Positions 1 through 64,000 of a stretch of DNA of 64,000 nucleotides are shown in pieces. The stretch spans positions 229,512-293,511 of the forward strand of contig CAVRGP010000013.1 of the NCBI GenBank assembly GCA_963720755.1, given 5' to 3'. A program made the position numbers and the translations under genes. Each line of letters begins with the position of its first letter. Within the stretch, counting starts at the first letter, position 1. A model generated the notes under the pieces. That model saw only the letters and a program-made list of their open reading frames with translations, was not told the origin of the DNA and did not search any database. The DNA is from an uncultured Chloroflexia bacterium (GTDB lineage: Bacteria; Chloroflexota; Limnocylindria; Limnocylindrales; CSP1-4).

Positions 1-34
1 CAGTGGCTTGGCCGGCCGGTGACCGGCCACCCGG

Positions 35-1189
35 TCAGGGCCAGATCGGGCTGCCGGCAGCGGTGATGAGGTGCAGTTCCGCGATGGCCTTCTCGGCGAT
101 CGGGCCGGGGAGTGGCGCGTAGCCGAGGTCGGCCTCTTTCGACTGGCCGTCGGTCAAGGCCCAGTAGGTGAACGCCACCAGGGCCTGGCCCTTCGTCGCG
201 TCGGCCTGCTCCTGGTAGATCAGGAGATAGGTGTACGAGGCGATCGGGTAGGTATCGGCACCGGCGCCGTTGATGATCGGGGCCTGGCGGAAGTCGGCCG
301 GGAACGTGTCCACGGCGGCTTCAGCGGCGGCGGTCACGCCATCGGTCGAACCGGCGACGAAGTTGCCGTCGGCGTTCTTGACGTACGCGGAGTCGAGCCC
401 GGTCGCCGCGGCGTAGTTGAGTTCGACGTAGCCGATCGCGCCGGGGGTCTGTTTGACCGCGGTGGCGACGCCGTCGTTGCCGGAGGCGCCGATCCCGGTC
501 GGCCACGGGACTTCCTTGCCCTTGCCGACCGAGCTCGACCAGGTCGGATCGACCGTATCGAGATAGGTCGTGAACGCATTGGTCGTGCCCGATCCGTCCG
601 AGCGGTGGACCACGAGAATGGCTAGATCCGGCAGCGTGATATCGGGGTTGTTGGCTGCGATCTTCGGATCGTTCCACTTGGTGATCGTGCCGAGGTAGAT
701 CTCAGCGATGTTGGCCGAGTCAAGCTGGAGCTTGGGGGTGTCCGGCAGGTTGTAGATGACCACGACGGCACCGAGCGCGGTCGGGACGTGGAGCAGGGTC
801 GTGCCGGATGGCAGAGCCGAGATCTCCTCGTCCTTCATCGGCGCGTCGGAGGCGCCGAAGTCGACCGTCTGCTGGGTGATCGCGGTGATCCCGCCACCCG
901 ACCCGATCGACTGGTAGTTGAACTGGATATTGCCGTGGAGATCCGTGTAATCCTGGAACCACGTCTCGTAGAGCGGGGTCGGGAACGTCGCCCCGGCGCC
1001 CTGCAGCGTCACATCGGCGCTCGGCGGCTGAGGGCCACTCATCGCCGGCGGTGTGCTCGCGTCGGTCGATGGCGCCGTCGTCGGCGCGGTGGTCGGAGCG
1101 GTCGTCGAGCCACTGCTGGAGCAGGCGCTCACGGCGATCGCAGCGATCAGGGCGACCGCTCCGATCGAACGATTGAGTGAGATCGTCAC
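35..1189 (-). CDS. pstS: phosphate ABC transporter substrate-binding lipoprotein (PstS)
   Basis: ORF 35..1261(-). PstS-type binding-protein sequence (GAGATFPTPLYETW, QSIGSGGGI, DFGASDAPM). Probable GTG start at 1189 with AGGAGG about 10 nt upstream, followed by a lipoprotein-like signal ending AVSAC. Confidence 0.9.
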   Translation of the reverse strand: MTISLNRSIGAVALIAAIAVSACSSSGSTTAPTTAPTTAPSTDASTPPAMSGPQPPSADVTLQGAGATFPTPLYETWFQDYTDLHGNIQFNYQSIGSGGGITAITQQTVDFGASDAPMKDEEISALPSGTTLLHVPTALGAVVVIYNLPDTPKLQLDSANIAEIYLGTITKWNDPKIAANNPDITLPDLAILVVHRSDGSGTTNAFTTYLDTVDPTWSSSVGKGKEVPWPTGIGASGNDGVATAVKQTPGAIGYVELNYAAATGLDSAYVKNADGNFVAGSTDGVTAAAEAAVDTFPADFRQAPIINGAGADTYPIASYTYLLIYQEQADATKGQALVAFTYWALTDGQSKEADLGYAPLPGPIAEKAIAELHLITAAGSPIWP

Positions 1190-1276
1190 GTACTGGATCC
1201 TCCTGTTGGCCGCGCGCGATCGCCGCGGTCGGGTCGTGGGGCAGAACATCCCGTTTGACAAGCGGACCGTCGCAGC

Positions 1277-1320
1277 GCCTTGTCAACGGTCGTTTCCCGC
1301 CGTGTTAAGGGAGCGTTAAC
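1277..1320 (-). promoter_or_regulatory. candidate PHO box (four 11-nt phased direct repeats) upstream of pstS
   Basis: Minus strand reads GTTAACgctcc CTTAACacggc GGGAAAcgacc GTTGACaaggc. These are four related hexamers at exact 11-nt phasing, about 90-130 nt upstream of the pstS start. The architecture is typical of PhoB/PhoP operators. Confidence 0.35.
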
Positions 1321-1352
1321 TCGGGCACCGACCGCCCGGAGCGGCTCAGCCC

Positions 1353-1700
1353 TCAGCCTTCGGTGCGGCTCGTGCCCCGGTAGGCGAGGACCTCGATCGA
1401 TTCGAGCGTGATCAGGCCGTCGCCGACCATCACGTCGAGGTCGGGCAGGACGGCCCGGATCCGGTCCTCCTGGTCGATGACCTCGATGACGATCGGCAGG
1501 TCCTCCGACAGCCGCAGGAGGCGGGTCGTATGGAGATGCGAACTCGCCCCGAAGCCTTCGATCCCGCGGAGGACGGTGGCCCCGGCGAGATGACGTTCGC
1601 GCAGGAACGCGATGATCGCCTGGTACAGCGGCTTGCCGTCCCGATGGTCGGCTTCGCCGATGTAGATCCGGACGAGGAGCGCGGGTCCGTCGATCCCCAT
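1353..1700 (-). CDS. DUF190 (PII-like) protein commonly paired with CrcB
   Basis: C-terminal 115 aa of ORF 1353..2147(-) (MGIDGPALLVRIYIGEADHRDGKPLYQAII..LRGIEGFG). The ATG overlaps the crcB stop (TGATG), implying translational coupling. Confidence 0.8.
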   Translation of the reverse strand: MGIDGPALLVRIYIGEADHRDGKPLYQAIIAFLRERHLAGATVLRGIEGFGASSHLHTTRLLRLSEDLPIVIEVIDQEDRIRAVLPDLDVMVGDGLITLESIEVLAYRGTSRTEG

Positions 1701-2071
1701 CAGATGACCCGTCCGATGGTCAGGCCGGCCGCCACCGCGAGCAATCCGATCAGGATCGAGCCGCCGAGGTTTGCGATCGCCGGCGCCCAGGACCCCGTCT
1801 CGATGAGTCGCCACGACTCGAGCATGTAGGTGGAGAAGGTCGTGTAGGCGCCGATGAACCCGATCATGATCGGACCTCTCACCTCCGCCGGCAGGATGGC
1901 GCGTTCCGTCGTCATGGCGAACAGTACGCCGAGCAGGAACGACCCGGTCGCATTGACCGCGAGGGTGCCCCATGGGAACCCGCCGGCGGTCCGGTCGGTC
2001 ACGAAGCCGTCGACCAGATAGCGCGAGATCGAACCGGCGAAGCCGCCGAGGCCGAGGAGGAGAAGGGCCAT
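1700..2071 (-). CDS. crcB: fluoride channel CrcB/FluC
   Basis: 123-aa four-TM protein with CrcB signatures (GGFAGSISRY, PWGTLAVNATGSFLLG, GFIGAYTTFSTY). Confidence 0.9.
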   Translation of the reverse strand: MALLLLGLGGFAGSISRYLVDGFVTDRTAGGFPWGTLAVNATGSFLLGVLFAMTTERAILPAEVRGPIMIGFIGAYTTFSTYMLESWRLIETGSWAPAIANLGGSILIGLLAVAAGLTIGRVI

Positions 2072-2139
2072 GTTCGCTGAGGATAGCGACGGGTGCGGCC
2101 GTGCGCACAGCGGCTCCGTCCGTCTGGCAGACTTGGGCG

Positions 2140-3105
2140 GTGACCACCGCCGCGACGAATCCCGAGCGCGGTGTCGGGGCGTCGGTGGATATCGGCTCGA
2201 ACTCCGTCCATCTCCTCGTGGCCGGTCTGGCCGGCCATCGGCTCGAGCCGGCGCTTGACGAGTCGGTCTTCCTTGGCCTCGGCAGTCGCGTGGTCGAGCA
2301 GGGCTATCTCGGGGCTCGTGCCCGGTCCGAGCTGATCGCGACGCTCGTCCACTACCTGGAACTGGCCGAGAGCCTGGGGGCGGCGGCCGTGACCCTGATG
2401 GGCACCGAGCCGATCCGCCGGGCCGCCGACGCCGCCGTGATCGTCCACGCCGTCGAAGCCACCGTGGGGGCGCCGCTCCACGTCCTGTCGCACGACGAGG
2501 AGGCGTATCTCATGCTCATCGGCGTGACCGGCGGCCGACCGGTGGCGCGGTCCATGCTCGTCGTCGACATCGGCGGAGGCAGTTCCGAGTTCTGTGTGGT
2601 CGACCCGAGCCGCCGGCCACACCCCTCGGGGCTCCAGCTCGGGTCAGCCCGCCTGACGGACCGGTTCGTCAGGCACGATCCACCCACCGCCGACGAGGTT
2701 GCCGGGATGCGCGCCGCCGCGGCCGAGGTCGTCGCGACCGGCGCCCCGAAGGCCGACCCGGACGAGATCGTCGCGGTCGCCGGGACCGCCTCGAACCTGC
2801 TCAAGATCCTGCCCGAAGCCATGCGCGACCGGATCCTGACCCGGGAGCGGGTCGGGACGATCCAGGCGATCCTCGCTACCGAGCCGGCGGCGGTCGTCGC
2901 GGAACGACACCTGGTCAAGCCGATCCGGGCTCGGCTGCTGCCGGCAGGAGCGGCGATCGTCGACGCGATCATGGACCGCTACGGGATCGACCAGGTCCGG
3001 GTGTCCGACGCCGGCGTGCGTGAGGGAGCGATCCTGGCCGTCGACCACGGCGGTCCCGCCTGGCGTGATCGCCTCGCCACGTTGGCCCAGGGCTGGATCG
3101 GGTAG
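2140..3105 (+). CDS. ppx: Ppx/GppA family exopolyphosphatase (short, ASKHA-fold only)
   Basis: ORF 1972..3105(+). Homology begins near the in-frame GTG at 2140 (VDIGSNSVHLLVA, VVDIGGGSSEF, AGTASNL). The upstream part of the ORF overlaps crcB and is Arg-rich junk. Confidence 0.85.
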   Translation: MTTAATNPERGVGASVDIGSNSVHLLVAGLAGHRLEPALDESVFLGLGSRVVEQGYLGARARSELIATLVHYLELAESLGAAAVTLMGTEPIRRAADAAVIVHAVEATVGAPLHVLSHDEEAYLMLIGVTGGRPVARSMLVVDIGGGSSEFCVVDPSRRPHPSGLQLGSARLTDRFVRHDPPTADEVAGMRAAAAEVVATGAPKADPDEIVAVAGTASNLLKILPEAMRDRILTRERVGTIQAILATEPAAVVAERHLVKPIRARLLPAGAAIVDAIMDRYGIDQVRVSDAGVREGAILAVDHGGPAWRDRLATLAQGWIG

Positions 3106-3113
3106 TCGGGCGG

Positions 3114-5174
3114 TCAGAGCCCCGAGACGACGCGTCCGAGGCCGCGCCGGAAGCCGATCCCGGCGACGCCCCGCCAGGGCACGGCGATGGTGCGCCGGAG
3201 ACGGGCGACCTCACGTTCTCGGCTCACGAGATACCGCCCGATCGCGGCGCTTTGCGCGCCCGACAAGTCGCCAGCGTGTTCCACCAGGAACGTCCTGGCC
3301 ATCGAGGCAGCGACGTCGGCGTCATTCATCAGGCCGAGGTGATCCTGGAGGGCGGTCACCCGGGCGATGAGCGGTCCCGCGTCCTCGCCGAGCGCCTCAC
3401 GAACGAACTCGAGCGTGTAGCGCAACCACTTGCCGGCGATCCGGAGTTCATGGAGGGTCTCGACGTCGGCCCAGCGAAGGACGGGCTCGTAGCCGCGAAC
3501 CTGTTCGTAGGCCGTCCAGATCCGGGATGCGGTCGTATCCCGGACCCGGTGGGGCTGGGTCGGCCCGACGGGCAGGACCGCGGACCCCTCGGTCCGGACG
3601 AAGTCCCGGTAGTCGTCGACCCATCGACGATAGCCATCCGAGTCCAGTTCCCGGACGAGCAGGACCCGGGCGTCATCGCGATGCTGGCGCCAGTCACGCA
3701 GGAGCGGATCGAGGGCACGTTGCTCGGAGGCCGGCAGATCTGACCGATAGTGGTCGGCGGCCTCGATGAGCACGTCGAGATCGCGGACGGCCCCAAGGCG
3801 CGAGGCGATCTCCTGCAGACCCGTGCGATACCGCCGGGTCCGCCGCTTTCGGAACGAGCTCCCGAAGACCCGCCAGGCCGCACGTTGTCGACGGGTCGCC
3901 ACCCGCATGGCGTGGAGTTCCTCGGGATCGTTGCCGGCGCGCGTCCCGGCCTCGCGAGCCAGCATCCGGGCGAGATGGAAGCGGAGCACCTTGCGGGCCG
4001 CTTCGGCGACATGATCGTCGGCCGTCACGCCCGGTGACTTGCCCACGACCAGGTGGGTCTCGGTCGGCGGAGCATCCTCGGCGGCTTCGCTGACGACGTC
4101 CGACGAGCTGGGCACCACCTCGGTCGAGGTCTCGCCGAGCAGCGCGTCGGCAACCGCAGCGAGGTCGTCGCCGGCCTCGATCTCGGCCTCGATCTCAGCC
4201 TCCTCGGCCTCCTCAGCCGCGGCTTCCTCGTCGTCGACCGCGTCAGCCGCGGCTTCCTCGTCGTCGACCGCGTCAGCCGCGGCCTGCTCGACCTCCTCGA
4301 CTGCATCCGCCCCGGCATGCTCGATCTCCTCGACCGCGTCAGCCGCAGCCCGCTCGACCTCCTCGATGGCTTCGGCGGCAGCCCGCTCGATCTCCTCGTC
4401 CGCGTCAGCCGCAGCCTGCCCGACCTCCTCGCCCGCTTCGGCATCGGACGCCGGGATATGGGCCGCCTCGGCTCGCTCTGCCGCTTCGGCCTCCTCGGTG
4501 GCCCGTGGAGACGCTTCGACCGGCGCGGCCGGCTCCTGGTCGCGCACGGATGCCATCGCCGCTTCGAGCTTGCTGTCGCTGACCGACTCGAGCGCGGCAT
4601 CGAGACTGAAGACATCGGCCAGGTGGGTGAGCCGGGCCTCATCGCCCTTGACCAGTTCTGCCTCCAACTCGGCGAATCGATCGATCACCCGTGAATGGGC
4701 CACGACGTCGACCTCGTCGAGGCTCAGTTCGACCCGGGTGTCGCCGTCCCGGACGACCCGCTTCCGCCGCAGCTGGCGGATCGTGACCAGCTCGATGAGC
4801 GGCGCATCGCCGGCGATCTCAAGGACCAGGGAGCGCGCATCCGAGGCCGGCCAGGCGTGCGGTGGCGTGGCCCGGTCGGCGGGACCCTCGATCTCCTCGC
4901 GGCGGAACGACCCACCGGCACCTTCTTCGTGCGCCGTGGACTTGACCGACACGACGGTGCCCCGCCCGGACTGGCGGATCCGAACGGCGAAGCCGGCCCG
5001 TGCCAGCGCACCGTCGGCGGTGTCGACGTAGCGATCCTCGGATTGCGAGGCTCGCGCGGTCGTGGCACCGACGAAGGGGCCGATCGACTTGGCCACGAGA
5101 TACCGCTCTGCCGCGGTCAGGTCGAGCACTCGATACTTGAGCTCGACCTCGACGGGACGATCCGGCGCCGTCAT
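3114..5174 (-). CDS. CYTH domain - acidic repeat linker - CHAD domain protein
   Basis: ORF 3114..5342(-). N-terminal CYTH (VEVELKYRV.., EIEGP). Central E/A/D-rich repeats. C-terminal CHAD (EELHAMRVATRRQRAAWRVF, LGLMNDADV). The ATG at 5174 overlaps the ppk1 stop (ATGA). Confidence 0.85.
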   Translation of the reverse strand: MTAPDRPVEVELKYRVLDLTAAERYLVAKSIGPFVGATTARASQSEDRYVDTADGALARAGFAVRIRQSGRGTVVSVKSTAHEEGAGGSFRREEIEGPADRATPPHAWPASDARSLVLEIAGDAPLIELVTIRQLRRKRVVRDGDTRVELSLDEVDVVAHSRVIDRFAELEAELVKGDEARLTHLADVFSLDAALESVSDSKLEAAMASVRDQEPAAPVEASPRATEEAEAAERAEAAHIPASDAEAGEEVGQAAADADEEIERAAAEAIEEVERAAADAVEEIEHAGADAVEEVEQAAADAVDDEEAAADAVDDEEAAAEEAEEAEIEAEIEAGDDLAAVADALLGETSTEVVPSSSDVVSEAAEDAPPTETHLVVGKSPGVTADDHVAEAARKVLRFHLARMLAREAGTRAGNDPEELHAMRVATRRQRAAWRVFGSSFRKRRTRRYRTGLQEIASRLGAVRDLDVLIEAADHYRSDLPASEQRALDPLLRDWRQHRDDARVLLVRELDSDGYRRWVDDYRDFVRTEGSAVLPVGPTQPHRVRDTTASRIWTAYEQVRGYEPVLRWADVETLHELRIAGKWLRYTLEFVREALGEDAGPLIARVTALQDHLGLMNDADVAASMARTFLVEHAGDLSGAQSAAIGRYLVSREREVARLRRTIAVPWRGVAGIGFRRGLGRVVSGL
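4212..4420. repeat. in-frame tandem repeats inside the CYTH-CHAD linker
   Basis: Exact 30-nt unit tcagccgcggcttcctcgtcgtcgaccgcg at 4212-4241 and 4242-4271 (encodes AADAVDDEEA x2). It is followed by degenerate units of about 39 nt (..AVEE[VI]E[QHR]AAADA..). Confidence 0.9.
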
Positions 5175-7348
5175 GCGCGTGGATCCAGCGACCCGACGAG
5201 GGCGCCCGGCTGGCGCGGCGTGCTGACGACGGTCCCGTGCTCCAGCGCGTCCTCCTTCATCGCCTCGAAGGTGTCGATCGTGCCCTCCCGGCCCTCGAGG
5301 TCCTCCGTGCGGACCCAGGTCGCGTCCGACTGGAGCTGCCACGACCGCCGGTCATCGGCAAGCATGACATCGATGATCTCGGCCAGTCGTGTCTGGGCGT
5401 CATGATCCTCGACCGGTGCCACGGCTTCCACCCGTCGGTCGAGGTTTCGATCCATCAGGTCGGCCGATCCGATGTACCAGTCCCGCATGCCGCCGTTCTC
5501 GAAACTCCAGATCCGGGAGTGCTCGAGGAACTCGCCGATGATCGAGCGGACCCGGATGTTCTCGGAGACGCCGGGGAGCCCGGGCTGGATGCAGCAGGCG
5601 CCCCGGATGATGAGATCGATGCTGACGCCCGCGTTCGACGCACGGTAGAGCGCTTCCATCACCGCGATATCCACGATGGCATTCAGCTTGAGGATGATCC
5701 GCGCCGGTCGGCCCGCCGTGGCATGACCGATCTCGCGCTCGACCAATTCGAGGAAGCGGGATCGGAGGCTGTGTGGCGCGACGAGCAGGCGGCGGAACGA
5801 GCGCTGGCGAGACAACCCCGTCAGGTTGTTGAACAGGTCGGTCACGTCCGCGCCCATCTCCGGCCGGCAGGTGAGCAGTCCGATGTCGACGTAGAGACGG
5901 GCGGTCTTGGGGTTGTAGTTCCCGGTCCCGATGTGCACGTAGCGTCGCAGGCGAGCACCCTCGCGACGGACGACCAGGGCCGTCTTGCTATGGGTCTTGA
6001 GGCCGACCAGCCCGTAGACGACATGGGCACCCGCCCGTTCCAGCTTGCGTGCCCAGATGATGTTGGCCTCTTCATCGAAGCGAGCCTTGATCTCGACCAG
6101 GACGACCACCTGTTTGCCGCGCTCGGCGGCCCGGATCAGCGACTGGACGATGGCCGAGTCACCGGAGGTCCGATACAGGGTCATCTTGATGGTCAGGACG
6201 TCGGGATCGCCCGCGGCCTGGGTGATGAATCGCTCGACCGACGCGACGAACGACTCGTACGGGTGGTGGACGAGGATGTCGCCGGCGCGGATCGCGGCAA
6301 AGACATCGGCCGGCTCATCCTCATCGGGCGGGATCAACCTCGGCGGCGTGACCGGCGACCAGGGCAGCGGCCGCAGGTCCGGGCGATCGAGCTCGGCGAC
6401 CGCCCACAGGCCGGTCAGGTCGAGCATCCCGCTGATCTCGTAACAATCCTCGTCGCCGAGGCCAAGGCCGCGCAGCAGCAGGGCCCGCGTCGACGCCGGC
6501 ATCGATCGTTCGACCTCGAGTCGGACCGCCGCCCCGAAGCGTCGGCGCCGGAGTTCCTCCTCGATGGCCAGGAGGAGGTCGTCGGCCTCGTCTTCCTCGA
6601 TCTCGAAGTCGGCATTCCGGGTCACCCGGAAGAGGTGGTGTTCTTCGACCTCCATCCCGCTGAACAACGTGTCGAGGTTCGCCTCGATGACCTGGTCCAG
6701 CAGGACGAACCGCGACGGGCCGACCTCGAGCAGGCGGGGCAGGATCTGGGGAACCTTCACCCGTGCGAACCCGCGCTCACCGGTCTCTGGATCACGCAGC
6801 CCGACGGCGATCGACAGGCTGAGGGTCGAGATGTACGGGAACGGGTGGCCCGGATCCACGGCAAGCGGGGTCAGGACCGGGAAGATCTCATCGAGGAAGC
6901 GTTGCCGGAGCGATTCGTGGTGTTCCGGGATCGCGGCGTAGTCGACCAGTTCGACGCCCTCGGTCGCGAGTGCCCGGCGGACCGACACGAAGATCGCGGA
7001 ATGCTCGGCGACGAGTCCAAGGATGCGCTCGCGCGCCGCGACCAGTTGCTCCTCGGCGGTCCGGCCGTCGGGTGAGCGGGCGACCTTGCCGGCCTCGACC
7101 TGCTGGCGCAGGCCCGCGATCCGGACCTGGAAGAACTCGTCGAGGTTGCCGGCGAAGATGGCCAGGAACTTGACCCGTTCGAGCAGGGGATTGCGTTCGT
7201 CCCGGGCCTCGTGCAGGACGCGAGCGTTGAACTCGAGCCACGACAGCTCGCGGTTCAGGTACGGGAACGTCGCCTTCGGTCGGCCGCCCCGACGAGGTCG
7301 CCGCGCGACCGTCGCTTGGGCGGGCACTTGTTGATCGGTCGCGGCCAT
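5171..7348 (-). CDS. ppk: polyphosphate kinase 1
   Basis: 725-aa ORF with PPK1 N-terminus (YLNRELSWLEFNARVLHEA) and both PLD-like HKD regions (LKTHSKTALVVRRE, EFLEHSRIW). Confidence 0.95.
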   Translation of the reverse strand: MAATDQQVPAQATVARRPRRGGRPKATFPYLNRELSWLEFNARVLHEARDERNPLLERVKFLAIFAGNLDEFFQVRIAGLRQQVEAGKVARSPDGRTAEEQLVAARERILGLVAEHSAIFVSVRRALATEGVELVDYAAIPEHHESLRQRFLDEIFPVLTPLAVDPGHPFPYISTLSLSIAVGLRDPETGERGFARVKVPQILPRLLEVGPSRFVLLDQVIEANLDTLFSGMEVEEHHLFRVTRNADFEIEEDEADDLLLAIEEELRRRRFGAAVRLEVERSMPASTRALLLRGLGLGDEDCYEISGMLDLTGLWAVAELDRPDLRPLPWSPVTPPRLIPPDEDEPADVFAAIRAGDILVHHPYESFVASVERFITQAAGDPDVLTIKMTLYRTSGDSAIVQSLIRAAERGKQVVVLVEIKARFDEEANIIWARKLERAGAHVVYGLVGLKTHSKTALVVRREGARLRRYVHIGTGNYNPKTARLYVDIGLLTCRPEMGADVTDLFNNLTGLSRQRSFRRLLVAPHSLRSRFLELVEREIGHATAGRPARIILKLNAIVDIAVMEALYRASNAGVSIDLIIRGACCIQPGLPGVSENIRVRSIIGEFLEHSRIWSFENGGMRDWYIGSADLMDRNLDRRVEAVAPVEDHDAQTRLAEIIDVMLADDRRSWQLQSDATWVRTEDLEGREGTIDTFEAMKEDALEHGTVVSTPRQPGALVGSLDPRA

Positions 7349-7400
7349 GGACTATCTGGGCCTTTTCCAGCGGGCTCGCGAGGATAGCATGGCCCGTCGC

Positions 7401-7763
7401 TCAGTCCTCGGGTACATATCGCCGTTCTCCCGAAGTGGGATCGGTCCAGACCCGCATCCGCTGGCTCGAGGTCGGATCCACGAACACTTCGTCGCTCCGC
7501 CGGAACCGCGGCTCGAGCCGGGTCCCCGATGGCTCTCCGCCCGCGCGCCCGGCAGGGTCGCCTCGTCGATCCGTGGCCTCGGATCGGTAGCGCACGCGTT
7601 CGATGAGCGTGCCCACGATGACCACGACCCCGACCGCCCCGATCCACAGTCCGGTGATGAACGCACCACCGCCCGTCGCCGACATGACCGCGAGGCCGGC
7701 CGCACACATCGTCACCCCGAACAGGAGCACCACGATCCGTGCGGCGCCGAGGCTGCCGCTCAT
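7401..7763 (-). CDS. small two-TM membrane protein (hypothetical)
   Basis: Last 120 codons of ORF 7401..8267(-), starting MSGSLGAARIVVLLFGV. The ATG at 7763 sits immediately after the ybjQ-like stop. Two hydrophobic helices. Confidence 0.55.
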   Translation of the reverse strand: MSGSLGAARIVVLLFGVTMCAAGLAVMSATGGGAFITGLWIGAVGVVVIVGTLIERVRYRSEATDRRGDPAGRAGGEPSGTRLEPRFRRSDEVFVDPTSSQRMRVWTDPTSGERRYVPED

Positions 7764-8113
7764 TCGACCGGCAACGGTCCGGCTGAGCCGTCCGGATCCG
7801 GTGCGACGACCGCGGCCGTGCCGTAGGCCACGATCTCGCTCATCGTTCCCGACAGCTCGGAGCTGTCGAAGCGCATGGACAGGACGGCGTTCGCCCCGAG
7901 CACGGTCGCATTCGCGACGAGGCGATCGAGGGCCTGGCGGCGGGTATCCTCGAGCAGGCTCGTGTACTCGTGGATCTCGCCGCCTCCGAGCGATCGCAGG
8001 CCGGCCATCAGGTTCCCGCCGAGGCCGCGACTGCGGACGACGAGGCCGAAGACCATCCCCTTGCTTTCCACGATCCGATAGCCGCCGACGTAGGGCGTGG
8101 TGACGACGATCAT
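7760..8113 (-). CDS. YbjQ/UPF0145 family protein
   Basis: C-terminal 117 aa of ORF 7760..9475(-) (MIVVTTPYVGGYRIVESKGMVFG..GANAVLSMRFDSS). The ATG overlaps the upstream stop (ATGA). Confidence 0.85.
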   Translation of the reverse strand: MIVVTTPYVGGYRIVESKGMVFGLVVRSRGLGGNLMAGLRSLGGGEIHEYTSLLEDTRRQALDRLVANATVLGANAVLSMRFDSSELSGTMSEIVAYGTAAVVAPDPDGSAGPLPVE

Positions 8114-8487
8114 GCGTGCTCCTTGTGGCGATCGGTCTGGCTGACGTCCGTCGATCCGGCGCGGGCAGCCAGGCAAGCCGCACAGGGACACCGGTCGCGC
8201 AACATCGTGAACGTGTAGTAGCCCGTGTGGTGACCATCGGCCCAGCTCGGGGCGATCGCGTAGCCACCGACCATGGCCAGGTCGACGAGGCGAGTCTGTT
8301 CCTCGGTCAGCGTCGGGGCCCCATCCAGCCAGCCCGGCAGCCCGGCCTCGCCGCGACAGAACGCACAGGGGCACAGCCAGCGCAACGCGACCGCGTCGAA
8401 TTCGCTCAGGTGGCCGTCGTCCCAGGTGATCGCGAGCAGGCCGGCGCCGCGATCGGCGTGGATCGAGACCGGGGTAGGGGCGTGCAT
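8110..8487 (-). CDS. DUF971 (gamma-butyrobetaine hydroxylase N-terminal-like) zinc-binding protein
   Basis: ORF 8110..8544(-). LAITWDDGHLSEF, LRWLCPCAFC and DRCPCAAC motifs. Start is either ATG 8487 or ATG 8544. Confidence 0.75.
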   Translation of the reverse strand: MHAPTPVSIHADRGAGLLAITWDDGHLSEFDAVALRWLCPCAFCRGEAGLPGWLDGAPTLTEEQTRLVDLAMVGGYAIAPSWADGHHTGYYTFTMLRDRCPCAACLAARAGSTDVSQTDRHKEHA

Positions 8488-8587
8488 ACCGTCGATCGTA
8501 CCCCGTCGAGCCACTCTCGAGGGAGAAGTGGTGCGTGCCGCCACCGGCCAGGCCAGGGATCCGCCGAAACCGGGCTATGCTCGGCTC

Positions 8588-9553
8588 GTGAGCCTCGAGA
8601 TCGACCACGTCACGAAGCGCTTCGGTGCCACGATCGCGCTCGACCGCCTGACCTTCGAGGTCGGTCGCGGGGAGGTCTTCGGCTTCCTCGGTGCGAACGG
8701 CGCGGGCAAGACCACGACGATGCGGATCTGCCTCGGCATCGTCCGGGCCGATTCCGGCGAGATCCGCTGGGCGGGTCGGTCCACGAACGATGTCCCTCGC
8801 CGGACCTGGGGGTACCTGCCGGAGGAGCGGGGACTGTATCCGCGGATGGGTGTCCTCGATCAGCTGGTCTATTTCGGATCGCTCTACGGGGATCCGCCGG
8901 AGCGCGCCAGACGCGAGGCGCTCGCCTGGCTCGCTCGATTCCAGATCAGCGACCACGCCGGCCGTCGCGCGGAAGAGTTGTCCAAGGGCAACCAGCAAAA
9001 GGTCCAGTTCATCGCGGCCGTCCTCCACGAACCGGAGGTCCTGCTGATGGACGAGCCGTTCACCGGCCTCGACCCGGTCAACCTCGTCCTCCTCCGCGAA
9101 GCGTTCACGGAACTGCGCGATCGTGGGCGAACGCTCGTGTTCTCGACCCACCAGATGGAGGCCGCAGAGGCGCTCTGCGAATCGGTGGCGATCGTTGATC
9201 TGGGGCGGCTCGTCGCCGGCGGACGGGTGCGCGACCTCAAGCGTGCCAGCGGGCGACGAACGGTGCGCCTCGCCCTTGCCGGTGAGCTTGCCCCGGTCTG
9301 GCTCGAATCGCTGCCGGGGATCGCGACGGTCCGCCGCGACGCCGCCGGGGCCGACCTGGAGTTGCAGTCGAGCGCCGTGCCCGACGTCATCCTGGCGACG
9401 ATCCTCGGACGAGGGGCTTCGGTGACTCGCTTCGAGCTGGCCGAGCCGAGCCTCGAGGCCCTGTTCATCGAGCATGTCGGTCGCCCGCCCGATGACGAGC
9501 CGCTGCGGGCCGGCCTCGGGTCGGCATCGGTGACCGCCGGGGGCATCGCCTGA
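8588..9553 (+). CDS. ABC transporter ATP-binding protein (ABC-2/NatA-like)
   Basis: In-frame GTG at 8588 within ORF 8273..9553(+). Walker A GANGAGKTT, signature LSKGNQQK, Walker B LLMDEP. Confidence 0.9.
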   Translation: MSLEIDHVTKRFGATIALDRLTFEVGRGEVFGFLGANGAGKTTTMRICLGIVRADSGEIRWAGRSTNDVPRRTWGYLPEERGLYPRMGVLDQLVYFGSLYGDPPERARREALAWLARFQISDHAGRRAEELSKGNQQKVQFIAAVLHEPEVLLMDEPFTGLDPVNLVLLREAFTELRDRGRTLVFSTHQMEAAEALCESVAIVDLGRLVAGGRVRDLKRASGRRTVRLALAGELAPVWLESLPGIATVRRDAAGADLELQSSAVPDVILATILGRGASVTRFELAEPSLEALFIEHVGRPPDDEPLRAGLGSASVTAGGIA

Positions 9554-10872
9554 TGTCGCGGCGCGACCCGCTCCTGCCGAATGCCGGGATCGTGGCCCGG
9601 CGCGAGTACCGGGATCGGACCCACAGCCCGCTGTTCATCCTGTCGACGATCCTGCTCGCGGGGCTGGCCATGATCGTCGCGATCGCGCCGATCGCGGTCC
9701 GGATGGTCGATCGCGAGACCGTCACCCGGCTGATCGTCGTGTCGAGCGACGCGGATCTCGGGAGCCGCGCCAGCTCGGTCGCCGATTCGCTGCTGAATAG
9801 TCCGCCGGCCGGGGTCGATCGAGCGACCTGGCAGAAGCCGTACGACATCGAGCTCGGAACGGACGCGACCGCCGCCGCGGAGCTCCTGACCGCCGGCGAT
9901 GTCGGTGGGGTCCTGCTCGTGGAGCGTCAGACGAGCGGCCAGGTCGCGATCACGCTGCAGTCCACGGAGGGTCCGGCGAGTGCCCGCAGCCAGGTCCTGC
10001 GGGTCGCCGCCTTCGGGATCGGGGTCCTGGACTGGAGCGCCCGGCTGCCGGCCGGGGCCGCGCTCGAGCCGTTCCAGATCCCCACCTTCGCCGTCGACTC
10101 GATCAACACGGCCACGGATGCCGGGGCGCCGCTCGATGCCCGTCAGGCGGCGAGCCGGTACGTGCTCGGGATCATCTTCGTGATCCTGCTCCTGATCTCG
10201 ATCATCATCTATGGGATGTGGGTCGCGACCGGCGTCGCATCCGAGAAGAGCAGCCGGGTGATGGAGCTGATGATCAGTGCGGCGTCGCCCAGGCAGATGC
10301 TCGCCGGCAAGGTGATCGGGATCGGATCGGCCGGCCTGACCCAGTACCTGGCGATCGCGCTGCCCGCCCTCGTCCTGCTCGCGTTCCAGGACCAGATCGC
10401 GGGTATCTTCCTGGGCGCGGATTGGGTGGCCGGTGCGCCGCTCGGTGGCCTGACCCCGGCGCTGCTCCTGGGCTACGGGATCTTCTTCCTCCTCGGGTTC
10501 ACCCTGTTCGCGCTGATCTACGCCGCGATGGGCTCCTTCGTCAGCCGGCCCGATGACCTGCAGACCCTGTCGCTCCCGCTCAGTCTGATCGCGATGGCTG
10601 GCTACCTCATCGCCATCCTGGCCCTGGGCGGGGACAACGGGGCGATCGTGACCGTGGCATCCCTCATCCCCCCGCTCAGTCCGTTCGTGATGCTGGCTCG
10701 CCTGATGGTTTCGGCCGTCCCGCCGTGGCAGCTCGCCATGTCGATCGGCGCGCTGGTTCTCGCGATCGGCCTCGTCGCCGGCATCGCGACCCGGATGTAC
10801 GCGGCGGGCGTCCTCCTGTATGGCCAGCGCCCCGGTCTCCGCGCATTCATGGCGACGGCCCGCCGATCCTGA
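9553..10872 (+). CDS. ABC-2 family transporter permease (NatB-like)
   Basis: 439-aa ORF whose start overlaps the ATPase stop (TGATG). One N-terminal TM, a large extracytoplasmic loop, then 5-6 C-terminal TMs. Confidence 0.8.
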   Translation: MSRRDPLLPNAGIVARREYRDRTHSPLFILSTILLAGLAMIVAIAPIAVRMVDRETVTRLIVVSSDADLGSRASSVADSLLNSPPAGVDRATWQKPYDIELGTDATAAAELLTAGDVGGVLLVERQTSGQVAITLQSTEGPASARSQVLRVAAFGIGVLDWSARLPAGAALEPFQIPTFAVDSINTATDAGAPLDARQAASRYVLGIIFVILLLISIIIYGMWVATGVASEKSSRVMELMISAASPRQMLAGKVIGIGSAGLTQYLAIALPALVLLAFQDQIAGIFLGADWVAGAPLGGLTPALLLGYGIFFLLGFTLFALIYAAMGSFVSRPDDLQTLSLPLSLIAMAGYLIAILALGGDNGAIVTVASLIPPLSPFVMLARLMVSAVPPWQLAMSIGALVLAIGLVAGIATRMYAAGVLLYGQRPGLRAFMATARRS

Positions 10873-10905
10873 GGCCCGTCGTCCGGACCGCCCAGGTCAG
10901 TCAGG

Positions 10906-11640
10906 TCAGTCCTCGTCGAAAGGCAGCCGGCTGATGAGGGCAAGGACGGGTCCGGCGCCGTGCTCCGCGCCGCTCGCGGTCAGGTCCGGATCCGCCGGGA
11001 GGGCCACGGGGGTCGATGCGATGAAGCGCCACAGGCGGCTACGGACACCCGGGAGATATGGGCTCGCGCGCTGGCGGGCGAGGATGCCGGCAACCCCCTG
11101 GGCGACGACCGCCTCGTAGAGGGCCACCCCTTCGGTCGCGATCGCTGGGACGGCGATGACCTCGTCGCCCGGCCGGAGCACGCGCCTGAGCGTGTCACGA
11201 CGTCGCACCAACGGTTGCGACAGCAGGGACCGACCGTCGAGGTGGAGCAGGTCGAACGCGAGGAAGGCCACCGGTCGACCGGCCCCACCGGCCAATCGAC
11301 GGTCCAATTCGGCGGTGTCCGCCCGCCCGGCCGCGTCGACCACGACCAGCTCGCCATCGAGGACCGCCGAGCGGGCATCGATCCGGACCGCCAGACCGGC
11401 CATCTCCGGCAGCGTCGCCGACCGATCGACCCCGGCGCCATCGCGGATCACGACGGCGCCGCTTCCCGGGGACGCGCCAGGGCCGATGAAGATGAGGACG
11501 CGTTCTCCGCCCCACCATGGCTCGAAGAGGTGCGCGTCGGAGTCGAACGGCGACGGCAGCGGACGTGCCAGCATCGGCCGCAGGTCCGGGAGATCGGGCA
11601 GCTGGTCGGCCTCGAGTCGCAGCGAGAGCTGGTCGGCCAT
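10906..11640 (-). CDS. ATP-dependent DNA ligase-like nucleotidyltransferase domain protein, catalytic motifs degenerate
   Basis: ORF 10906..11712(-), probable ATG at 11640. LigC/LigD-like blocks (AFLAFDLLHLDGRSLLSQPL, SPYLPGVRS). Motif I reads EPWWGGER instead of EPKWDGxR. No OB domain follows. Confidence 0.65.
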   Translation of the reverse strand: MADQLSLRLEADQLPDLPDLRPMLARPLPSPFDSDAHLFEPWWGGERVLIFIGPGASPGSGAVVIRDGAGVDRSATLPEMAGLAVRIDARSAVLDGELVVVDAAGRADTAELDRRLAGGAGRPVAFLAFDLLHLDGRSLLSQPLVRRRDTLRRVLRPGDEVIAVPAIATEGVALYEAVVAQGVAGILARQRASPYLPGVRSRLWRFIASTPVALPADPDLTASGAEHGAGPVLALISRLPFDED

Positions 11641-11696
11641 CGTGTGTCGATGGTAGACCGCTAGACTGACACCGTCCCGACGCATGGAGGATCGCT

Positions 11697-13853
11697 GTGC
11701 CGCGCGCACCACGACCGGATGATCTGTATCGGCTCAAGATGGCCACCGAGCCCCGGCTGTCGCCCGACGGCCAGTTTGCCGCGGTCACCATCCAGACCGT
11801 CGCGCCCGGCTTCGACGCCTACCGACACGCCCTGTGGCTCGTGGCGACGGACGGATCGGGACCGGCTCGCCAGGTGACGTTGGGCGCGAAGCACGACCGT
11901 CATCCTCGCTTCAGCCCGGACGGTCGGACCCTCGCCTTCATCTCCGATCGGCGCTCGATGGTCGAGACCGAACCGAATGGTCGGGGGGCCGACCCGACCG
12001 CGCGCGAGGACGGCGACCAGGTCTACCTGCTCCCGCTCGATGGCGGCGAAGCCCGCCGGCTGACCGATCTGCCGCGCGGGGTCGACGCGTTCGAGTGGTC
12101 GCCGGACGGCTCGACGATGGTCGTCGTCAGCGCCTCGCACGGGGCGACGCGCGATGAAGACGATCGGCGCCGCGGGATCGATCGCGGCCGCGACCGCGAC
12201 CCGGCGACGCCACCCCCGTCCGACTACCGGTTCATCGACCGGCTCGACTACATGCTCAACGGAGCGGGCTTCCGATACGACCGGATCGGACACCTGTGGC
12301 TGGTGGACGTGGCGACCGGGAAGGCGTCCCCACTGACCGACGGCCGGTTCGCAGACCAATCACCGGCCTGGTCGCCCGACGGCCGGCGGATCGCCTTCAC
12401 CGCCAATCGGCGACGGGACGCGGATCTCACGCCGGAGCGCCAGGACGTCTATGTCGTCGACGTCGCGACCCGCGCGGTCAGCGCGATCACGCGTGGCCCG
12501 AGATCCCTGTTCTCGGCCCCGGCCTGGCTGCCTGACGGCCGGACGATCGCCGCGCTCGGGCATCGCTACGAGGGCCGCGCGGGCAGCCGCAACGACATCT
12601 GGCTGTTCGCGGCGGACGGATCGGATGCGAGCCCGCGTGGCGGCCGCAACCTGTCGGCCGCGCACGATCTGATGCCGGGCTCGGGGATGAACAGTGACGT
12701 GACCTCCGGGGAGGGTCCGAGGCTCGGTCCGTCGCCGGACGGCCGATGGATCTCGTTCACCGCCCCGATCGACGGAGCCTATGAGCTGTGGCGCATCGGC
12801 GTCGCCGATGGGCGACTCGAGCGGCTCACGGAGGGCCAGCACTACGTCTCGGGCTGGGACGCGGTCGCGCTGCCGCGCGACGCCGTGCGTCTCGCCTACC
12901 TTCGCTCGAGTGCGACCGAGACGCCGGACCTCTGGTTCCTCGACGTCGGCGGGTCGAAGGCCGCTCAAGGCCGGGTGCCGCCGCAGCCGAAGCGACTGAC
13001 GTCGTTCAATGCCGACCACCTGGCCGACATCGCCCTGGTCGTCCCGGTCGAACGCCACGTGACCGTGGATGAACGGGACATCCAGGGCTGGTTCATGCCG
13101 GGCGGGGTCGGCAAGCGCCCTCTGGTGGTCGAGATCCACGGTGGCCCGCATACGCTGTACGGCTGGTCGCTGGTCTGGGAGTTCCAGATCCTCGCCGCTG
13201 CCGGGATGAGCGTCTTCTACTGCAATCCTCGCGGCTCCGAGGGCTACGGGCAGGCATTCAACGACGCGAACCATCGAGATTGGGGTCCGGGGCCGACCCG
13301 CGATGTCCTGGCCGGGGTCGATTCGCTGGTGGCCGAGGGACTGGCCGATCCGGACCGCCTGGGCGTCACCGGTGGCTCGTACGGTGGCTACCTGACCAGC
13401 TGGATCGTCGGGCATGACGACCAATTCCGGGCCGCGATGACCTGTCGTTCGGTCAATGACATGGGGGTCCTGTTCACGACCGGCGACATCTCCGGTGGCG
13501 ACTGGGCCAAGTTCGAGTTCGAGGCGACGCCGTGGGACGACCCGGCCTACTTCCGTGAGATCTCGCCGATCGCCTCCGCCGACCGGATCCGGACCCCGTT
13601 GCTGATCCAGCATTCGGAGCACGACATCCGGACGACGATCGGCCAGGCCGAGCTCCTGTTCACGACGCTTCGTTCACTGCGGCGACCGGTCCGGCTGCTC
13701 CGCGTGCCCGAGGAGACGCACGAGCTGACCCGTTCGGGGACGCCGTATCGGCGGGTCGAGAACCTGCGCGTGGTGGAAGATTGGTTCGACCACTACCTGG
13801 TCAAGGACCGTCGCGGGCTGCCGCGGCTGCCCAAGGTCCACGGCGGCCGGTAG
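11697..13853 (+). CDS. S9 family serine peptidase (beta-propeller plus prolyl oligopeptidase/acylaminoacyl-peptidase catalytic domain)
   Basis: 718-aa ORF (GTG start). Repeated SPDG propeller motifs, nucleophile elbow GGSYGGY, and a C-terminal D and H region (HSEHDIR..ETHEL). Confidence 0.9.
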   Translation: MPRAPRPDDLYRLKMATEPRLSPDGQFAAVTIQTVAPGFDAYRHALWLVATDGSGPARQVTLGAKHDRHPRFSPDGRTLAFISDRRSMVETEPNGRGADPTAREDGDQVYLLPLDGGEARRLTDLPRGVDAFEWSPDGSTMVVVSASHGATRDEDDRRRGIDRGRDRDPATPPPSDYRFIDRLDYMLNGAGFRYDRIGHLWLVDVATGKASPLTDGRFADQSPAWSPDGRRIAFTANRRRDADLTPERQDVYVVDVATRAVSAITRGPRSLFSAPAWLPDGRTIAALGHRYEGRAGSRNDIWLFAADGSDASPRGGRNLSAAHDLMPGSGMNSDVTSGEGPRLGPSPDGRWISFTAPIDGAYELWRIGVADGRLERLTEGQHYVSGWDAVALPRDAVRLAYLRSSATETPDLWFLDVGGSKAAQGRVPPQPKRLTSFNADHLADIALVVPVERHVTVDERDIQGWFMPGGVGKRPLVVEIHGGPHTLYGWSLVWEFQILAAAGMSVFYCNPRGSEGYGQAFNDANHRDWGPGPTRDVLAGVDSLVAEGLADPDRLGVTGGSYGGYLTSWIVGHDDQFRAAMTCRSVNDMGVLFTTGDISGGDWAKFEFEATPWDDPAYFREISPIASADRIRTPLLIQHSEHDIRTTIGQAELLFTTLRSLRRPVRLLRVPEETHELTRSGTPYRRVENLRVVEDWFDHYLVKDRRGLPRLPKVHGGR

Positions 13854-13871
13854 CCGCCTTCCGGCACCCGA

Positions 13872-14735
13872 CTACGCCGGTCGGAGCGTGCCCGACCAGA
13901 CCTGCCAGGCCAGCAGTGACTTGGCGACCAGGCTGAGGACCATGTAGGTCTTCTCGCCATACAGGTAGTCGCTCCAGCGACCGATCTTCCGGTACTGGAG
14001 GATCATCGTGATGGCGAAGATGTTGAAGGCCACGAACAGGCTGGCGATGATCACGTAGACGAACGCCGGGATGCCGGCGTCAGCCGGGAGCCCCGTCTGG
14101 GCCGAGTACGCCCACAGGATCGAGAAGATCGCGATCCACGGGATGACTCCGGCGATGCAGCCGAAGAGGTAGTGCTTCCAGTCGATCCGCTCGCCCTTGG
14201 GCAGCCGCCCTTCATTGGCGGCCTCCATGCTCCAGCCGAACAGGATCATGGCGACGTTGCAGCCGGCGATGGCGACCAGCGCGGGGAAGTCGGTGATATA
14301 GCTCAGGTACGCGATGGCCACGATCATCACCGTCGACGAGAACGCGTATTCGATCCACCGCAGCGGGTTGATCCCACGCGCCAGGAACGCTTCGTACCGG
14401 CCACGCACGAGCCAGCCCGCCGATGCGTGGGCGATCGCGCTCATCAGGAAGAACGAGGCGATGACGTAGGCGAGCGGGATGGAGAAGAGCGTCACGCTCG
14501 TCTGCTCGACACCGGTGAACGAGCCGTTCTCGATGATCGGCTTGATGGTCGGCACGACCGGCGCGAAGACGACCGCGGTCGCGGAGATGGCGATCATGGC
14601 CAGGAACTGGAGGCCGTGGGCGAACGTCAGGCCGCGGTTCCAGCGGCGGAGCGAGCGGCTCGTGTCGGCCGGGATGGCCGTGCCGGCGCTGGGTCCGGTG
14701 TCGAGACGCCCGGTGTCGGCAGCAAGGGTGGTCAT
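13872..14735 (-). CDS. heliorhodopsin
   Basis: 287-aa 7-TM protein that aligns along its length with my recollection of heliorhodopsin 48C12. Matching blocks are RWIEYAFSSTVMIVAIA, MILFGW, FGCIAGVIPWI, IPAFVYVIIASLF and YMVLSLVAKSLLAWQVWSGTLRPA. The Schiff-base Lys (SLVAKS), counterion Glu (WIEY) and two conserved His are present. AGGAG lies upstream of the ATG. Confidence 0.9.
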   Translation of the reverse strand: MTTLAADTGRLDTGPSAGTAIPADTSRSLRRWNRGLTFAHGLQFLAMIAISATAVVFAPVVPTIKPIIENGSFTGVEQTSVTLFSIPLAYVIASFFLMSAIAHASAGWLVRGRYEAFLARGINPLRWIEYAFSSTVMIVAIAYLSYITDFPALVAIAGCNVAMILFGWSMEAANEGRLPKGERIDWKHYLFGCIAGVIPWIAIFSILWAYSAQTGLPADAGIPAFVYVIIASLFVAFNIFAITMILQYRKIGRWSDYLYGEKTYMVLSLVAKSLLAWQVWSGTLRPA

Positions 14736-14862
14736 GGGTTCGGGATCTCCTGACGTACGTTGGTGTCCAAGGTTCTATTCGGCCGGCGACGCGTTTCGGA
14801 TGCCCGCAGCTTGCACGAGGCGGCAGGGAACCGGCGCGATCGAGGTGTATCCTCTCGGTCCC

Positions 14863-15843
14863 ATGACCGCGACCCGCCGCCCGGACAGCCCCGCCCGCGA
14901 CCGTGCCCACGAGCTCATCCAGGCATGGGATGGACGCCCGGGGCCGCTCGGCAGCCTGCTGGGGCGCGTCACCGCGGTCGACCAGGTCGGGATCGAGGAA
15001 CGGGTCGACGCGCTCAAGCGGCGCTCGATCAAGAAGGCGTCCAAGGTGTGGGCGCTGGAGCTCGCCATCTCGATGATGGATCTGACCACCCTCGAGGGCA
15101 AGGACACCCCCGGGAAGATCCGGGCACTGTGCGTGAAGGCCATGCGCCCGCAGCCGGGTGACCCGACGATCCCGTCAGTCGCGGCGGTCTGTGTCTACCC
15201 GGCGCTGGTCGCCGAGGCCAGGGACGCACTCCGTGGATCGCGGGTGAAGGTCGCCAGTGTCGCCACCGGCTTCCCGTCCGGCCAGACGTTCCGGGCCGTG
15301 AAGGTCGCCGAGACGCGCGCCGCCGTGGAGGCGGGAGCCGACGAGGTCGACATGGTCATCGACCGTGGCGCGTTCCTGTCCGGCGACTACCTGTCCGTCT
15401 TCGAGGAGATCGTGGAGGTCAGGGAGGCGGCCGGCGAGGCGCACCTCAAGGTCATCCTGGAGACCGGCGAGCTCGAGACCTACGACAACGTCCGCCGAGC
15501 CTCCGTTCTCGCGATGGCTGCCGGCGCCGACTTCATCAAGACCTCGACCGGCAAGGTCACGCCAGCGGCGACGATGCCGGTCACCCTGGTCATGCTCGAG
15601 GCGATCCGCGACTTCGAGCGTTCGACCGGGCGACAGGTCGGGATGAAGCCGGCCGGCGGCATCCGCACGGCCAAGGAGGCGATCCAGTACCTCGTGATCC
15701 TGTACGAGACGCTCGGCCCACGCTGGATGTCGCCCGATTGGTTCCGGTTCGGGGCCTCCTCGCTGCTCAACGACGTGCTGATGCAGATCGAGTTCCAGCG
15801 CACCGGCCGGTACCAGGATCCCGACGACTTCAGCCTCGACTGA
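14863..15843 (+). CDS. deoC: deoxyribose-phosphate aldolase (long actinobacterial-type DeoC)
   Basis: In-frame ATG at 14863 of ORF 14479..15843(+). MDLTTLEGKDT, Schiff-base lysine context FIKTSTGK. The upstream part of the ORF overlaps the heliorhodopsin gene. Confidence 0.85.
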   Translation: MTATRRPDSPARDRAHELIQAWDGRPGPLGSLLGRVTAVDQVGIEERVDALKRRSIKKASKVWALELAISMMDLTTLEGKDTPGKIRALCVKAMRPQPGDPTIPSVAAVCVYPALVAEARDALRGSRVKVASVATGFPSGQTFRAVKVAETRAAVEAGADEVDMVIDRGAFLSGDYLSVFEEIVEVREAAGEAHLKVILETGELETYDNVRRASVLAMAAGADFIKTSTGKVTPAATMPVTLVMLEAIRDFERSTGRQVGMKPAGGIRTAKEAIQYLVILYETLGPRWMSPDWFRFGASSLLNDVLMQIEFQRTGRYQDPDDFSLD

Positions 15844-15880
15844 CCGGTTCGAGAACCTTTCCGTCGCGCCATTCGTCTGG

Positions 15881-16456
15881 ATGGTTGACATGCGCCTCTT
15901 GACGGTCCCCACGGGCACTCGGCCGGTCGCAACCCTGGCGACCGATGCCGACGACGAGCGTCGATCGCGCTTCCTCGATGCCTCGAGGCCCGCCCTCGAT
16001 CGCGCCTACCGACTTGCCGGACTCCTCCTGGCCGACGGCCCCGAAGCGGAAGACGCGGTCCAGGACGCCCTCATCATCGCCTGGCGATCGTTCGATTCGC
16101 TCCATGATCCGGCACGCTTCGACGCCTGGTTCGACCGGATCCTGGTCAACGGCTGCCGCGACCGGCTACGCCGTCGCAAGGTCGTTCGGTTCATCCCGAT
16201 GGGCGTGGGGATCGATCCGGCCGGCGCCGATCCATTCAAGGCCTTCATCGAGCGCGATGCGTTGCTGACCGGTCTGAGCCGTCTGACCCCGGACGAACGG
16301 ATCGTGGTGACCCTGCGCTTCTGGGCCGACCTCCGGCTCGAGTCGATCGCCGAACGACTCGACTGGCCACTCGGGACGGTGAAATCGCGCCTGCACCGAG
16401 CCCTCGAACGGCTCCGCGAGACCCTTGCTCAGGAAGGAACGGAGGCAGCTCGATGA
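15881..16456 (+). CDS. ECF-type RNA polymerase sigma-70 family factor
   Basis: Region 2 (DAVQDALIIAWRSFDSL, FDAWFDRILVNGCRD) and region 4 HTH (RIVVTLRFWADLRLESIAERLDWPLGTVKSRLHRA). Confidence 0.85.
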   Translation: MVDMRLLTVPTGTRPVATLATDADDERRSRFLDASRPALDRAYRLAGLLLADGPEAEDAVQDALIIAWRSFDSLHDPARFDAWFDRILVNGCRDRLRRRKVVRFIPMGVGIDPAGADPFKAFIERDALLTGLSRLTPDERIVVTLRFWADLRLESIAERLDWPLGTVKSRLHRALERLRETLAQEGTEAAR

Positions 16457-17820
16457 GCGACGACCTCGAACGCCGGCTGCAGATCGCGTTCCACGACCAT
16501 CCGCTGCCGCCCGCACCCGCCAGCCTCGTCCATGGCCTTGAACGTGTCCCCGATGCCCCGGTCGAGCCACGTCGGCGGCCGGCGGCGCGGTCGTCGGTCG
16601 GGCTGTTGGTCGCGGCCGTCGTGATCGTCGGCGCGGGTGCGCTCGCGATCGCCGTCGGGTCGCGCCCCCAGTCGGTCGTTCCGGTCGCGCCCAGCGGCCC
16701 GCCGGCCACGGTCGCCCCCTCGGGCGAGCCCGCTGTCAGGATCGAACTGCGCGCGAGTCAGGGCGTGCCGACAGCGGCCGAGATGTCGACCACGGTGTCG
16801 ATCCTTCAGGCACGGGTGAACGCGACCGGAGTCGTCGGCGGGACCGTCGAGCAGTCGGGTTCCGACACCGTCGTGATCGTCATGCCGGGCGTCGGAGACG
16901 AACGCGATCCGATCGTGAACTGGATCGCATCGACCGGCAGGGTCGATCTGGTGCCGACCGGCGATCAGGCGGCGATCGAGGGTAGCCGGATCGACCTGGC
17001 CGCCCAGCCACCGCTCCTCGGTGGCGACGCGATCGCCTCCGTGCAGCTGGGCGTGGATGACGCGACCGGCGCCACGACGCTCCAGATCGGCCTGACGCCC
17101 GACGCGGCGTCGACCTTCGCCCAGTACACGGCCGCCAACATCGGCTCGTTCTTCGCGGTCGTGCTGGATGGGCACGTCGTCCTGGCTCCGGCGATCCAGG
17201 CTGCCATCACCGGAGGCGATATCGTCATCAGCCTGGCGACCGCCAATTCGACGGATGGGACGGCGCAGGCCACGCTCTACGCGCTCGTCACCGACTTCCA
17301 TACCGGCCTGCTGCCGGTCCCACTCGAGGTCACCTCGGCCACGGTCATCCGGGTCGCCGGATCGAGTCCGCCCGCCTCGCCCGATGCAGCCACGTCCGGC
17401 CAGACGCCGGTCCCCACCTCGTCGGGCCAGACCGCCGTCTCCGGGGCGGACGCCGCGGCCGCCGCAGAAACGGTCCGGCAGTACACCCAGGCGCTGGTCG
17501 ACGGCGACTACCCGGCCGCCTGGGCGCTGCTGGCGCCGCAGGCCCGGGCGCAATCGGGCTCGATGGCACAGTTCAGCGATGAACGGGCGGCCTTCTTCGT
17601 CAGTGTCGCCGGGCGGTTCAAGGTCGTGGTGTCGCCGCCAGACGTGGCACCGCTCACGGACTGGCTGTCCGCAACGGATGGGGCCACGATCGACCTCGGA
17701 CGGGCGGTGCTCGTCGAAGTCGACTACCCGGCGCTCGCCGGAAACAACGCCGGCTACGAGCTGTACATCGTCAACCCGGCCGCGACGGACGCCGGGTGGG
17801 AGCTGTTCAACGTCCGCTGA
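16453..17820 (+). CDS. single-pass membrane protein coupled to the ECF sigma gene (putative anti-sigma/sensor) with SecD-head-like and NTF2-like extracytoplasmic regions
   Basis: ATGA overlap with the sigma gene. TM segment VGLLVAAVVIVGAGALAIAV. Region similar to the SecD periplasmic head (ILQARVNATGV.., FAVVLDGHVVLAPAIQAAITGG). No zinc anti-sigma HxxxCxxC motif. Confidence 0.55.
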   Translation: MSDDLERRLQIAFHDHPLPPAPASLVHGLERVPDAPVEPRRRPAARSSVGLLVAAVVIVGAGALAIAVGSRPQSVVPVAPSGPPATVAPSGEPAVRIELRASQGVPTAAEMSTTVSILQARVNATGVVGGTVEQSGSDTVVIVMPGVGDERDPIVNWIASTGRVDLVPTGDQAAIEGSRIDLAAQPPLLGGDAIASVQLGVDDATGATTLQIGLTPDAASTFAQYTAANIGSFFAVVLDGHVVLAPAIQAAITGGDIVISLATANSTDGTAQATLYALVTDFHTGLLPVPLEVTSATVIRVAGSSPPASPDAATSGQTPVPTSSGQTAVSGADAAAAAETVRQYTQALVDGDYPAAWALLAPQARAQSGSMAQFSDERAAFFVSVAGRFKVVVSPPDVAPLTDWLSATDGATIDLGRAVLVEVDYPALAGNNAGYELYIVNPAATDAGWELFNVR

Positions 17821-17836
17821 GGGTCGTGCAAGTCTG

Positions 17837-17869
17837 ACCTTTACGTGAACGTGAAGGTTTTGGTATACT
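17837..17869 (+). promoter_or_regulatory. dyad operator plus -10 element of a MerR-type promoter
   Basis: Imperfect palindrome ACCTTTACGTgaACGTGAAGGT (17837-17858). TATACT at 17864-17869, only 9 nt before the merR-like ATG. A CTTTAC -35-like hexamer lies 19 nt upstream of the -10, which is MerR-like long spacing. Confidence 0.4.
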
Positions 17870-17878
17870 TCGCCGTGA

Positions 17879-18367
17879 ATGGACGATTCCCTGCTGCGGA
17901 TCAACGAAGTGGCCGCCGAGACCGGCCTGACGACCCGGACGATCCGTTACTACGAAGAGCTCGGCCTGCTCGAGCCTGCCGCCCGGTCGGACGGCGACTA
18001 CCGGCTCTATGACGCGTCGGACCTGGCCCGTCTTCAGTTCATCCGTGGCCTACGCGATGACGCCGGGTTCTCGCTCGCCCAGATCGGTCAACTGCTCGAA
18101 GACGAGGCCGCCCGCGAGCGGAATCGGGCGCGCCTGCGGGAAACGACCGACCCGGCCGAACGGCGAACCTACCTGACCGATGCCAGGCAGCGCGTCGAAC
18201 GACAGATCTCACTGCTCGACGCCAAGGCGGAGCGATTGGCGACGATGATCGACGAGGCGCAGGCGCGCCTCACCCGCATCGAAGGACTCCTCGCCGAACT
18301 CGATGGGGGCCCGCCCGCTCGGCGGGCACGATCCGGCCGTGCGAGGCCGGCCAAGGCGCAGCCATGA
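17879..18367 (+). CDS. MerR family transcriptional regulator
   Basis: N-terminal HTH LRINEVAAETGLTTRTIRYYEELGLL followed by a coiled-coil C-terminus. Confidence 0.9.
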   Translation: MDDSLLRINEVAAETGLTTRTIRYYEELGLLEPAARSDGDYRLYDASDLARLQFIRGLRDDAGFSLAQIGQLLEDEAARERNRARLRETTDPAERRTYLTDARQRVERQISLLDAKAERLATMIDEAQARLTRIEGLLAELDGGPPARRARSGRARPAKAQP

Positions 18368-19698
18368 CCGGGCCGCACTCGATCGATCCTCGGCGGCTCG
18401 CGCGGGGGGAGGGGATGGCCGCCTTCCGGCATCGCAACTACCAGCTGTTCTTCGGCGGTCAGGCCATCTCGCTGGTCGGGTCGTGGATGATGCAGGTCGC
18501 CCAGGCCTGGCTCGTTCTCGAGCTCACCGGCGACCCGCTGTGGCTCGGGATCGTGGCCGCGGCCCAGTTCATCCCGGTTCTGATCTTCGGGCTGTTCGCG
18601 GGCGTCTACGCCGACTCGCTGCCGAAGCGACAGACCTTGATCGTCACCCAGATCGTGAAGATGAGCCTGTCGATCATCCTGGCCACGCTGGCCATCACCG
18701 GCCTGGCGACCGTTCCGCTCCTGATCGTCGTCGCGCTCGCCATCGGCATGGCGAATGCCGTCGACATGCCGGTCCGCCAGTCATTCGTGGTCGAGATGGT
18801 CGGGCGCGATGACATCGGCAACGCGGTCGCGCTCAATTCGGCGATGTTCAACGGCGCTCGGATCGTGGGTCCGGCCGTCGCCGGATTGACGATCGGTGCG
18901 GTCGGGGTGGCGATGGCGTTCGTCGTGGACGCGTTCAGCTTCCTCGCCGTCATCGGCGCCTTGATCGCGATGCGCGAGGGCGACCTCCAGTCACCGGCCC
19001 GGATCGCCCGGCCGGACTCGTTCCATGGCGTCATGTCCCAGTTGCGGGAGGGCCTGTCCTACGTGCGGGCGACCCCGGTCGTCCTGATGGCGATGCTCGT
19101 CCTCGGCCTCGTCGCGACGGTCGGCATGAACTTCGGCGTGATCATCCCGGCGTATGCCCAGGACATCCTCGACAGCGGGGCGTCGGGCTACGGGTTCCTG
19201 ATGGCTGCATCCGGGGTCGGGTCGCTGATCGCGGCCCTGTGGCTCGCCTTCGGCCACAGCGGGCGGCTCCGGCACATCGCCCACGGAGCGATCCTGCTGG
19301 GGATCGGAGAGGTCGGCCTCGGCATCTCGACCGCGTTCCCGGCCTCGATGCTGCTCATGGTCGCGGTCGGGTTCGGCGGCATCCTGATGGCTGCGACGGC
19401 CAATACCACGATCCAGATGGCCGTCCCCGATGGCCTTCGAGGTCGGGTGATGAGCGTCTACACGACGATCTTTGCCGGTTCCACGCCGATCGGCGGCCCG
19501 CTGATGGGTGGTCTCGCCTCGGTCTTCTCGGTGGCGATCTCGCTGGCGATCGGCGGGCTGCTGGCAGCCGGGGTCGGGATCGGCGCCCTGGTCTGGATCC
19601 GGCGGCTCGGCCTCGATCTGCCGCTGACCAAGGGCGGTCCCGCCGGCACCCTCGCGAGCGCTCCCCGCACGTTGGGCAAGGAAGTCCGCCCGACCTGA
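18364..19698 (+). CDS. MFS transporter (EntS/MFS_3-like)
   Basis: 12-TM profile. FRHRNYQLFFGGQAISLVGSWM motif. ATGA overlap with merR (alternative ATG at 18415). Confidence 0.85.
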   Translation: MTGPHSIDPRRLARGEGMAAFRHRNYQLFFGGQAISLVGSWMMQVAQAWLVLELTGDPLWLGIVAAAQFIPVLIFGLFAGVYADSLPKRQTLIVTQIVKMSLSIILATLAITGLATVPLLIVVALAIGMANAVDMPVRQSFVVEMVGRDDIGNAVALNSAMFNGARIVGPAVAGLTIGAVGVAMAFVVDAFSFLAVIGALIAMREGDLQSPARIARPDSFHGVMSQLREGLSYVRATPVVLMAMLVLGLVATVGMNFGVIIPAYAQDILDSGASGYGFLMAASGVGSLIAALWLAFGHSGRLRHIAHGAILLGIGEVGLGISTAFPASMLLMVAVGFGGILMAATANTTIQMAVPDGLRGRVMSVYTTIFAGSTPIGGPLMGGLASVFSVAISLAIGGLLAAGVGIGALVWIRRLGLDLPLTKGGPAGTLASAPRTLGKEVRPT

Positions 19699-19762
19699 CC
19701 TGGCCGACGGTCCAGCCTCATTCTGCCGTTGTCCGGCTCGCACGCCCGGCTACCATGGCGCC

Positions 19763-20686
19763 GTGATCGTCGTCGCCGGCGAGGCCCTCATGGATCTCCT
19801 CGTCCGACCGGATGGGCAACTCAGCGCTTCGCCGGGTGGCGGCCCGTTCACGACTGCGCGGACGATCGGGCGGCTCGGCGGGCGGGTCGCATTCCTCGGC
19901 TGCCTCGCCACCGACCGGTTCGGCGACGGCCTGCGGGACCTCCTCGTCGCCGACGGCGTCGACGTCTCACTGGTCACCGCGACGGATCTGCCGACCACAC
20001 TGGCCATCGCCGAGCTCGACGATCACGGCGCTGCGACCTACCGGTTCCATACTGCCGAGACCGCGGCGCCGGCCCTCGACGACGGGGCGGTCGCCGCGGC
20101 GCTGGCGACCCATCCCGAGGCGTTCCATGTCGGGACGCTCGGGCTCGTCCTGGAGCCGATGGCGTCCGCCCTCGCGGCGGGTATCGATCGGCTTCCCGAG
20201 GCCACTTTGCTGATGGTCGACCCCAACTGCCGTCCGCGGATCATCGGGGACCGCACCGCCTATCTCGAGCGGCTCGACCGGATCCTGGCCCGAACGGACG
20301 TCGTCAAGGTCAGCGCGGACGACCTCGCCTACCTGGAACCTGGTGTCGAGCCTCGGGTCGCGGTGCGCGCGCTGATCGGGCGTGGTCCGTCGGTGGTGCT
20401 GCTGACCGATGGCGGCCGTCCTGTGTTCGTCCAGACCTGGGCCGAGCCGTTCGAGGTCACGGTCCCGCTCGAGGACATCGTCGACACCGTCGGCGCGGGC
20501 GACGCCTTCGGTGGCGCCTTCCTCGCGCGCTGGGTCGAACGGGGTCTCGGCCGCGAGGAGCTTGTCGATCCGGCAGCCGTTCGGGAAGCCGTGAAGATGG
20601 CGATCGAGGTCGCGAACCTGACCTGCCGGCGCGCCGGTGCGGATCCACCCTGGCGCAGTGAAACTCGCTGGCGCCGCGTGACTTGA
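19763..20686 (+). CDS. PfkB family carbohydrate kinase (fructokinase/ribokinase-like)
   Basis: GEALMDL, GGGPFTTARTIGRLG and C-terminal DTVGAGDAFGGAFLA signatures. GTG start. Confidence 0.85.
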   Translation: MIVVAGEALMDLLVRPDGQLSASPGGGPFTTARTIGRLGGRVAFLGCLATDRFGDGLRDLLVADGVDVSLVTATDLPTTLAIAELDDHGAATYRFHTAETAAPALDDGAVAAALATHPEAFHVGTLGLVLEPMASALAAGIDRLPEATLLMVDPNCRPRIIGDRTAYLERLDRILARTDVVKVSADDLAYLEPGVEPRVAVRALIGRGPSVVLLTDGGRPVFVQTWAEPFEVTVPLEDIVDTVGAGDAFGGAFLARWVERGLGREELVDPAAVREAVKMAIEVANLTCRRAGADPPWRSETRWRRVT

Positions 20687-20709
20687 CCCGACCGGGTAGC
20701 CTACCGGCC

Positions 20710-21675
20710 ATGCCGTCGATCATCCGCCGCCTCGTTCCGTTCGTCTTCGCCCTGCTCGTCCTGGCCGCCAGTGCTCCCGGGACGGCCGCGGCGACGACCC
20801 ACAGGTTCCCGAACCAGAGTCTCGGCAACCGCGGCGACGACGTGCGAGCCATCCAGGGATTGCTGCTCGCCCATTCGGTCGACGTGCCGCTCGATGGAGT
20901 CTTCGGGGCGTCCACCAGGGATGCCGTCAAGGCGTTCCAGGGCTCGGCCGGATTGCCGTCCAACGGGATCGTCGCTGATCCGACCTGGGCCGCCCTCCTC
21001 GTTCGCCTCCGACCCGGCGATACGGGCGATGGGGTCCTCGTCCTCCAGCGCGAATTGAACGCCAAGCGCAAGGTGCATCTGGTCGGCACCGGGACGTACG
21101 ACGCCGCCACCCTTGCCGCCGTCAAGGCGTTCCGGGCACATGTCGGGATGCGCATCAACGGCAAGGTCGGACCGGCCCTGTGGCAACGGCTGATCTCGCA
21201 TTTCGAGTTGCCCCGGTTCAAGGCCAACAACCTGTGCGACTACAGCGTCGGGAACGGTCCGGCGAACTGGGGAACGGCCGCCGCGATCGGCCAGCTGCAG
21301 GCGGCCGCGAAGGCGTTCGCCGCGCGCGGCCAGGGCCGGATCTCGGTCGGTGACGTCAGCCGGGAGCACGGCGGCGACATCCCGCTCCACGCCACCCACG
21401 AGGTCGGTCTCGACGTGGACATCCGACCGATCCGCGATGCCGGGGACCAGTGCACGTGGGGAACGAACTTCCACTGGTCGACCTACGACCGGGCGGCCAC
21501 GCGCCGGCTCGTCAAACTCATCCGTGCCGCGGCGCCCGGCCACGTCAAGCTGATCTACTTCAACGACCCGGTCCTGATCCGGGAGGGACTGACGACCTGG
21601 TATCCGGGCCACGACGACCACCTGCACGTTCGCTACTGCGAGCAGGGGTACGCGATCGCGCGCTACCGCTGCTGA
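20710..21675 (+). CDS. secreted peptidoglycan-binding protein with MepA-like (M74) metallo-endopeptidase domain
   Basis: Signal peptide MPSIIRRLVPFVFALLVLAASAPG. Two PG_binding_1-like repeats (GDDVRAIQ.., GDGVLVLQ..). Metal-ligand motifs HATHEVGLDVDI and HDDHLHVRY. Confidence 0.75.
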   Translation: MPSIIRRLVPFVFALLVLAASAPGTAAATTHRFPNQSLGNRGDDVRAIQGLLLAHSVDVPLDGVFGASTRDAVKAFQGSAGLPSNGIVADPTWAALLVRLRPGDTGDGVLVLQRELNAKRKVHLVGTGTYDAATLAAVKAFRAHVGMRINGKVGPALWQRLISHFELPRFKANNLCDYSVGNGPANWGTAAAIGQLQAAAKAFAARGQGRISVGDVSREHGGDIPLHATHEVGLDVDIRPIRDAGDQCTWGTNFHWSTYDRAATRRLVKLIRAAAPGHVKLIYFNDPVLIREGLTTWYPGHDDHLHVRYCEQGYAIARYRC

Positions 21676-21712
21676 TCGCACCGTAGCGGCGCCGGGTGGT
21701 CCCGGTGCCATA

Positions 21713-23245
21713 ATGGCGAGCATGGCCACTGATCCGAAGACGACCCTGGTCCCAGCCTCGGACAGGGCACCGTCCAGCTGGGGTCTTGGCGACGGTCAGG
21801 CGATCCCGTGGGACTACGCCCCGGCCCCGGAAGCCCGCGACATCGTCACCATCCGCGAACGGTACGGTCTGTTCATCGGCGGCCGCGAAGTCCCGGCCGA
21901 AGGCGGTGCGACCTTCACCACCATCGATCCGTCGACGGAAGAGACCCTCGCGGTCGTCGCTCGGGCGACACCGGCCGACGCCGACAAGGCGGTCCGGGCC
22001 GCGCGCCGGGCACAGACCCGCTCGTGGGGCACGCTCCCGGGGCGGGAACGGGCGAAGTACCTGTTCCGGATCGCCCGGATCCTTCAGGAACGCAGCCGCG
22101 AGTTCGCGGTCCTCGAATCGATGGACACGGGCAAGCCGATCAAGGAGAGCCGGGACGTCGACGTGCCGCTCGCCGCGGCCCACTTCTGGTACTACGCGGG
22201 ATGGGCGGACAAGCTCGAGTACGCGTTCCCGGGTCGGGTCGCCCGCCCTCTCGGCGTGGCCGCCCAGATCATCCCGTGGAACTTCCCGCTGCTCATGCTG
22301 TCGTGGAAGATCGCCCCGGCGTTGGCCGCCGGCAACACGGTCGTCCTCAAGCCGGCCTCGACGACGCCGCTGTCCGCTCTCCTGTTCGCCGATGTCTGCC
22401 GCCAGGCCGATCTGCCGCCGGGCGTCGTCAACATCCTGACCGGACCGGGTGAGACCGGGATGGCGCTGGTGACCCACAAGGGCGTGGACAAGGTCGCGTT
22501 CACCGGTTCGACCGAGATCGGCAAGCGGATCGCGGCCGGCGTGGCCGGGACGGACAAGGCCCTGACCCTCGAGCTCGGCGGCAAGGCCGCCAACATCGTG
22601 TTCGACGATGCGCCACTCGACCAGGCCGTCGAGGGGATCGTCAACGGGATCTACTTCAACCAGGGCGAGGTGTGCTGCGCGGGATCCCGCCTGCTCGTCC
22701 AGGAATCGATCGAGCGGCCACTCATCGACAAGTTGAAGGACCGGCTGTCGACGATCCGGGTCGGCGATCCGCTCGACAAGAACACGGACGTGGGCGCCAT
22801 CAACTCGAAGGCCCAGCTCGAGAAGATCACCGAGCTCGTCGCTTCCGGGGTCGCCGAGGGTGCCGAGCTGTACCAGCCGGCCTGCGAACTGCCCGACCGC
22901 GGCTACTTCTTCCGACCGACCCTGTTCACCAATGTCGCCCAGAGCCACCGGATCGCCCGTGAGGAGATCTTCGGACCCGTCCTGTCGGTCCTGACCTTCC
23001 GGACGCCCGACGAGGCGGTCGAAAAGGCCAACAACACGGTCTACGGCCTGTCCGCCGGGATCTGGACGGACAAGGGTTCGCGGATCCTGGAGATGGCCCA
23101 GCGCATGCGGGCCGGCGTGGTGTGGGCCAACACGTTCAACCGGTTCGACCCGACCTCGCCGTTCGGTGGCTACAAGGAATCCGGGTTCGGGCGAGAAGGC
23201 GGGATGCACGGCCTGCACGCCTACGTCCGGCTGGAGGATCGCTGA
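21713..23245 (+). CDS. NAD(P)-dependent aldehyde dehydrogenase
   Basis: 510 aa. IIPWNFP, FTGSTEIG, LELGGKAA, catalytic Cys context NQGEVCCAGSR, C-terminal FGGYKESGFGREGG. Confidence 0.9.
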   Translation: MASMATDPKTTLVPASDRAPSSWGLGDGQAIPWDYAPAPEARDIVTIRERYGLFIGGREVPAEGGATFTTIDPSTEETLAVVARATPADADKAVRAARRAQTRSWGTLPGRERAKYLFRIARILQERSREFAVLESMDTGKPIKESRDVDVPLAAAHFWYYAGWADKLEYAFPGRVARPLGVAAQIIPWNFPLLMLSWKIAPALAAGNTVVLKPASTTPLSALLFADVCRQADLPPGVVNILTGPGETGMALVTHKGVDKVAFTGSTEIGKRIAAGVAGTDKALTLELGGKAANIVFDDAPLDQAVEGIVNGIYFNQGEVCCAGSRLLVQESIERPLIDKLKDRLSTIRVGDPLDKNTDVGAINSKAQLEKITELVASGVAEGAELYQPACELPDRGYFFRPTLFTNVAQSHRIAREEIFGPVLSVLTFRTPDEAVEKANNTVYGLSAGIWTDKGSRILEMAQRMRAGVVWANTFNRFDPTSPFGGYKESGFGREGGMHGLHAYVRLEDR

Positions 23246-23285
23246 TGCGCGGTCGCACGCCAGATCAATGGGGCGGAGCCGGCCG

Positions 23286-24176
23286 ATGACCGTGGAGCGC
23301 ATCGACGTCCGCAAGACGTACAAGCTGTACATCGGCGGCGCCTTCCCGCGCACCGAATCTGGTCGGTCGTACCTCGTGTCGGCGGCCGACGGTACACCGA
23401 TCGCGAATGCCTGCCGGGCCTCGCGCAAGGACGTTCGAGACGCCGTTCGGTCCGCTCGCAAGGCGTTCGGCGGCTGGGCCGGCAAGACCGCGATGAACCG
23501 CGGACAGATCCTCTACCGGGTGGCGGAGTTGATGGAGGGCCGGCGGGATCAGTTCATCGCCGAAGTGGAGACGGCGGAGGGCCTCCGAGCGGCCGCGGCG
23601 CGCAACGTCGTGGACCACGCCATCGATCGATGGGTCTGGTACGCGGGCTGGGCGGACAAGATCAGCCAGGTCCTCGGCTCGTCCAATCCGGTCGCGGCGC
23701 CGTATTTCAACTTCACGATCCCCGAGCCGACCGGGGTCGTCGGGGTGGTCGCCCCGGAAACGTCCTCGCTGCTCGGGCTCGTCAGCCGGCTCGCCCCACC
23801 ACTCGTCGCCGGGAACACCGTCGTCCTCGTCGCCAGCGAGGGTCGTCCGCTGCCCGCCGTGACCCTGACCGAGGTCCTGGCCACGTCCGACGTGCCGGGC
23901 GGCGTCGTCAACGTCCTGACCGGCCGGAAGACGGAACTCGTCCCGGTCCTGGCCGCCCACGCCGACGTCGATGCGCTCGATACCTGGGGCGTGCCCGACG
24001 CGATGCGGCGCGACGTGGAGTTGCTGGCCGCCGAAGACATCAAGCGGCTGTCTCGCCGACCGACCAAGGTCGCCGAGGCGCGCTTCGACTGGCTCGATGA
24101 CGCGGCAACGGAGCGACCCGAGTGGATCGCCGCCTTCCTCGAGATGAAGACGGTCTGGCATCCGATCGGCGGCTGA
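23286..24176 (+). CDS. aldehyde dehydrogenase-like protein lacking the catalytic domain
   Basis: In-frame ATG at 23286 of ORF 23166..24176(+). ALDH N-terminal/NAD-binding half (YKLYIGGAF, LVAGNTVVL, GGVVNVLTG). It ends about 30 aa after the position of the ELGGK motif. No catalytic Cys/Glu region. Confidence 0.7.
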   Translation: MTVERIDVRKTYKLYIGGAFPRTESGRSYLVSAADGTPIANACRASRKDVRDAVRSARKAFGGWAGKTAMNRGQILYRVAELMEGRRDQFIAEVETAEGLRAAAARNVVDHAIDRWVWYAGWADKISQVLGSSNPVAAPYFNFTIPEPTGVVGVVAPETSSLLGLVSRLAPPLVAGNTVVLVASEGRPLPAVTLTEVLATSDVPGGVVNVLTGRKTELVPVLAAHADVDALDTWGVPDAMRRDVELLAAEDIKRLSRRPTKVAEARFDWLDDAATERPEWIAAFLEMKTVWHPIGG

Positions 24177-24179
24177 GGG

Positions 24180-24701
24180 ATGGCGGTCGGGACCGGCGAT
24201 GGCACGCCGGATCGTGACATGGGTCGGCCGGGGTCGGTCGAGCATGGCCGGGTCGAGCGCCGGGTCTTCGTGCTCGCCACGCCCCGGACCGTCTGGACGA
24301 CCATCCACGATCCGGCCCTGACGAGCCTGATCTTCCCGGAACTCCGGCTGGGCCCGGCGTCGCCGACCTGGCCGGCCGCGGCAACGACACGATCGGCGAG
24401 CGCGCGGCTGGGACTGCTGCGCGATCAGGCCCGGGTGGAGAGCCTCGAGGCGCGACCGGATTCGCGGTTCCGGATGCGGGTGACCGGGTCGGGCTTCGAC
24501 AGCGAGTGGAGCTGGCGGCTGGAGCCGGTCGCGGGCGGGACGAAGGTCATCCACGCGGCCACCTTCGAGCCCTTCGATCGCTGGACCGGGATCCTCGTCC
24601 GGCTGGGCCGGGCATCGCTGGCGAGCCGCGTCGAGGCGCACCTGCGGGTCCTCAAGGAACGCGCCGAGGCCAAGCAGCGGAGCACGAACCCCGGCGCCTG
24701 A
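24180..24701 (+). CDS. SRPBCC (START/polyketide cyclase-like) family protein
   Basis: 173-aa ORF with length and pattern typical of SRPBCC (RVFVLATPRTVWTTIHDP, WSWRLEPVAGGTKVIH). Start uncertain (24180 or about 24219). Confidence 0.55.
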   Translation: MAVGTGDGTPDRDMGRPGSVEHGRVERRVFVLATPRTVWTTIHDPALTSLIFPELRLGPASPTWPAAATTRSASARLGLLRDQARVESLEARPDSRFRMRVTGSGFDSEWSWRLEPVAGGTKVIHAATFEPFDRWTGILVRLGRASLASRVEAHLRVLKERAEAKQRSTNPGA

Positions 24702-24732
24702 TTCCGCTACTGTGCATGCGGAAGGGAGCGCC

Positions 24733-25635
24733 ATGTCGACCGTCATCCACGCCGAACGTCTGACCAAGATGTATGGCGAGCACCGTGGCATCACCGAGCT
24801 GGATCTTGAGGTCGCCGAGGGCGAGGTCTTCGGTTTTCTCGGGCCCAACGGGGCCGGCAAGACGACGACCATGCGGATCCTCCTCGATCTCCTCCGACCG
24901 ACATCCGGCCGGGCCGAGGTCTTCGGCATCGAGACGACCGCGGACCCGGTCGCGATCCACCGTCGGGTCGGCTACCTGCCCGGCGAGTTCGACCTGTACG
25001 ACCGACTGACCGGCGCCCAGACCATCACCTACTTCGGGAACCTGCGCGGCGGCGTCGACCGGGCCTACGTGGCCGACCTCGTCGAGCGGCTCGACCTCGA
25101 TCCCAGCCGTCGGTTCAAGGAGTACTCGAAGGGCAACAAGCAGAAGGTCGCCCTGATCGTCGCGCTCCAGCACCGACCCGACCTGCTCATCCTCGACGAG
25201 CCGACCGCCGGCCTGGATCCGCTCATCCAGCAGACGTTCTTCGGGCTGGTCCGGGAAGCGCGCGAGGCGGGCCGGACGATCTTCCTGTCCTCGCACATCA
25301 TCGATGAGGTCGACCGGACGTGCGACCGCGTTGCCATCATCCGGGAGGGGCGGCTCGTCCAGGTCGATCGCATCGAGGCGATCCGGAGGCTGGCCTTCCA
25401 TCATGTCGAGGTCCAGTTCCGATCGCCGGTCGCCCCGGCCGTGTTCGACGGCATCGATGGGGTCACCGAGGTCGTGGCGGATGGCGACTCGATCATGATG
25501 CGGGTCAGCGGCCCGATCGGCGCGGTCGTCGCCGCCGCCGCCCCGCACGGGATCGTGGACATCGTCAGCCGCGAGCCGAACCTCGAAGACGTGTTCCTCG
25601 CCCAGTACGGCGAGCATCCGGCCGGCAATGTGTGA
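24733..25635 (+). CDS. ABC transporter ATP-binding protein
   Basis: GAAGGGAG RBS then ATG at 24733. Walker [10 protein letters not shown], signature YSKGNKQK, Walker B LILDEP. Confidence 0.9.
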
Positions 25636-25665
25636 TCGACCGGTGATCGCGCGATCGGCCGCGCG

Positions 25666-27345
25666 GTGACGACGGCGTCGCGGACCCTGACCCCGCCCGG
25701 GCGATGGTCCCGGATCGCAGGTCTCGGGACGATCTACGGCAAGACGGTCCGGGATGGCCGTCGAGCGGCCCTGGTCGTCGGTGGCGTCGCCGCCCTGTTC
25801 ATGGTCGGGACCGGGGCGCCCTATGGGTTCGCCCCGGAATTCTCCACCGTCGAACTCCGGCGAGCCTTCATCGAAGGTCTGACATCGCTGCCGCCGGCCC
25901 TCCGCGGCCTGCTCGGCGAACCGATCAACCTCGAGACGATGGGCGGTTTCCTGTCCTGGCGGGTCGGGAACTTCCTGCCGGTCGTCCTCGGGCTGTGGCC
26001 GGTGCTCGCCCTGTCCGGGACGCTCGCCGGCGAAGCCGCAAAGGGGAGTCTCGACCTGCTCGCAGCGACACCGCAGGGCCGGCGGACGATCGCCCTAGAG
26101 AAGCTGGCCGGCCACGTCACCATGGTCATCCTGGCGATGCTCATCCTCGCCGCCACGATCTGGGCGGTCGGGGCGATCTTCGGATCGCTCCCGGGCGACG
26201 AGATCCCGATGACGGCGGCGCTCGGGCAGGTCGTCCTGTATGGCGTGATGATGCTGACGGTCGGAGGCGTCGCGTTCGCGACCGCTCCGTGGCTGGGTCG
26301 GACGCGCGCGGCGGCATTCGGGTTGATCGCCCTGTTCGGCAGCTACCTGGTTACCAGCTACGCCAGCCTGTCGCCGGCCATCGAGGCACTCAGCCCACTG
26401 TCGTTCTTCACCTGGACCGCGGGCCACCGACCGATGGCCGGCGTCACCGACTGGACCTCGGTCGCGATCCTGGCCGGGATCGATGTGGTCCTGTTCGCGA
26501 TCGGGACGCTCGCCTTCGCCCGGCGCGACCTCGGGAGCGTGGCGAACGTCGGCTGGCTGCGGCTGCCCTCCCTGCCGGCCGGGACCGGCGGCCCGTTCAC
26601 CCGGCAACTGAGCGACCGGACCGCGATGGCCCTGGCCTGGGGCCTGGGGATGGGCGTGTTCGGGATGCTCATCGCCGTCTCCGCGGACGCCTTCCGCGAG
26701 ATGATCGTGAAGCTGCCCCAGATCGCCGCGATCATCTCGGCCATCTACCCGGGACTCGACCTGACCCAGCCGTCGGCGATCCTGGAGTTGTCGTTCTTCA
26801 GTTTCGGCTCGTTCCTGCTCGGTCTGGCCGGCGCCTCGTTCCTGGCCGGCTGGGCGAGCGACGAAGATCGGCGACGACTCGAGGCCGTCCTCACCACGCC
26901 CGTCTCGCGGTCGCGCTGGGCGCTCCAGAGCGCGATCGGTGTCCTCGTTGCCGTGGCCATCGTGGCCGCCGTCGCGACCGTCCTGATCGGGATCGCCGTC
27001 GCGGCCCAGGGCGGCGACGTCGTCACGCCAAGCATCGGGATCGGCATCCTGGGCCTCGCTGCGGCCGGCTTCACCGGCGTCGGCCTGGCCGTCGGTGGCC
27101 TGGTCCGGTCATCGCTGGCCGCCGGCGTGACCGGGTTCCTGGTCATCGCCACCCTGCTGCTCGATACGCTCGGACCCGCGCTCCGATTGCCGGACCCCAT
27201 CATCCAGCTGTCGCTGTACTCGCACCTCGGCCAGCCCATCGCCGGCATCTACGACCCCGTCGGCCTCGCCGTGTCGGCGATCATGGTCGTCGGTGGCGTC
27301 GGGCTCTGCGCATTCGGCCTCAGCCGTCGAGACATCGGCCGGTAG
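25666..27345 (+). CDS. ABC-2 type transporter permease (duplicated 6-TM modules)
   Basis: 559-aa polytopic membrane ORF immediately downstream of the ATPase. The overlapping 709-aa ORF 25704..27833 is Arg/Pro-rich shadow. Confidence 0.7.
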   Translation: MTTASRTLTPPGRWSRIAGLGTIYGKTVRDGRRAALVVGGVAALFMVGTGAPYGFAPEFSTVELRRAFIEGLTSLPPALRGLLGEPINLETMGGFLSWRVGNFLPVVLGLWPVLALSGTLAGEAAKGSLDLLAATPQGRRTIALEKLAGHVTMVILAMLILAATIWAVGAIFGSLPGDEIPMTAALGQVVLYGVMMLTVGGVAFATAPWLGRTRAAAFGLIALFGSYLVTSYASLSPAIEALSPLSFFTWTAGHRPMAGVTDWTSVAILAGIDVVLFAIGTLAFARRDLGSVANVGWLRLPSLPAGTGGPFTRQLSDRTAMALAWGLGMGVFGMLIAVSADAFREMIVKLPQIAAIISAIYPGLDLTQPSAILELSFFSFGSFLLGLAGASFLAGWASDEDRRRLEAVLTTPVSRSRWALQSAIGVLVAVAIVAAVATVLIGIAVAAQGGDVVTPSIGIGILGLAAAGFTGVGLAVGGLVRSSLAAGVTGFLVIATLLLDTLGPALRLPDPIIQLSLYSHLGQPIAGIYDPVGLAVSAIMVVGGVGLCAFGLSRRDIGR

Positions 27346-27354
27346 CGGCCGTCG

Positions 27355-28260
27355 GTGCAACCCTGGGTCATCGGCCTGGTCGCCTTCTCGGCGATCCTGC
27401 ACCTCGCCTGGAACGTTCGACTCAAGACCGCCGGCGATCCGCTTCGGGCGGCGACGATCGGGATGGTCGCCGGCTCCGTGGTCATCGTCCCGATCGGCTT
27501 CGCCGTGTGGTGGATCCAGGGGCAGGCCCCGCTGCCCATCGAAGGGCTCATCCTCGGGCTGGCATCGGGGATCGTCGAGGGCGTCTACTTCATCCTGCTC
27601 GCGGCCGCCTATCGTCGTGGCGACCTGTCGGTCGTCTACCCCCTTGCGCGGGGCACGGCCCCTCTGCTCGCGGTCATCATCGGGGTCGGTCTGTTCGGGG
27701 AGCGGCTCGGGCTGGCAGGATCGATCGGGGTCATCGCCCTCCTGACCGGGTTCATGGTGTTGCAGCGACCGTGGCGGGCGATCGCCAGGGCTCGATCCGG
27801 GATCGGCGTGGCGGGCCGGTCAGCGGCGGATAGCGCCATCCTGTTCGCGCTTGCGACCGGGGTGATGATCGCGACCTACACCGCGATCGATCGGGCCGGG
27901 ACGCGCCAGATCGACCCCGTCCCGTATGCCGCCATCCTGACCGTCACCTGCGCCATCGTCCTGGTGGGCTGGGTGGCGTTCGTCGCCGGCGGCGATCTGC
28001 TGCGCTACGGCCCGGAGGCATCGCGCCGGGCCGCGATCGGCGGCTGGATGACCCTGGCCGCGTACCTGTGCATCCTGGTCGCGCTCAGCGTCGCTCCGTT
28101 GTCTGGCGTTGCGCCGCTGCGCGAGTCGGCGACGGTCTTCGCGGCCGCCTGGGGCGCCGTCCGGATGGGTGAGGCGACCGATCGTCGTGAAGCCGGCCGC
28201 CGGATCGGAGCCTCCGTTCTGATCGTCGGTGGCGCACTGCTTCTGGCCGCGGGGGGCTGA
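27355..28260 (+). CDS. EamA/DMT family transporter
   Basis: 301 aa, about 10 TM, two EamA-like halves. GTG start. Confidence 0.7.
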   Translation: MQPWVIGLVAFSAILHLAWNVRLKTAGDPLRAATIGMVAGSVVIVPIGFAVWWIQGQAPLPIEGLILGLASGIVEGVYFILLAAAYRRGDLSVVYPLARGTAPLLAVIIGVGLFGERLGLAGSIGVIALLTGFMVLQRPWRAIARARSGIGVAGRSAADSAILFALATGVMIATYTAIDRAGTRQIDPVPYAAILTVTCAIVLVGWVAFVAGGDLLRYGPEASRRAAIGGWMTLAAYLCILVALSVAPLSGVAPLRESATVFAAAWGAVRMGEATDRREAGRRIGASVLIVGGALLLAAGG

Positions 28261-28283
28261 GGCGGATCAGCCGGTCCCTCGCG

Positions 28284-29207
28284 TCAGACGGCCTCGATCG
28301 GCGGCACCCGGCCGAAGACTCGGCGCCGGCCGAACCGGCTGTTGACGATGCCGATCCCGGCGATGACGAGGCCGGTGCCGACGATCAGGCTCGCGTCGAC
28401 CGGCTCCTGCAGGACGAGGTAGCCGAGGACGATCCCGACGACCGGGATCAAGTAGGAGACGAGGGTCGTCCGGGTGGCGCCCCAATGAGCGAACAGCCGG
28501 AACACGGCCAGGTAGGCCAGTCCGGATCCCAGGACGCCCAACCACAGGATCGCGAAGATCGCCTCGCCATCCGGCCGAGCCGTCCAGGGTCGTTCCAGTG
28601 CCAGCGCGAGGACCCCGGTGATGATCGCCGCGAACGTCACCTGGAAGACGGCCGGGATCATCGGCGCCAGGCCGCGGACGTTCCGGCGCGAATAGACCGC
28701 GCCACAGGCGTAGCTGAACGAGGCACCCAGGAGGGCGAGCTCACCGGTGACCGACGATCCCTCGCCGGTCAGGCCGCGGCTGGTGATGATGACGACCCCG
28801 ATGAAGCCGACGATCAATCCGGCCACGCCGTTGACCCGCATCGGCTCGTCGACCAGGAAGATCGCCGACAGGACGATCGCGAAGAGTGGCACCGGCGACG
28901 TCAGGATCGCCGCCAGTGACGACTCGACCGACCGCTCGGCCCAGGTGATCAGCAGGAACGGGATCGTGATGTTGACGATGGCCATCACGACCAGGTGGCC
29001 ATAGGTCCGGCGGTCCCTCGGGAGCGGCGGGCGAGCGACGCGGACCACGGTCCACAGGAGCAGCGCGCCGACGGTCAGACGGAGAGCGACCAGCGTGAAG
29101 GTGCCGAAATCGCCGACGGCGAGCTTGATGAACAGGTAGCTCGAGCCCCACATGAACCCGAGTCCGAAGAAGACCAGCCAGTCCGTCCGGTTGCTCGATC
29201 CACGCAT
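28284..29207 (-). CDS. EamA/DMT family transporter
   Basis: 307 aa. FFGLGFMWGSSYLFIKLAV and a repeated EamA half. Convergent with the previous gene. Confidence 0.85.
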   Translation of the reverse strand: MRGSSNRTDWLVFFGLGFMWGSSYLFIKLAVGDFGTFTLVALRLTVGALLLWTVVRVARPPLPRDRRTYGHLVVMAIVNITIPFLLITWAERSVESSLAAILTSPVPLFAIVLSAIFLVDEPMRVNGVAGLIVGFIGVVIITSRGLTGEGSSVTGELALLGASFSYACGAVYSRRNVRGLAPMIPAVFQVTFAAIITGVLALALERPWTARPDGEAIFAILWLGVLGSGLAYLAVFRLFAHWGATRTTLVSYLIPVVGIVLGYLVLQEPVDASLIVGTGLVIAGIGIVNSRFGRRRVFGRVPPIEAV

Positions 29208-29288
29208 CGGTGCATCCTACCCGGCGGGGTCGTCGCCGGGACCTCGCCGGGGCGATCCGTCCATCCGGCCCGGTCAGCCGGACCGTGA

Positions 29289-32294
<3,006 letters not shown>

Positions 32295-32297
32295 CCG

Positions 32298-34547
32298 ATG
32301 TCGATCACCTGGAACCCGGAGTCCCGGACCCTCCACCTCCGGAACGACTTCGTCAGCTACGTTCTGCGCGTCCATGACGACGGGAGACTTGGCCAGATCC
32401 ATGTCGGGGCTCCCCTCGCCGTCGACCGGGTCCTGGCCGGTGTCGCGTCTCCTGAGGTCTTCGAGCGTGAGGGCCTCGATCTCCACGGTCGTCCGCCGGT
32501 CGCGGTGGCCTACCCGACGACCGGGACGGGCGACTACCGGATCCCGGCCCTGACGGTCGAGCTGGCGGACGGCTCGACCGTCGTCGACTTGCGCTACATC
32601 GAGCACCGGATCGTGGCGGGCAAGCCCGACTGGCCCGAGAACCCGTTGCCGACCACGTATGTCGAGGCCGACGACGAGGCCGACACGCTCGTCGTCACCC
32701 TGGCCGATGGGCTCAGCGGGCTGACGGTCGAACTGGCCTTCACGATCTTCGCCGACCGTCCGGTCGTCGCCCGGAGTGCCCGGATCCGGAACGACGGCAC
32801 GGACTCGATCCAGCTCAACGCCGCCATGAGCCTGTCCGTGGATCTGCCCGACGCGGACTGGCACCGGCTCCAGCTGAGCGGCACCTGGGCGCGCGAGAAC
32901 CATGTCGTGACCGGGCCGCTGCGGCCGGGCCGCCAGTCGGTCGGGAGCGACCGCGGCGCCTCGAGTCACCAGCACAACCCGTTCATGGCCCTCGTTCGGC
33001 CGACGACGACCGAGGCGACGGGTGAGGTCTACGGCTTCAGCCTCGTCTACTCCGGCAACTTCATCGCGGAGGCCGAGGTCGACACCCACGGCACGACCCG
33101 GATCCGGCTCGGCATCAGCCCCGACACGTTCCGCTGGGCCCTTCAACCAGGGGAGGCGTTCGTCACGCCGGAAGCCATCGTCGTCTATTCGGACCATGGC
33201 CTCGGCGGGATGAGCGATGCCTTCCACGGTCTGTTCCGGGAGCGACTGGCCCGTGGCGTGTGGCGCGATGCGCCGCGACCGATCCTCCTCAACAACTGGG
33301 AAGCGACCTACTTCGACTTCGACCAGCCCAAGCTGCTGCGCATCGCCAGCGCCGCTCGCGACCTGGGCGTCGAGCTGTTCGTCCTCGACGACGGCTGGTA
33401 CGGGAAGCGCGATTCGGACGACTCGTCGCTGGGCGACTGGTTCGTCGACCGGGCCAAGCTGCCCGACGGTCTCGACGGCCTGGGACGACAGGTCGAGGCC
33501 CTGGGACTGCGGTTCGGGGTGTGGATCGAGCCGGAGATGATCAGCCCGCGCAGCCGTCTGTTCGAGGCCCATCCGGACTGGGCGATCGGCGTGCCGGGCC
33601 GGCCGAGGACGGAGAGCCGCCGTCAGCTCGTGCTCGACATGTCCCGCCCGGAGATCGTGGACCACCTGTTCGGCGCCCTGTCCGACGTGTTCGCGACGGC
33701 CCCGATCTCGTACGTCAAGTGGGACATGAACCGGACCATCACCGAGCCGTACAGCCTGGCCCTTCCGGCCGAGCGACAGGGTGAGTTCTTCCATCGCCAC
33801 ATCCTCGGCGTGTACGACCTGTATCGCCGCCTGACGACGGCCTTTCCGAACATCCTGTTCGAATCGTGTGCGGGCGGTGGCGGGCGGTTCGATCCGGGCA
33901 TGCTGGCCTTCGCGCCGCAGGCATGGACGAGCGACGACACCGATGCCATCGAGCGGCTGAAGATCCAGTGGGGAACGTCGCTGGCCTACCCGATCAGTTC
34001 GATGGGCGCCCACGTCGCCGCTGCCCCCAACCACCAGACCGGCCGGATCACCCCGATCGAGACGCGCGCCGCGGTGGCCTTCTTCGGTGCGTTCGGCTAC
34101 GAGCTCGATCCGACCGCCCTGAGCGACGCCGACCGGACGGCCATCGCCGACCAGATCGCGTTCTACAAGGTCCATCGGACGACGTTCCAGTACGGCCGGT
34201 TCGTCCGCCTGCGCAGCCCGTTCGAACCCGGCCGCGACGATACCGCCTGGATGGTCGTCTCGCCCGACGGATCGAGCGCCATCGTGGCCTACGTCAAGGC
34301 GCTCAACGAACCCACCCCGCCGAGCGACCGGCTGCGCCTCCGCGGGCTCGATCCGGCGGCGGCCTATCGCGTGGAAGGTTGGCCCCACAAGGACGACCCG
34401 CTCGTCATCGACAACGCGGGCCTCCGCGGCGGTGACGAGTTGATGGCGGTCGGGCTGTCGCTCGAGGCCCACCGTCACGATGCGGCCCGATGGGGTGATT
34501 TCCGGGCCTGGCTGTTCGTCCTGGAGCGGGACGGCGGGCAGGGCTAG
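32298..34547 (+). CDS. alpha-galactosidase, glycoside hydrolase family 36
   Basis: 749 aa. LLNNWEATYFDF, FVLDDGWYGKR, YVKWDMNR and CAGGGGRFD blocks typical of GH36 (AgaA/RafA type). Confidence 0.9.
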   Translation: MSITWNPESRTLHLRNDFVSYVLRVHDDGRLGQIHVGAPLAVDRVLAGVASPEVFEREGLDLHGRPPVAVAYPTTGTGDYRIPALTVELADGSTVVDLRYIEHRIVAGKPDWPENPLPTTYVEADDEADTLVVTLADGLSGLTVELAFTIFADRPVVARSARIRNDGTDSIQLNAAMSLSVDLPDADWHRLQLSGTWARENHVVTGPLRPGRQSVGSDRGASSHQHNPFMALVRPTTTEATGEVYGFSLVYSGNFIAEAEVDTHGTTRIRLGISPDTFRWALQPGEAFVTPEAIVVYSDHGLGGMSDAFHGLFRERLARGVWRDAPRPILLNNWEATYFDFDQPKLLRIASAARDLGVELFVLDDGWYGKRDSDDSSLGDWFVDRAKLPDGLDGLGRQVEALGLRFGVWIEPEMISPRSRLFEAHPDWAIGVPGRPRTESRRQLVLDMSRPEIVDHLFGALSDVFATAPISYVKWDMNRTITEPYSLALPAERQGEFFHRHILGVYDLYRRLTTAFPNILFESCAGGGGRFDPGMLAFAPQAWTSDDTDAIERLKIQWGTSLAYPISSMGAHVAAAPNHQTGRITPIETRAAVAFFGAFGYELDPTALSDADRTAIADQIAFYKVHRTTFQYGRFVRLRSPFEPGRDDTAWMVVSPDGSSAIVAYVKALNEPTPPSDRLRLRGLDPAAAYRVEGWPHKDDPLVIDNAGLRGGDELMAVGLSLEAHRHDAARWGDFRAWLFVLERDGGQG

Positions 34548-34549
34548 CG

Positions 34550-35752
34550 TTGTCTCGTCGATGGCGACTCCGCGATGTGCCCGACCCTGAGCGTCTGCGC
34601 GTCCGCCTCGCCGATCGGGATCCGATCGCCGCGGCAGCCGGCACGACGGCGATCTCCGTGGTTCGGGCGCCCGGCCGGGTCAACCTGATCGGGGAGCACA
34701 CGGACTACAACGACGGCTTCGTCATGCCGGCGGCGATCGGCCTGGAGATCCGCATGGCATTCGTCCGGACCGATGACCGCCGGGTCGAGATCACCCTCGA
34801 TGACTCCGGCGAGCGGCAGACCTTCAACCTGGACGCGATCGGCCCTCGGTCCGGGTCGTGGATCGACTACGTGGCCGGGACGGCCTGGGCGCTGCGCGAC
34901 AGCGGGCGACCGATGCATGGGTTCCGCGGGATCCTCGCCAGCAACCTTCCCCGGGGAGCCGGCCTGTCGTCGTCGGCGGCGCTGGAGATGGCCGCGGCCC
35001 TCGCCCTGCTCGACGACGGTCCGGACATCGAACCGGGGATCCGGGCGCGGGCCGGCCAGCGAGCCGAGAACGCCTATGTCGGCGTCCAGTCCGGGATCAT
35101 GGATCAGTTCGCGTCCGCGGCGGGGATCGCCGACCATGCCATCCTGCTCGACTGCCGCTCGCTCGACTGGCGGCCTGTCCCGCTGCCGCTCGATCGCTAC
35201 GCGATCGTCGTCTGCCACAGCGGGTCATCGCACAAGCACGATGCCTCCGGCTACAACGATCGTCGGGCCGATTGCGAGCGCGCCGTGGCGGCCATCGCCA
35301 CCCTGGACCCCGGGGTGACCTCGCTCAGGGACGTGGACGAGACGCTCCTGGAGGAGGCCGCCGACCGGATGGATGCGGTCGCGGTCAGCCGGGCCCGCCA
35401 CATCGTCGAAGAGAACCGCCGCGTCCTGGAAACGGAGCGGGCGCTGGCTGCCGGAGACATGGCCGCGGTCGGACGGTTGTTCGGGGAGAGTCATGCCTCG
35501 ATGCGCGACCTCTACGAGATCAGCACGCCCGGGCTCGATGCCCTGGTCGAGATCGCCGCCGAGACCGAGGGCGTGGCCGCCGCGCGGATGACCGGAGGCG
35601 GGTTTGGCGGATCGACGGTCAACCTCGTGGAGCGCGACCGCGTCGCGGCATTCCGGACAGCGATCGAGCGCGATTATCCGGCTCGGACCGGGCTCCACCC
35701 GCGGGTGATCGAGGTCGACGCGGTCGCGGGGGCGAGCATCATCGCCGACTGA
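34550..35752 (+). CDS. galK: galactokinase
   Basis: GRVNLIGEHTDYNDGFV signature and GHMP motif PRGAGLSSSAALE. Start is TTG 34550 or GTG 34577. Confidence 0.9.
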   Translation: MSRRWRLRDVPDPERLRVRLADRDPIAAAAGTTAISVVRAPGRVNLIGEHTDYNDGFVMPAAIGLEIRMAFVRTDDRRVEITLDDSGERQTFNLDAIGPRSGSWIDYVAGTAWALRDSGRPMHGFRGILASNLPRGAGLSSSAALEMAAALALLDDGPDIEPGIRARAGQRAENAYVGVQSGIMDQFASAAGIADHAILLDCRSLDWRPVPLPLDRYAIVVCHSGSSHKHDASGYNDRRADCERAVAAIATLDPGVTSLRDVDETLLEEAADRMDAVAVSRARHIVEENRRVLETERALAAGDMAAVGRLFGESHASMRDLYEISTPGLDALVEIAAETEGVAAARMTGGGFGGSTVNLVERDRVAAFRTAIERDYPARTGLHPRVIEVDAVAGASIIAD

Positions 35753-35815
35753 CCGCTCGGCGCCAGGATCAGGCGCGCCCGGGACCGGCCGGGTGGACCC
35801 GCACTCAGGTCCGGA

Positions 35816-36724
35816 TCAGCCCTTCGTCGAGCCCAGGGTGAGGCCGCGGACGAACTGCTTGGACAGGACCAGGTACACGACGATCGTCGGCAGGGCGACG
35901 ATGAAGGCGGCGGCCGCCAGCTGGTTCTGATCGGTGAAGAAGGCCCCCTGCAGATTGTTCAACGCCGTCGTGATCGGCCGTTTGTTCCCGGTCACCATCA
36001 GGAACAGGGCCCAGAAGAAGTCGTTGTAGATGAACGTGAATTCGAGCACGGCCAGGGCGGCCAGAGCCGGGCGGACGAGCGGCAGGATGACCCGGCTGTA
36101 GATCGTCCACAGCGACGCCCCGTCGACGAGGGCGGCCTCGGTCAGCTCCCTGGAGATCGTCTTCATGTAGTTGCTCAGGACGAACGTGCAGAAGCCCGTC
36201 TGGAAGATGACGTGGATCAGGATGAGCCCAAAGTACGAGTCGTACAGAACGCCGTGGTCGCTCAGCGGGACCGGCAGGGGCAGGAGGAGGTAGATGCGAT
36301 AGAGCGGCACGATGATGACCTGCGGTGGGAGCAGGTTGCCGGCCGTGAACATCATCAGCAGCAGCAGGTTCGCCCGGAAACTGAACCGGGAGAAGATGAA
36401 CCCGAGCATCGACGAGATGAACAGGGTCAGGGTCACGGCCGGGATGGCGATGATCAACGTGTTGAAGAAGAACCTGGGCATCTCCGCTTCGTTCCAGGCG
36501 GAGATGAAGTTGTCGAGGGTCAGCGTCCTCGGCCACGATACGTAGCCGTCCCTGATCGTGTCCCCGAACGGGCGAAGGGCCGTGAACAGCGTCCACAGGA
36601 TGGGGAACAGCCAGAGCAGGGCCATGCTGATGAGGAAGACGTGGAGGACGACCCGCTGCCATCGTCGGGAGGTCCGGTTGCCCCCGCGGACCTTGACGGC
36701 CGGCTGGACGATCTCGGCGCTCAT
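35816..36724 (-). CDS. carbohydrate ABC transporter permease (MalG-like)
   Basis: 302 aa, 6 TM, EAA-type loop (LTEAALVDGASLWTIYSRVILP). Confidence 0.9.
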   Translation of the reverse strand: MSAEIVQPAVKVRGGNRTSRRWQRVVLHVFLISMALLWLFPILWTLFTALRPFGDTIRDGYVSWPRTLTLDNFISAWNEAEMPRFFFNTLIIAIPAVTLTLFISSMLGFIFSRFSFRANLLLLMMFTAGNLLPPQVIIVPLYRIYLLLPLPVPLSDHGVLYDSYFGLILIHVIFQTGFCTFVLSNYMKTISRELTEAALVDGASLWTIYSRVILPLVRPALAALAVLEFTFIYNDFFWALFLMVTGNKRPITTALNNLQGAFFTDQNQLAAAAFIVALPTIVVYLVLSKQFVRGLTLGSTKG

Positions 36725-37701
36725 GATGCGTCCTCGCGCATCGTCCGGGTGAGGAAGATGACGATCGGGACGAGCGATATGGTGAGGAGGACGACCGCGA
36801 TGGCCGAGCCGAAGCCGATCAGGCTTGCCTCACTCAGGCTGTTGTTGGTGATCAGGATGGACAGCAGTTCGAGACCGTTCTTGCCGCGGTTGATGATGTA
36901 GGCGATGTCGAATGCGCGCAGCGACTCGATGACGGTGATCACGACGATGACGATGTTGATCGGCCGCATCACCGGGAAGACGACCCGGAAGAAGGTCTGA
37001 CGGGCATTCGCCCCATCGATCGCGGCGGCCTCCCGCAGCGTCGGGTCGACGCTCTTCAGGCCGGCCAGGTAGAGGACCATCACGTAGCCCACGTGGCGCC
37101 AGCCGGCCGCGACCAGGACCGCCCAGATATTGAGCGACGGGTTACCGAGCCAGTCGATGACATTGCCCTGCCCGGTCGTTCCCAGGATGCTGTTGATGAA
37201 CCCCTGCGAGTTGTACATCTGCTGCCAGATGAAGCCGACCACCGCCAGGGACAGGACGACCGGGATGAAGAAGGCGCTCTGGTAGATCCGCGTCCCACGC
37301 ATCTCGCGGTCGAGCAGGACAGCCAGGAACATCCCGATCGGGGTGGCGATGAACACGAACGTCACCAGCCACAGGATGTTGTGCCCGACCGCCGGCCAGA
37401 AGAACGGGTAGCTGGTGAACAGCGTCTCGTAGTTCTTGAGCCCGACGATGTTGTCCATCGTGATCCCGGTGATGCCGCGCCAGTTGGTGAACGACAGCAG
37501 GAACGAGCCGACCGTCGGCATCCAGATGAAGAACAGGCACAGGAAGGTCGGGATCCCGACCATCAGGGCCATCGTGATCCGGTCCCGCCGGGTCAGCACG
37601 GAGTACTTGCGCTTCTTCTTTTGCGCCGGACGCACGTCCGCCCCGCCGGTCGGGGGACCGGTCAGGGCGGAAGCGCCTGGGGGCGTGGTCGGTCCTGACA
37701 T
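36721..37701 (-). CDS. carbohydrate ABC transporter permease (MalF-like)
   Basis: 326 aa, EAA loop (LREAAAIDGANARQTFFRVVFP). Its stop overlaps the downstream permease start (ATGA). Confidence 0.9.
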   Translation of the reverse strand: MSGPTTPPGASALTGPPTGGADVRPAQKKKRKYSVLTRRDRITMALMVGIPTFLCLFFIWMPTVGSFLLSFTNWRGITGITMDNIVGLKNYETLFTSYPFFWPAVGHNILWLVTFVFIATPIGMFLAVLLDREMRGTRIYQSAFFIPVVLSLAVVGFIWQQMYNSQGFINSILGTTGQGNVIDWLGNPSLNIWAVLVAAGWRHVGYVMVLYLAGLKSVDPTLREAAAIDGANARQTFFRVVFPVMRPINIVIVVITVIESLRAFDIAYIINRGKNGLELLSILITNNSLSEASLIGFGSAIAVVLLTISLVPIVIFLTRTMREDAS

Positions 37702-37761
37702 TTCGTCAGGTTAGCGCACGTCGCAACGTACTTGTCAGTTCCCTCGGTATTCCGTGCTGGT

Positions 37762-39156
37762 CTAGCTCTCGGGTGGCAGCGACTCCCAGAACGACTGGAT
37801 CCCGGCCTGGTACGCGGCCAGATCCTGCGTCGGGTTGGCGAGGAACTGCTGGAGGAAGCTCTGCATGCCGTTCGCGCCGGCGAAGTCAGAGCGGGTGTCG
37901 CGGTCGAGGAACTGGGTGATCCGCGTGGCTTTGGAGACGATCTCGACGGCCTTCTTCTGAAGGTCGCTGTATGAGCTCGTATCCGTGTCATTGGCGGTCG
38001 GGATCAGGCCCGGCTGGTTCTGGAACATGATCAGCTGGGTGGAACCCTTCGACCAGAACTCGAGATAGGCCTTGGCGGCGTCCATCTCGTCGGCCAGGTA
38101 GGGCGACTTGGCGGCGAGCTGCCAGGTGTCGATCGGCGCGTCGAGCGCGGCTTCCGCGTCGAATTCGTTGCCGAACGTGGGGAACGGGAAGAAGTCGAGG
38201 TCGGCGATGTCCGCCGGATCGTTCGTGGCGGCGAACTGCGCCGAGACGAACAGGCCGAGCAGGTACATGCCGGACTTCTTCTGGACGAGGGTGTCGGCCG
38301 CCTGCTGCCAGGTGAGGCCGGCATAGTCCGTGGCCTGGTAGGGGCTGAGTTCCGCCCACTTCTGGAAGACCGCGGTGACCTTCGGATCCGTCCACTTCTC
38401 GCTGCCGGCCATCAGGCCGACGTGGAAGTCGTAGCCGTTCGTCCGCAGGTTGAGGATGTCGAACGTGCCCATCGCCGGCCAGCCGTCCGAGTCGCCGAAG
38501 GCGATCGGGGTGAGGCCGTCGGCCTGCATCTTCTTGGACAGCGTGATCAGGTCGTCCCAGGTCGCCGGGATCGTGTAGCCCTTGTCGGCGAAGACGCTCT
38601 TCCGATAGAAGACCGCCCATGGGTAGTAGTCGACCGGGACGCCGTAGACCTTGCCGTCGTTGCCGACGACGCTGTTGGCGAAGCCCTCGGTGTAGTTGCT
38701 GCTGACCGTCGCCCAGACGTCGTCGACCGGGACGTTGAGGCCCTGGGACGCGAAGAACTTCATGCGATACCCGGAGAACCAGGTGTAGCCGGTATCCGGG
38801 GTGCCGCCGAGGTAGTTCGTGATCTGGTCCTGGAAGGTGCCGTGGTCGACCGTGTTCATCACGACGTCGACGCCGGTCGCGGTCTTGAATGCCGCGTTGA
38901 TCGCCTCCATCCCGGTCTTTTCACCGGGGTCGGAGTGGTTGCTGCCGACGTGCAACTGGCCACTCAGGCTCGGCATCGCGCTCGGTTCGGTGCTCGTGCC
39001 GGGCGCTACGGACGGTGGGGTCGTCGGGGCCGTCGACGATGACGAGCCGCTGCAGGCCGCGATGATCGCGGAAACGGACACGAGTCCGGCCGCGCCGGCC
39101 ATGCCCTTCAGCACGGTCCGCCGTGTGACCGGGTTCACCCACGTGGGTTCTGCCAT
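37762..39156 (-). CDS. extracellular sugar-binding protein of the ABC importer (Tat/lipoprotein signal)
   Basis: ORF 37762..39222(-). ATG at 39156 preceded by GAGGAGG. TRRTVLKGMAGAAGLVSVSAIIAACSG signal. Family 1 solute-binding protein profile. Confidence 0.85.
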   Translation of the reverse strand: MAEPTWVNPVTRRTVLKGMAGAAGLVSVSAIIAACSGSSSSTAPTTPPSVAPGTSTEPSAMPSLSGQLHVGSNHSDPGEKTGMEAINAAFKTATGVDVVMNTVDHGTFQDQITNYLGGTPDTGYTWFSGYRMKFFASQGLNVPVDDVWATVSSNYTEGFANSVVGNDGKVYGVPVDYYPWAVFYRKSVFADKGYTIPATWDDLITLSKKMQADGLTPIAFGDSDGWPAMGTFDILNLRTNGYDFHVGLMAGSEKWTDPKVTAVFQKWAELSPYQATDYAGLTWQQAADTLVQKKSGMYLLGLFVSAQFAATNDPADIADLDFFPFPTFGNEFDAEAALDAPIDTWQLAAKSPYLADEMDAAKAYLEFWSKGSTQLIMFQNQPGLIPTANDTDTSSYSDLQKKAVEIVSKATRITQFLDRDTRSDFAGANGMQSFLQQFLANPTQDLAAYQAGIQSFWESLPPES

Positions 39157-39374
39157 GGGTATTTCCTCCTCAGATGCTGCGCGACAAAATCCCACAGGAT
39201 CAACCGGATTGTCCCCATCCACAACCCAGATGTCAAGGTCACGCTCCCCGTATTGTGTATCATTTGTTGGAACGCGTTGACTTTCTATCGGTTGCGCTGC
39301 AATCTCTCGATCAGGAAAGCGAGGGACCGGGTGTCAGCAGGTATGCCAGTCGTCGATCCGGCAGGGCCGCGGTG

Positions 39375-40217
39375 ATGCTCGCCCGACAGCGGCAGGCGTT
39401 CATCCTCGAGCGAGTCCGGGAGGACGGCGCGGTCCGTGTCGCCGACCTGGTCCGCGAACTCGGCGTGTCGGACATGACCGTCCGCCGGGATCTCGAGGCC
39501 CTCGACGAGCGCGGGTTGCTCGAGAAGGTCCATGGCGGCGCGACGCTGGTGGCCGGCTCGGCCATGTTCGAGCCGGGGTTCGCGGCGAAGTCGGCGTTGC
39601 AGCAAGCTGAAAAGGACGCCATCGCCGACGCCGCCGTCGATCTCGCCGAACCGGGGATGGCGATCGCCGTATCAGCCGGGACGACGACCTACGCCCTCGC
39701 CCAGCGACTGGCCGCCGTGCCAGGCCTGACCGTCGTGACCAACTCGATCCGGGTCGCGGACGTCCTGCACCAGGGCGGGCGGAGCGACCAGACGATCATC
39801 CTGACCGGCGGCGTCCGGACGCCGTCCGAAGCGCTGGTCGGTCCGTTCGCCGTCTCCGCGCTGCGCACGATCCACGTCGACCTCGTCTATGTCGGCGTCC
39901 ATGGGATGGACCCCCGATCCGGGTTCACCTGCCCGAACCTGCTCGAAGCCGACACCGACCGGGCCTTGATCGAAGCCGGTCGCCGGCTCGTGGTCGTGGC
40001 CGATCATTCGAAGTGGGGAGTCATCGGGATCAGCTCGATCGCCCGGCTCGATCAGGCCGACGTCCTGGTCACCGACGCGGGTCTCCCGCCGGACGCCCGG
40101 TTGATCCTGGGCGAGGCCGTCCGCGAGCTTCGCATCGTGGAACCGTCGGCGTCGGGATGGCCAGGGATGAACGCCGGCACCGACGCCGGCCCGCACGCGG
40201 CCGTCGATGTCCACTGA
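39375..40217 (+). CDS. DeoR family transcriptional regulator
   Basis: In-frame ATG at 39375 of ORF 39174..40217(+). HTH RVADLVRELGVSDMTVRRDLEAL plus a DeoR C-terminal sugar-phosphate sensor domain. Confidence 0.85.
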   Translation: MLARQRQAFILERVREDGAVRVADLVRELGVSDMTVRRDLEALDERGLLEKVHGGATLVAGSAMFEPGFAAKSALQQAEKDAIADAAVDLAEPGMAIAVSAGTTTYALAQRLAAVPGLTVVTNSIRVADVLHQGGRSDQTIILTGGVRTPSEALVGPFAVSALRTIHVDLVYVGVHGMDPRSGFTCPNLLEADTDRALIEAGRRLVVVADHSKWGVIGISSIARLDQADVLVTDAGLPPDARLILGEAVRELRIVEPSASGWPGMNAGTDAGPHAAVDVH

Positions 40218-41274
40218 ACCGATCCCGACCGAAGCGACGGTCGCCCGACTCGCCGCCGAGCCCCATCGTCGGTACGACCCGCTTGGTGACGAGTGGGTGC
40301 TCGTGTCAGCGGGACGGACCCGCCGGCCGTGGCTGGGTGCACAGGAGCCGGCCCCCGAGCCGCCCGGGATCAGCTATGACCCCACCTGCTACCTGTGCCC
40401 GGGCAATACCCGCGCGAACGGCAACGTCAACCCGGCCTATGCCGACACCTTCGTCTTCACCAACGACTTCGCCGCGCTTCGGCCGGATACCTCGGTCGAC
40501 CAGGTCGACGATCGGCTGCTCCAGGCCCACGGGGAACGGGGCACGTGTCGGGTCGTCTGTTTCGCTCCTCAGCACGACCTGACCCTCGGTCGGATGGAGC
40601 AGCCGGCCGTCCGAGGCGTGATCGACATGTGGGCCGCCCAGTCGGACGAGCTGGGTGAGGACTATCGCTGGGTCCAGGTCTTCGAGAACCGCGGGGAGGC
40701 GATGGGTGCCTCGAACCCGCACCCGCACGGCCAGATCTGGGCCGGCACCGCGCTCCCGGGCGTGGCCGCACGCGAAGACTCCACCCAGCGCGCTCATCTG
40801 GCCGCCACCGGCCAGCGCCTGCTGCTCGACTACGTCGGCCAGGAGACGGGCGGACCCCGGGTGGTCGTCGAGACGGACGAGTGGCTCACGGTCGTGCCGT
40901 TCTGGGCCGCCTGGCCGTTCGAGACGCTGATGATCCCGAAGCGCCCGGCGGCGCGTCTGGCCGGGTTGGACGATGCGGCCCGGAACGATCTCGCGGTCGT
41001 CCTGCACGAGCTGATCGGCCGCTACAACGGCCTGTTCAAGCGTGCATTCCCGTACTCGATGGGCTGGCACCAGGCGCCGTTCGATGGCGGGACGACCGAT
41101 CACTGGCAGGTCCACGCTCATTTCTATCCGCCGCTGCTGCGGGCGAAGGTCCGCAAGTTCATGGTCGGCTACGAATTGCTGGCCGAGACGCAGCGCGACC
41201 TGACCGCCGAGGATGCCGCCGCTCGGTTGCGTGCGGTCGTGCTGGAGCCGCCGGCGACGGGGAACGCAGCCTAG
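40207..41274 (+). CDS. galT: galactose-1-phosphate uridylyltransferase
   Basis: CYLCPGN zinc motif and active-site HPHGQIW. The start overlaps the deoR 3' end by 11 nt. Confidence 0.9.
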   Translation: MSTEPIPTEATVARLAAEPHRRYDPLGDEWVLVSAGRTRRPWLGAQEPAPEPPGISYDPTCYLCPGNTRANGNVNPAYADTFVFTNDFAALRPDTSVDQVDDRLLQAHGERGTCRVVCFAPQHDLTLGRMEQPAVRGVIDMWAAQSDELGEDYRWVQVFENRGEAMGASNPHPHGQIWAGTALPGVAAREDSTQRAHLAATGQRLLLDYVGQETGGPRVVVETDEWLTVVPFWAAWPFETLMIPKRPAARLAGLDDAARNDLAVVLHELIGRYNGLFKRAFPYSMGWHQAPFDGGTTDHWQVHAHFYPPLLRAKVRKFMVGYELLAETQRDLTAEDAAARLRAVVLEPPATGNAA

Positions 41275-41329
41275 GTCACGGCACGCTGGGGCCCGAGGGA
41301 CACCGGCCGCGGCGGGTAGCATACGGACG

Positions 41330-42748
41330 ATGAGGACCTGGGGCGGCCGATTCAGCGGCGACAGTGACGCGCGGATGGCCGATTTCACGCGGTCGATCGA
41401 GCTCGACCAGGCGCTTGCCGCCGATGATCTGGCCGGCTCGATCGCCCACGTCCGCGGCCTTGGCCGGGCCGGGATCCTGAACGGCGACGAAGTCACCGCG
41501 CTGGTCGACGGCCTGACGGCGTTGGCCGAGGACGTCGCGGCCGGCCGGGTCACCTGGGATCCGGCGCTCGAGGACGTCCACATGAACCTCGAGGCGGCCC
41601 TCGCCGACAAGATCGGTCCGCTGGCCGGGCGGCTCCATACCGGGCGCTCTCGCAACGATCAGGTCGCCACGGACCTGCGTCTGTGGACCCGCCGGGCCAT
41701 CGACGAGCTGGACGTGGCGATCGTCGACTTCGAACGCGCGCTGGTCGACCTCGCTGAGCGGGAAGGATCGGCCGTCCTGCCCGGAACGACCCATATCCAG
41801 CCGGCCCAGCCGGTCCTGTTCGCCCACCACCTGCTCGCATACGTGGAGATGACCGAACGCGATCGAGGGCGGCTCGAGGATGCGCGGGCGCGGCTGAACG
41901 TCTCGCCCCTCGGTGCCGGGGCGCTGGCCGGCTCCGGCTACCCGATCGATCGCGAGGCCGTCGCCGAGGAGCTTGGCTTCGACGGGGTCACCGCGAACTC
42001 GCTCGATGCGGTGTCGGACCGGGATTTCGTCGTCGAGACGCTCGGGGCGATCGCGCTCGGGATGGTCCACCTCAGCCGCCTGGCCGAGGAGATCACCTGG
42101 TGGTCGAACCCGCGCTTCGGGTTCGTCCGGGTCGCCGACGCGTTCTCGACCGGCAGCTCGATGATGCCCAACAAGAAGAACCCGGATCCGGCCGAGCTCG
42201 TGCGCGGTCGGGCGGCCCGGGTCATCGGCGAGCTGACCGGCACGCTGACCCTGCTCAAGGGCCTGCCGCTGGCGTACCAGCGCGACCTCCAGGAGGACAA
42301 GGGCCCGCTGTTCGATGCGGTCGCCGTGTATGAAACTTCGCTCCGGGTCATGGCCGGGCTCGTCGGCACGATGACCATCGACGCCGGGCGGATGGCCGAA
42401 GCCGCCACCGAGGGATACACGACCGCGACCGCGGTGGCCGACGCGCTGGTTCGGAGGGGCGTGCCATTCCGAACCGCTCATCACATCGTGGGGTCGCTCG
42501 TGGCGCAGGCGGAAACGGCCGGGATCGGGCTGGACGAGGTCCCGGATGCCATGGTCGGGCTGGCCCTGGGGGCGAGCGGCGATCCCGCGGCGGCGGACCT
42601 GGCCGGGCAGGCCGACATCGGCGATGACCTCCGAGCCGCCGCATCGCTGGAAGGTGCGTTGGCCGCGTGCGACGTCGTCGGCGGCACCGCCCCGGACCGA
42701 GTGGCGGAGGCCCTGGCCAACGCTCGAGCGCGACTCGACCGGCCCTGA
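41330..42748 (+). CDS. argH: argininosuccinate lyase
   Basis: In-frame ATG at 41330 (MRTWGGRFSG). Fumarate-lyase signature GSSMMPNKKNPD. Confidence 0.9.
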   Translation: MRTWGGRFSGDSDARMADFTRSIELDQALAADDLAGSIAHVRGLGRAGILNGDEVTALVDGLTALAEDVAAGRVTWDPALEDVHMNLEAALADKIGPLAGRLHTGRSRNDQVATDLRLWTRRAIDELDVAIVDFERALVDLAEREGSAVLPGTTHIQPAQPVLFAHHLLAYVEMTERDRGRLEDARARLNVSPLGAGALAGSGYPIDREAVAEELGFDGVTANSLDAVSDRDFVVETLGAIALGMVHLSRLAEEITWWSNPRFGFVRVADAFSTGSSMMPNKKNPDPAELVRGRAARVIGELTGTLTLLKGLPLAYQRDLQEDKGPLFDAVAVYETSLRVMAGLVGTMTIDAGRMAEAATEGYTTATAVADALVRRGVPFRTAHHIVGSLVAQAETAGIGLDEVPDAMVGLALGASGDPAAADLAGQADIGDDLRAAASLEGALAACDVVGGTAPDRVAEALANARARLDRP

Positions 42749-42777
42749 ACCCGACCGAACCTGTTCGTCGAGCGGGT

Positions 42778-43681
42778 TCAGATCTCCGTCGTCGAGCAGA
42801 TCGCGACGTCGCGGACCAGGTGGGGGTCGCGCGCCCAGGCCGTTGCCACGATGACGTGGAACTGCGCGTCGGCGCGCCCATGCGGCGTCTCGATCGTGGG
42901 CAGCCACAGTGCGGGCAGGTCGGCGGCGAACGGGAACGCCTGGGCGCCACCGCCGAAGTCCCCGGGGCCGGCGAGCTGGCCGGCCCACAACGTCACCGTC
43001 TCCTTGCGGCCGCCCGAGACGGTGGCCTGGATCAGGACGCGAAGCTCGAGGCGGACTTCCTGGACCTTGCGCGACGCTCCCGACTCGACATCGAGCCGGC
43101 CACGGAACGGCGCCCCGACGCACAACGGCGACGGATCCAGCCAGATCGACCCGCGGATCCCATCGGCCTCGCCTTCGGCCGCCGCATAGAGCGCAAACTC
43201 GGCGACCGTGACCACGCCGGCCCGGAGGAGCGCGGTCGGCTGCAGGATGACGACCGGGATGGACACGCTCGGATCGAAACCGGGCACGTCCAGGTTCGCC
43301 TCGATCGTCCAATCGACGCTCAGCTCGGTCCCCTCGAAGGTGGCCGGGCCGAGCCCCGGGACCGGCATCTGGAACGGGAAGTCGCGGGTCTCGCCGGACA
43401 GCCAGCGTCAGCGGTCCGGTCACGGCGACCGGCACGCTGGGCAGGGCAGCCCGTCCAGTCCGGGTCTCCGAGTGGGGGCGTCCCTGGGCATCGGTCGTCG
43501 TGGTGTCGTATCGCCACGTCTCCTCCCCGGACAGGGTGACCCGGGCGCCGCGGATCGAACCGTTCGAGCGCGCTGCGATCCGGAGTCGTCCATCGACGAG
43601 ACGGCCCGGCAGCAGCCGATCGGTCTCGATCTCGAGGGTGAGATCGAAGTGGCCGGCACGGGTCGAGGTGGAAACAGTCAC
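42778..43681 (-). pseudogene. two-domain arrestin-fold/Spo0M-like protein, reading frame interrupted
   Basis: N-terminal about 95 codons (GTG 43681; ..LEIETDRLLPGRLVDGRLRIAA..VTGPLTL) lie in the frame of ORF 41276..43681. The remainder (..SGETRDFPFQMPVPGLGPATFEG..) lies in the frame of ORF 42778..43368. In that second frame a TGA at 43408-43410 bounds the junction, so a 1-nt frame change falls at about 43385-43407. Confidence 0.55.
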
Positions 43682-43686
43682 GGTGG

Positions 43687-44829
43687 ATGCATCATGGCAT
43701 GGCCGGTCGCGAGTACCATCGGGGCGTGCCGGAACTCGCGACCATCGTCAGGGCGCCCAAGGCGCTCCTCCACGACCACCTCGATGGCGGACTGCGCCCC
43801 GCTACTGTGGTCGACCTGGCGGCGGAGTATGGCTACGACGCGCTGCCGACGACCGATGTCGACGACCTGGCCGCCTGGTTCCGACGCGGTGCCGACCGCA
43901 AGAGCCTCGAGCTCTACCTCGAGACGTTCGCCCACACGTTCGGGGTCATGCAGTGGCCGGACGCGATCGCCCGGGTGGCCGCCGAGTGCGCGGAGGACCT
44001 GGCCGCGGACGGGGTCGTCTACGCCGAGGTCCGGATGGCCCCGGAGCTGTGCACGGAACAGGGTCTGACCCTCGACGAGGCCGTCGGGGCGATGCTGGAG
44101 GGCTTCCGCGTCGGCTCGGAGCGAGCGGCCGCGGCGGGCCACCCGATCGTCATGAAACTCCTGGTCACCGCGATGCGCCAGGCCGCACGTTCCGTCGAGG
44201 TGGCCGAGTGCGCCGTTCGCTGGCGAGACGCGGGTGTCGTCGGGTTCGATGTGGCGGGGCCGGAGAAGGGCTACCCGCCGACTCGCTATCTCGACGCGTT
44301 CGAATACATCCGTCGCGCCAACTTCCACATCACTGTCCACGCTGGCGAGTCGTTCGGGCTGCCATCGATCTGGGAGGCGATCCAGTTCGCCGGCGCCGAG
44401 CGTCTGGGCCACGGCGTCCGGATCGTCGACGACATCACGGTCCACCCGGACGGCTCGGTCGAGCTGGGCCGACTGGCCGCCTTCGTTCGCGACCGGCGGG
44501 TCCCGCTCGAGATGTGCCCGACCTCGAACGTCCATACCGGCGCAGCGGCGTCGGTCGCCGAACACCCGATCGACCTGCTCCGACGGCTCCGCTATCGGGT
44601 CACGGTCAACACGGACAACCGGCTGATGAGCGGCGTCTCGCTGTCGAGCGAGTTCGCGGCGCTCGACGCGGCCTTCGGGATCGGTCTCGGCGAGATGGAG
44701 TGGCTGACGATCAACGCGATGAAGAGCGCGTTCGCCCCGTTCGACGAGCGGCTTCGGATCATCAATGAAGTCGTGAAGCCGGGCTACGCCCACCTCCGGG
44801 CGGAGGAGTCCAGGGTCGTCGTCGGGTAA
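43687..44829 (+). CDS. add: adenosine deaminase
   Basis: [18 protein letters not shown] and NTDNRLMS motifs. Start is ATG 43687/43699 or GTG 43726. Confidence 0.9.
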
Positions 44830-44854
44830 GGATCGGTCAGGGCGCGCTCGAGCC

Positions 44855-45724
44855 TTAGCCGAGCCCCAGCGCGTCGCGAATGTCGGGAGCGACCAGGGAG
44901 AGACCTAGCACCGTCGCGGCCACGAGACCCACGCTGCCAACGACACGTACGGAGGTCGGCGGTCGCTCGGCACCTCGGTACCGCAGGAGCCACCAGTACG
45001 TCGTGGCCAGGCCGGTGACGATCAGCGCGACCCCTGCCGGCCAGAGCGTCGATACGTAGGTCAGGGCGACCAAGGGCAGGACCAGGAACAGTCCGATGAC
45101 CGAGATGCCCGCGTAGACCGCGGCACCTCTGTCCCGGTCCGATTCGGGCCAAGGCAGGTGTCGGTCCAGCCAGGCCTCGACGAGCGCCATGGCCGGACCG
45201 ACCAGCCCGACGAGCGCGAGCAGCACGGCGACGACGAGCAAGTCGTGTCCCAGGATGATGAAGTCAGGATTGTCCGCCTCGATGAGACCGAAGCTGCCGA
45301 GTCCGATCGCGAGGGGGATCGCAGCGATGGCTCGCAGCGGCAGGCTCTCGGGCAGCCACGGCCGGACGGCGACCCAGATCGTGCCCACGAATACCCCGGC
45401 GAAGAGGCCGGCAGCCACCGTCAGGCCGAGACTGCCGCCGAGGGTGATGTCCCCGATCCGATTGCCGTTCTGCGTTGTTGACCCGACCGCATCGGGGACG
45501 ATCAGCGCGGCAAGACGCATCGCGACACGACCACCGAGCCCACCGACGACGATGCCGACCAGCAGGCCGGCCACCCCGCCAAGGGTGATGTCGCGGAAGA
45601 CCTTGCCGAGTGGCCAGACATCGACCTGCGCCACGTCCGACGATCCGGCCACGGATCCAACTGGTCCGGTCAAGGCGGGTGTCCCTCCGTACGGCGATAG
45701 CTCGGTGGTCGATATATACGACAT
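44855..45724 (-). CDS. polytopic membrane protein (hypothetical)
   Basis: 289-aa ORF with about 7 hydrophobic helices. No recognisable family motif. Confidence 0.55.
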   Translation of the reverse strand: MSYISTTELSPYGGTPALTGPVGSVAGSSDVAQVDVWPLGKVFRDITLGGVAGLLVGIVVGGLGGRVAMRLAALIVPDAVGSTTQNGNRIGDITLGGSLGLTVAAGLFAGVFVGTIWVAVRPWLPESLPLRAIAAIPLAIGLGSFGLIEADNPDFIILGHDLLVVAVLLALVGLVGPAMALVEAWLDRHLPWPESDRDRGAAVYAGISVIGLFLVLPLVALTYVSTLWPAGVALIVTGLATTYWWLLRYRGAERPPTSVRVVGSVGLVAATVLGLSLVAPDIRDALGLG

Positions 45725-45768
45725 CGACGGCCGACGTCAATAGGTCACGGCCGACCGCTCTGCGGCCG

Positions 45769-46995
45769 TCAAGCGGCCGGCAGCGCGACCACGAACCGGG
45801 ACGAGGCGAAGCCGTTGGGTTCCAGGAAGATCCGCCCGCCCATCGCGGTCATCAGCCGGCGGGCCGCGAACAGGCCGATCCCCGAGCCGCGCGACCGGCC
45901 GCGACCGTCGATCCGAACGAACGGCTCGAACACGCTCTCCCAGTCCTCCTTCGGCACGCCCGGGCCGTCGTCGGTCACGTAGACCTGGATCTCGTCGCCG
46001 ACCCGCCAAACGCCGATGCTCACGCCGTCGGCGCTCCGGGCGTACTTCGACTCGTTTTCGAGAAGCTGCTCGAGGACCTGGCGGAAGCGGGTCGCATCGC
46101 CGATCGCGGTCATCGATGCAGACGGGCGCTCCCATCGGATCGGGCGTGGACGGAGCAGCAGGCGGAGCGTATCGACCGTGTCATCGACCGCCTCGACCGC
46201 GTCGAACGGCGCTCGTGACAGTCCGGTCAGACCCTCGCCACGGACCGACACGAGGATCGAGTCGACGAGTCGATCGAGCCGACCGAGTTGGTCGGATGCG
46301 GCCACGCGCCACTCCTCGGACGCCGGTTCCGGGAGGTCCGCGGAGGCCGCCTCGGCCAACAGGTCGACGTAGACCCGGACGACCGACAGCGGCGTGCGCA
46401 GTTCGTGGGTCACGACGCTCAGCAACTCGGCCCGGGCGGCGTCGAGGGCGGTCAGCTCGACGAGCCGAGCCTCGACCTCCGCCGTCAATCGGCCCTTCTC
46501 GACGATCCCGGCCAGCAACGCGGCGATCGTCTGGAGGAGGGCGATCTCGTCGGGGTCGAATCGACGGACGTCGCGCGTCTGGACGTTGAGGACCCCGACC
46601 ACCTTGTCGTGCCAGACCAGGGGCACGGACAGCATGCCGGCGAGGGCCTCGACGTCGAATCCGCGGACCCAGGCGAAGCGTTCGTCCCTGGTCACGTCGT
46701 CGATCGCGATGGGCGCTCGCGCTGCGGCCACCCGGCCGGTGACCCCTTCACCCCAGGCCAGGCTGACCTTGCCGACCTGGTTGCGGTCCAGGCCGTTCGT
46801 CGCGGCGAGGGTCAGCCGCATCCCTTCGTGGTCGGCCAGGTAGAACGAGCAGACCTCGACGCTCATCGCCGCCGTCGTCGCGTCGACGATGTTGTGCATG
46901 AGCTCGTCCCAGTCACGGGCTTGTGTGGCGAGCTGGGCGATCTCGTGGAGGAACGCCAGTTCGGCGAGTCGGCGGTCGGGACCGGGGTCACTCAT
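45769..46995 (-). CDS. GAF-domain sensor histidine kinase (orphan)
   Basis: N-terminal GAF. HisKA H-box VVTHELRTPLSVV. HATPase N/G boxes (LLENESKYA, DDGPGV, GSGIGLFAARRL). No response regulator nearby. Confidence 0.85.
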   Translation of the reverse strand: MSDPGPDRRLAELAFLHEIAQLATQARDWDELMHNIVDATTAAMSVEVCSFYLADHEGMRLTLAATNGLDRNQVGKVSLAWGEGVTGRVAAARAPIAIDDVTRDERFAWVRGFDVEALAGMLSVPLVWHDKVVGVLNVQTRDVRRFDPDEIALLQTIAALLAGIVEKGRLTAEVEARLVELTALDAARAELLSVVTHELRTPLSVVRVYVDLLAEAASADLPEPASEEWRVAASDQLGRLDRLVDSILVSVRGEGLTGLSRAPFDAVEAVDDTVDTLRLLLRPRPIRWERPSASMTAIGDATRFRQVLEQLLENESKYARSADGVSIGVWRVGDEIQVYVTDDGPGVPKEDWESVFEPFVRIDGRGRSRGSGIGLFAARRLMTAMGGRIFLEPNGFASSRFVVALPAA

Positions 46996-47022
46996 CGGAG
47001 GTCGGGGCCGCGGCCGCGGGCC

Positions 47023-47682
47023 TCAGCCGGCCGAGAGCGACGCCATCTCGTCGCGGAGCGCGATCAGGTCGGGATCCTCGGCGGCGAATGTGCGGAGGTC
47101 CTCGCGCAGGGGCAGGCACTGCCGGAGGAGCGTCCGAGCCCGATCCAGCTGGCCCGCCACCGAGTAGAAGCAGGCGAGGTTGTAGCGGGCGTAGTTGATC
47201 GGCCGGTCCGGCCAGTCGTGGCCAGCCAGGATGTCCTCGATCGCGGCCGCCAATTCGAAGATACGATCCGTGGCCCCGACCGATGCGGCGATCGGTGGCA
47301 GGTGGGTGAGGGCATGTTCGGACCCGTTGCCCATGATCGAGCCGCTGACCCGGTCGATCGCGATCGTCTCGTCACTGGCCAGCTCGATCTCGGCGACCAG
47401 GTCCTCGGCCGTGGCATCGGCGTCCGCGACCACTTCGGCCCACGTGGCATCGGCCCGTTCGGCCTGGTAGATCGCGTTGATCTCGTCCGTCTCGAGCTGG
47501 ATCTCCGGCGCATCGCGACCCTCGCGCATCGCCTCGAGGCGCCCGATCTGGGTCCGCTTCCAGGCCGACAGGTGCGACTGGACGTCCTTGGGCGACCAGC
47601 CGCCGTCGGGCGCAGGCGTCTCGCGGTCGGTCGGCGCGACGGCCCCGAACACGTCGCGTTCGGCGTCGCGGCTCGCGCGCAA
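47023..47682 (-). CDS. hypothetical protein (DinB/ClbS-like helical N-terminal region, TPR-like C-terminal region)
   Basis: ORF 47023..47682(-), TTG start as listed. The same frame stays open and protein-like upstream (..SADLRAGLIDAL..). A possible ATG at 47749 is one frame off across a G6/C6 run at 47724-47729. Confidence 0.45.
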   Translation of the reverse strand: MRASRDAERDVFGAVAPTDRETPAPDGGWSPKDVQSHLSAWKRTQIGRLEAMREGRDAPEIQLETDEINAIYQAERADATWAEVVADADATAEDLVAEIELASDETIAIDRVSGSIMGNGSEHALTHLPPIAASVGATDRIFELAAAIEDILAGHDWPDRPINYARYNLACFYSVAGQLDRARTLLRQCLPLREDLRTFAAEDPDLIALRDEMASLSAG

Positions 47683-47802
47683 GGCGTCGATCAGGCCGGC
47701 ACGCAGGTCGGCGGATCCGGGGAGGGGGGATCGGTTGTCGGCTCGTCATGGGCGCCATCGTACGTGCTCGGGACAGTCGCTACCGGGCGACGGGGTCAGG
47801 GT

Positions 47803-47858
47803 GGCCCGCCTCGCCTGGTCCGCGTTGGCCCGCCTCGCCCGCGACGGCCCGCCTCGCC
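47803..47858. repeat. three copies of 13-mer GGCCCGCCTCGCC
   Basis: Exact copies at 47803-47815, 47827-47839 and 47846-47858 in the non-coding gap. Confidence 0.9.
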
Positions 47859-48112
47859 CGAGGCCCTTGACCGCGGCCCTGACCCGGCAGGATTCTCATC
47901 CACAGAACGTTATGCCGAGAAGAGGCCGCGATTCAGTCGTGGTTCGACACGTCCAGGCATGGTTCGACCGCGACCTGAGCGTGGGCGGTCGTTCGAGGTG
48001 CCCCAGAGCGTGGCCGAGCCCGCGGCGAATCTGCCATTACGTTCCCCCGAGGAAAATCTTGCCAGGTGTGGCGGTTCTGCCGGCTGCCGGGCCCGATTTC
48101 GGCCGCCTCGGC

Positions 48113-48271
48113 CCCCCCGGCCGCGCTCCCTGGTCTGTGCCCAAACCTCGGTCGGAGCCGCGGGACCCCGGCCCTAGGCCCCCGGCCCGGACCCCGGCCC
48201 AGGCCCCCGGCCGCGCCTGGTCTGTGCCCGAAACTCGGTCGGAGCCGCGCCGGCCCTTCCGTAACCCTAGA
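48113..48271. repeat. direct repeat of about 60 nt (2 copies) just downstream of argG
   Basis: ccccggccgcg(ctc)cctggtctgtgccc(a/g)aa(c/a)ctcggtcggagccgcg.. at about 48113-48177 and about 48205-48271. Confidence 0.8.
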
Positions 48272-49551
48272 CCGCGGCCCCCTCTGGGTCCGTGACGGTG
48301 GTCGGCAGCGTCTCGAGGAGGGGATCGGTCCAGGTCCAGGCGGCGCCGTGGTGCTTGCCGACGGCGCCGTGCCGGGCGGCCTCGACCCGCAGCGGCAGGC
48401 CGAAGATCTCGATGAACCCGACCGCAGACGCGTGGTCGAAGGCATCGCCCTCGTCGTAGGTGGCGAGACTCTTGTCGTACAGCGACATCGGCGACCGCCG
48501 CCCGACGACCACGGCCGAACCGTGATCGAGACGCATCCGAACCTCGCCGGAGACGACCCGCTGCGACGACGCGACGTAGGCCCGCAGGTCGCGCGACAGG
48601 GCGCTGAACCACAGGCCGTCGTAGATGAGGCGGGCCAGCTCGTCGGCGACGAAGCCGTTGAACCGCAGCGTGTCGCGGCTCAGGGTCAGCCCCTCGAGGG
48701 CGCGATGGGCCGTGTGCAGGATCGTCGCGGCCGGGGTCTCGTAGATCTCGCGGCTCTTGATCCCGACCAGGCGGTCCTCGACGTGATCGACCCGGCCGAC
48801 CCCGTGCGCGCCACCGAGCGCATGCAGCCGCTCGACGAGGTCCACGGATCCGAGCCGCTCGCCATCGAGCGCCACCGGGACGCCGCCCTTCGAAGTCGAT
48901 GACGATCTCGACCGGCGCCGGCGCATCGGCCGGGGCGACCGTCCACTCGTAGGCATCGGCCGGCGGGGTGACCCACGGGTCCTCGAGCACCCCCGTCTCG
49001 CACGAGCGGCCCCACAGGTTGACGTCGATGGAGTAGGGGGAGGCCTTGGTGATCGGGATCTCGATCCCGCGTTCGATGGCGTAGTCGATCTCCTGGTCGC
49101 GGGTCAGGCCCATCCCGACCCGCATCGGGGCGACGACCTCCAGCCCCGGATCGAGGGCGTGGGTGGCGACATCGAACCGGACCTGGTCGTTGCCCTTGCC
49201 CGTGCAGCCATGGGCGACCGCGTCGGCGCCCTCACGCTTCGCGACCTCGACGAGGAGCTGCGCGATGAGCGGCCGGGCGAGGGCGGTGGCCAGCGGGTAC
49301 GCGCCCTGGTAGAGGGCGTTGGCCTGGAGATGCGGCCAGACGTAGTCGGTCACGAAGCGCTCGCGGGCATCGACCACGTAGGCCCGGGTCGCGCCGGCGG
49401 CCATCGCCCGGGCTTCGACGCCGGGTCGGAGCGAGCCGCCACCGAGATCGACCGTCAGGGTCACCACTTCGGCCCCGAACTGTTCCTTGAGCCAGGCGAC
49501 GGCGACCGAGGTATCGAGACCGCCGGAATACGCGAGGACGACCTTGTTCAC
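48267..49551 (-). pseudogene. argG: argininosuccinate synthase, reading frame interrupted once
   Basis: N-terminal part (GTG 49551; AYSGGLDTS, GCTGKGNDQVRF) is in the frame of ORF 48037..49551 up to ..VEIVIDFEG. The continuation GVPVALDGERL..GIKSREIYE.. is in the frame of ORF 48267..48956. The junction gaaGGGcggcgtc near 48885 looks like one extra G. Confidence 0.85.
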
Positions 49552-49558
49552 GGGTTGC

Positions 49559-50053
49559 TCAACCTCCGGAGCGTGCCTGGATGGCCCTGAACCGTTCGAG
49601 CCAGCGCTCGAGGCGCGACTCGTCGGCGAACAGGACGAGGAGGGTATTGTCGCCCGCCAGCGTCCCCTCCTGCTCGTGCAGTGTCGATTCGTCGATCGCC
49701 TGGGCGATGACGCTGGCAGTCCCGGGCGTCCCGGTCAGCACGACGGTGAGCCCGCTCCGGCCGATCCGGACCGGGATATCCGAGAGGATCCGCTCGAGCC
49801 GCAGGTCGGACGCGGGGCCACCGTTGGTCGCGACCCGTTCCGGGGTGACGTAGACATGGCCGTCGGCGCCGGGCGCCTTGACCAGGCCGAGCTCGGTGAT
49901 GTCGCGCGAGACGGTCGCCTGGGTGACCTCGAAGCCCTGGGCGCTGAGGGCATCGACGACCTCGCGCTGGCTGCTCACCGGTCGTGTCGCGACGAGCTCG
50001 CGGATCGCGCGTTGGCGGAGCTGCTTGGTGTCGTGGCCGGCCTGGATGGTCAT
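49559..50053 (-). CDS. argR: arginine repressor
   Basis: Last 164 codons of ORF 49559..50713(-). Winged-helix QREVVDALSAQGFEVTQATVSRDITELGLVK and a C-terminal oligomerisation/Arg-binding domain (GTLAGDNTLLV). Confidence 0.85.
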   Translation of the reverse strand: MTIQAGHDTKQLRQRAIRELVATRPVSSQREVVDALSAQGFEVTQATVSRDITELGLVKAPGADGHVYVTPERVATNGGPASDLRLERILSDIPVRIGRSGLTVVLTGTPGTASVIAQAIDESTLHEQEGTLAGDNTLLVLFADESRLERWLERFRAIQARSGG

Positions 50054-50058
50054 CGCGG

Positions 50059-50847
50059 TCACGCGGCGCCGGCTCGGGCGTGGCTGTCGGCGGTGATCCG
50101 GGTCCCGAAGCTGGGGTCGGTGAGGGCCCGGTGGAGGGCGTCCGGCGCGGCGGCGTCCGCGATGATCGCCTCGGCACCGCTCCAGCCGAGGGCACTCAGC
50201 GCGGCCCGGACCTTGGGGACCATGCCGCCGCCGATGACCCCGGATTCGATCAGCGCCTCGGCCTCGGCCGCGGTGATGGCGTCGAGCCGGTTGCCCGCGG
50301 CATCGCGCACGCCATCGACATCGGTCAGCAGGACGAGTTGACGGGCACCGATCCCGGCCGCGATCCCGGCCGCGGCATCGTCCGCGTTGACGTTGCAGAC
50401 GATCCCGTCCGCATCCCGGGCGAGCGGCGCGACGACCGGCACCTGGCCACCGACGAGGATCGAATCGAGGAGATCCCGGCGCAGGCCGACGACCGAGGCC
50501 ACGAGACCGAGGTGAGGGATCCGCTCGGCGACGAGCAGGCCGCCATCGACCCCGGACAGGCCGACGGCATCGACCCCGAGATCGCGCAGGCCGGACACGA
50601 GTTCGCTGTTGACCACGCCCCGGAGGACCGCGGCGGCCACTTCGAGCGACTGGGCATCGGTGACCCGCAGGCCGCCCTCGAACGTGCTCGGGACCCCGAG
50701 TCGCTCGAGCCATTCGGTGACGCGCTTGCCGCCGCCATGCACCAGGACCACGGGACGCCGACGCGAGACCGCGGCCACTTCCGTGAGGACCTGGCGCTGG
50801 TCGGCGATGGTCGTGCCGCCCAGCTTGACGACGAGGATCTCAGACAT
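50059..50847 (-). CDS. argB: acetylglutamate kinase
   Basis: 262 aa. VVKLGGT, VLVHGGG, NVNADDAA and GGMVPK motifs. Confidence 0.9.
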   Translation of the reverse strand: MSEILVVKLGGTTIADQRQVLTEVAAVSRRRPVVLVHGGGKRVTEWLERLGVPSTFEGGLRVTDAQSLEVAAAVLRGVVNSELVSGLRDLGVDAVGLSGVDGGLLVAERIPHLGLVASVVGLRRDLLDSILVGGQVPVVAPLARDADGIVCNVNADDAAAGIAAGIGARQLVLLTDVDGVRDAAGNRLDAITAAEAEALIESGVIGGGMVPKVRAALSALGWSGAEAIIADAAAPDALHRALTDPSFGTRITADSHARAGAA

Positions 50848-50865
50848 GGTCCTGCCCCGGCCCTC

Positions 50866-52246
50866 TCATGTGGTGTACTCGCTGTTCTCGATGACGTAGG
50901 CCTCGGTCAGGTCGCACCCGAACGCCTCGCCCCGACCGGTGCCGAGACCCAGGTCCAGGCCGAACACGACCTCCGGGGCGTCCATCGCGGCGCGGGCCGC
51001 GGCTCGATCGAAGGTGACCGGGCCACCCTGGCTGCCATCGAACACGAGGTGGCCGGCGATCGAGACGCGCAGCCTCGAGGCGTCGATCTCAGCGTGCGTG
51101 CCGGCACGGGCCGTGGCCTCGGTGGTGGACAGGCCGCCGGCCTCGAGCACGGCCGCCGTCGCGAGTCGGGCGTTGCCGGCGGCACCGGCCAGGCGGCCCC
51201 AGTTCGGGTCGCGACCGTGGACCGCGGCCTTGACCAGGCTGGACGAAACGATCGCGCGGGCGACGGCCCTGGCCTCGGCATCGTCCCGGGCGCCCGTGAC
51301 CGCGGCCGTGATCAGGATGCTGGCACCTTCCCCGTCCGCGGCCTGCTGTCGGGCAAGGTCGCGGGCGATGGCCTCGATCGCGGCCCCGAGACGGTCGGCC
51401 GCCTCGGAGCCTGGATCCGCGGTCGCGGCCCCGGCGGCACCCGAGGCGAGGACGAAGACCGTGTCGTTCGTGCTCGTGTCGCCATCGATCGAGAGCTGGT
51501 CCCAGGTCCGGGCCGCAGCAGGTCGGAGCAGGCCCCACAGCGTCTCGGGCGCCACCGACGCATCGGTCAGCACGATCGACAGCATCGTGGCCATCATCGG
51601 GTGGATCATCCCGACGCCCTTGGCGATGCCGCTGACGGTGACCGTGACCGGCCGGCCGTCGGGGTCGGGGAGCTCGATCGTGGTCGTCGCGACCTTGGTC
51701 GTGGAGTCGGTCGTGCGCAGGGCCTGCGCCGCGGACTCGAGTCCATCGCCCGCCGTCGTCAAGGTCGGAACGAGGGCGGTGAGGCCGGCCTGGACCTTGT
51801 CGAGGGGCAGCCGGATGCCGATGATCCCGGTCGACAGGAGGAGCGTCCGCTCGATCGCGACGTCGGTGGCCGCGGCCAGCATCGCGGCGACGTCGAGCTG
51901 GTCCGCATCGCCGGCAGGGCCGGTCGCTGCGTTCGCCGAGCCACTGGTCGAGATGATCGCCTCGGCCCAGCCGAAGCGGCCCCGCTCGTCACCGGATGTG
52001 GTGGCGAGATGCGCCTGGGACAGCCGGACGGGCGCGGCCGCGAACGTGTTCGGGGTGAAGACCGCTGCCGCGGCGGCGGGGCCCGAGGTCGTGGTGACGA
52101 CGGCCAGGTCCGGCCGGCCGGACTTCTTGATCCCGGACGCCAGGCCACCGGCGCGGAACCCGAGCGGGATGACGCTCTCGCGCGCGACCTCGGGGAGGTC
52201 GGTCGCCGAGCCGGTCCCTGTCGCCGCGGCGCGTCATCGTCGTCAT
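50866..52246 (-). pseudogene. argJ: bifunctional ornithine acetyltransferase/N-acetylglutamate synthase, start region out of frame
   Basis: The homologous frame is open from the TGA at 52234-52236 (..DLPEVARESVIPLGFRAGGLASGIKKSGRPDL..). It has no ATG/GTG/TTG before Met 51882, which is 117 codons in. The only plausible start, ATG 52246 (ATGA overlap with the argC stop), is in another frame. Autocleavage site ATMLS and C-terminal ENSEYTT are present. Confidence 0.8.
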
Positions 52247-53389
52247 GGCGCAAGCGGCAGCTGTTCGAGCCCGGCCGTCTCCGGCAGGCCGTGGACGAGA
52301 TTGAAGGCCTGGATCGCCTGGCCGGCGGCGCCCTTGACCAGGTTGTCCTCGACGCCGATCGCCAGGATCCGGCCGGTCCGCTCGTCGAGGCTGACGTGGA
52401 TCCGGACGTGGTTGCTGCCGGTCACGTCCTTGGTCGCCGGCGGGTCCGGCACGACCGTCACGAACGGCTCGTCGGCGTAGGCCGAGGCGTACATGGCGTC
52501 GAGTTCCGACTGGGTGATCTTGCGCGTCGGGCGGACGTGGCTGGCCGACAGGATGCCGCGGGTCATCGGGATGAGGTGGGGCAGGAAGTCGACCGCGATG
52601 ACGCCCGGGTTGGCACCGAGGTCGAGGCCCTGGCGCGCGGTGAGCTCGGCGAGTTCCTGCTCGATCTCGGCGACGTGCCGGTGGCCACCGATCCCGTAGG
52701 CCTTGACGCTCTCGTTGACCTCGCCGAAGAGCAGCCCGGTCCTGGCTTCCCGGCCCGCGCCGGAAACGCCGCTCTTGGCGTCGACGACGAGGTCACCGAT
52801 CAGCCCGGCCCGAGCGAGGGGAGCGAGCGCGAGCAGCGTGGCCGTCGGGTAGCAGCCCGGGCGCACCGACGATCGCGATCTCGGCATCGACCAGCGCACT
52901 GAGCTCCGCCCGATGCAGCTCGGGGAGACCGTAGACGGCCTGGTCGAGCAGGTCCGGCCGCGGGTGCTCGAAGCCGTACCAGCGCGGATAGTCGGCGGGG
53001 TCGCGCAGTCGGAAGTCGGGGCCCTGGTCGATGATCGCGGTTCCGTTGGCGATCAGCCCGGGCACCAACTCGGCGGCCGTTCCGTGGGGGAGCGCCATGA
53101 AGACCGCGTCGAGCGACTCCGGTAGTTCGGCGTGGATGTCGAGATCGAGGGTTGCCAGGTGCGGATGGACGTTGCCGACCGGATCGTGGTCGCGCTGGCG
53201 GCCGGTCAGGCCCACCAGATCCACGTTCGGATGTCGGGCCAGGAGCCGGATGAGCTCACCGCCGACGTAGCCGGTCGCACCGATGATCCCGACGCGGATC
53301 CGGCGTGGCCCGCCGGCAGGGTCGAGTCCGCGCAGGGTCCGTGAGGCAGGGGTCGCGGTCGTCGTCGTCACAGCTGGATGACTATACAT
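52243..53389 (-). pseudogene. argC: N-acetyl-gamma-glutamyl-phosphate reductase, reading frame interrupted once
   Basis: N-terminal part (VGIIGATGYVGGEL) is in ORF 52793..53389 up to ..AIVGAPG. The active-site continuation PGCYPTATLLAL..DAKSGVSGAG.. is in ORF 52243..52899. The junction gcgCCCGGGctgc at 52855-52860 looks like one extra base. Start is ATG 53389 or GTG 53371. Confidence 0.85.
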
Positions 53390-53408
53390 CTGAGTGCATA
53401 GTCATGCA
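53375..53408 (-). promoter_or_regulatory. tandem ARG-box-like operator at the argC 5' end
   Basis: Minus strand reads TGCAT-gact-ATGCA ctcaga TGTAT-agtc-ATCCA. These are two 5-4-5 dyads 20 nt apart in a locally AT-richer patch, matching the TGAAT-N4-ATTCA ArgR box architecture with actinobacterial-like TGCAT half-sites. argR is in the same cluster. Confidence 0.5.
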
Positions 53409-53460
53409 ATGGCGTCGGTCGGGTGCGCAGCTCAGGCAGGCCCACGAGGGCGCGAGGTCA

Positions 53461-53520
53461 ACGAAGGCACCCGCCCCATGAAGGCGCCCGCCCCACGAAG
53501 GCGCCCGCCCCACGAAGGCG
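53461..53520. repeat. 17-nt tandem repeat (3.5 copies) abutting the first repeat module
   Basis: acgaaggc(a/g)cccgcccc at 53461, 53478 and 53495, plus a partial copy at 53512-53520, directly followed by module block A. Confidence 0.9.
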
Positions 53521-53818
53521 TGATGCTTGATTTCAGGCACTTTGGACCGTGTGCTTTGCCGTATGCGCGTAGGCAGCATACGGGCGGTGCAGCCCCCCGA
53601 GACCACCCGATCCGCCTCCCCGGGCCGAGCCGCCGCCCCGCCGCCTCGCGCCACCGAGCCGCCGGGCGCCGCCGCGAGCCGAGCCGCCCCGCCCGGGCGT
53701 CTTCGGCCAGGTCGCCCGCCGACGCCCGCCTGGCCGCTCGGCCGCCCTAGCCCCGACGTATGCCGCCTACACGCATACTCGGGGAGAGTGTCGTCGCCCC
53801 CCGTCGAATCAAGCATCA
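53521..53818. mobile_element. 298-bp non-coding element bounded by inverted copies of the bipartite module (MITE/REPIN-like), copy 1
   Basis: Left end 53521-53582: TGATGCTTGATTT-N27-GTATGCGCGTAGGCAGCATAC. Right end 53756-53818 is the inverted copy (..GTATGCCGCCTACACGCATAC-N27-GAATCAAGCATCA). The interior is GC-rich low-complexity with no credible ORF. Confidence 0.6.
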
Positions 53819-53831
53819 GCCCTCGGGCTCG

Positions 53832-54406
53832 CTAGGCCGCCTCGGGCTCGCAGACGAATTGGAACGAACCGGAGGCAAGCTGGTTCGTCGTCAACGAGTG
53901 GTAGGTCCCGTGGCCTGTGATGGTCTGTGCGTCGAAATCGAGCTCGATGACCAGGTCTTTGCCTTGGGGCTCCGCTCGCCGGCCTGACCCAGTAAAGGGT
54001 GCTGTCGCCAGGTCCGCTCACTTCGGACTTCGAACGTGCCGTCCTGCTGGACGGACGCCGAGAAATGACTGTCTTCGACACCGTCGAGCGTCCCCCAGAC
54101 ATTCGCGCTGGTCGGCAAGGTTCCGTCGTCCTTGAAGAGGAAGCACTGTCCGGTCGTCATCGGCAATGTTCGCTTCCACACCTGCGAGCCGATCCGGATG
54201 GTGTTCGGCTCGACCGCGCCCGCCGGCTCCGGCTCCACGTCCCCGGTCTGGCCGCCACCGCCCGAACCACTCGAGCCCTGCGGGTCGTCCGACGATTCGC
54301 CATCGACGAAACCGTCCGGGGCGGTCTCGGTGGCCACTGATTCGGCGCCGCCACAGGCGGTCGTCGCGAGCGCGAGCGTCGCGATCAAGGTGAACAGGAT
54401 TCGCAA
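53832..54406 (-). pseudogene. secreted lipoprotein (hypothetical), C-terminal part in a different frame
   Basis: ORF 53891..54406(-) starts MRILFTLIATLALATTAC (lipobox). The best-coding C-terminal stretch (..KDLVIELDFDAQTITGHGTYHSLTTNQLASGSFQFVCEPEAA, stop 53832-53834) is in another frame. At least one frame change lies between about 53966 and 54020. Confidence 0.45.
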
Positions 54407-54498
54407 TCTGGGCCTCCCTCCCTAGGTCTTGGTTGCCCACCTACCGTATCGAACCGGTGCAAGTCGGGCGCCCAGGGCCGCGGCCGCGGTCGCGGCCC

Positions 54499-54990
54499 TC
54501 AGTCCAGGATGTCGGGCCGCATGTCGGGGCCGGTGGCGACGACCTCGCCTTCGGCCTCGAACGCCTTCTCGCCGGTCGACACGATCGCGAAGCGGTGGTG
54601 GACCACGGTCGCCCCGGCCGAGAGCATCGCGTTGACCGGGCAGTACTTCTTCGCGGACAGCTCGATGCAGCGACGGATCGACGCCTCGGACAGGTCGCGA
54701 CCGGTGACCTGGTGGGTGACGACGATGTCGGTGAAGACCTGGGGGTACTCGTCGCGCTGGCTGCCGGTGACGGTGACCGTGTACTCGTCGATGGTCTGGC
54801 GCTTCTTCTCGGCGATCGAGATGACGTCCATCGCGGTGCAGGCGCCGAGCGCCGACAGGATCGTCTCGACCGGGCTGCCGCCCTGGTCCGACGTGCGATC
54901 GTCGTAGTCGTAGGGATGGCCGGAACTGGGCTCGGCGTGGAGGTGCATCCCCCCGAGGTGGCGGATCTCGACGGACTTGTGGGTGGGCAT
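54499..54990 (-). CDS. OsmC/Ohr family peroxiredoxin-like protein
   Basis: 163 aa. Conserved Cys pair contexts (LGACTAMD, KKYCPV). Confidence 0.85.
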   Translation of the reverse strand: MPTHKSVEIRHLGGMHLHAEPSSGHPYDYDDRTSDQGGSPVETILSALGACTAMDVISIAEKKRQTIDEYTVTVTGSQRDEYPQVFTDIVVTHQVTGRDLSEASIRRCIELSAKKYCPVNAMLSAGATVVHHRFAIVSTGEKAFEAEGEVVATGPDMRPDILD

Positions 54991-54992
54991 CG

Positions 54993-57230
54993 TCAGACTC
55001 CGGCCAGCGCGATCGGGTTGGTTTCGTCGTCATCGGTGGTGGCGGCGTCGTCGTCGGCCGCCGCGTTGCCGTCCGAGCCGGCCCCGCGGGCGCTCTCCTC
55101 GGCCAGGAACTGCTCGCGATAGAGCCGAGCGTACAGCCCGTCCTGGGCGAGCAGCTCGGCGTGGGTGCCCCGTTCCGCGATCCGGCCACGCTCGTAGACC
55201 ATGATCCGGTCGGCGCGCAGGATGGTCGACAGCCGGTGGGCGATGGCGATCGTCGTCCGGCCCTCCATCAGGCTCTCGAACGCTTTCTGGATGAGCCGCT
55301 CCGACACGGTGTCGAGGGCCGAGGTCGCCTCGTCGAGGATGAGGATCCGGGGGTCCTTGAGCAGCACCCGGGCGATGGCCAGGCGTTGCTTCTCGCCGCC
55401 CGACAGCTTGTAGCCGCGCTCTCCGACGAACGTGTCGTAGCCCTCGGGGAGTTCCATGATCCGGTCGTGGATGGACGCGGCCGTGGCGGCGGCGATGAGC
55501 TCCTCGTCGGTCGCCTCGGGCCGGGCGTAGCGCAGGTTGTCGTGGACCGAGGCGTGGAACAGGTACGTCTCCTGGGTCACGGCACCGACGATGTCGCCGA
55601 GCGAGGCGAGCGTGATCTTGCGCACGTCGGTGTCGTCGATCTCGACCGCGCCCGAGTCGACGTCGTACAGCCGCGAGACGAGATAGGTCGTCGACGTCTT
55701 GCCGGCACCCGACGGCCCGACCAGGGCGACGAGCTCGCCGGGCTCGGCCACGAAGTCGATGTGGTCGAGCGCGAAGGGGACCTGGGTCGGGGCGTCGGGG
55801 GCACGGGGTCGGGGCGCCGCCGTCGGTGGTCGGGTCTGCATCCGTCGTCCCGAGATCGTGTCCGCAGTCGTGTCCGCCGCGCCGGTCATGGCGGCCACGT
55901 CGGGCTCGGCGGCCCATTCGGCGTCATCGAATGTGTCCTGGCCGAGGGCATCAGCCTCGCCGGCGGCCACCGCGTCGTGGGCGCGCTGCGAGGGGACCGG
56001 TTCGGTCGGATAGGCGAACGAGACGTCGCGGAAACGGACTCGGCCGCGGGTCGTCGCCGGACGCATCGTGACCGCGTCGGGCGCATCGACGATCTCCGGG
56101 TCCATCTCGAGGTATTCGAAGATCCGGTCGAACAGGGCGAGCGAGCCCTGCAGCTCGACCTGGATGTTGAGCAGCTGGCCGAGCGGGAAGAAGAGTCGAC
56201 TCTGGAGGGTCGTGAAGGCGACGATCGTGCCGGCGGTCGGGGCGTCGGGGCTGCCGTTCGCCGCGAGCGTGCCGGCCAGCCAGTACACGAACGCGGGCAT
56301 GATCGAGAAGATCGTGCCGATGATCATGAAGAACCAGCGCCCGACCATCGCCTGGCGGATCTGGAGCACGGCCAGTCGCTGGTTGAGGGCCCGGAACTTG
56401 ACGATGGCGTTGGCCTGCTGGCCGAACGTCTTCGACAGCAGGATCCCCGACACGCTGAGGGTCTCCTCGGTCGTCGCGCTCAGTTCGGCGAGGGATTGCT
56501 GGGTCTCGGTCGAGACCTCGCGGCGGACCTTGCCGACTCGGTAGGTGAGGTAGAGGAAGAACGGGGTCAGGGCGAGCGACAGGAGCGCGAGCCGCCAGTC
56601 GAGCAGGAACATCGCGATGATCGTGCTGGTCGCGATGGCCAGGTTGCTGGTCAGCGAGCTGGCCGTGTCGGTGACGACGGCCTGGACGCCGCCGACGTCA
56701 TTGGCCAGTCGGCTCTGGATCTCGCCGGTACGCGTTTCGGTGAAGAAGCGCAGCGGCATCGACTGCAGGTGGGCGTACAGCGCGCCGCGCAGGTCCTGCA
56801 TCACGCTCTGGCCGATGACGTTGTTGAGGTAGCTCTGGCCGACCCCGATCAAGCCCGTGATGATCGGCAGGATGATCATCAGGCCGACGTACAGGTTCAG
56901 GTTCGTGTAGTCGCCGCCGATGATGACCTGGTCGAGAAGGACGCCGAGCAGGAGCGGGTTGATCAGGCCGATGAGGCTGGTCGTCAGGATCGCGACGAGG
57001 ACGACGACGACCTGCAGTCGATACGGCTTGAAGAAGATCAGGATGCGGCGGAGGGTCCGGCCACGTCGCTCCTTGGGGACGGGGGTGAAGTCGCGGCTGA
57101 CCCCGCTGCCGAAGGGACCGCCTCGTCCGCCTCCGCCGCCGGTGCCGCCGGTGCCGCCGCCGATGCGCCCGCCGCGGCCACCGACCGCGCCACCGGTCGC
57201 TGTCCGCGTCTGTCCTCGTGGAAACCCCAT
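54993..57230 (-). CDS. ABC exporter, fused transmembrane and ATP-binding domains (MsbA/type I exporter-like)
   Basis: 745 aa. Gly-rich N-tail, 6-TM domain, Walker A GPSGAGKTS, signature LSGGEKQR, Walker B LILDEATSALD. A low-complexity insert of about 75 aa sits between the first NBD strand and Walker A. Confidence 0.9.
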   Translation of the reverse strand: MGFPRGQTRTATGGAVGGRGGRIGGGTGGTGGGGGRGGPFGSGVSRDFTPVPKERRGRTLRRILIFFKPYRLQVVVVLVAILTTSLIGLINPLLLGVLLDQVIIGGDYTNLNLYVGLMIILPIITGLIGVGQSYLNNVIGQSVMQDLRGALYAHLQSMPLRFFTETRTGEIQSRLANDVGGVQAVVTDTASSLTSNLAIATSTIIAMFLLDWRLALLSLALTPFFLYLTYRVGKVRREVSTETQQSLAELSATTEETLSVSGILLSKTFGQQANAIVKFRALNQRLAVLQIRQAMVGRWFFMIIGTIFSIMPAFVYWLAGTLAANGSPDAPTAGTIVAFTTLQSRLFFPLGQLLNIQVELQGSLALFDRIFEYLEMDPEIVDAPDAVTMRPATTRGRVRFRDVSFAYPTEPVPSQRAHDAVAAGEADALGQDTFDDAEWAAEPDVAAMTGAADTTADTISGRRMQTRPPTAAPRPRAPDAPTQVPFALDHIDFVAEPGELVALVGPSGAGKTSTTYLVSRLYDVDSGAVEIDDTDVRKITLASLGDIVGAVTQETYLFHASVHDNLRYARPEATDEELIAAATAASIHDRIMELPEGYDTFVGERGYKLSGGEKQRLAIARVLLKDPRILILDEATSALDTVSERLIQKAFESLMEGRTTIAIAHRLSTILRADRIMVYERGRIAERGTHAELLAQDGLYARLYREQFLAEESARGAGSDGNAAADDDAATTDDDETNPIALAGV

Positions 57231-57374
57231 CCGGCGACGCTACCACGGGTGCCGCGTGGTCGCAGGTGGCGTCGCGGTTTGATGCTTGATTTCAGGCGGT
57301 CGGTGGACATCCTCCTGCGGTATGCGCGTAGGCGGCATCAAGGCGGTGGGGCCGCGTTCGATCGCCCGTCGACC

Positions 57375-57475
57375 GCCAGCCAAGCGCCTGCCAATTGCCA
57401 GCCAAGCGCCTGCCTATTGCCAGCCAAGCGCCTGCCCATTGCCAGCCAAGCGCCTGCCAATTGCCAGCCAAGCGG
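57375..57475. repeat. 22-bp tandem repeat, 4 full copies plus a partial copy
   Basis: GCCAGCCAAGCGCCTGCC(A/T/C)ATT at 57375, 57397, 57419 and 57441, then partial GCCAGCCAAGCGG at 57463. A further GCCAGCCAAGCGA lies at 57496. The array is bracketed by a CGCCCGTCGA(C/T)CGCCAGCC direct repeat (57363 and 57484). Confidence 0.95.
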
Positions 57476-57560
57476 CAGGCGACCGCCCGTCGATCGCCAG
57501 CCAAGCGACAGCTAAGCGCTTGCCAAGCGCTGGTCGATCGGCCACGCGTACGGTGCCGAC

Positions 57561-57965
57561 GTGAACTGGGACAGTCAGCGCCCGCGCGATCCACAGCAGC
57601 AGCACGGGTTCGATCTCATCGGCTGGTCAATCAAGCGCCGACGCCTGGCGAGGCACTGGACGCAACGTCAACTCGAGGTGCAGTGCGGCATCGATCAGAC
57701 CGTCATCAGTCGGCTCGAGAACGGCCGGCAGTACGGCCTCAAGTGGCGCCGATTCGCCGACCTTGTCGATGCACTCGGGGGTCTCGATATGCCGCCCGGG
57801 AGCTTCCCGCCCGCCGGGCTCCCGAAGCCATCTGCGAACCGTGAGTCGGATGCTCCGGCCCGAACCGACGATATCGAGGACTCGGCCGGATCCGATCGGC
57901 TCGCCAACCGGGACTCGTTCGATGATCCCGACTTGTTCGACGATCCGGATCTGTTCGGCGGCTAG
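57561..57965 (+). CDS. XRE-family helix-turn-helix protein with acidic repeat tail
   Basis: 134 aa (GTG start). HTH core WTQRQLEVQCGIDQTVISRLENG. C-terminus ..DSFDDPDLFDDPDLFGG. It lies entirely inside repeat element copy 2, downstream of the 22-bp array. Confidence 0.7.
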   Translation: MNWDSQRPRDPQQQHGFDLIGWSIKRRRLARHWTQRQLEVQCGIDQTVISRLENGRQYGLKWRRFADLVDALGGLDMPPGSFPPAGLPKPSANRESDAPARTDDIEDSAGSDRLANRDSFDDPDLFDDPDLFGG

Positions 57966-58139
57966 GGACTCTCTGCGCCCCGACGCGAAGGCTCATCGCC
58001 CCGGGCCTGATGCCGCCTACGCGCATACCGACCAGTGGGTCCCAAAAGGTGCCTGGAATCAAGCATCAAACGCGCCGCGGGCAAGGCAGCCGCCTCGGCC
58101 CGGCGGCGGGTCGGCCCTCGGCGCCGCGGCCGCGCCGAC

Positions 58140-59171
58140 CTACCAGGCGGTGGCGGTCGCGGCCTCGGTGATGCCCTGGGCTTCGAGCCAGCGCTCGGCG
58201 TCGATGGCGGCCTTGCAGCCGTCGGCTGCGGCGGTGACGGCCTGGCGGTATCGATGGTCGTGGACGTCGCCGGCGATGAACACGCCGTCGACCTTGGAGC
58301 CGGTCTCGTCGTGGACGACGAGGTAGCCCTTCTCGTCGACATCGAGCCAATCGCGGAAGGCCTCGGTGTTCGGCCGATAGCCGATGGCGATGAACACGCC
58401 GCCGACATCGAGTCGGGTCTGGTCGCCGGTCCGGGTATCGGACACGAGTAGCCCCTCGACCTTGTTCTCGCCGACCACCTCGTCGACCGCGGTGTTCGGG
58501 TGGATCTCGATCTTGTCGTGGGCCGTCGCCCGGTCGACCATGATCTTGGAGGCACGGAACGAGTCGCGACGGTGGAGCAGGTGGACCTTCGTGGCGAAGC
58601 GGGTGAGGTAGGTGGCCTCCTCGAAGGCGGTGTCGCCGCCGCCGATGACCGCGATCTCCTGGTCCTTGAAGAAGAAGCCGTCGCAGGTCGCGCAGGCGGA
58701 CACGCCGCGGCCGCGCAACCGGGTCTCGCTGTCGAGGCCGAGCCACAGGGCCGACGCGCCGGTCGCCACGATCACGGCCTGGGCGCGGTACTCGGTGCCG
58801 TGCGCCCAGATCCGGAACGGACGCTCGGAGAAGTCGACCCGATCGATGTCCGAATCGACCATGCGGGCACCGAATCGCTCGGCCTGGGCTCGCATCGCGG
58901 CCATCAGGTCGGGGCCCTGGATGCCGTCGACGAAGCCCGGGTAGTTCTCGACGTCGCTGGTCAGCATCAGCTGGCCGCCCGGAGCGGAACCGGCCAGGAC
59001 GACGGGCTCGAGGTTGGCCCGGGCGGCATAGATCGCCGCGGTCAGGCCGGCCGGACCGGACCCGACGATGACGACCTTGGCATCGACGTGGCCCCCGCCG
59101 CTCAGTGGGGTGGAGGGGCCGGACGATGCCGGTTCGTCGAAGGTGGTGGCGAAACCGCCGAACTCTGTCAT
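58140..59171 (-). CDS. trxB: thioredoxin-disulfide reductase
   Basis: VVIVGSGPAGLTAAIYAARA (FAD), redox-active CATCDG, GGGDTAFEEA (NADPH). Confidence 0.9.
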   Translation of the reverse strand: MTEFGGFATTFDEPASSGPSTPLSGGGHVDAKVVIVGSGPAGLTAAIYAARANLEPVVLAGSAPGGQLMLTSDVENYPGFVDGIQGPDLMAAMRAQAERFGARMVDSDIDRVDFSERPFRIWAHGTEYRAQAVIVATGASALWLGLDSETRLRGRGVSACATCDGFFFKDQEIAVIGGGDTAFEEATYLTRFATKVHLLHRRDSFRASKIMVDRATAHDKIEIHPNTAVDEVVGENKVEGLLVSDTRTGDQTRLDVGGVFIAIGYRPNTEAFRDWLDVDEKGYLVVHDETGSKVDGVFIAGDVHDHRYRQAVTAAADGCKAAIDAERWLEAQGITEAATATAW

Positions 59172-59180
59172 GGCCTCATC

Positions 59181-59212
59181 GTATCACTCTTGCGATACCC
59201 CCTGGGGGTATC
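59181..59212. other. perfect 19-nt palindrome plus an extra GTATC arm between LLM and trxB genes
   Basis: GATACCCCC-T-GGGGGTATC at 59194-59212 (9-bp arms). An additional GTATC at 59181-59185 is inverted relative to GATAC at 59194. Located 10-40 nt upstream of the trxB start and 18 nt downstream of the LLM gene stop. Confidence 0.6.
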
Positions 59213-59229
59213 TGTGGAGGGTCCGGATA

Positions 59230-60144
59230 TCAGGGTAGGGTCCGGAGTTGGGGGATCACGTCGCGACCGAACCGCTCGAGCGCGGCGAGATCGGCGAAGC
59301 CCTTGTACGACACGATGACGTGGTCGGCTCCCGCGTCGGACAGGTCGCCGAAGCGGTCGATGATCTCGTCGGGCGATTCGGCGCTGGTCGCGGCGGCACC
59401 GCCCTCCGCGGGCCCGGCGAAGCGGACCTGCTGCAGGGTCGAGTGCTCGATCTCGGCCGGGTCGCGACCGATCGCGGCGCAATGCTCGGCCAGGATCGCG
59501 TACTTGCGGGCGATGCCCTCGGGGGTGCCGAAGACGTTGGTCGCGTCGCCGTACTGGGCCACGAGGCGCAGGGTCTTCTTCTCGCCACCGCCACCGATCA
59601 TGATCGGGACCCTGGGGCGTGACAGCGACTGCGGGGAGTTGAGGAGCCTGGTCGCCTCGTAGTGGCGGCCGTGGAACTCGCCCTCCGTGCCGTGGTCGCC
59701 GTCCATCATCTGGTGGGCGATCTGGAGCGTCTCCTCGAGCAGTTCGAAGCGCTCGCCGAGCGGCGGGAAGGGGAAGCCGAGGCTGTTCGACTCGTACTCG
59801 TTCCAGGCGGCGCCGATCCCGAGCCAGGCCCGACCGCCCGACAGGACGTCGAGGGTGGTGGCGGCCTTGACCCACAGGCCGGGGTGTCGGTAGTGGACAC
59901 CACCGACCATCAGGCCGAGGCGGGCTCGCTTGGTGTGCGCGGCCAGGAACCCGAGCGTCGTCCAGCCCTCGAGCATCGGTTCCTCGACGGCACCGACGCC
60001 ACGGATCTGGAAGAAGTGATCCATCACCCAGATCGAGTCGAAGCCGACGTCGTCGGCCGTGCGCGCGATCTCGGCAAGGGTCGGGGCGATCGCGGCCGTG
60101 CCACCGGGCCACGTGAACGAGCTGATCTGCAGGCCGATCTTCAT
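59230..60144 (-). CDS. LLM-class (luciferase-like) F420-dependent oxidoreductase
   Basis: 304 aa. MKIGLQISSFTWPGG N-terminus and TIM-barrel LLM profile (FDSIWVMDHFF, GIGAAWNEYE). Confidence 0.85.
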   Translation of the reverse strand: MKIGLQISSFTWPGGTAAIAPTLAEIARTADDVGFDSIWVMDHFFQIRGVGAVEEPMLEGWTTLGFLAAHTKRARLGLMVGGVHYRHPGLWVKAATTLDVLSGGRAWLGIGAAWNEYESNSLGFPFPPLGERFELLEETLQIAHQMMDGDHGTEGEFHGRHYEATRLLNSPQSLSRPRVPIMIGGGGEKKTLRLVAQYGDATNVFGTPEGIARKYAILAEHCAAIGRDPAEIEHSTLQQVRFAGPAEGGAAATSAESPDEIIDRFGDLSDAGADHVIVSYKGFADLAALERFGRDVIPQLRTLP

Positions 60145-60180
60145 TTCGTTGCGTAGCGTACCAAAATAGGCCCGAGGGGC

Positions 60181-60243
60181 CCCGCGGCGGTTTGATGCTC
60201 GATTTCAGGCGTTCAGTGGGACCCCGTTCCCGATATGCGTGTA
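60181..60243 (+). repeat. solo copy of the bipartite module
   Basis: TTTGATGCTCGATTT-N27-ATATGCGTGTAGGCGGCATAT. Located 37 nt upstream of the LLM gene start and reading towards the membrane-protein gene. Confidence 0.7.
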
Positions 60244-60402
60244 GGCGGCATATTTCGCGTCCGAGGGTCTTCGCGGCGGGGCCGGGGGCGGATCCGGAGC
60301 CCGCTTGACGCGGCCACCTCGCGACCCCGACAGTCCGCAGGTGCACGAACCGCCGACCGAACCAGAAACGCCCGGAAACGATGTCCCGCCTCGGGACGTC
60401 GA

Positions 60403-61584
60403 TTGTGGGTCCAGCCCGCCGAGCCGGAACCCGACACGACGCCAGCGTCCGGGGGAGCCATCGACCGCGAGGATGGCGCTGGCCACGACGATGGCGCTGG
60501 CCACGATGATGGCGCTGACGCCGAGGATGAGGCCGGCGCCGAGGTCGAAGACGCCGAGGACGAATACGGGGACGACGGCGACGACGACCGGGACGAGGAG
60601 GACGCGCAGGCCGAGCCCGGCGGCCCGGGCGTGCCGGCTCGATGGGCGGCGTTCGTGTTCTTCGCGCTCGGTGGCGTCGTCCTGTGGCTCGCGTACCTTG
60701 ACATCGCGAACTCTGTCGTCCTGTCGCCGGAGTTGGTGGTTCGATTCCTGGTGCTGGCCGCCCCGGCGGTCTGCGCGGTCCTCATCCCCGGGGCGATCCT
60801 GCTCCGACACCCGGATGCCTGGTACCGCGGGCGGACCCTCCTGTTCGGTGCCCTGGTCTTTGCCTCGACGTCGTTCTTCCACACGATCGAGCGGTCGCTC
60901 CAGGAGACGTTCGGAAACCTGACCCCGCCGCCACAAAGCGGGCTCGATTGGTTCGTCCCGTCGGCCATCGTCTATTCGGGGTTCGTCACGATCCTCGGGC
61001 TGTTCGGGCTGCTCTACCTCGGCGTCGGCCTGTCCAGGGCCAGGAACTACGAGGACGTCGGCCGATCGAGGGTGGCAGCGGTGGCGCTGTTGGTCGTCGC
61101 GGCCATCTCGGTCCTTGGCCGGCTCTTCGTGCTCACGAAGGTCGACTTCGGCGACCCGCGCCTGACCTGGGATCTGCAGCTCTACGTCGTCTCGATCGTG
61201 GTCCTGGGGATCCTGACCACGCTGACCTGGACCTACCTCGCGATCACGCTGACCCGGTCCGCGCTCGCCGGTGAGGAGCCCGTCGCGGGCTGGGCGCTGG
61301 GGGCTATCGGGGCCTGGCTCGTGATGCTGTCATTCCTCGTCGTCGCCGTGGCCACGTTCGTGACGATCACGAGCCAGGATCTTGCCAACATGGTCGACGA
61401 CATTCGAGTCGGTCTGAATGCGTTCGGGCCGATCGCGCTCGTCATCGGGTTCCTGCTCGGGCTGCCGTCATTCGAGCGGGTCACCTGGGACGACGAGGCG
61501 GACTCCGATGCCACTGTCGACGAGTTCGACGCCGAGGTCGACGACGAGGTCGAGGCGGCGGCCATGGGCTCGTCGCTGGTCTGA
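60403..61584 (+). CDS. polytopic membrane protein with acidic repeat N-tail and acidic C-tail (hypothetical)
   Basis: ORF 60235..61584(+). The listed ATG lies inside the repeat module. Third-position GC rises only after about 60400, so TTG 60403 (or GTG 60631 just before the first TM) is more likely. About 8 TM helices. The tail has D/E/G repeats. Confidence 0.55.
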   Translation: MWVQPAEPEPDTTPASGGAIDREDGAGHDDGAGHDDGADAEDEAGAEVEDAEDEYGDDGDDDRDEEDAQAEPGGPGVPARWAAFVFFALGGVVLWLAYLDIANSVVLSPELVVRFLVLAAPAVCAVLIPGAILLRHPDAWYRGRTLLFGALVFASTSFFHTIERSLQETFGNLTPPPQSGLDWFVPSAIVYSGFVTILGLFGLLYLGVGLSRARNYEDVGRSRVAAVALLVVAAISVLGRLFVLTKVDFGDPRLTWDLQLYVVSIVVLGILTTLTWTYLAITLTRSALAGEEPVAGWALGAIGAWLVMLSFLVVAVATFVTITSQDLANMVDDIRVGLNAFGPIALVIGFLLGLPSFERVTWDDEADSDATVDEFDAEVDDEVEAAAMGSSLV

Positions 61585-61599
61585 GGGCTGTTGGTCGGC

Positions 61600-61867
61600 T
61601 TGATGCTGATTCGAGGCGGTCCCGGGACGCCTCCCGTTCGTATGCGCGTAGGCGGCATATCGGGAGGCGCATCGGCGAGTGACCCGCGGCGAGGTCCCAC
61701 CGTGTGAAGGGCGAGTCTGCGCGGACGGCGCCCGACGCCCCTGGGGCGGCTCGGCTTGGCCGCCGGCCCGATCCACCCGGTACGCCGCCAGCTCCTCGGT
61801 GCCCTTGATGCCGCCTACGCGCATACCGCCAGCGGAGGTCGTCGGACCGCCCCAAATCAAGCATCAA
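61600..61867. mobile_element. 268-bp non-coding element bounded by inverted bipartite modules, copy 3
   Basis: Left end 61600-61661: TTGATGCTGATTC-N27-GTATGCGCGTAGGCGGCATAT (1-nt deletion in block A). Right end 61803-61867 is the inverted copy (CCTTGATGCCGCCTACGCGCATAC-N27-AAATCAAGCATCAA). Confidence 0.6.
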
Positions 61868-61948
61868 CGTGGTGCCTGGTGGCACCGCTAGTGACAGACA
61901 GCTGGCACGGGCCAGGCACAGTCTCGGAACGTACCGAGGGAGCGACCG

Positions 61949-62137
61949 ATGGAAGAACCGACCGATCTGGATGAACCGATCCTGTACTGCGCGACGTGCG
62001 GCGCGCCGCTCACCGGGGACCCGGACGAGGATCCGACGGGCGACGCGGGCATGCCGATCTGCGGCGAATGCGAGCGCAATCGCGACTTCTTCGCGATGGA
62101 CGCGGCGGACGGCGACCTGGACGGCGAGATCCGGTGA
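61949..62137 (+). CDS. small acidic zinc-ribbon protein (hypothetical)
   Basis: 62 aa. CATCG..(17)..CGEC four-Cys pattern. GAGGGAG RBS 7 nt upstream of the ATG. Confidence 0.5.
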   Translation: MEEPTDLDEPILYCATCGAPLTGDPDEDPTGDAGMPICGECERNRDFFAMDAADGDLDGEIR

Positions 62138-62173
62138 GGGCGTTCGGGCTAGGATGGGGACGGTGATGACTCG

Positions 62174-62591
62174 ATGACCGCACGACCGGATCAACGAGGG
62201 CCGGGCCTGCTGGTTCGGGCGCTGTGGTTCCTGTTCATCGGCTGGTGGCTGAGCGGGATCGCGATCGTGGTCGCGTACTTCTGCTGCGTGGTGATCATCC
62301 TGCTGCCGCTCGGGTTCATGATCTTCAACCGATTGCCGGCGATCCTGACGCTGCGACCGCGCAGCGACGGCGAGGTCGAGGTCCGCGACGGCGTCGCGTA
62401 CAGTCGGGGCGGCACCAACCGATCAGCTCCCGCTCTGGATCCGGGCCATCTGGTTCATCTTCGTCGGCTGGTGGCTCGGCTGGTTCTACCTGCTGATCGC
62501 CTGGCTGTTGTGCGTGATCATCATCGGGCTGCCGATCGGCCTGTGGATGATGAACCGGGTCGGTGCCGTCATGACCCTGCTCCGCTACTGA
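62174..62591 (+). pseudogene. yccF: YccF/DUF307 inner-membrane protein, reading frame interrupted between the two repeats
   Basis: The first DUF307 repeat (ALWFLFIGWWLSGIAIVVAY..LPLGF) is in the frame of ORF 62174. The second repeat (QLPLWIRAIWFIFVGWWLGWFYLLIAW..GLPIGLWMMNRVGAVMTLLRY, stop 62589-62591) is in another frame. The junction is near 62418-62424 (aaccgatcag). Confidence 0.7.
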
Positions 62592-64000
62592 TGGCCGCGG
62601 CCCCGACCACGGCGGATCCGATCGCCCTGACCGAGGCGCAGCGACGGATCGTCGAATGGGGCGAGGGGCCGGTCGTCGTCATCGCCGGGGCTGGGACCGG
62701 CAAGACCCGGGTCATCGTGGAGCGGGTGAAGTGCCTGCTCGAGCGGCGGGCGCGGCCGGCCACGAACGAGGCGCGGGAGGCCACGAGGGGGAGGGGGAGG
62801 CGGACGGCACCACCTCGCTCCTCCCCGAGCAGATCCTGGTCCTGACGTACAACGTCAAAGCCGCCCGCGAATTGCAGCAGCGACTGGACAGCGCGGTCGG
62901 GGCCGCGAACCGGGCCAGGATCTCGGTCTCCAACTTCCACAGCTTCTGCCATCGGATCCTGACCGAGAACGCGGCCGATGCCGGCCTTCCACCGCGGCCG
63001 GACGTGCTCGATGGCGTGGGGCAGGTCCTGCTGCTCAAGGACATCGTCGGGGACCTGCCGCTGATCTACCACTACCGGGGCAGCTGGACCCTCGGCAGCT
63101 TCGTCCAGTTCATCAACCGGTCGAAGGACGAACTGGTCACGCCCGACGACTTCGATGCGTACGTGGCCAACGAGCGTCGGGTGTTCGAGGAGCGCTACGG
63201 CAGCTTCGAGGCCGCCGAGGCTCGACTCGCGACCCAGGGCAACCTCAAGCCGTTCCGTGACGTGCGCGCCGCGTACGCCGGTGTCCGAGCCAACGAGCGT
63301 GCCGAGGCCCGCGGTGAGACCCGCGAGTACAAGTCCGACGACGCCGAACGAACCGCCGATCGCGAGGCGCGCAGGACGGTCGCGGGGACGGGCAGGGCGC
63401 AGGGCGCTGGATGGTTCGCGCCGGAGGATCACCCCCGGATCGAGGCCCTGGCCGCGACCTACGTCGTCGACGGTGCGGCGCTCGAGGTCGTCCGGCTGAC
63501 CGAGCTGGCGATGGTCTATCGAGCCTACGAGGAGGAGCTGGCGAGGCGCGGGGCGCTCGACTACGGCGAGCAGATCGCGGCCGTGACCAAGCTGTTCAAG
63601 ACGCGGCCGAACGTGCTGCGTCGATGGCAGCGCCAGTTCCGCTACCTGCTGATCGACGAGTTCCAGGACGCCAACGTCGCCCAGATCGAGCTGATCGAGC
63701 TGCTCGGACGGACGCCCGATCGGCCCGACAACGTCATGGTCGTGGGCGACGACGACCAGTCGATCTATCGGTTCCGGGGGGCGAGCTTCGCGGCCTTCGC
63801 CGAGTTCGATGCGCGGTTCGCCCGACCGCCGGCGCACGACCCGGGAGCGACGCCGCCGGGGCCGCCGACCCATCTCCGGATCGACCAGAACTTCCGCTCG
63901 GTCGGGAACGTGCTGACGGCCGCGAACCGGCTGATCCGCCAGAACGAGACCCGGTTCGAGCCCGACAAGCAGCTCACCACCGAGCGCCCCGACGGCGACC
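62591..64000 (+). pseudogene. UvrD/PcrA/AddA-like superfamily 1 helicase, 5' part (runs off the window), one frame interruption
   Basis: The ATG at 62591 overlaps the yccF stop. Walker A VIAGAGTGKT is in the first frame, which stops at 62843-62845. The continuation LLPEQILVLTYNVKAAREL..LIDEFQDAN..VGDDDQSIYRFRGA is in another frame, open to the window end. The junction lies within 62740-62815 and contains G5 runs. Confidence 0.8.

Follow-up and report, generated by a model that had tools for sequence, protein, structure and literature searches.

We analyzed a 64-kb stretch of DNA (the window) from an uncultured soil Chloroflexota bacterium, in which seven copies (c1 to c7) of a module made of two conserved blocks, A and B, lie around a small gene encoding a helix-turn-helix regulator of the XRE family. 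The copies and the features next to them, by position in the window, are as follows.

53441-53520: 17-bp tandem repeat, 3.5 copies, abutting block A of c1.
53520-53579, plus strand: c1 (block A 53520-53532, 27-nt spacer, block B 53562-53579), left half of pair 1; 131 nt upstream of the argC start (53389, minus strand).
53760-53819, minus strand: c2, right half of pair 1; adjoins the 3' end of a minus-strand lipoprotein gene.
57230, minus strand: start of an ABC exporter gene.
57279-57338, plus strand: c3, left half of pair 2; between the divergently oriented ABC exporter and XRE regulator genes.
57374-57530: array of 11/22-bp tandem repeats (GCCAGCCAAGCGCCTGCCAATT; 4.5 copies) in the part of pair 2 that separates c3 from the regulator gene.
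57561-57965, plus strand: XRE-family helix-turn-helix gene (134 amino acids), between c3 and c4; candidate module binder.
58010-58069, minus strand: c4, right half of pair 2; between the 3' ends of the regulator and thioredoxin-reductase-like genes.
60192-60251, plus strand: c5, unpaired in the window; 48 nt upstream of the start of a luciferase-like monooxygenase gene (60144, minus strand).
60310-61806, plus strand: window-specific segment of ~1.5 kb with a membrane-protein gene and c6.
61600-61658, plus strand: c6 (59 nt), left half of pair 3; 16 nt past the membrane-protein stop codon.
61808-61867, minus strand: c7, right half of pair 3; 82 nt upstream of a conserved zinc-ribbon open reading frame.
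61949-62137: the zinc-ribbon open reading frame, preceding a UvrD-type helicase gene (NERD/UvrD in related loci).

The modules are a genuine repeat family, as the first-pass annotation had proposed. Its count of seven copies was confirmed by seven exact matches to block B (TATGCGYGTAGGCRGCAT) in the 64 kb, against 0.06 expected by chance; block A (TGATGCTTGATT), searched with up to two mismatches, gave six matches against 0.12 expected, and the seventh copy, c6, has a 1-nt deletion inside this block. The spacer, said to be an invariant 27 nt, had that length between A and B in all seven. Also borne out were the intergenic placement of every copy and the three inverted pairs, which span 300, 791, and 268 bp; the start of c5 had been put at 60182, 10 nt away from its true position of 60192. 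An ATG within block B of c5 begins a long open reading frame, the first ~100 codons of which look noncoding. A profile search with nhmmer found no eighth copy in the window, and all seven copies lie no more than 4.3 kb from the regulator gene, with none in the remaining 53 kb. Pairwise identity among the copies was 97% for block A and 95% for block B but only 44% for the spacer (random expectation, 29%), and this disparity indicates that the blocks have been held by selection rather than recently copied.

We then determined how the motif is distributed outside the window and found some 60 related sites, spread over 16 loci that represent roughly a dozen related genomes. Since the spacing and the pairing persist across these genomes, the copies cannot be put down to local segmental duplication only; the proposed left and right end subtypes, distinguished by GGGAC or GACGAC in the spacer, failed to recur in them. 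The core of block B is a 17-bp dyad, ATGC-N9-GCAT, which was present in every genome examined, occurred 7 times in the window against 0.5 expected, and was enriched in nearly every locus. Block A is restricted to a subclade, where it usually lies 41 nt upstream of block B (27 of 39 modules; range, 39 to 43 nt). The center of block B is uniform within a genome and different between genomes: the version in the window, GCGTAGGCG, contains GTAG, while most others, such as CCATGGACG, ATGTGGACT, and CTGTCAGGA, do not. A search for the exact pattern of A plus B matched a single GTDB genome, a related metagenome-assembled genome (MAG), five times in two regions, its sites being on at least two contigs. 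The same genes kept their pairs in genomes whose regulator proteins are 43 to 72% identical. Other copies are lineage specific (c6, the L006 site at 12567, the L008 site at 11609, and those of L002, L004, and L015), and what the pairs bracket varies, from nothing to the regulator gene, a hydrolase gene (L004), an Imm5-like gene (L010), or a DUF4395 gene (L007).

The orientation of the sites follows a rule. In the 16 loci, 28 of the 45 neighboring pairs were convergent (plus followed by minus), at distances of 46 to 1,717 bp, and only 4 had both members in the same orientation. The order in the window is + - + - + + -, an interleaved arrangement of pairs and not two opposed groups. Additional copies of block A outside the modules were spaced 11, 21, 22, 22, and 40 nt apart, and two further sets, 17 nt apart, are off the helical phase.

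The motif is also tied to the regulator gene. Pfam models PF13560 and PF01381 identify the bracketed gene as encoding an XRE helix-turn-helix protein, and a gene of this kind was the one attended by sites in each of the 12 loci to which regulator homologues had led. B-type sites adjoined it every time; they stood on both sides of it in 10 loci, while in L013 and L014, the two in which another gene comes directly after it with no gap, both sites were upstream. The orthologues are 43 to 80% identical overall, and both their recognition helix and the dyad arms are essentially invariant: the helix, GIDQTVISRLENG, was constant in all orthologues examined save for conservative V, A, and I variants. 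The orientation of the regulator gene relative to its neighbors was identical in 11 of 11 loci in which both neighbors were visible. Not all pairs are near the gene: those of L002, L004, and L015 lie a long way from any copy of it.

Block B had been credited with a small hairpin, most spacers with GC-rich inverted repeats of their own, and the whole module with a possible nature as a structured RNA or single-stranded DNA motif. On that reading, a hairpin in block B, another in the spacer, and pairing between A and B would together produce one folded element. The hairpin was retained in part. Its four ATGC/GCAT arm pairs were invariant across 54 sites, and a stem of 4 to 6 bp can form, but the outer and inner flanking pairs were unpaired in 35% and 43% of the sites, respectively. 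Double changes at the dyad positions that flank its core were more frequent than in shuffled alignments (21 cells against a mean of 14.7, with 3 of 500 shuffles reaching 21); RNAalifold, however, returned only the invariant mini-hairpin at -4.5 kcal/mol, with a covariation term of -0.18 kcal/mol, that is, essentially no covariation. The spacer repeats did not exceed dinucleotide shuffles in stability (mean z, -0.13 for 28 spacers), and there was no excess of hairpins. The complementarity noted between TTGATGC of block A and GCATCAA at the 3' end of block B in some copies is real, and it arises because block A shares the half-site of the block B dyad arms. Rfam gave no hits at the gathering score over the whole window and none at an E value of up to 1 in the interval 53000 to 62500. 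With modules placed in both orientations relative to the flanking genes, and with primary sequence rather than pairing being what is conserved, a structured nucleic acid is scarcely credible.

The arrangement in inverted pairs had led to the suggestion of a MITE-, REPIN-, or IS200/605-end-like family. Read in this way, the modules would be nonautonomous or semimobile repeats, ends of elements that depend on a transposase or RAYT gene at some other location and that sometimes enclose passenger genes, as in mobile insertion cassettes. The three inverted pairs of the window do have the form of terminal inverted repeats, the block B centers are genome specific like those of REP families, and the lineage-specific copies, the variable bracket contents, and the ~1.5-kb insertion or deletion that includes c6 all agree with mobility. 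Against it, the first-pass annotation had already reported neither a target-site duplication nor a transposase or integrase in the window, and both absences held: no direct repeat flanked the five pairs that we read in the window and L002, and the Pfam scan of the GC3-supported open reading frames of the window detected neither enzyme. Nor was a transposase, RAYT, or integrase found when about 200 kb from related loci was added to the window, and there was no full-length transposase element with the same ends in the window or in 17 loci. The ends of IS200/IS605 elements were rejected as a candidate, as the members of a pair are one module inverted and not two distinct ends, and no TnpA or TnpB was found. 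The interiors of the pairs are unrelated to each other, copy number, as gauged by the exact A-plus-B pattern, is low and the copies are clustered, and the flanked gene encodes a DNA-binding domain with no catalytic domain. Recent copying predicts the reverse of the diverged spacers and interiors and intact blocks that we observed, and the retention of pairs around the same genes in distant genomes, the palindrome of only 4 invariant bp, and the loss of GTAG in other genomes also speak against mobile repeats, an origin we consider unlikely. In agreement with the earlier statement that the module could not be assigned to a described family, plasmid and phage collections gave no match to the motif, nor did viral contigs, and we found no paper printing its core sequence.

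The ~1.5-kb segment bears on another proposal, that the modules are targets of a site-specific recombinase which inverts the DNA between them or docks cassettes next to block B. The segment is absent from the related MAG, where the c5 orthologue is directly paired with the c7 orthologue (L003). One of its junctions with the chromosome coincides exactly with the inner border of the c7 block B (CTTGA|TGC), and CTTGA is present on both sides; in L005, synteny is lost immediately beyond the module that lies downstream of the regulator. Inverted repeats that bracket variable content would fit such a system too. Nevertheless, no locus had a recombinase gene inside it or nearby, the orientation of the regulator gene is constant as described above, nhmmer found no second module at the left junction of the segment, and the 5-bp repeat is explained equally well by a microhomology-mediated deletion in the other lineage. 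Recombination at the modules is thus highly improbable.

Beyond the observed motif anatomy, spacing, orientation rule, selective constraint, and cross-genome link to the regulator gene, the reading we favor, at about even odds (a probability of roughly 0.5), is that the modules are operator-like sites for the bracketed XRE regulator, acting in pairs and probably through DNA looping. They are most likely neither a jumping element nor an RNA. According to the proposed mechanism, a dimer of the protein would read the 17-bp pseudo-dyad of block B, its two recognition helices contacting the invariant arms and the asymmetric center (T8 invariant; G10 and C12 commonly conserved) being read indirectly or by an N-terminal arm. 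The center varies between genomes with the recognition helix unchanged, which counts against this mechanism unless a second contact or short-patch gene conversion is assumed. In the subclade that includes the window, a further subunit may sit on block A, which repeats the TGATGC half-site 41 nt away; as this distance is about four helical turns, A would be on the same face of the helix as B. Protein-protein contacts could then bridge two convergent modules, with A outward and B inward, and loop out the DNA between them. The complex would control, as either a repressor or an activator, the regulator's own gene, the neighboring operons (ABC exporter plus OsmC, thioredoxin-reductase-like plus luciferase-like, argC, and zinc ribbon plus helicase), and a few sites elsewhere in the genome.

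Several observations argue for operator-like sites: the form of the dyad, the gene link, the invariance of both helix and arms, the constraint on the blocks, their phasing, and their roughly fixed position, as well as the failure to find RNA covariation, an Rfam hit, an excess of spacer hairpins, or a transposase. As to position, the proximal B site begins 85 to 101 nt ahead of the regulator start codon in five genomes. The GTG start of the regulator is preceded, at 6 nt, by a -10-like TACGGT, and since this apparent promoter falls between c3 and the start codon, c3 is probably outside the regulator mRNA, a point that also counts against a structured RNA. The sites do not overlap -10 or -35 elements and lie about 73 to 105 nt upstream of the apparent promoters; for the regulator gene, they were 38 to 212 nt upstream of -10-like hexamers, the promoters being predicted from sequence only. 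Other facts count against operators. The association with the regulator gene could be positional only, a symmetric dimer has no need of consistent convergence, and there are the sites away from promoters, the pairs distant from the regulator gene, and the 17-nt off-phase sets of block A. Several sites (c4, c6, c2, pair 2 of L002, and the left site of L004) are where a promoter is not expected.

Some of these same facts suit a polar barrier or boundary, in which the same protein-DNA complex would block replication forks in the manner of Ter sites, transcription read-through, or loop extrusion, each pair forming a small trap or insulated domain. The IRI and IRII terminators of Bacillus subtilis are bipartite A/B sites beside rtp, a small autoregulated gene for a DNA-binding protein, and the convergence rule and the A-outward, B-inward geometry of the modules recall them. 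Many sites occupy 3' ends or gaps separating convergent genes, positions that hardly suit a promoter role, and the tandem repeats (of which the 57374-57530 array is far shorter in the related MAG), the insertion or deletion, and the synteny break are located right at modules, as would be expected near stalled forks. On the other hand, GC skew did not change sign across the cluster and no dif-like sequence was seen, a weak test in 64 kb only; genes lying left of the regulator are directed away from it and not toward it; and the pairs interleave, with sites spread over two or more contigs of the related MAG. The protein, moreover, has an XRE helix-turn-helix and not the Tus or RTP fold. We give a barrier role a small probability, and we hold it quite unlikely that modules bound by the XRE protein constitute a polar terminator or insulator of a third bacterial type, hitherto unknown and comparable in function to Tus-Ter and RTP-Ter. 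If they did, forks, RNA polymerase, or loop-extruding complexes would be trapped between the members of a pair, which would explain the local tandem repeats, the insertion or deletion, and the synteny break.

If the modules are indeed operator-like sites, they provide a binding motif and a first set of targets for a conserved regulator of poorly known uncultured soil Chloroflexota, a group for which no regulatory element appears to have been described earlier. The candidate targets would be the ABC exporter with OsmC, the thioredoxin-reductase-like and luciferase-like oxidoreductases, the arginine operon, and the NERD/UvrD helicase operon. For an operator, it is unusual to have two different blocks four helical turns apart, a convergent-pair rule holding across spacings of 46 bp to 1.7 kb, and a center that is uniform in each genome and different among genomes. 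A simple repressor model leaves these features unexplained, and they make the locus a compact bacterial system for testing orientation-dependent DNA bridging or barrier function.

Among known systems, the locus can be compared with the operators of Cro and CI of phages lambda and 434, which likewise combine a small XRE/Cro-type helix-turn-helix protein with a 17-bp pseudo-dyad of invariant arms and asymmetric center. Lambda operators are seventeen base pairs long, as is the block B dyad, and pseudo-palindromes of 14 to 17 bp are typical of Cro/CI-type operators. Mirror-oriented clusters of sites on both sides of the regulator gene resemble OL and OR, which flank cI and are joined by a repressor loop, and auxiliary sites at whole helical turns suggest cooperative binding and looping of the lambda/434 kind. 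Unlike those operators, the modules belong to a chromosomal locus that is conserved across genera and is not a prophage, the candidate sites stand about 73 to 105 nt from promoters and not on them, a second and different block A lies at a fixed 41 nt, and the convergence rule also applies at loci with no regulator gene and between convergent genes. The RTP-Ter system of B. subtilis shares bipartite A/B sites, an inverted pair beside the gene of a small DNA-binding protein, more copies nearby in both orientations, and a clear dependence on orientation. It differs in its winged-helix protein, in A and B sites that overlap (the modules here are ~60 bp with a 27-nt spacer), and in its two opposed groups of sites in place of interleaved pairs; a GC-skew switch and a dif-like site are lacking at our locus. 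REP/BIME/REPIN-RAYT families are similar in being short, extragenic, species-specific repeats, often in inverted pairs, that flank a single-copy gene for a would-be cognate protein and are kept at the same loci in related genomes. They number tens to hundreds, however, against about ten copies counted here, and each has an imperfect palindrome of 20 to 40 nt that folds into a stable hairpin, in place of which the module has only 4 invariant bp and no stable hairpin. The module also differs in a GTAG head that is not conserved, in pair spacings of 46 to 1,717 bp, and in a flanked gene for a noncatalytic helix-turn-helix protein instead of an HUH (Y1) transposase. MITEs and mobile insertion cassettes, finally, also have inverted terminal modules of ~60 bp around short noncoding DNA or one passenger gene; our pairs depart from them in their unrelated interiors, in the absence of target-site duplications and of any partner insertion sequence found, in the conservation of only two blocks of each "terminal repeat," and in positions that are old and common to several genomes.

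Block B of the module, TATGCGYGTAGGCRGCAT, was found seven times in the window, against 0.06 occurrences expected from shuffled sequences, and block A six times at no more than two mismatches, against 0.12 expected; the seventh block A, that of c6, carries an internal 1-nt deletion. The seven modules, each consisting of block A, a spacer and block B, are the following.

c1, 53520-53579, + orientation, module
c2, 53760-53819, - orientation, module
c3, 57279-57338, + orientation, module
c4, 58010-58069, - orientation, module
c5, 60192-60251, + orientation, module
c6, 61600-61658, + orientation, module
c7, 61808-61867, - orientation, module

The first-pass annotation had placed the start of c5 at 60182, which is off by 10, while its claim of an invariant 27-nt spacer held for all seven copies. 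The pairs c1/c2, c3/c4 and c6/c7 span 300, 791 and 268 bp, respectively. A search of the 64 kb with a profile made from the copies (nhmmer) gave no further module; a hidden eighth copy at 60305-60370, at the left junction of a 1.5-kb insertion, was considered on a weak likeness seen by eye and rejected, having no nhmmer support. The window has a G+C content of 69% and an ordinary chromosomal gene content, including genes for polyphosphate metabolism, galactose use, an arginine operon, OsmC, an ABC exporter, a thioredoxin-reductase-like protein, a luciferase-like monooxygenase and a UvrD-type helicase. A heliorhodopsin gene (13872-14774, - strand; PF18761, E=1.6e-77) lies amid ordinary metabolic genes. 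Among the window copies, identity was 97% in block A, 95% in block B and 44% in the spacer (29% being expected at random), and the pair interiors showed no relation to one another. Since spacer similarity would persist after a recent transposition or whole-module gene conversion, these values indicate that purifying selection acts on two blocks at a constant separation.

Genome and metagenome DNA was then scanned with A+B patterns only. Of 185,579 species representatives, only one genome contained the exact A-gap-B pattern: a MAG that bears the name 'uncultured Chloroflexia bacterium' and has a contig syntenic with the window at ~89-94% identity. The metagenome scan added one contig. Viral contigs gave no match to the module pattern, plasmid and phage collections gave no blastn match to a module, and a literature search with the block A string returned unrelated primer sequences only and no paper printing it in a relevant context. 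At the related MAG and metagenome loci inverted pairing was seen again, block A facing out and block B facing in, with a gap of 64 to about 1070 nt between the inner B-block ends. This recurrence in other genomes contradicts the possibility that the copies are a local segmental duplication only. This is a genuine, conserved feature, of which no earlier description was found.

Modules c3 and c4 bracket a gene (57561-57965, + strand) for a 134-aa XRE-family helix-turn-helix protein (PF13560, PF01381), referred to here as the regulator, whose homologues were used to collect ten further loci from other assemblies. The encoded proteins were 43-72% identical to the window protein in nine aligned loci, a divergence at which saturation of silent and intergenic positions is expected. 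The ten fetched loci all shared the neighbourhood of ABC exporter, regulator, thioredoxin-reductase-like and luciferase-like genes, with arginine-biosynthesis genes and OsmC further upstream where the locus was long enough. Module-related sites adjoined the regulator gene in all 12 loci that carry it and flanked it in ten; in L013 and L014, where a methyltransferase gene adjoins the regulator downstream with no gap, both sites lie upstream, in the interval separating the ABC exporter gene from the divergent regulator gene. Another pair recurred between argC and the next gene, at a shifting exact position: it brackets DUF4395 in L007 and an Imm5-like gene in L010, and consists in L011 of two B sites only 13 nt apart. 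The recognition helix of the regulator, GIDQTVISRLENG, was essentially invariant in all orthologues, as were the B arms, and the nearest solved relatives by sequence were 434-type repressor domains.

Window positions 57830-58122 did not align with 7192-7478 of L001, a locus of the related MAG that is otherwise 92% identical; the stretch takes in the 3' third of the regulator gene (coding for an acidic tail with repeats), the spacer downstream of it and the c4 spacer, and blocks A and B of c4 are intact despite their diverged surroundings. In L005, synteny with the window stops directly after the module downstream of the regulator, and the thioredoxin-reductase-like and luciferase-like genes are replaced by a run of ~8 kb in which no gene has a Pfam hit, with an SLFN-like helicase gene after it; this region (L005 8450-16390) may be an island inserted beside the module.

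Block B was the universal part of the module, in the form of a 17-bp dyad, ATGC-N9-GCAT, which occurred seven times in the window against 0.5 expected and was overrepresented at almost all loci. Across 54 sites, essentially no variation was seen in the four arm pairs; the next outward pair was unpaired in 35% of the sites and the next inward pair in 43%. An asymmetric centre, with an invariant T8 and commonly conserved G10 and C12, gives each site an orientation. This centre was near-uniform within a genome and differed between genomes, as listed here.

Centre of block B by genome
Window: GCGTAGGCG
L005: CCATGGACG
L006 and L008: CTGTAGACG
L011: ATGTGGACT
L012: CACTCGAGA

Block A, TGATGCTTGATT, was near-invariant where present and limited to a subclade, being absent in L011-L014 and mostly absent in L010. 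It carries the TGATGC half-site of the B arms again, and GATGC of block A and ATGC of block B were 41 nt apart, or about four helical turns, in 27 of 39 modules (range, 39-43). Copies of A outside modules were spaced 11, 21, 22, 22 and 40 nt; two extra sets, spaced 17 nt, were off the helical phase. With direction set by the B centre, 61 sites gave 28 convergent (+ -) neighbours, 46-1717 bp apart, 13 divergent (- +) neighbours, 2.2-4.1 kb apart, and only 4 in the same orientation, and every locus began with a + site. These counts point to the convergent pair as the functional unit. During the tracing of membrane-protein homologues, the 21-mer TGATGCTTATCAGCGGCATCA was met by chance as a perfect inverted pair at 8402-8483 of L015 (and 8557-8638 of L016), with 48 nt separating the two 17-bp cores; in L015, another high-GC genome, it sits between tatA and a histone-deacetylase-like gene, with no XRE gene within 12 kb.

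The first-pass annotation had proposed a structured RNA or ssDNA motif, or a MITE-, REPIN- or IS200/605-end-like family. Against a structured RNA, Rfam gave no match at the gathering score or at E<=1, and the RNAalifold consensus of 19 copies held only the invariant mini-hairpin of block B, with a covariation term of -0.18 kcal/mol; ARAGORN found nothing. The inverted repeats pointed out in the spacers were no more stable than dinucleotide shuffles (mean z, -0.13). In most loci a TAnnnT -10-like hexamer lies 6-7 nt before the regulator start codon, so the regulator mRNA appears from its sequence to be leaderless, leaving c3 outside it, which also speaks against an RNA function. Lineage-specific copies and variable bracket contents do argue for some turnover of the kind expected of a REP- or MITE-like element. 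Active mobility is opposed, and a typical element of any of the three families made improbable, by the lack of target-site duplications at the module pairs and of a transposase or integrase in the window (both as originally reported), the lack of a transposase or RAYT gene in the window and in every related locus, the few and clustered copies (exact A+B scan, related MAG), their conserved positions around the same genes in distant genomes and a weak palindrome. The GTAG of the window block B was not conserved in other genomes.

Two further candidates were rejected: a sigma-70 or other classical promoter element, as hexamers and spacing misfit in both directions and the distance from module to apparent -10 varies between genomes; and a small peptide from the block B ATG (MRVGGI start), as two convergent copies would be antisense to each other where they overlap and some interiors measure only 12-65 nt. 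Other motifs lie near the modules. The sequence CCGTGGTAGCGTC (extended -10-like TGGTAGCGT), 6-8 nt before the ABC exporter start (57230-57250, - strand), was conserved in seven genomes (window, L006, L008, L009, L010, L011 and L012), which suggests a leaderless or near-leaderless exporter mRNA, and several genomes have block B at ~70-76 nt upstream of this sequence. The gap separating c3 from the regulator gene contains 4.5 copies of a tandemly repeated 22-bp unit, GCCAGCCAAGCGCCTGCCAATT (57374-57530), in an array that the 92%-identical MAG has in a much shorter form (L001 6800-6900). Each unit holds CCAAGCG, resembling the reverse complement of block A (TCAAGCATCA), and YAAGCG-like motifs recur upstream of the regulator -10 in other genomes. 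Many modules are directly bordered, on one side or the other, by short tandem repeats of 13-33 bp (window 53441-53520; L006 12530-12565; L009 9810-9850 and 10250-10420; L010 10540-10620), and two of the three top-scoring arrays of the window touch a module. Upstream of c1, an AT-rich palindrome, ATGACTATACAT-CTGA-GTGCATAGTCAT (~53377-53406), overlaps the argC start and has the look of an ArgR operator (ARG box), and L011 has a similar sequence at the corresponding position (3540-3570). Another palindromic motif, GTGACAGACAGCTGGCAC...GTGTCAC in its L006 and L008 form (window 61888-61925; L006 12683-12720; L008 4696-4730), is probably a separate operator; it precedes a conserved zinc-ribbon ORF (61949-62137; 59-62 aa, CxxC...CxxC), which itself precedes the NERD/UvrD helicase gene.

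A window segment of ~1.5 kb (60310-61806), containing a membrane-protein gene and c6, is missing in the related MAG (L003 1660-1737). One junction falls exactly on the inner edge of the c7 block B, and CTTGA is present at both, as might be expected if the modules were recombination sites. A 5-bp microhomology is weak evidence, however, and neither a recombinase nor an inversion was observed. Elsewhere, the inserted gene has homologues (P0121, P0126) in a different conserved context (DsbH-like thioredoxin, NUDIX/lactamase_B, UDG) with no modules, and mobility of the gene itself was rejected.

We consider the modules best read as a new regulator-operator set of unusual paired bipartite architecture, a reading to which we give about an even chance (roughly 0.5). 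They are probably double-stranded binding sites of the bracketed XRE protein, judging from the form of the pseudo-dyad, the invariant recognition helix and arms, the presence of sites beside the gene in every genome examined and the 434-type relatives. The closest parallel is with lambda and 434, in whose operators a 17-bp pseudo-dyad with invariant arms, as in block B, is the classic target for Cro/CI-type dimers. A dimer of the protein would occupy the 17-bp B pseudo-dyad, block A would provide a further, cooperative contact on that helix face, and two convergent modules would be bridged, looping out the intervening DNA, with binding, loop formation and the regulatory direction each a matter of inference. 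Several features fit a simple regulon poorly: some sites occupy 3' ends or the gap between convergent genes, the orientation is strict, some pairs (as in L015) are far from any regulator copy, and the B centre varies between genomes while the recognition helix does not.

The geometry of the modules resembles that of the IRI/IRII terminators next to rtp in Bacillus subtilis, which are likewise bipartite sites in an inverted pair beside the gene for a small DNA-binding protein. By analogy of geometry the modules could form a polar barrier or boundary, and they are accompanied by tandem repeats, the 1.5-kb indel and the L005 synteny break. We regard this as unlikely, given that the GC skew shows no switch in the window, that a search for a dif-like site found none and that the pairs interleave rather than form two opposed groups; a literature search on fork traps gave nothing relevant.

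Follow-up and report, generated by a model that had tools for sequence, protein, structure and literature searches.

A Cro/C1-type gene bracketed by inverted, putative operator sites and a related family of paired intergenic repeats in Limnocylindria

The usual explanation for the intergenic repeats scattered through bacterial genomes (REP, BIME, REPIN, MITE) is the copying activity of a transposase. MITEs and mobile insertion cassettes carry IS-derived inverted ends around passenger genes. Invertible promoter switches share a common inverted repeat, as in the Bacteroides Mpi regulon and fimS, and related layouts are known from the pdif modules of Acinetobacter plasmids. Small XRE-type regulators recognize short operators: HipB binds sites of the form TATCC-N8-GGATA, and the controller C-proteins of restriction-modification systems bind C-boxes. 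The REP/REPIN-RAYT systems of proteobacteria consist of short intergenic repeats, mostly inverted doublets, and the gene that they flank encodes an IS200-like HUH/Y1 transposase (PMC3337134; PMC3116915). The locus described here has inverted repeats around a gene for a plain DNA-binding protein.

The DNA analyzed, referred to as the window, is a 64-kb stretch from the genome of an uncultured soil bacterium, a Limnocylindria-type Chloroflexota. Limnocylindria are abundant in soil and freshwater; to our knowledge they have no cultured model, and a search of the literature on Limnocylindria repeats returned nothing relevant. Modules of 58 nt are scattered through the intergenic regions, nearly always as inverted pairs (A-B...B'-A'). 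Each is made of block A (TGATGCTTGATTT) and, at an offset of about 40-42 nt (range 39-43), block B (ATGC-N9-GCAT). Block B measures 17-21 bp with dyad ends, (T/G)ATGC-N9-GCAT(C/A), and block A contains the half-site TGATGC again. A block-B 21-mer occurs seven times and a block-A 20-mer four times in the window, for each of which shuffled sequences give an expectation of 0.00. Modules are crowded in this part of the window, with seven in 8.5 kb. One pair encloses a helix-turn-helix (HTH) gene, and the two together form the HTH unit of 793 bp (Table 1). The array, direct repeat, inverted repeat, reading frame and modules listed for this region in an initial annotation were all recovered, positions included.

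Table 1. Positions of the HTH unit, its parts and the neighboring modules in the window.
Feature	Position	Strand	Details
Element E1, non-coding inverted module pair	53518-53818		modules 53518-53580 (+) and 53759-53818 (-)
Left module of HTH unit	57277-57340	+	block A core TGATGCTTGATTT 57280-57292; block B ATGCGCGTAGGCGGCAT 57322-57338; spacer about 29 nt, non-conserved
Direct repeat CGCCCGTCGAYCGCCAGCC bracketing the array	57363-57381, 57484-57502		two copies
22-bp array, GCCAGCCAAGCGCCTGCCNATT x4.5	57375-57474		TRF period 22, 96% matches, score 186; units start at 57375, 57397, 57419, 57441 and 57463; related copy at 57496
Degenerate 11-mer units GCCAGCCAAGC GACAGCTAAGC GCTTGCCAAGC	57496-57530		motif part common to L001
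-10-like hexamer TACGGT (TANNNT)	57549-57554	+	6 nt before GTG; inferred core promoter; alignment of 17 upstream regions
XRE/Cro-C1-type HTH gene	57561-57965	+	GTG start, 134 aa
18-bp tandem repeat inside HTH coding sequence	57912-57957	+	TRF and alignment; gives DDPDLF-DDPDLF tail; specific to window genome
Right module of HTH unit	58009-58071	-	block B' 58010-58026; block A' 58046-58057
Module E3_L	60190-60252	+	partner at about 60305-60370 decayed
Element E4, non-coding inverted module pair	61600-61868		modules 61600-61659 (+) and 61807-61868 (-)

The product of the HTH gene matches only HTH families in Pfam (HTH_31, 6e-9, 36.5 bits, cut-off 27; HTH_3, 7e-8, 32.8 bits, cut-off 23), and no catalytic domain was found by Pfam in its 134 residues. 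It has 151 homologues. Their alignment places the conserved DNA-binding core at residues 1-77, with a recognition helix (IDQTVISRLENG) that is invariant or almost so across the family; an N-terminal segment (W3, RPRDPQ) is conserved as well. Residues 81-134 form a disordered, non-conserved tail, whose ...SFDDPDLFDDPDLFGG is encoded by the 18-bp tandem repeat in the coding sequence. The AF2 model has pLDDT values of 87-97 for residues 11-80 and below 62 beyond residue 80, and its four helices (11-30, 35-42, 46-53, and 62-72) make up a compact all-helical domain with a helix-turn-helix. The best Foldseek matches are C.AhdI, HipB, ClgR, SinR, and one designed DNA-binding protein, with TM(target) of 0.70-0.84 to C.AhdI, HipB, and the designed protein; a profile search of the PDB found 434 repressor, HipB, and HigA. 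The nearest structures (C.AhdI, HipB, ClgR, SinR) are dimeric, operator-binding autoregulators. A type II antitoxin of the HipB/HigA kind was rejected, since no toxin gene is adjacent and the neighbors are an ABC transporter gene and trxB; the HipB-type models of NCBIfam score far under their cut-offs. A phage or defence origin was also rejected, since PHROGs and PADLOC give generic HTH matches only.

The HTH gene is flanked by inverted block-B sites in the window, in L001-L003, L007, L015, L024, L028, L047, and L064, and in nine metagenome contigs. The same bracketing is found in distant orthologues that have no block A (L062, 49% identity; L063, 46%; L186); in L185 and L187 both block-B sites lie upstream of the gene. 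The dyad ends of block B in deep clades read GATGCA-N7-TGCATC. These occurrences indicate that bracketing of the HTH gene by block B is ancient, as it is kept in relatives at about 45% protein identity. All both-strand matches to the block-B pattern in the loci L063, L185, L186, and L187 (4.5-12 kb) adjoin the HTH gene, and shuffles predict 0.04-0.07 block-B sites per deep-clade locus. In L063, each HTH copy additionally contains one weaker match, on a single strand, close to its 3' end. The initial annotation had suggested that the HTH protein is the partner that recognizes the modules. The association on which this depends holds elsewhere: homologues are flanked by inverted sites in every relative examined (by block-B sites only in the deep relatives, which lack block A), with a nearly fixed upstream distance, and the protein may well bind them.

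The upstream site has a constrained position. In 16 loci the helix-3 codons follow it at 213-226 nt or at 190-195 nt. The window has 367 nt here, where more than 10 genomes have 213-226 nt. The site precedes a conserved -10-like hexamer and, in most genomes, is about 50-85 nt before the start codon. The hexamer of the window corresponds to TAGCGT/TAGGGT of the orthologues in the aligned upstream regions, and is a putative core promoter of the HTH gene, which would give a very short leader. A scan of positions 57150-58200 for the sigma-70 promoter consensus gave nothing, and a terminator scan of the same interval gave no terminator-like sites.

A model can be proposed from these data, to which we give a probability of roughly 0.5. 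The HTH protein would be a dimeric autoregulator and block B its putative operator, bound in the way that HipB, C-proteins, and 434 repressor bind theirs. From the upstream block-B site the protein would control its own promoter. Several observations count against block B as operator. Co-localization of the gene and the sites could reflect inherited synteny alone. The downstream site is placed where the HTH gene and trxB converge at their 3' ends, and nothing there is an evident target for an operator of the classical kind. In several genomes a perfect palindrome, CCGGATATCCGG / CTGGATATCCAG, is nearer to the promoter than block B and is an alternative operator candidate. The palindrome is also written GGTCGATCGGCC. 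Block-B flavors track the HTH clades, but shared ancestry predicts the same match, so co-variation of HTH protein and block B is uninformative. The center of block B is asymmetric and clade-specific, and its ATGC/GCAT arms are invariant or nearly so, while helix 3 is unchanged; something besides helix 3 must therefore read or homogenize the center.

Comparison of orthologous positions suggests how the sites have been maintained. Across 10 genomes, at the two positions that flank the HTH gene, identity is 95-96% in block A and 64-82% in block B, as opposed to 33-43% in the spacers and 32-36% in the outer flanks. In the left module the corresponding values are 96% for block A, 43% for the spacer, and 64-82% for block B. 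Conserved blocks amid randomized spacers point to selection on sites in place, rather than to recently transposed or copied sequence. The search pattern that yielded the module loci of the general sample required block A and the arms of block B, so that conservation of these positions there is partly ascertainment. Block A is the best-conserved part of the module, yet it is absent from deep clades. It may for this reason have a different reader.

The locus itself is fixed. The gene order ABC transporter (-), HTH (+), TrxB (-) occurs in every orthologous locus fetched that reaches both neighbors, as determined from listed gene calls (L001, L003, L062, L063, L064, L185, L186) or by BLAST of the flanking DNA (L002, L007, L009, L015, L024, L028, L047), and an LLM gene (-) comes next after TrxB wherever gene calls are listed. 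The BLAST comparison never has the HTH gene inverted relative to its flanks. The gene lists of the ten HTH loci with gene calls contain no transposase or recombinase. The HTH unit is best regarded as a vertically inherited chromosomal locus and not as a jumping cassette.

The leading idea of the initial annotation was a mobile cassette with cargo, from which the short pairs had arisen by deletion. Spelled out, this would be a MITE-like unit or mobile insertion cassette with the modules as terminal inverted repeats and the HTH gene as a passenger moved in trans. Such an origin fits the inverted ends of about 60 nt, the dispersal of many pairs and the enclosure of genes by some of them. It is, however, largely refuted, and very improbable, given that the HTH unit has one syntenic position and one orientation in all genomes, that the ten gene lists contain no transposase, and that inspection of 13 elements revealed no target-site duplication at their borders. 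Within a genome the copies have only the two blocks in common, the spacers of partner arms being 44% identical and those of non-partners at the same locus 45%, and the retention of blocks between randomized spacers at orthologous sites again speaks for selection in place. Nor are the short pairs derived from the HTH unit by deletion. Their interiors have no similarity to the 793-bp unit beyond chance (none for E3 and E4; for the GC-rich E1 it is marginal, 4 of 200 shuffles reaching the score), and the A-B spacers are unrelated between copies.

Between block B and the putative HTH core promoter stands the 22-bp array, which puts block B about 150 bp farther from the gene than in most relatives. 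Over 57374-57530, TRF also detects a sub-period of 11 bp, CGCCAGCCAAG, in about 14 units with 68% matches, which indicates that the array is an expansion of a shorter local motif. L001 has at this position about four degenerate 11-mers only (GCCnGCCAAGC). The direct repeat CGCCCGTCGAYCGCCAGCC appears to mark a stretch of local sequence that was duplicated and gave rise to the array. An 8-bp inverted repeat is formed by GGCAGGCG at 57474 and CGCCTGCC at 57451, the latter being present in every unit. The array is absent from L001, whose protein is 80% identical, from L002 and L003, and from all other orthologous loci. Tandem repeats are common near modules: of 79 intergenic regions that bear a module, 25 contain them, and of 182 that do not, 11 (odds ratio 7.2, p = 2e-7). 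The repeat units are unrelated, and their periods range over 9-37. Arrays in or beside the HTH unit include a 32-bp array in L007, a 20-bp array in L024 (12.9 copies), a 37-bp array in L003, and a 16-bp array in L186; in the window, a 17-bp tandem array (53461-53520) abuts block A of E1. Since the 22-bp array is missing in the closest relatives and unrelated arrays are about 7-fold enriched, it is best read, on this comparison of loci, as a lineage-specific repeat expansion (VNTR) and not as conserved iterons.

This bears on another suggestion of the initial annotation, a partition- or replication-like relic with iteron-like repeats. On this reading the array would be a functional set of iteron-type binding sites, recognized either by the HTH protein or by a factor of the Rep/Par kind. 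The regular 22-bp phasing with its 11-bp sub-period, directly upstream of a gene for a DNA-binding protein, and the CAATTG-centered palindrome in each unit are suggestive of iterons. The suggestion has not survived the wider comparison and is highly unlikely: the orthologous loci, L001-L003 included, have no such array, other genomes carry the unrelated arrays listed above, non-homologous arrays are general in module-bearing regions, and Pfam and the neighboring genes reveal no Rep or Par gene or domain near the HTH gene. Under the autoregulator model, the array would have arisen recently, when slippage or unequal exchange multiplied a local 11-mer that lay between operator and promoter. It may change the operator-promoter spacing, and would not be a conserved functional part.

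Away from the HTH gene, the pairs are mostly short. Of the 101 unique pairs, 76 are short and without a gene, and in about 23 the sites B and B' are 380-750 bp apart. All pairs of the latter size class contain the HTH gene in the metagenome sample. Among the genome loci about half do so, and the rest enclose other genes (L002, L003, L010, L036). A ParE toxin gene, an Imm5-like gene, and an ADP-ribosylglycohydrolase gene are found inside other pairs; the HTH gene is the only recurrent gene between module pairs. The B-B' distance of many pairs is 50-80 bp. Over the pairs, B-B' distances have no 10-11 bp periodicity, and helical phasing of the paired sites was rejected. Short pairs occupy co-directional, convergent, and divergent intergenic regions alike, with no orientation bias. 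The ORFs beside them have unrelated housekeeping functions (Pfam, 10 of 30 ORFs extracted from 15 loci), and a coherent regulon was rejected for this reason. A promoter or terminator role was rejected as well, on the empty consensus scans and the lack of divergent or convergent bias.

The pairs persist at their sites. An orthologous E1 pair is found in L001, L002, L003, and L062, and the interiors of pairs are co-linear with both flanks in every comparison between genomes (at least 13 HTH loci, E1, and L029 vs. L031, all at the level of assemblies). An invertible DNA switch was rejected because the assemblies compared have one orientation only. Integron attC sites were also considered and rejected, as TGATGC is preceded by variable bases, the elements lie scattered, and the loci yielded no integrase.

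The inverted layout, intergenic whatever the orientation of the genes, has also been considered at the level of RNA or single strands. The pairs would then act as long hairpins (REP/BIME, attC, terminators, mRNA stabilizers) or encode a small RNA or peptide, with the HTH unit as a large-loop extreme. In several copies the outward reading of the module opens ATG CCG CCT... (MPPTRIP...EIKHQ), but the A-B offset of 39-43 nt causes this frame to be lost in many copies, and the peptide was rejected. RNAalifold on 108 modules gives the trivial ATGC/GCAT stem only, with no covariation, partner arms have spacers no more complementary than background, and terminator-like sites are lacking in the interval scanned. 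Rfam 15 has no match at the gathering score in the whole window, nor at E up to 5 in 53300-62000. Action of the pairs as RNA is thus improbable.

Alternatively, the modules may serve some other factor, of the host or selfish, for example a nucleoid protein, a site-specific recombinase, or a transposase whose gene is elsewhere. In that case the HTH gene would be a mere resident, perhaps regulating the divergent ABC transporter or trxB-LLM. Block B, with its invariant arms and clade-specific asymmetric center, resembles the core of a recombination site, in which the overlap must match between partners. At the E3/E4 position the window has a gene and an extra, directly oriented module, and L001 has one hybrid pair with its junction in block B'. 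The variable accessory genes within some pairs, the density of modules in this part of the window, and the absence from deep clades of block A, the most conserved part, are further points in favor of another system. On the other hand, the deep-clade block-B sites all lie beside the HTH gene, except for the weak single-strand match of each L063 copy, and the upstream site keeps its distance from the gene. No inverted pair interior is seen between genomes, and neither a recombinase nor a transposase is among the genes listed for the ten loci. The 50-80 bp between the block-B sites of many pairs is short for recombination between them, given what is generally known of recombinases. We therefore consider a separate factor possible, and on the doubtful side.

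How the autoregulator and its putative operator could have given rise to a repeat family may be outlined as follows. Ancestrally, block B would have been confined, within the loci fetched, to the two sites beside the HTH gene. It would have been joined in one subclade to a second conserved block, A, at the fixed offset of 40-42 nt, and the 58-nt module would then have come to occupy dozens of intergenic regions as inverted pairs. The HTH locus would thus be the founding member of the family and not a derivative with acquired cargo. Dispersed pairs would provide extra binding sites for the HTH protein, of an anchor, roadblock, or nucleoid type and not a classical regulon; their presence in all orientation classes, beside unrelated housekeeping genes, counts against the regulon type. 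The most general form of this proposal is offered only tentatively: a non-enzymatic Cro/C1-type protein and its operator would have founded a genome-wide set of paired intergenic repeats, in a REP/RAYT-like partnership, and the pairs would be kept in place by selection as chromosome-organizing, insulating, or roadblock sites, becoming hot spots for tandem-repeat expansion and for the gain and loss of accessory genes. If the HTH protein does read the blocks, the family is a tractable case of an operator that has spread through a genome and been kept by selection, and a candidate nucleoid or insulator system in Limnocylindria.

The module family can be compared with each of the systems introduced above. 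With MITEs and mobile insertion cassettes it shares inverted ends, dispersed non-coding copies of 150-320 bp, and occasional enclosed genes. It differs from them in that module pairs have neither target-site duplications nor a shared interior, and in that the HTH copy is fixed in synteny, with no transposase among the genes of the ten listed loci. Caution is thus advisable in naming such units mobile elements in annotation; the modules also explain spurious ORFs called across them. Like invertible switches and pdif modules, the family presents many segments of 150-300 bp bounded by the same inverted sites, asymmetric site centers, and, in some segments, variable accessory genes. Unlike them, orthologous pairs compared have no orientation polymorphism, the ten lists of genes contain no recombinase gene, many pairs are too close, and block B is unlike XerC/D or integron core sites.

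The small dimeric XRE autoregulators (HipB, C-proteins, 434 and lambda repressors, ClgR) resemble the HTH protein in the fold and size of the DNA-binding domain. Block B, 17-21 bp with dyad-symmetric ends and a non-symmetric center, is of the same kind as their sites, and two such sites stand beside the protein's own gene, one of them at a fixed distance upstream of the promoter. In contrast to these regulators, the HTH gene has no adjacent partner gene (toxin, restriction-modification system, or phage), one block-B site is downstream of it, and in the crown clade the site is contained in a 58-nt module found in dozens of intergenic regions of every orientation class.

REP/REPIN-RAYT systems differ from the module family in the flanked gene, which here encodes a non-catalytic Cro/C1 HTH domain of 75 aa instead of an IS200-like HUH/Y1 transposase. 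The arms of the module doublets are non-complementary outside the two blocks and form no conserved hairpin; copies within a genome are not near-identical and have no replicating master sequence; and the module is bipartite, with A and B at a fixed offset. What is conserved in the family is the two short blocks alone, at fixed spacing, which persist at orthologous sites amid randomized surroundings. The likeness to REP/REPIN-RAYT is in the organization: short intergenic repeats, mostly in inverted doublets, whose sequence is specific to the genome or clade and which persist for long at orthologous sites, together with a single-copy, vertically inherited gene flanked by the repeat type of its own genome.

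The window contains seven copies of the module that bounds the 793-bp HTH unit, every one of them at 53.5-61.9 kb; shuffles predict 0.00 occurrences. Alignment of these seven copies, and later of 108 copies from relatives, reveals a bipartite anatomy: block A is TGATGCTTGATTT, and block B, [T/G]ATGC-N9-GCAT[C/A], starts 39-43 nt (mostly 40-41) past the start of block A. The spacer and the sequence outside the blocks are not conserved in this alignment. Modules form inverted pairs with block A outermost and block B innermost, adjacent modules being oriented (+,-) in 49 cases and (-,+) in 10. Across ten genomes, identity at the two orthologous positions flanking the HTH gene is 95-96% for block A and 64-82% for block B, against 33-43% for spacers and 32-36% for outer flanks. 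Blocks A and B are shown, by sequence comparison, to be under selection in place.

Features of the HTH unit, other module elements and related loci
Feature	Locus	Position	Strand	Remarks
Left end of HTH unit	Window	57277-57340	+	Module copy
Right end of HTH unit	Window	58009-58071	-	Inverted module copy
HTH ORF	Window	57561-57965	+	GTG start, 134 aa; Pfam HTH_31 and HTH_3 above thresholds
ABC transporter start	Window	57230	-	
GACGCTACCAC motif	Window	57232-57262		Just upstream of ABC transporter
22-bp array	Window	57375-57474		Period 22, 4.5 copies, 96% matches, score 186 (TRF)
11-bp sub-period	Window	57374-57530		TRF
Additional 22-mer copy	Window	57496		
Bracketing 19-mer	Window	57363, 57484		
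GGTCGATCGGCC	Window	57534-57545		In place of the palindrome
Hexamer counterpart	Window	57549-57554		
Palindrome	L003	5949-5962		Also in L148, L162, L028
Module-crossing ORF	Window	57240-57383	-	
Module-crossing ORF	Window	58010-58171	+	
Module-crossing ORF	Window	60205-60968	-	
Module-crossing ORF	Window	60235 (start)	+	
Module-crossing public gene call	L002	1746-2369		
Module-crossing public gene call	L003	2244-3158		
E1 interior	Window	53580-53759		Non-coding, GC-rich
17-bp array beside E1	Window	53461-53520		Adjoins or reiterates block A
Block-A reiterations	L001	5748-5811		In or beside module unit
Block-A reiterations	L002	5825-5850		In or beside module unit
Block-A reiterations	L049	4383-4435		In or beside module unit
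Unrelated array	L007			32-bp x 5.3; in or beside HTH unit
Unrelated array	L024			20-bp x 12.9; in or beside HTH unit
Unrelated array	L003			37-bp x 3.1; in or beside HTH unit
Unrelated array	L186			16-bp x 4; in or beside HTH unit
E3/E4 region	Window	60190-61868		
E3/E4 counterpart	L001	8664-8871		Single 198-bp module pair
Decayed E3 partner	Window	~60305-60370		
449-aa ORF end	Window	61584		
Accessory genes in pairs	L036	1630-2179		
Accessory genes in pairs	L062	1664-2423, 8830-10547		
Tandem duplication	L063	2850-8540		
33/66-bp tandem repeat	Window	4168-4458		TRF score up to 253

The initial annotation described a unit bounded by inverted modules and carrying a 134-aa XRE-type HTH gene, and both features hold. 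The 151 homologues found at E < 1e-3 are all small HTH_3/HTH_31 proteins, none with a further domain. Their alignment gives a conserved core, residues 1-77, with the consensus M-x-W...RPRDPQxQHGFDLIG...KRRRL...WTQRxLE..SGIDQTVISRLENGKQYGLRWSRFAxLVDALGGLD, and a variable tail; the DDPDLF-DDPDLF tail derives from an 18-bp tandem repeat in the coding sequence (TRF). The AF2 model has four helices within residues 11-72, is confident over 11-80 (pLDDT 87-97) and leaves the tail disordered. The neighbours found by Foldseek and a PDB profile search are C.AhdI, C.Esp1396I, HipB, ClgR, SinR and the 434 repressor, and the predicted fold places the protein with small dimeric operator-binding regulators. 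PHROGs and PADLOC returned generic HTH matches only. The gene has a GC3 of 0.78, compared with ~0.92 in adjoining genes.

On homologue contigs spanning 80% to ~42% identity (L001, the closest relative, and L003, L062, L063, L064, L185, L186 and L187), the HTH gene in every case has an opposite-strand ABC transporter on one side and the trxB 3' end on the other, with an LLM-type oxidoreductase beyond trxB; L187 ends just upstream of the HTH gene and displays the trxB-LLM side alone. The L002 flanks match this synteny by BLAST, and six module-scan loci (L007, L009, L015, L024, L028 and L047) are the HTH locus in other MAGs. The relatives compared are MAG or metagenome contigs throughout. We find no inversion of the unit, because its interior is co-linear with both flanks in all comparisons between assemblies. 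With the gene in constant synteny, no target-site duplications visible and no transposase or recombinase among the genes listed for ten HTH loci, the proposal of a mobile cassette is not supported. L063 carries a tandem duplication of block B, HTH, block B', trxB and LLM, in which both HTH copies are apparently intact.

The window, L001, L002, L003, L007, L015, L024, L028, L047, L064 and nine metagenome contigs have a full module on each side of the HTH gene. In L062 (49% identity), L063 (46%) and L186 the sites on either side consist only of block B, whose centre is clade-specific and the same in both. L185 and L187 have two inverted block-B sites 32-84 bp apart, both upstream, and the HTH stop abuts a methyltransferase gene. 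All two-strand block-B pattern matches in L063, L185, L186 and L187 adjoin the HTH gene, shuffles predicting 0.04-0.07 sites; each HTH copy of L063 also has, immediately within its 3' end, one weaker match on a single strand. Comparison of these contigs shows a conserved chromosomal XRE gene, universally bracketed by inverted block-B sites.

In 16 loci the upstream block B lies 213-226 nt, or in one clade 190-195 nt, ahead of the helix-3 codons. It is 5' of a hexamer, TAGCGT/TAGGGT, that is conserved 8-14 nt ahead of the HTH start. Its dyad ends, its size of 17-21 bp, its fixed upstream position and the match of an invariant helix 3 to invariant arms lead us to infer that the HTH protein would bind block B as a dimer. 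The protein would autoregulate; block A, in which the TGATGC half-site recurs, would extend the block-B site, and the dispersed pairs may be bound as well, serving as architectural elements or roadblocks. We assign this model as a whole a probability of about 0.5. The TAGCGT-type hexamer is present at this spacing in 17 genomes, and a conserved motif immediately 5' of the ABC transporter gene, GACGCTACCAC, whose reverse complement GTGGTAGCGTC is an extended -10-like TGnTAnnnT, is common to the window, L001, L002, L003, L062 and L186; both are likely promoters of transcripts that are leaderless or have a short leader. Some HTH promoters contain a perfect 12-bp palindrome, CCGGATATCCGG or CTGGATATCCAG, a candidate alternative operator; a conserved motif, GGTAAG/GATAAG, and the -10-like hexamer lie immediately 3' of it.

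The main rival, which we consider less likely, is that another factor, most plausibly a recombinase, reads the modules. In its favour, the block-B centre is clade-specific and asymmetric, some pairs hold variable accessory genes (ParE toxin, Imm5-like, ADP-ribosylglycohydrolase, the 449-aa membrane protein), and the module elements E3 and E4 are rearranged between the window and L001 with a junction in block B'. The window order is E3_L, its decayed partner, the 449-aa membrane-protein ORF (no Pfam match), E4_L and E4_R, E4_L being an extra directly oriented module relative to L001. The L001 pair combines the left half of E3 with the right half of E4, joined in block B', a hybrid structure that suggests deletion or insertion via recombination between directly oriented modules. 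Accessory contents of other module or block-B pairs include a ParE toxin (Pfam PF05016), an Imm5-like protein, and an ADP-ribosylglycohydrolase with a phosphatase; they vary between genomes at one position, unlike the HTH gene. The non-coding interior of the element E1 is 99.4% identical to L001 (flanks 85-96%, HTH interior 86%), which points to strong conservation or recent exchange.

Scanning 185,579 species genomes with an exact module pattern gave 58 loci, about 49 of them in ~14 MAGs labelled Candidatus Limnocylindrales, uncultured Chloroflexia, Thermomicrobiales or Chloroflexota, with several contigs per MAG carrying matches; the remainder are single matches in unrelated phyla, at about chance expectation. 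The same pattern found at least 120 loci in JGI metagenomes, ~105 of those listed being high-GC and of the same type. Block A and the block-B arms are built into the search pattern, which in part predetermines how conserved they look across this general sample. The module family is shown to have expanded in one subclade. Among the matches listed from both sources are 101 unique pairs: 76 are gene-free with a B-B' centre distance of 31-269 bp (most 50-222, mode 56-80), ~23 lie at 380-750 bp, two exceed 1.4 kb and one has overlapping modules. Short pairs adjoin unrelated housekeeping genes and, by crude gene calls, are distributed over co-directional, convergent and divergent intergenic regions much as the background is.

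The short pairs had been read as deletion derivatives of the HTH unit, which their interiors contradict: those of E3 and E4 are unrelated to it and that of E1 is only marginally similar. Copies within one genome have just the blocks in common, and partner-arm spacers are as dissimilar as non-partner spacers. A structured RNA (no Rfam match, consensus fold or covariation), a module-encoded peptide (reading frame not preserved) and integron core sites (not conserved in modules) were rejected. Scans of 57150-58200 found no promoter or terminator consensus, and the pairs have no helical phasing.

The 22-bp array, its extra copy, the bracketing repeat and the inverted repeat CGCCTGCC/GGCAGGCG are all present, exactly placed in the window. 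The array, described there as iteron-like, is not a conserved part of the unit. L001, whose HTH protein is 80% and unit interior DNA 86% identical to the window, has ~four degenerate 11-mers at its position, and nothing comparable occurs at the orthologous position in L002 or L003; the array therefore originated within the window's own lineage. Block B thus lies ~220 nt upstream of the HTH start in the window, with the array inserted, versus about 75-140 nt otherwise. Tandem repeats (period >= 9, copies >= 2.5) occur in 25 of 79 module-bearing intergenic regions versus 11 of 182 others (odds ratio 7.2, p = 2e-7) and cover 8.2% versus 1.1% of bases, regions being defined by crude GC3-based gene calls that, here and in the context statistics, overlooked the HTH gene itself. 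Some arrays beside modules adjoin or reiterate block A; its half-sites recur at 22-, 11- and 13-bp periods in L001, L002 and L049, and L001 also has a 17-bp array beside E1. A long, coding-looking 33/66-bp tandem repeat lies far from the HTH unit.

Because of the repeats, ORF lists and public gene calls cross modules, with translations such as MPPTRIP...IKHQ; these calls are an annotation artefact. The 5' end of the 449-aa ORF is probably over-long.

Membership among MITE/MIC elements, integrons, invertons or iterons was rejected on the features tested. The closest protein-site relationship, putative here, is that of HipB or C-protein-type autoregulators, from which the HTH gene differs in having no partner gene. 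The closest architecture is REP/REPIN-RAYT, in which a single-copy, vertically inherited gene is flanked by its own type of clade-specific repeat and the repeats form intergenic inverted doublets (PMC3337134); the HTH gene is putatively single-copy, as read from MAG and metagenome contigs. Two defining features of that family are absent here, an HUH/Y1 transposase as the flanked gene and doublets that form hairpins.
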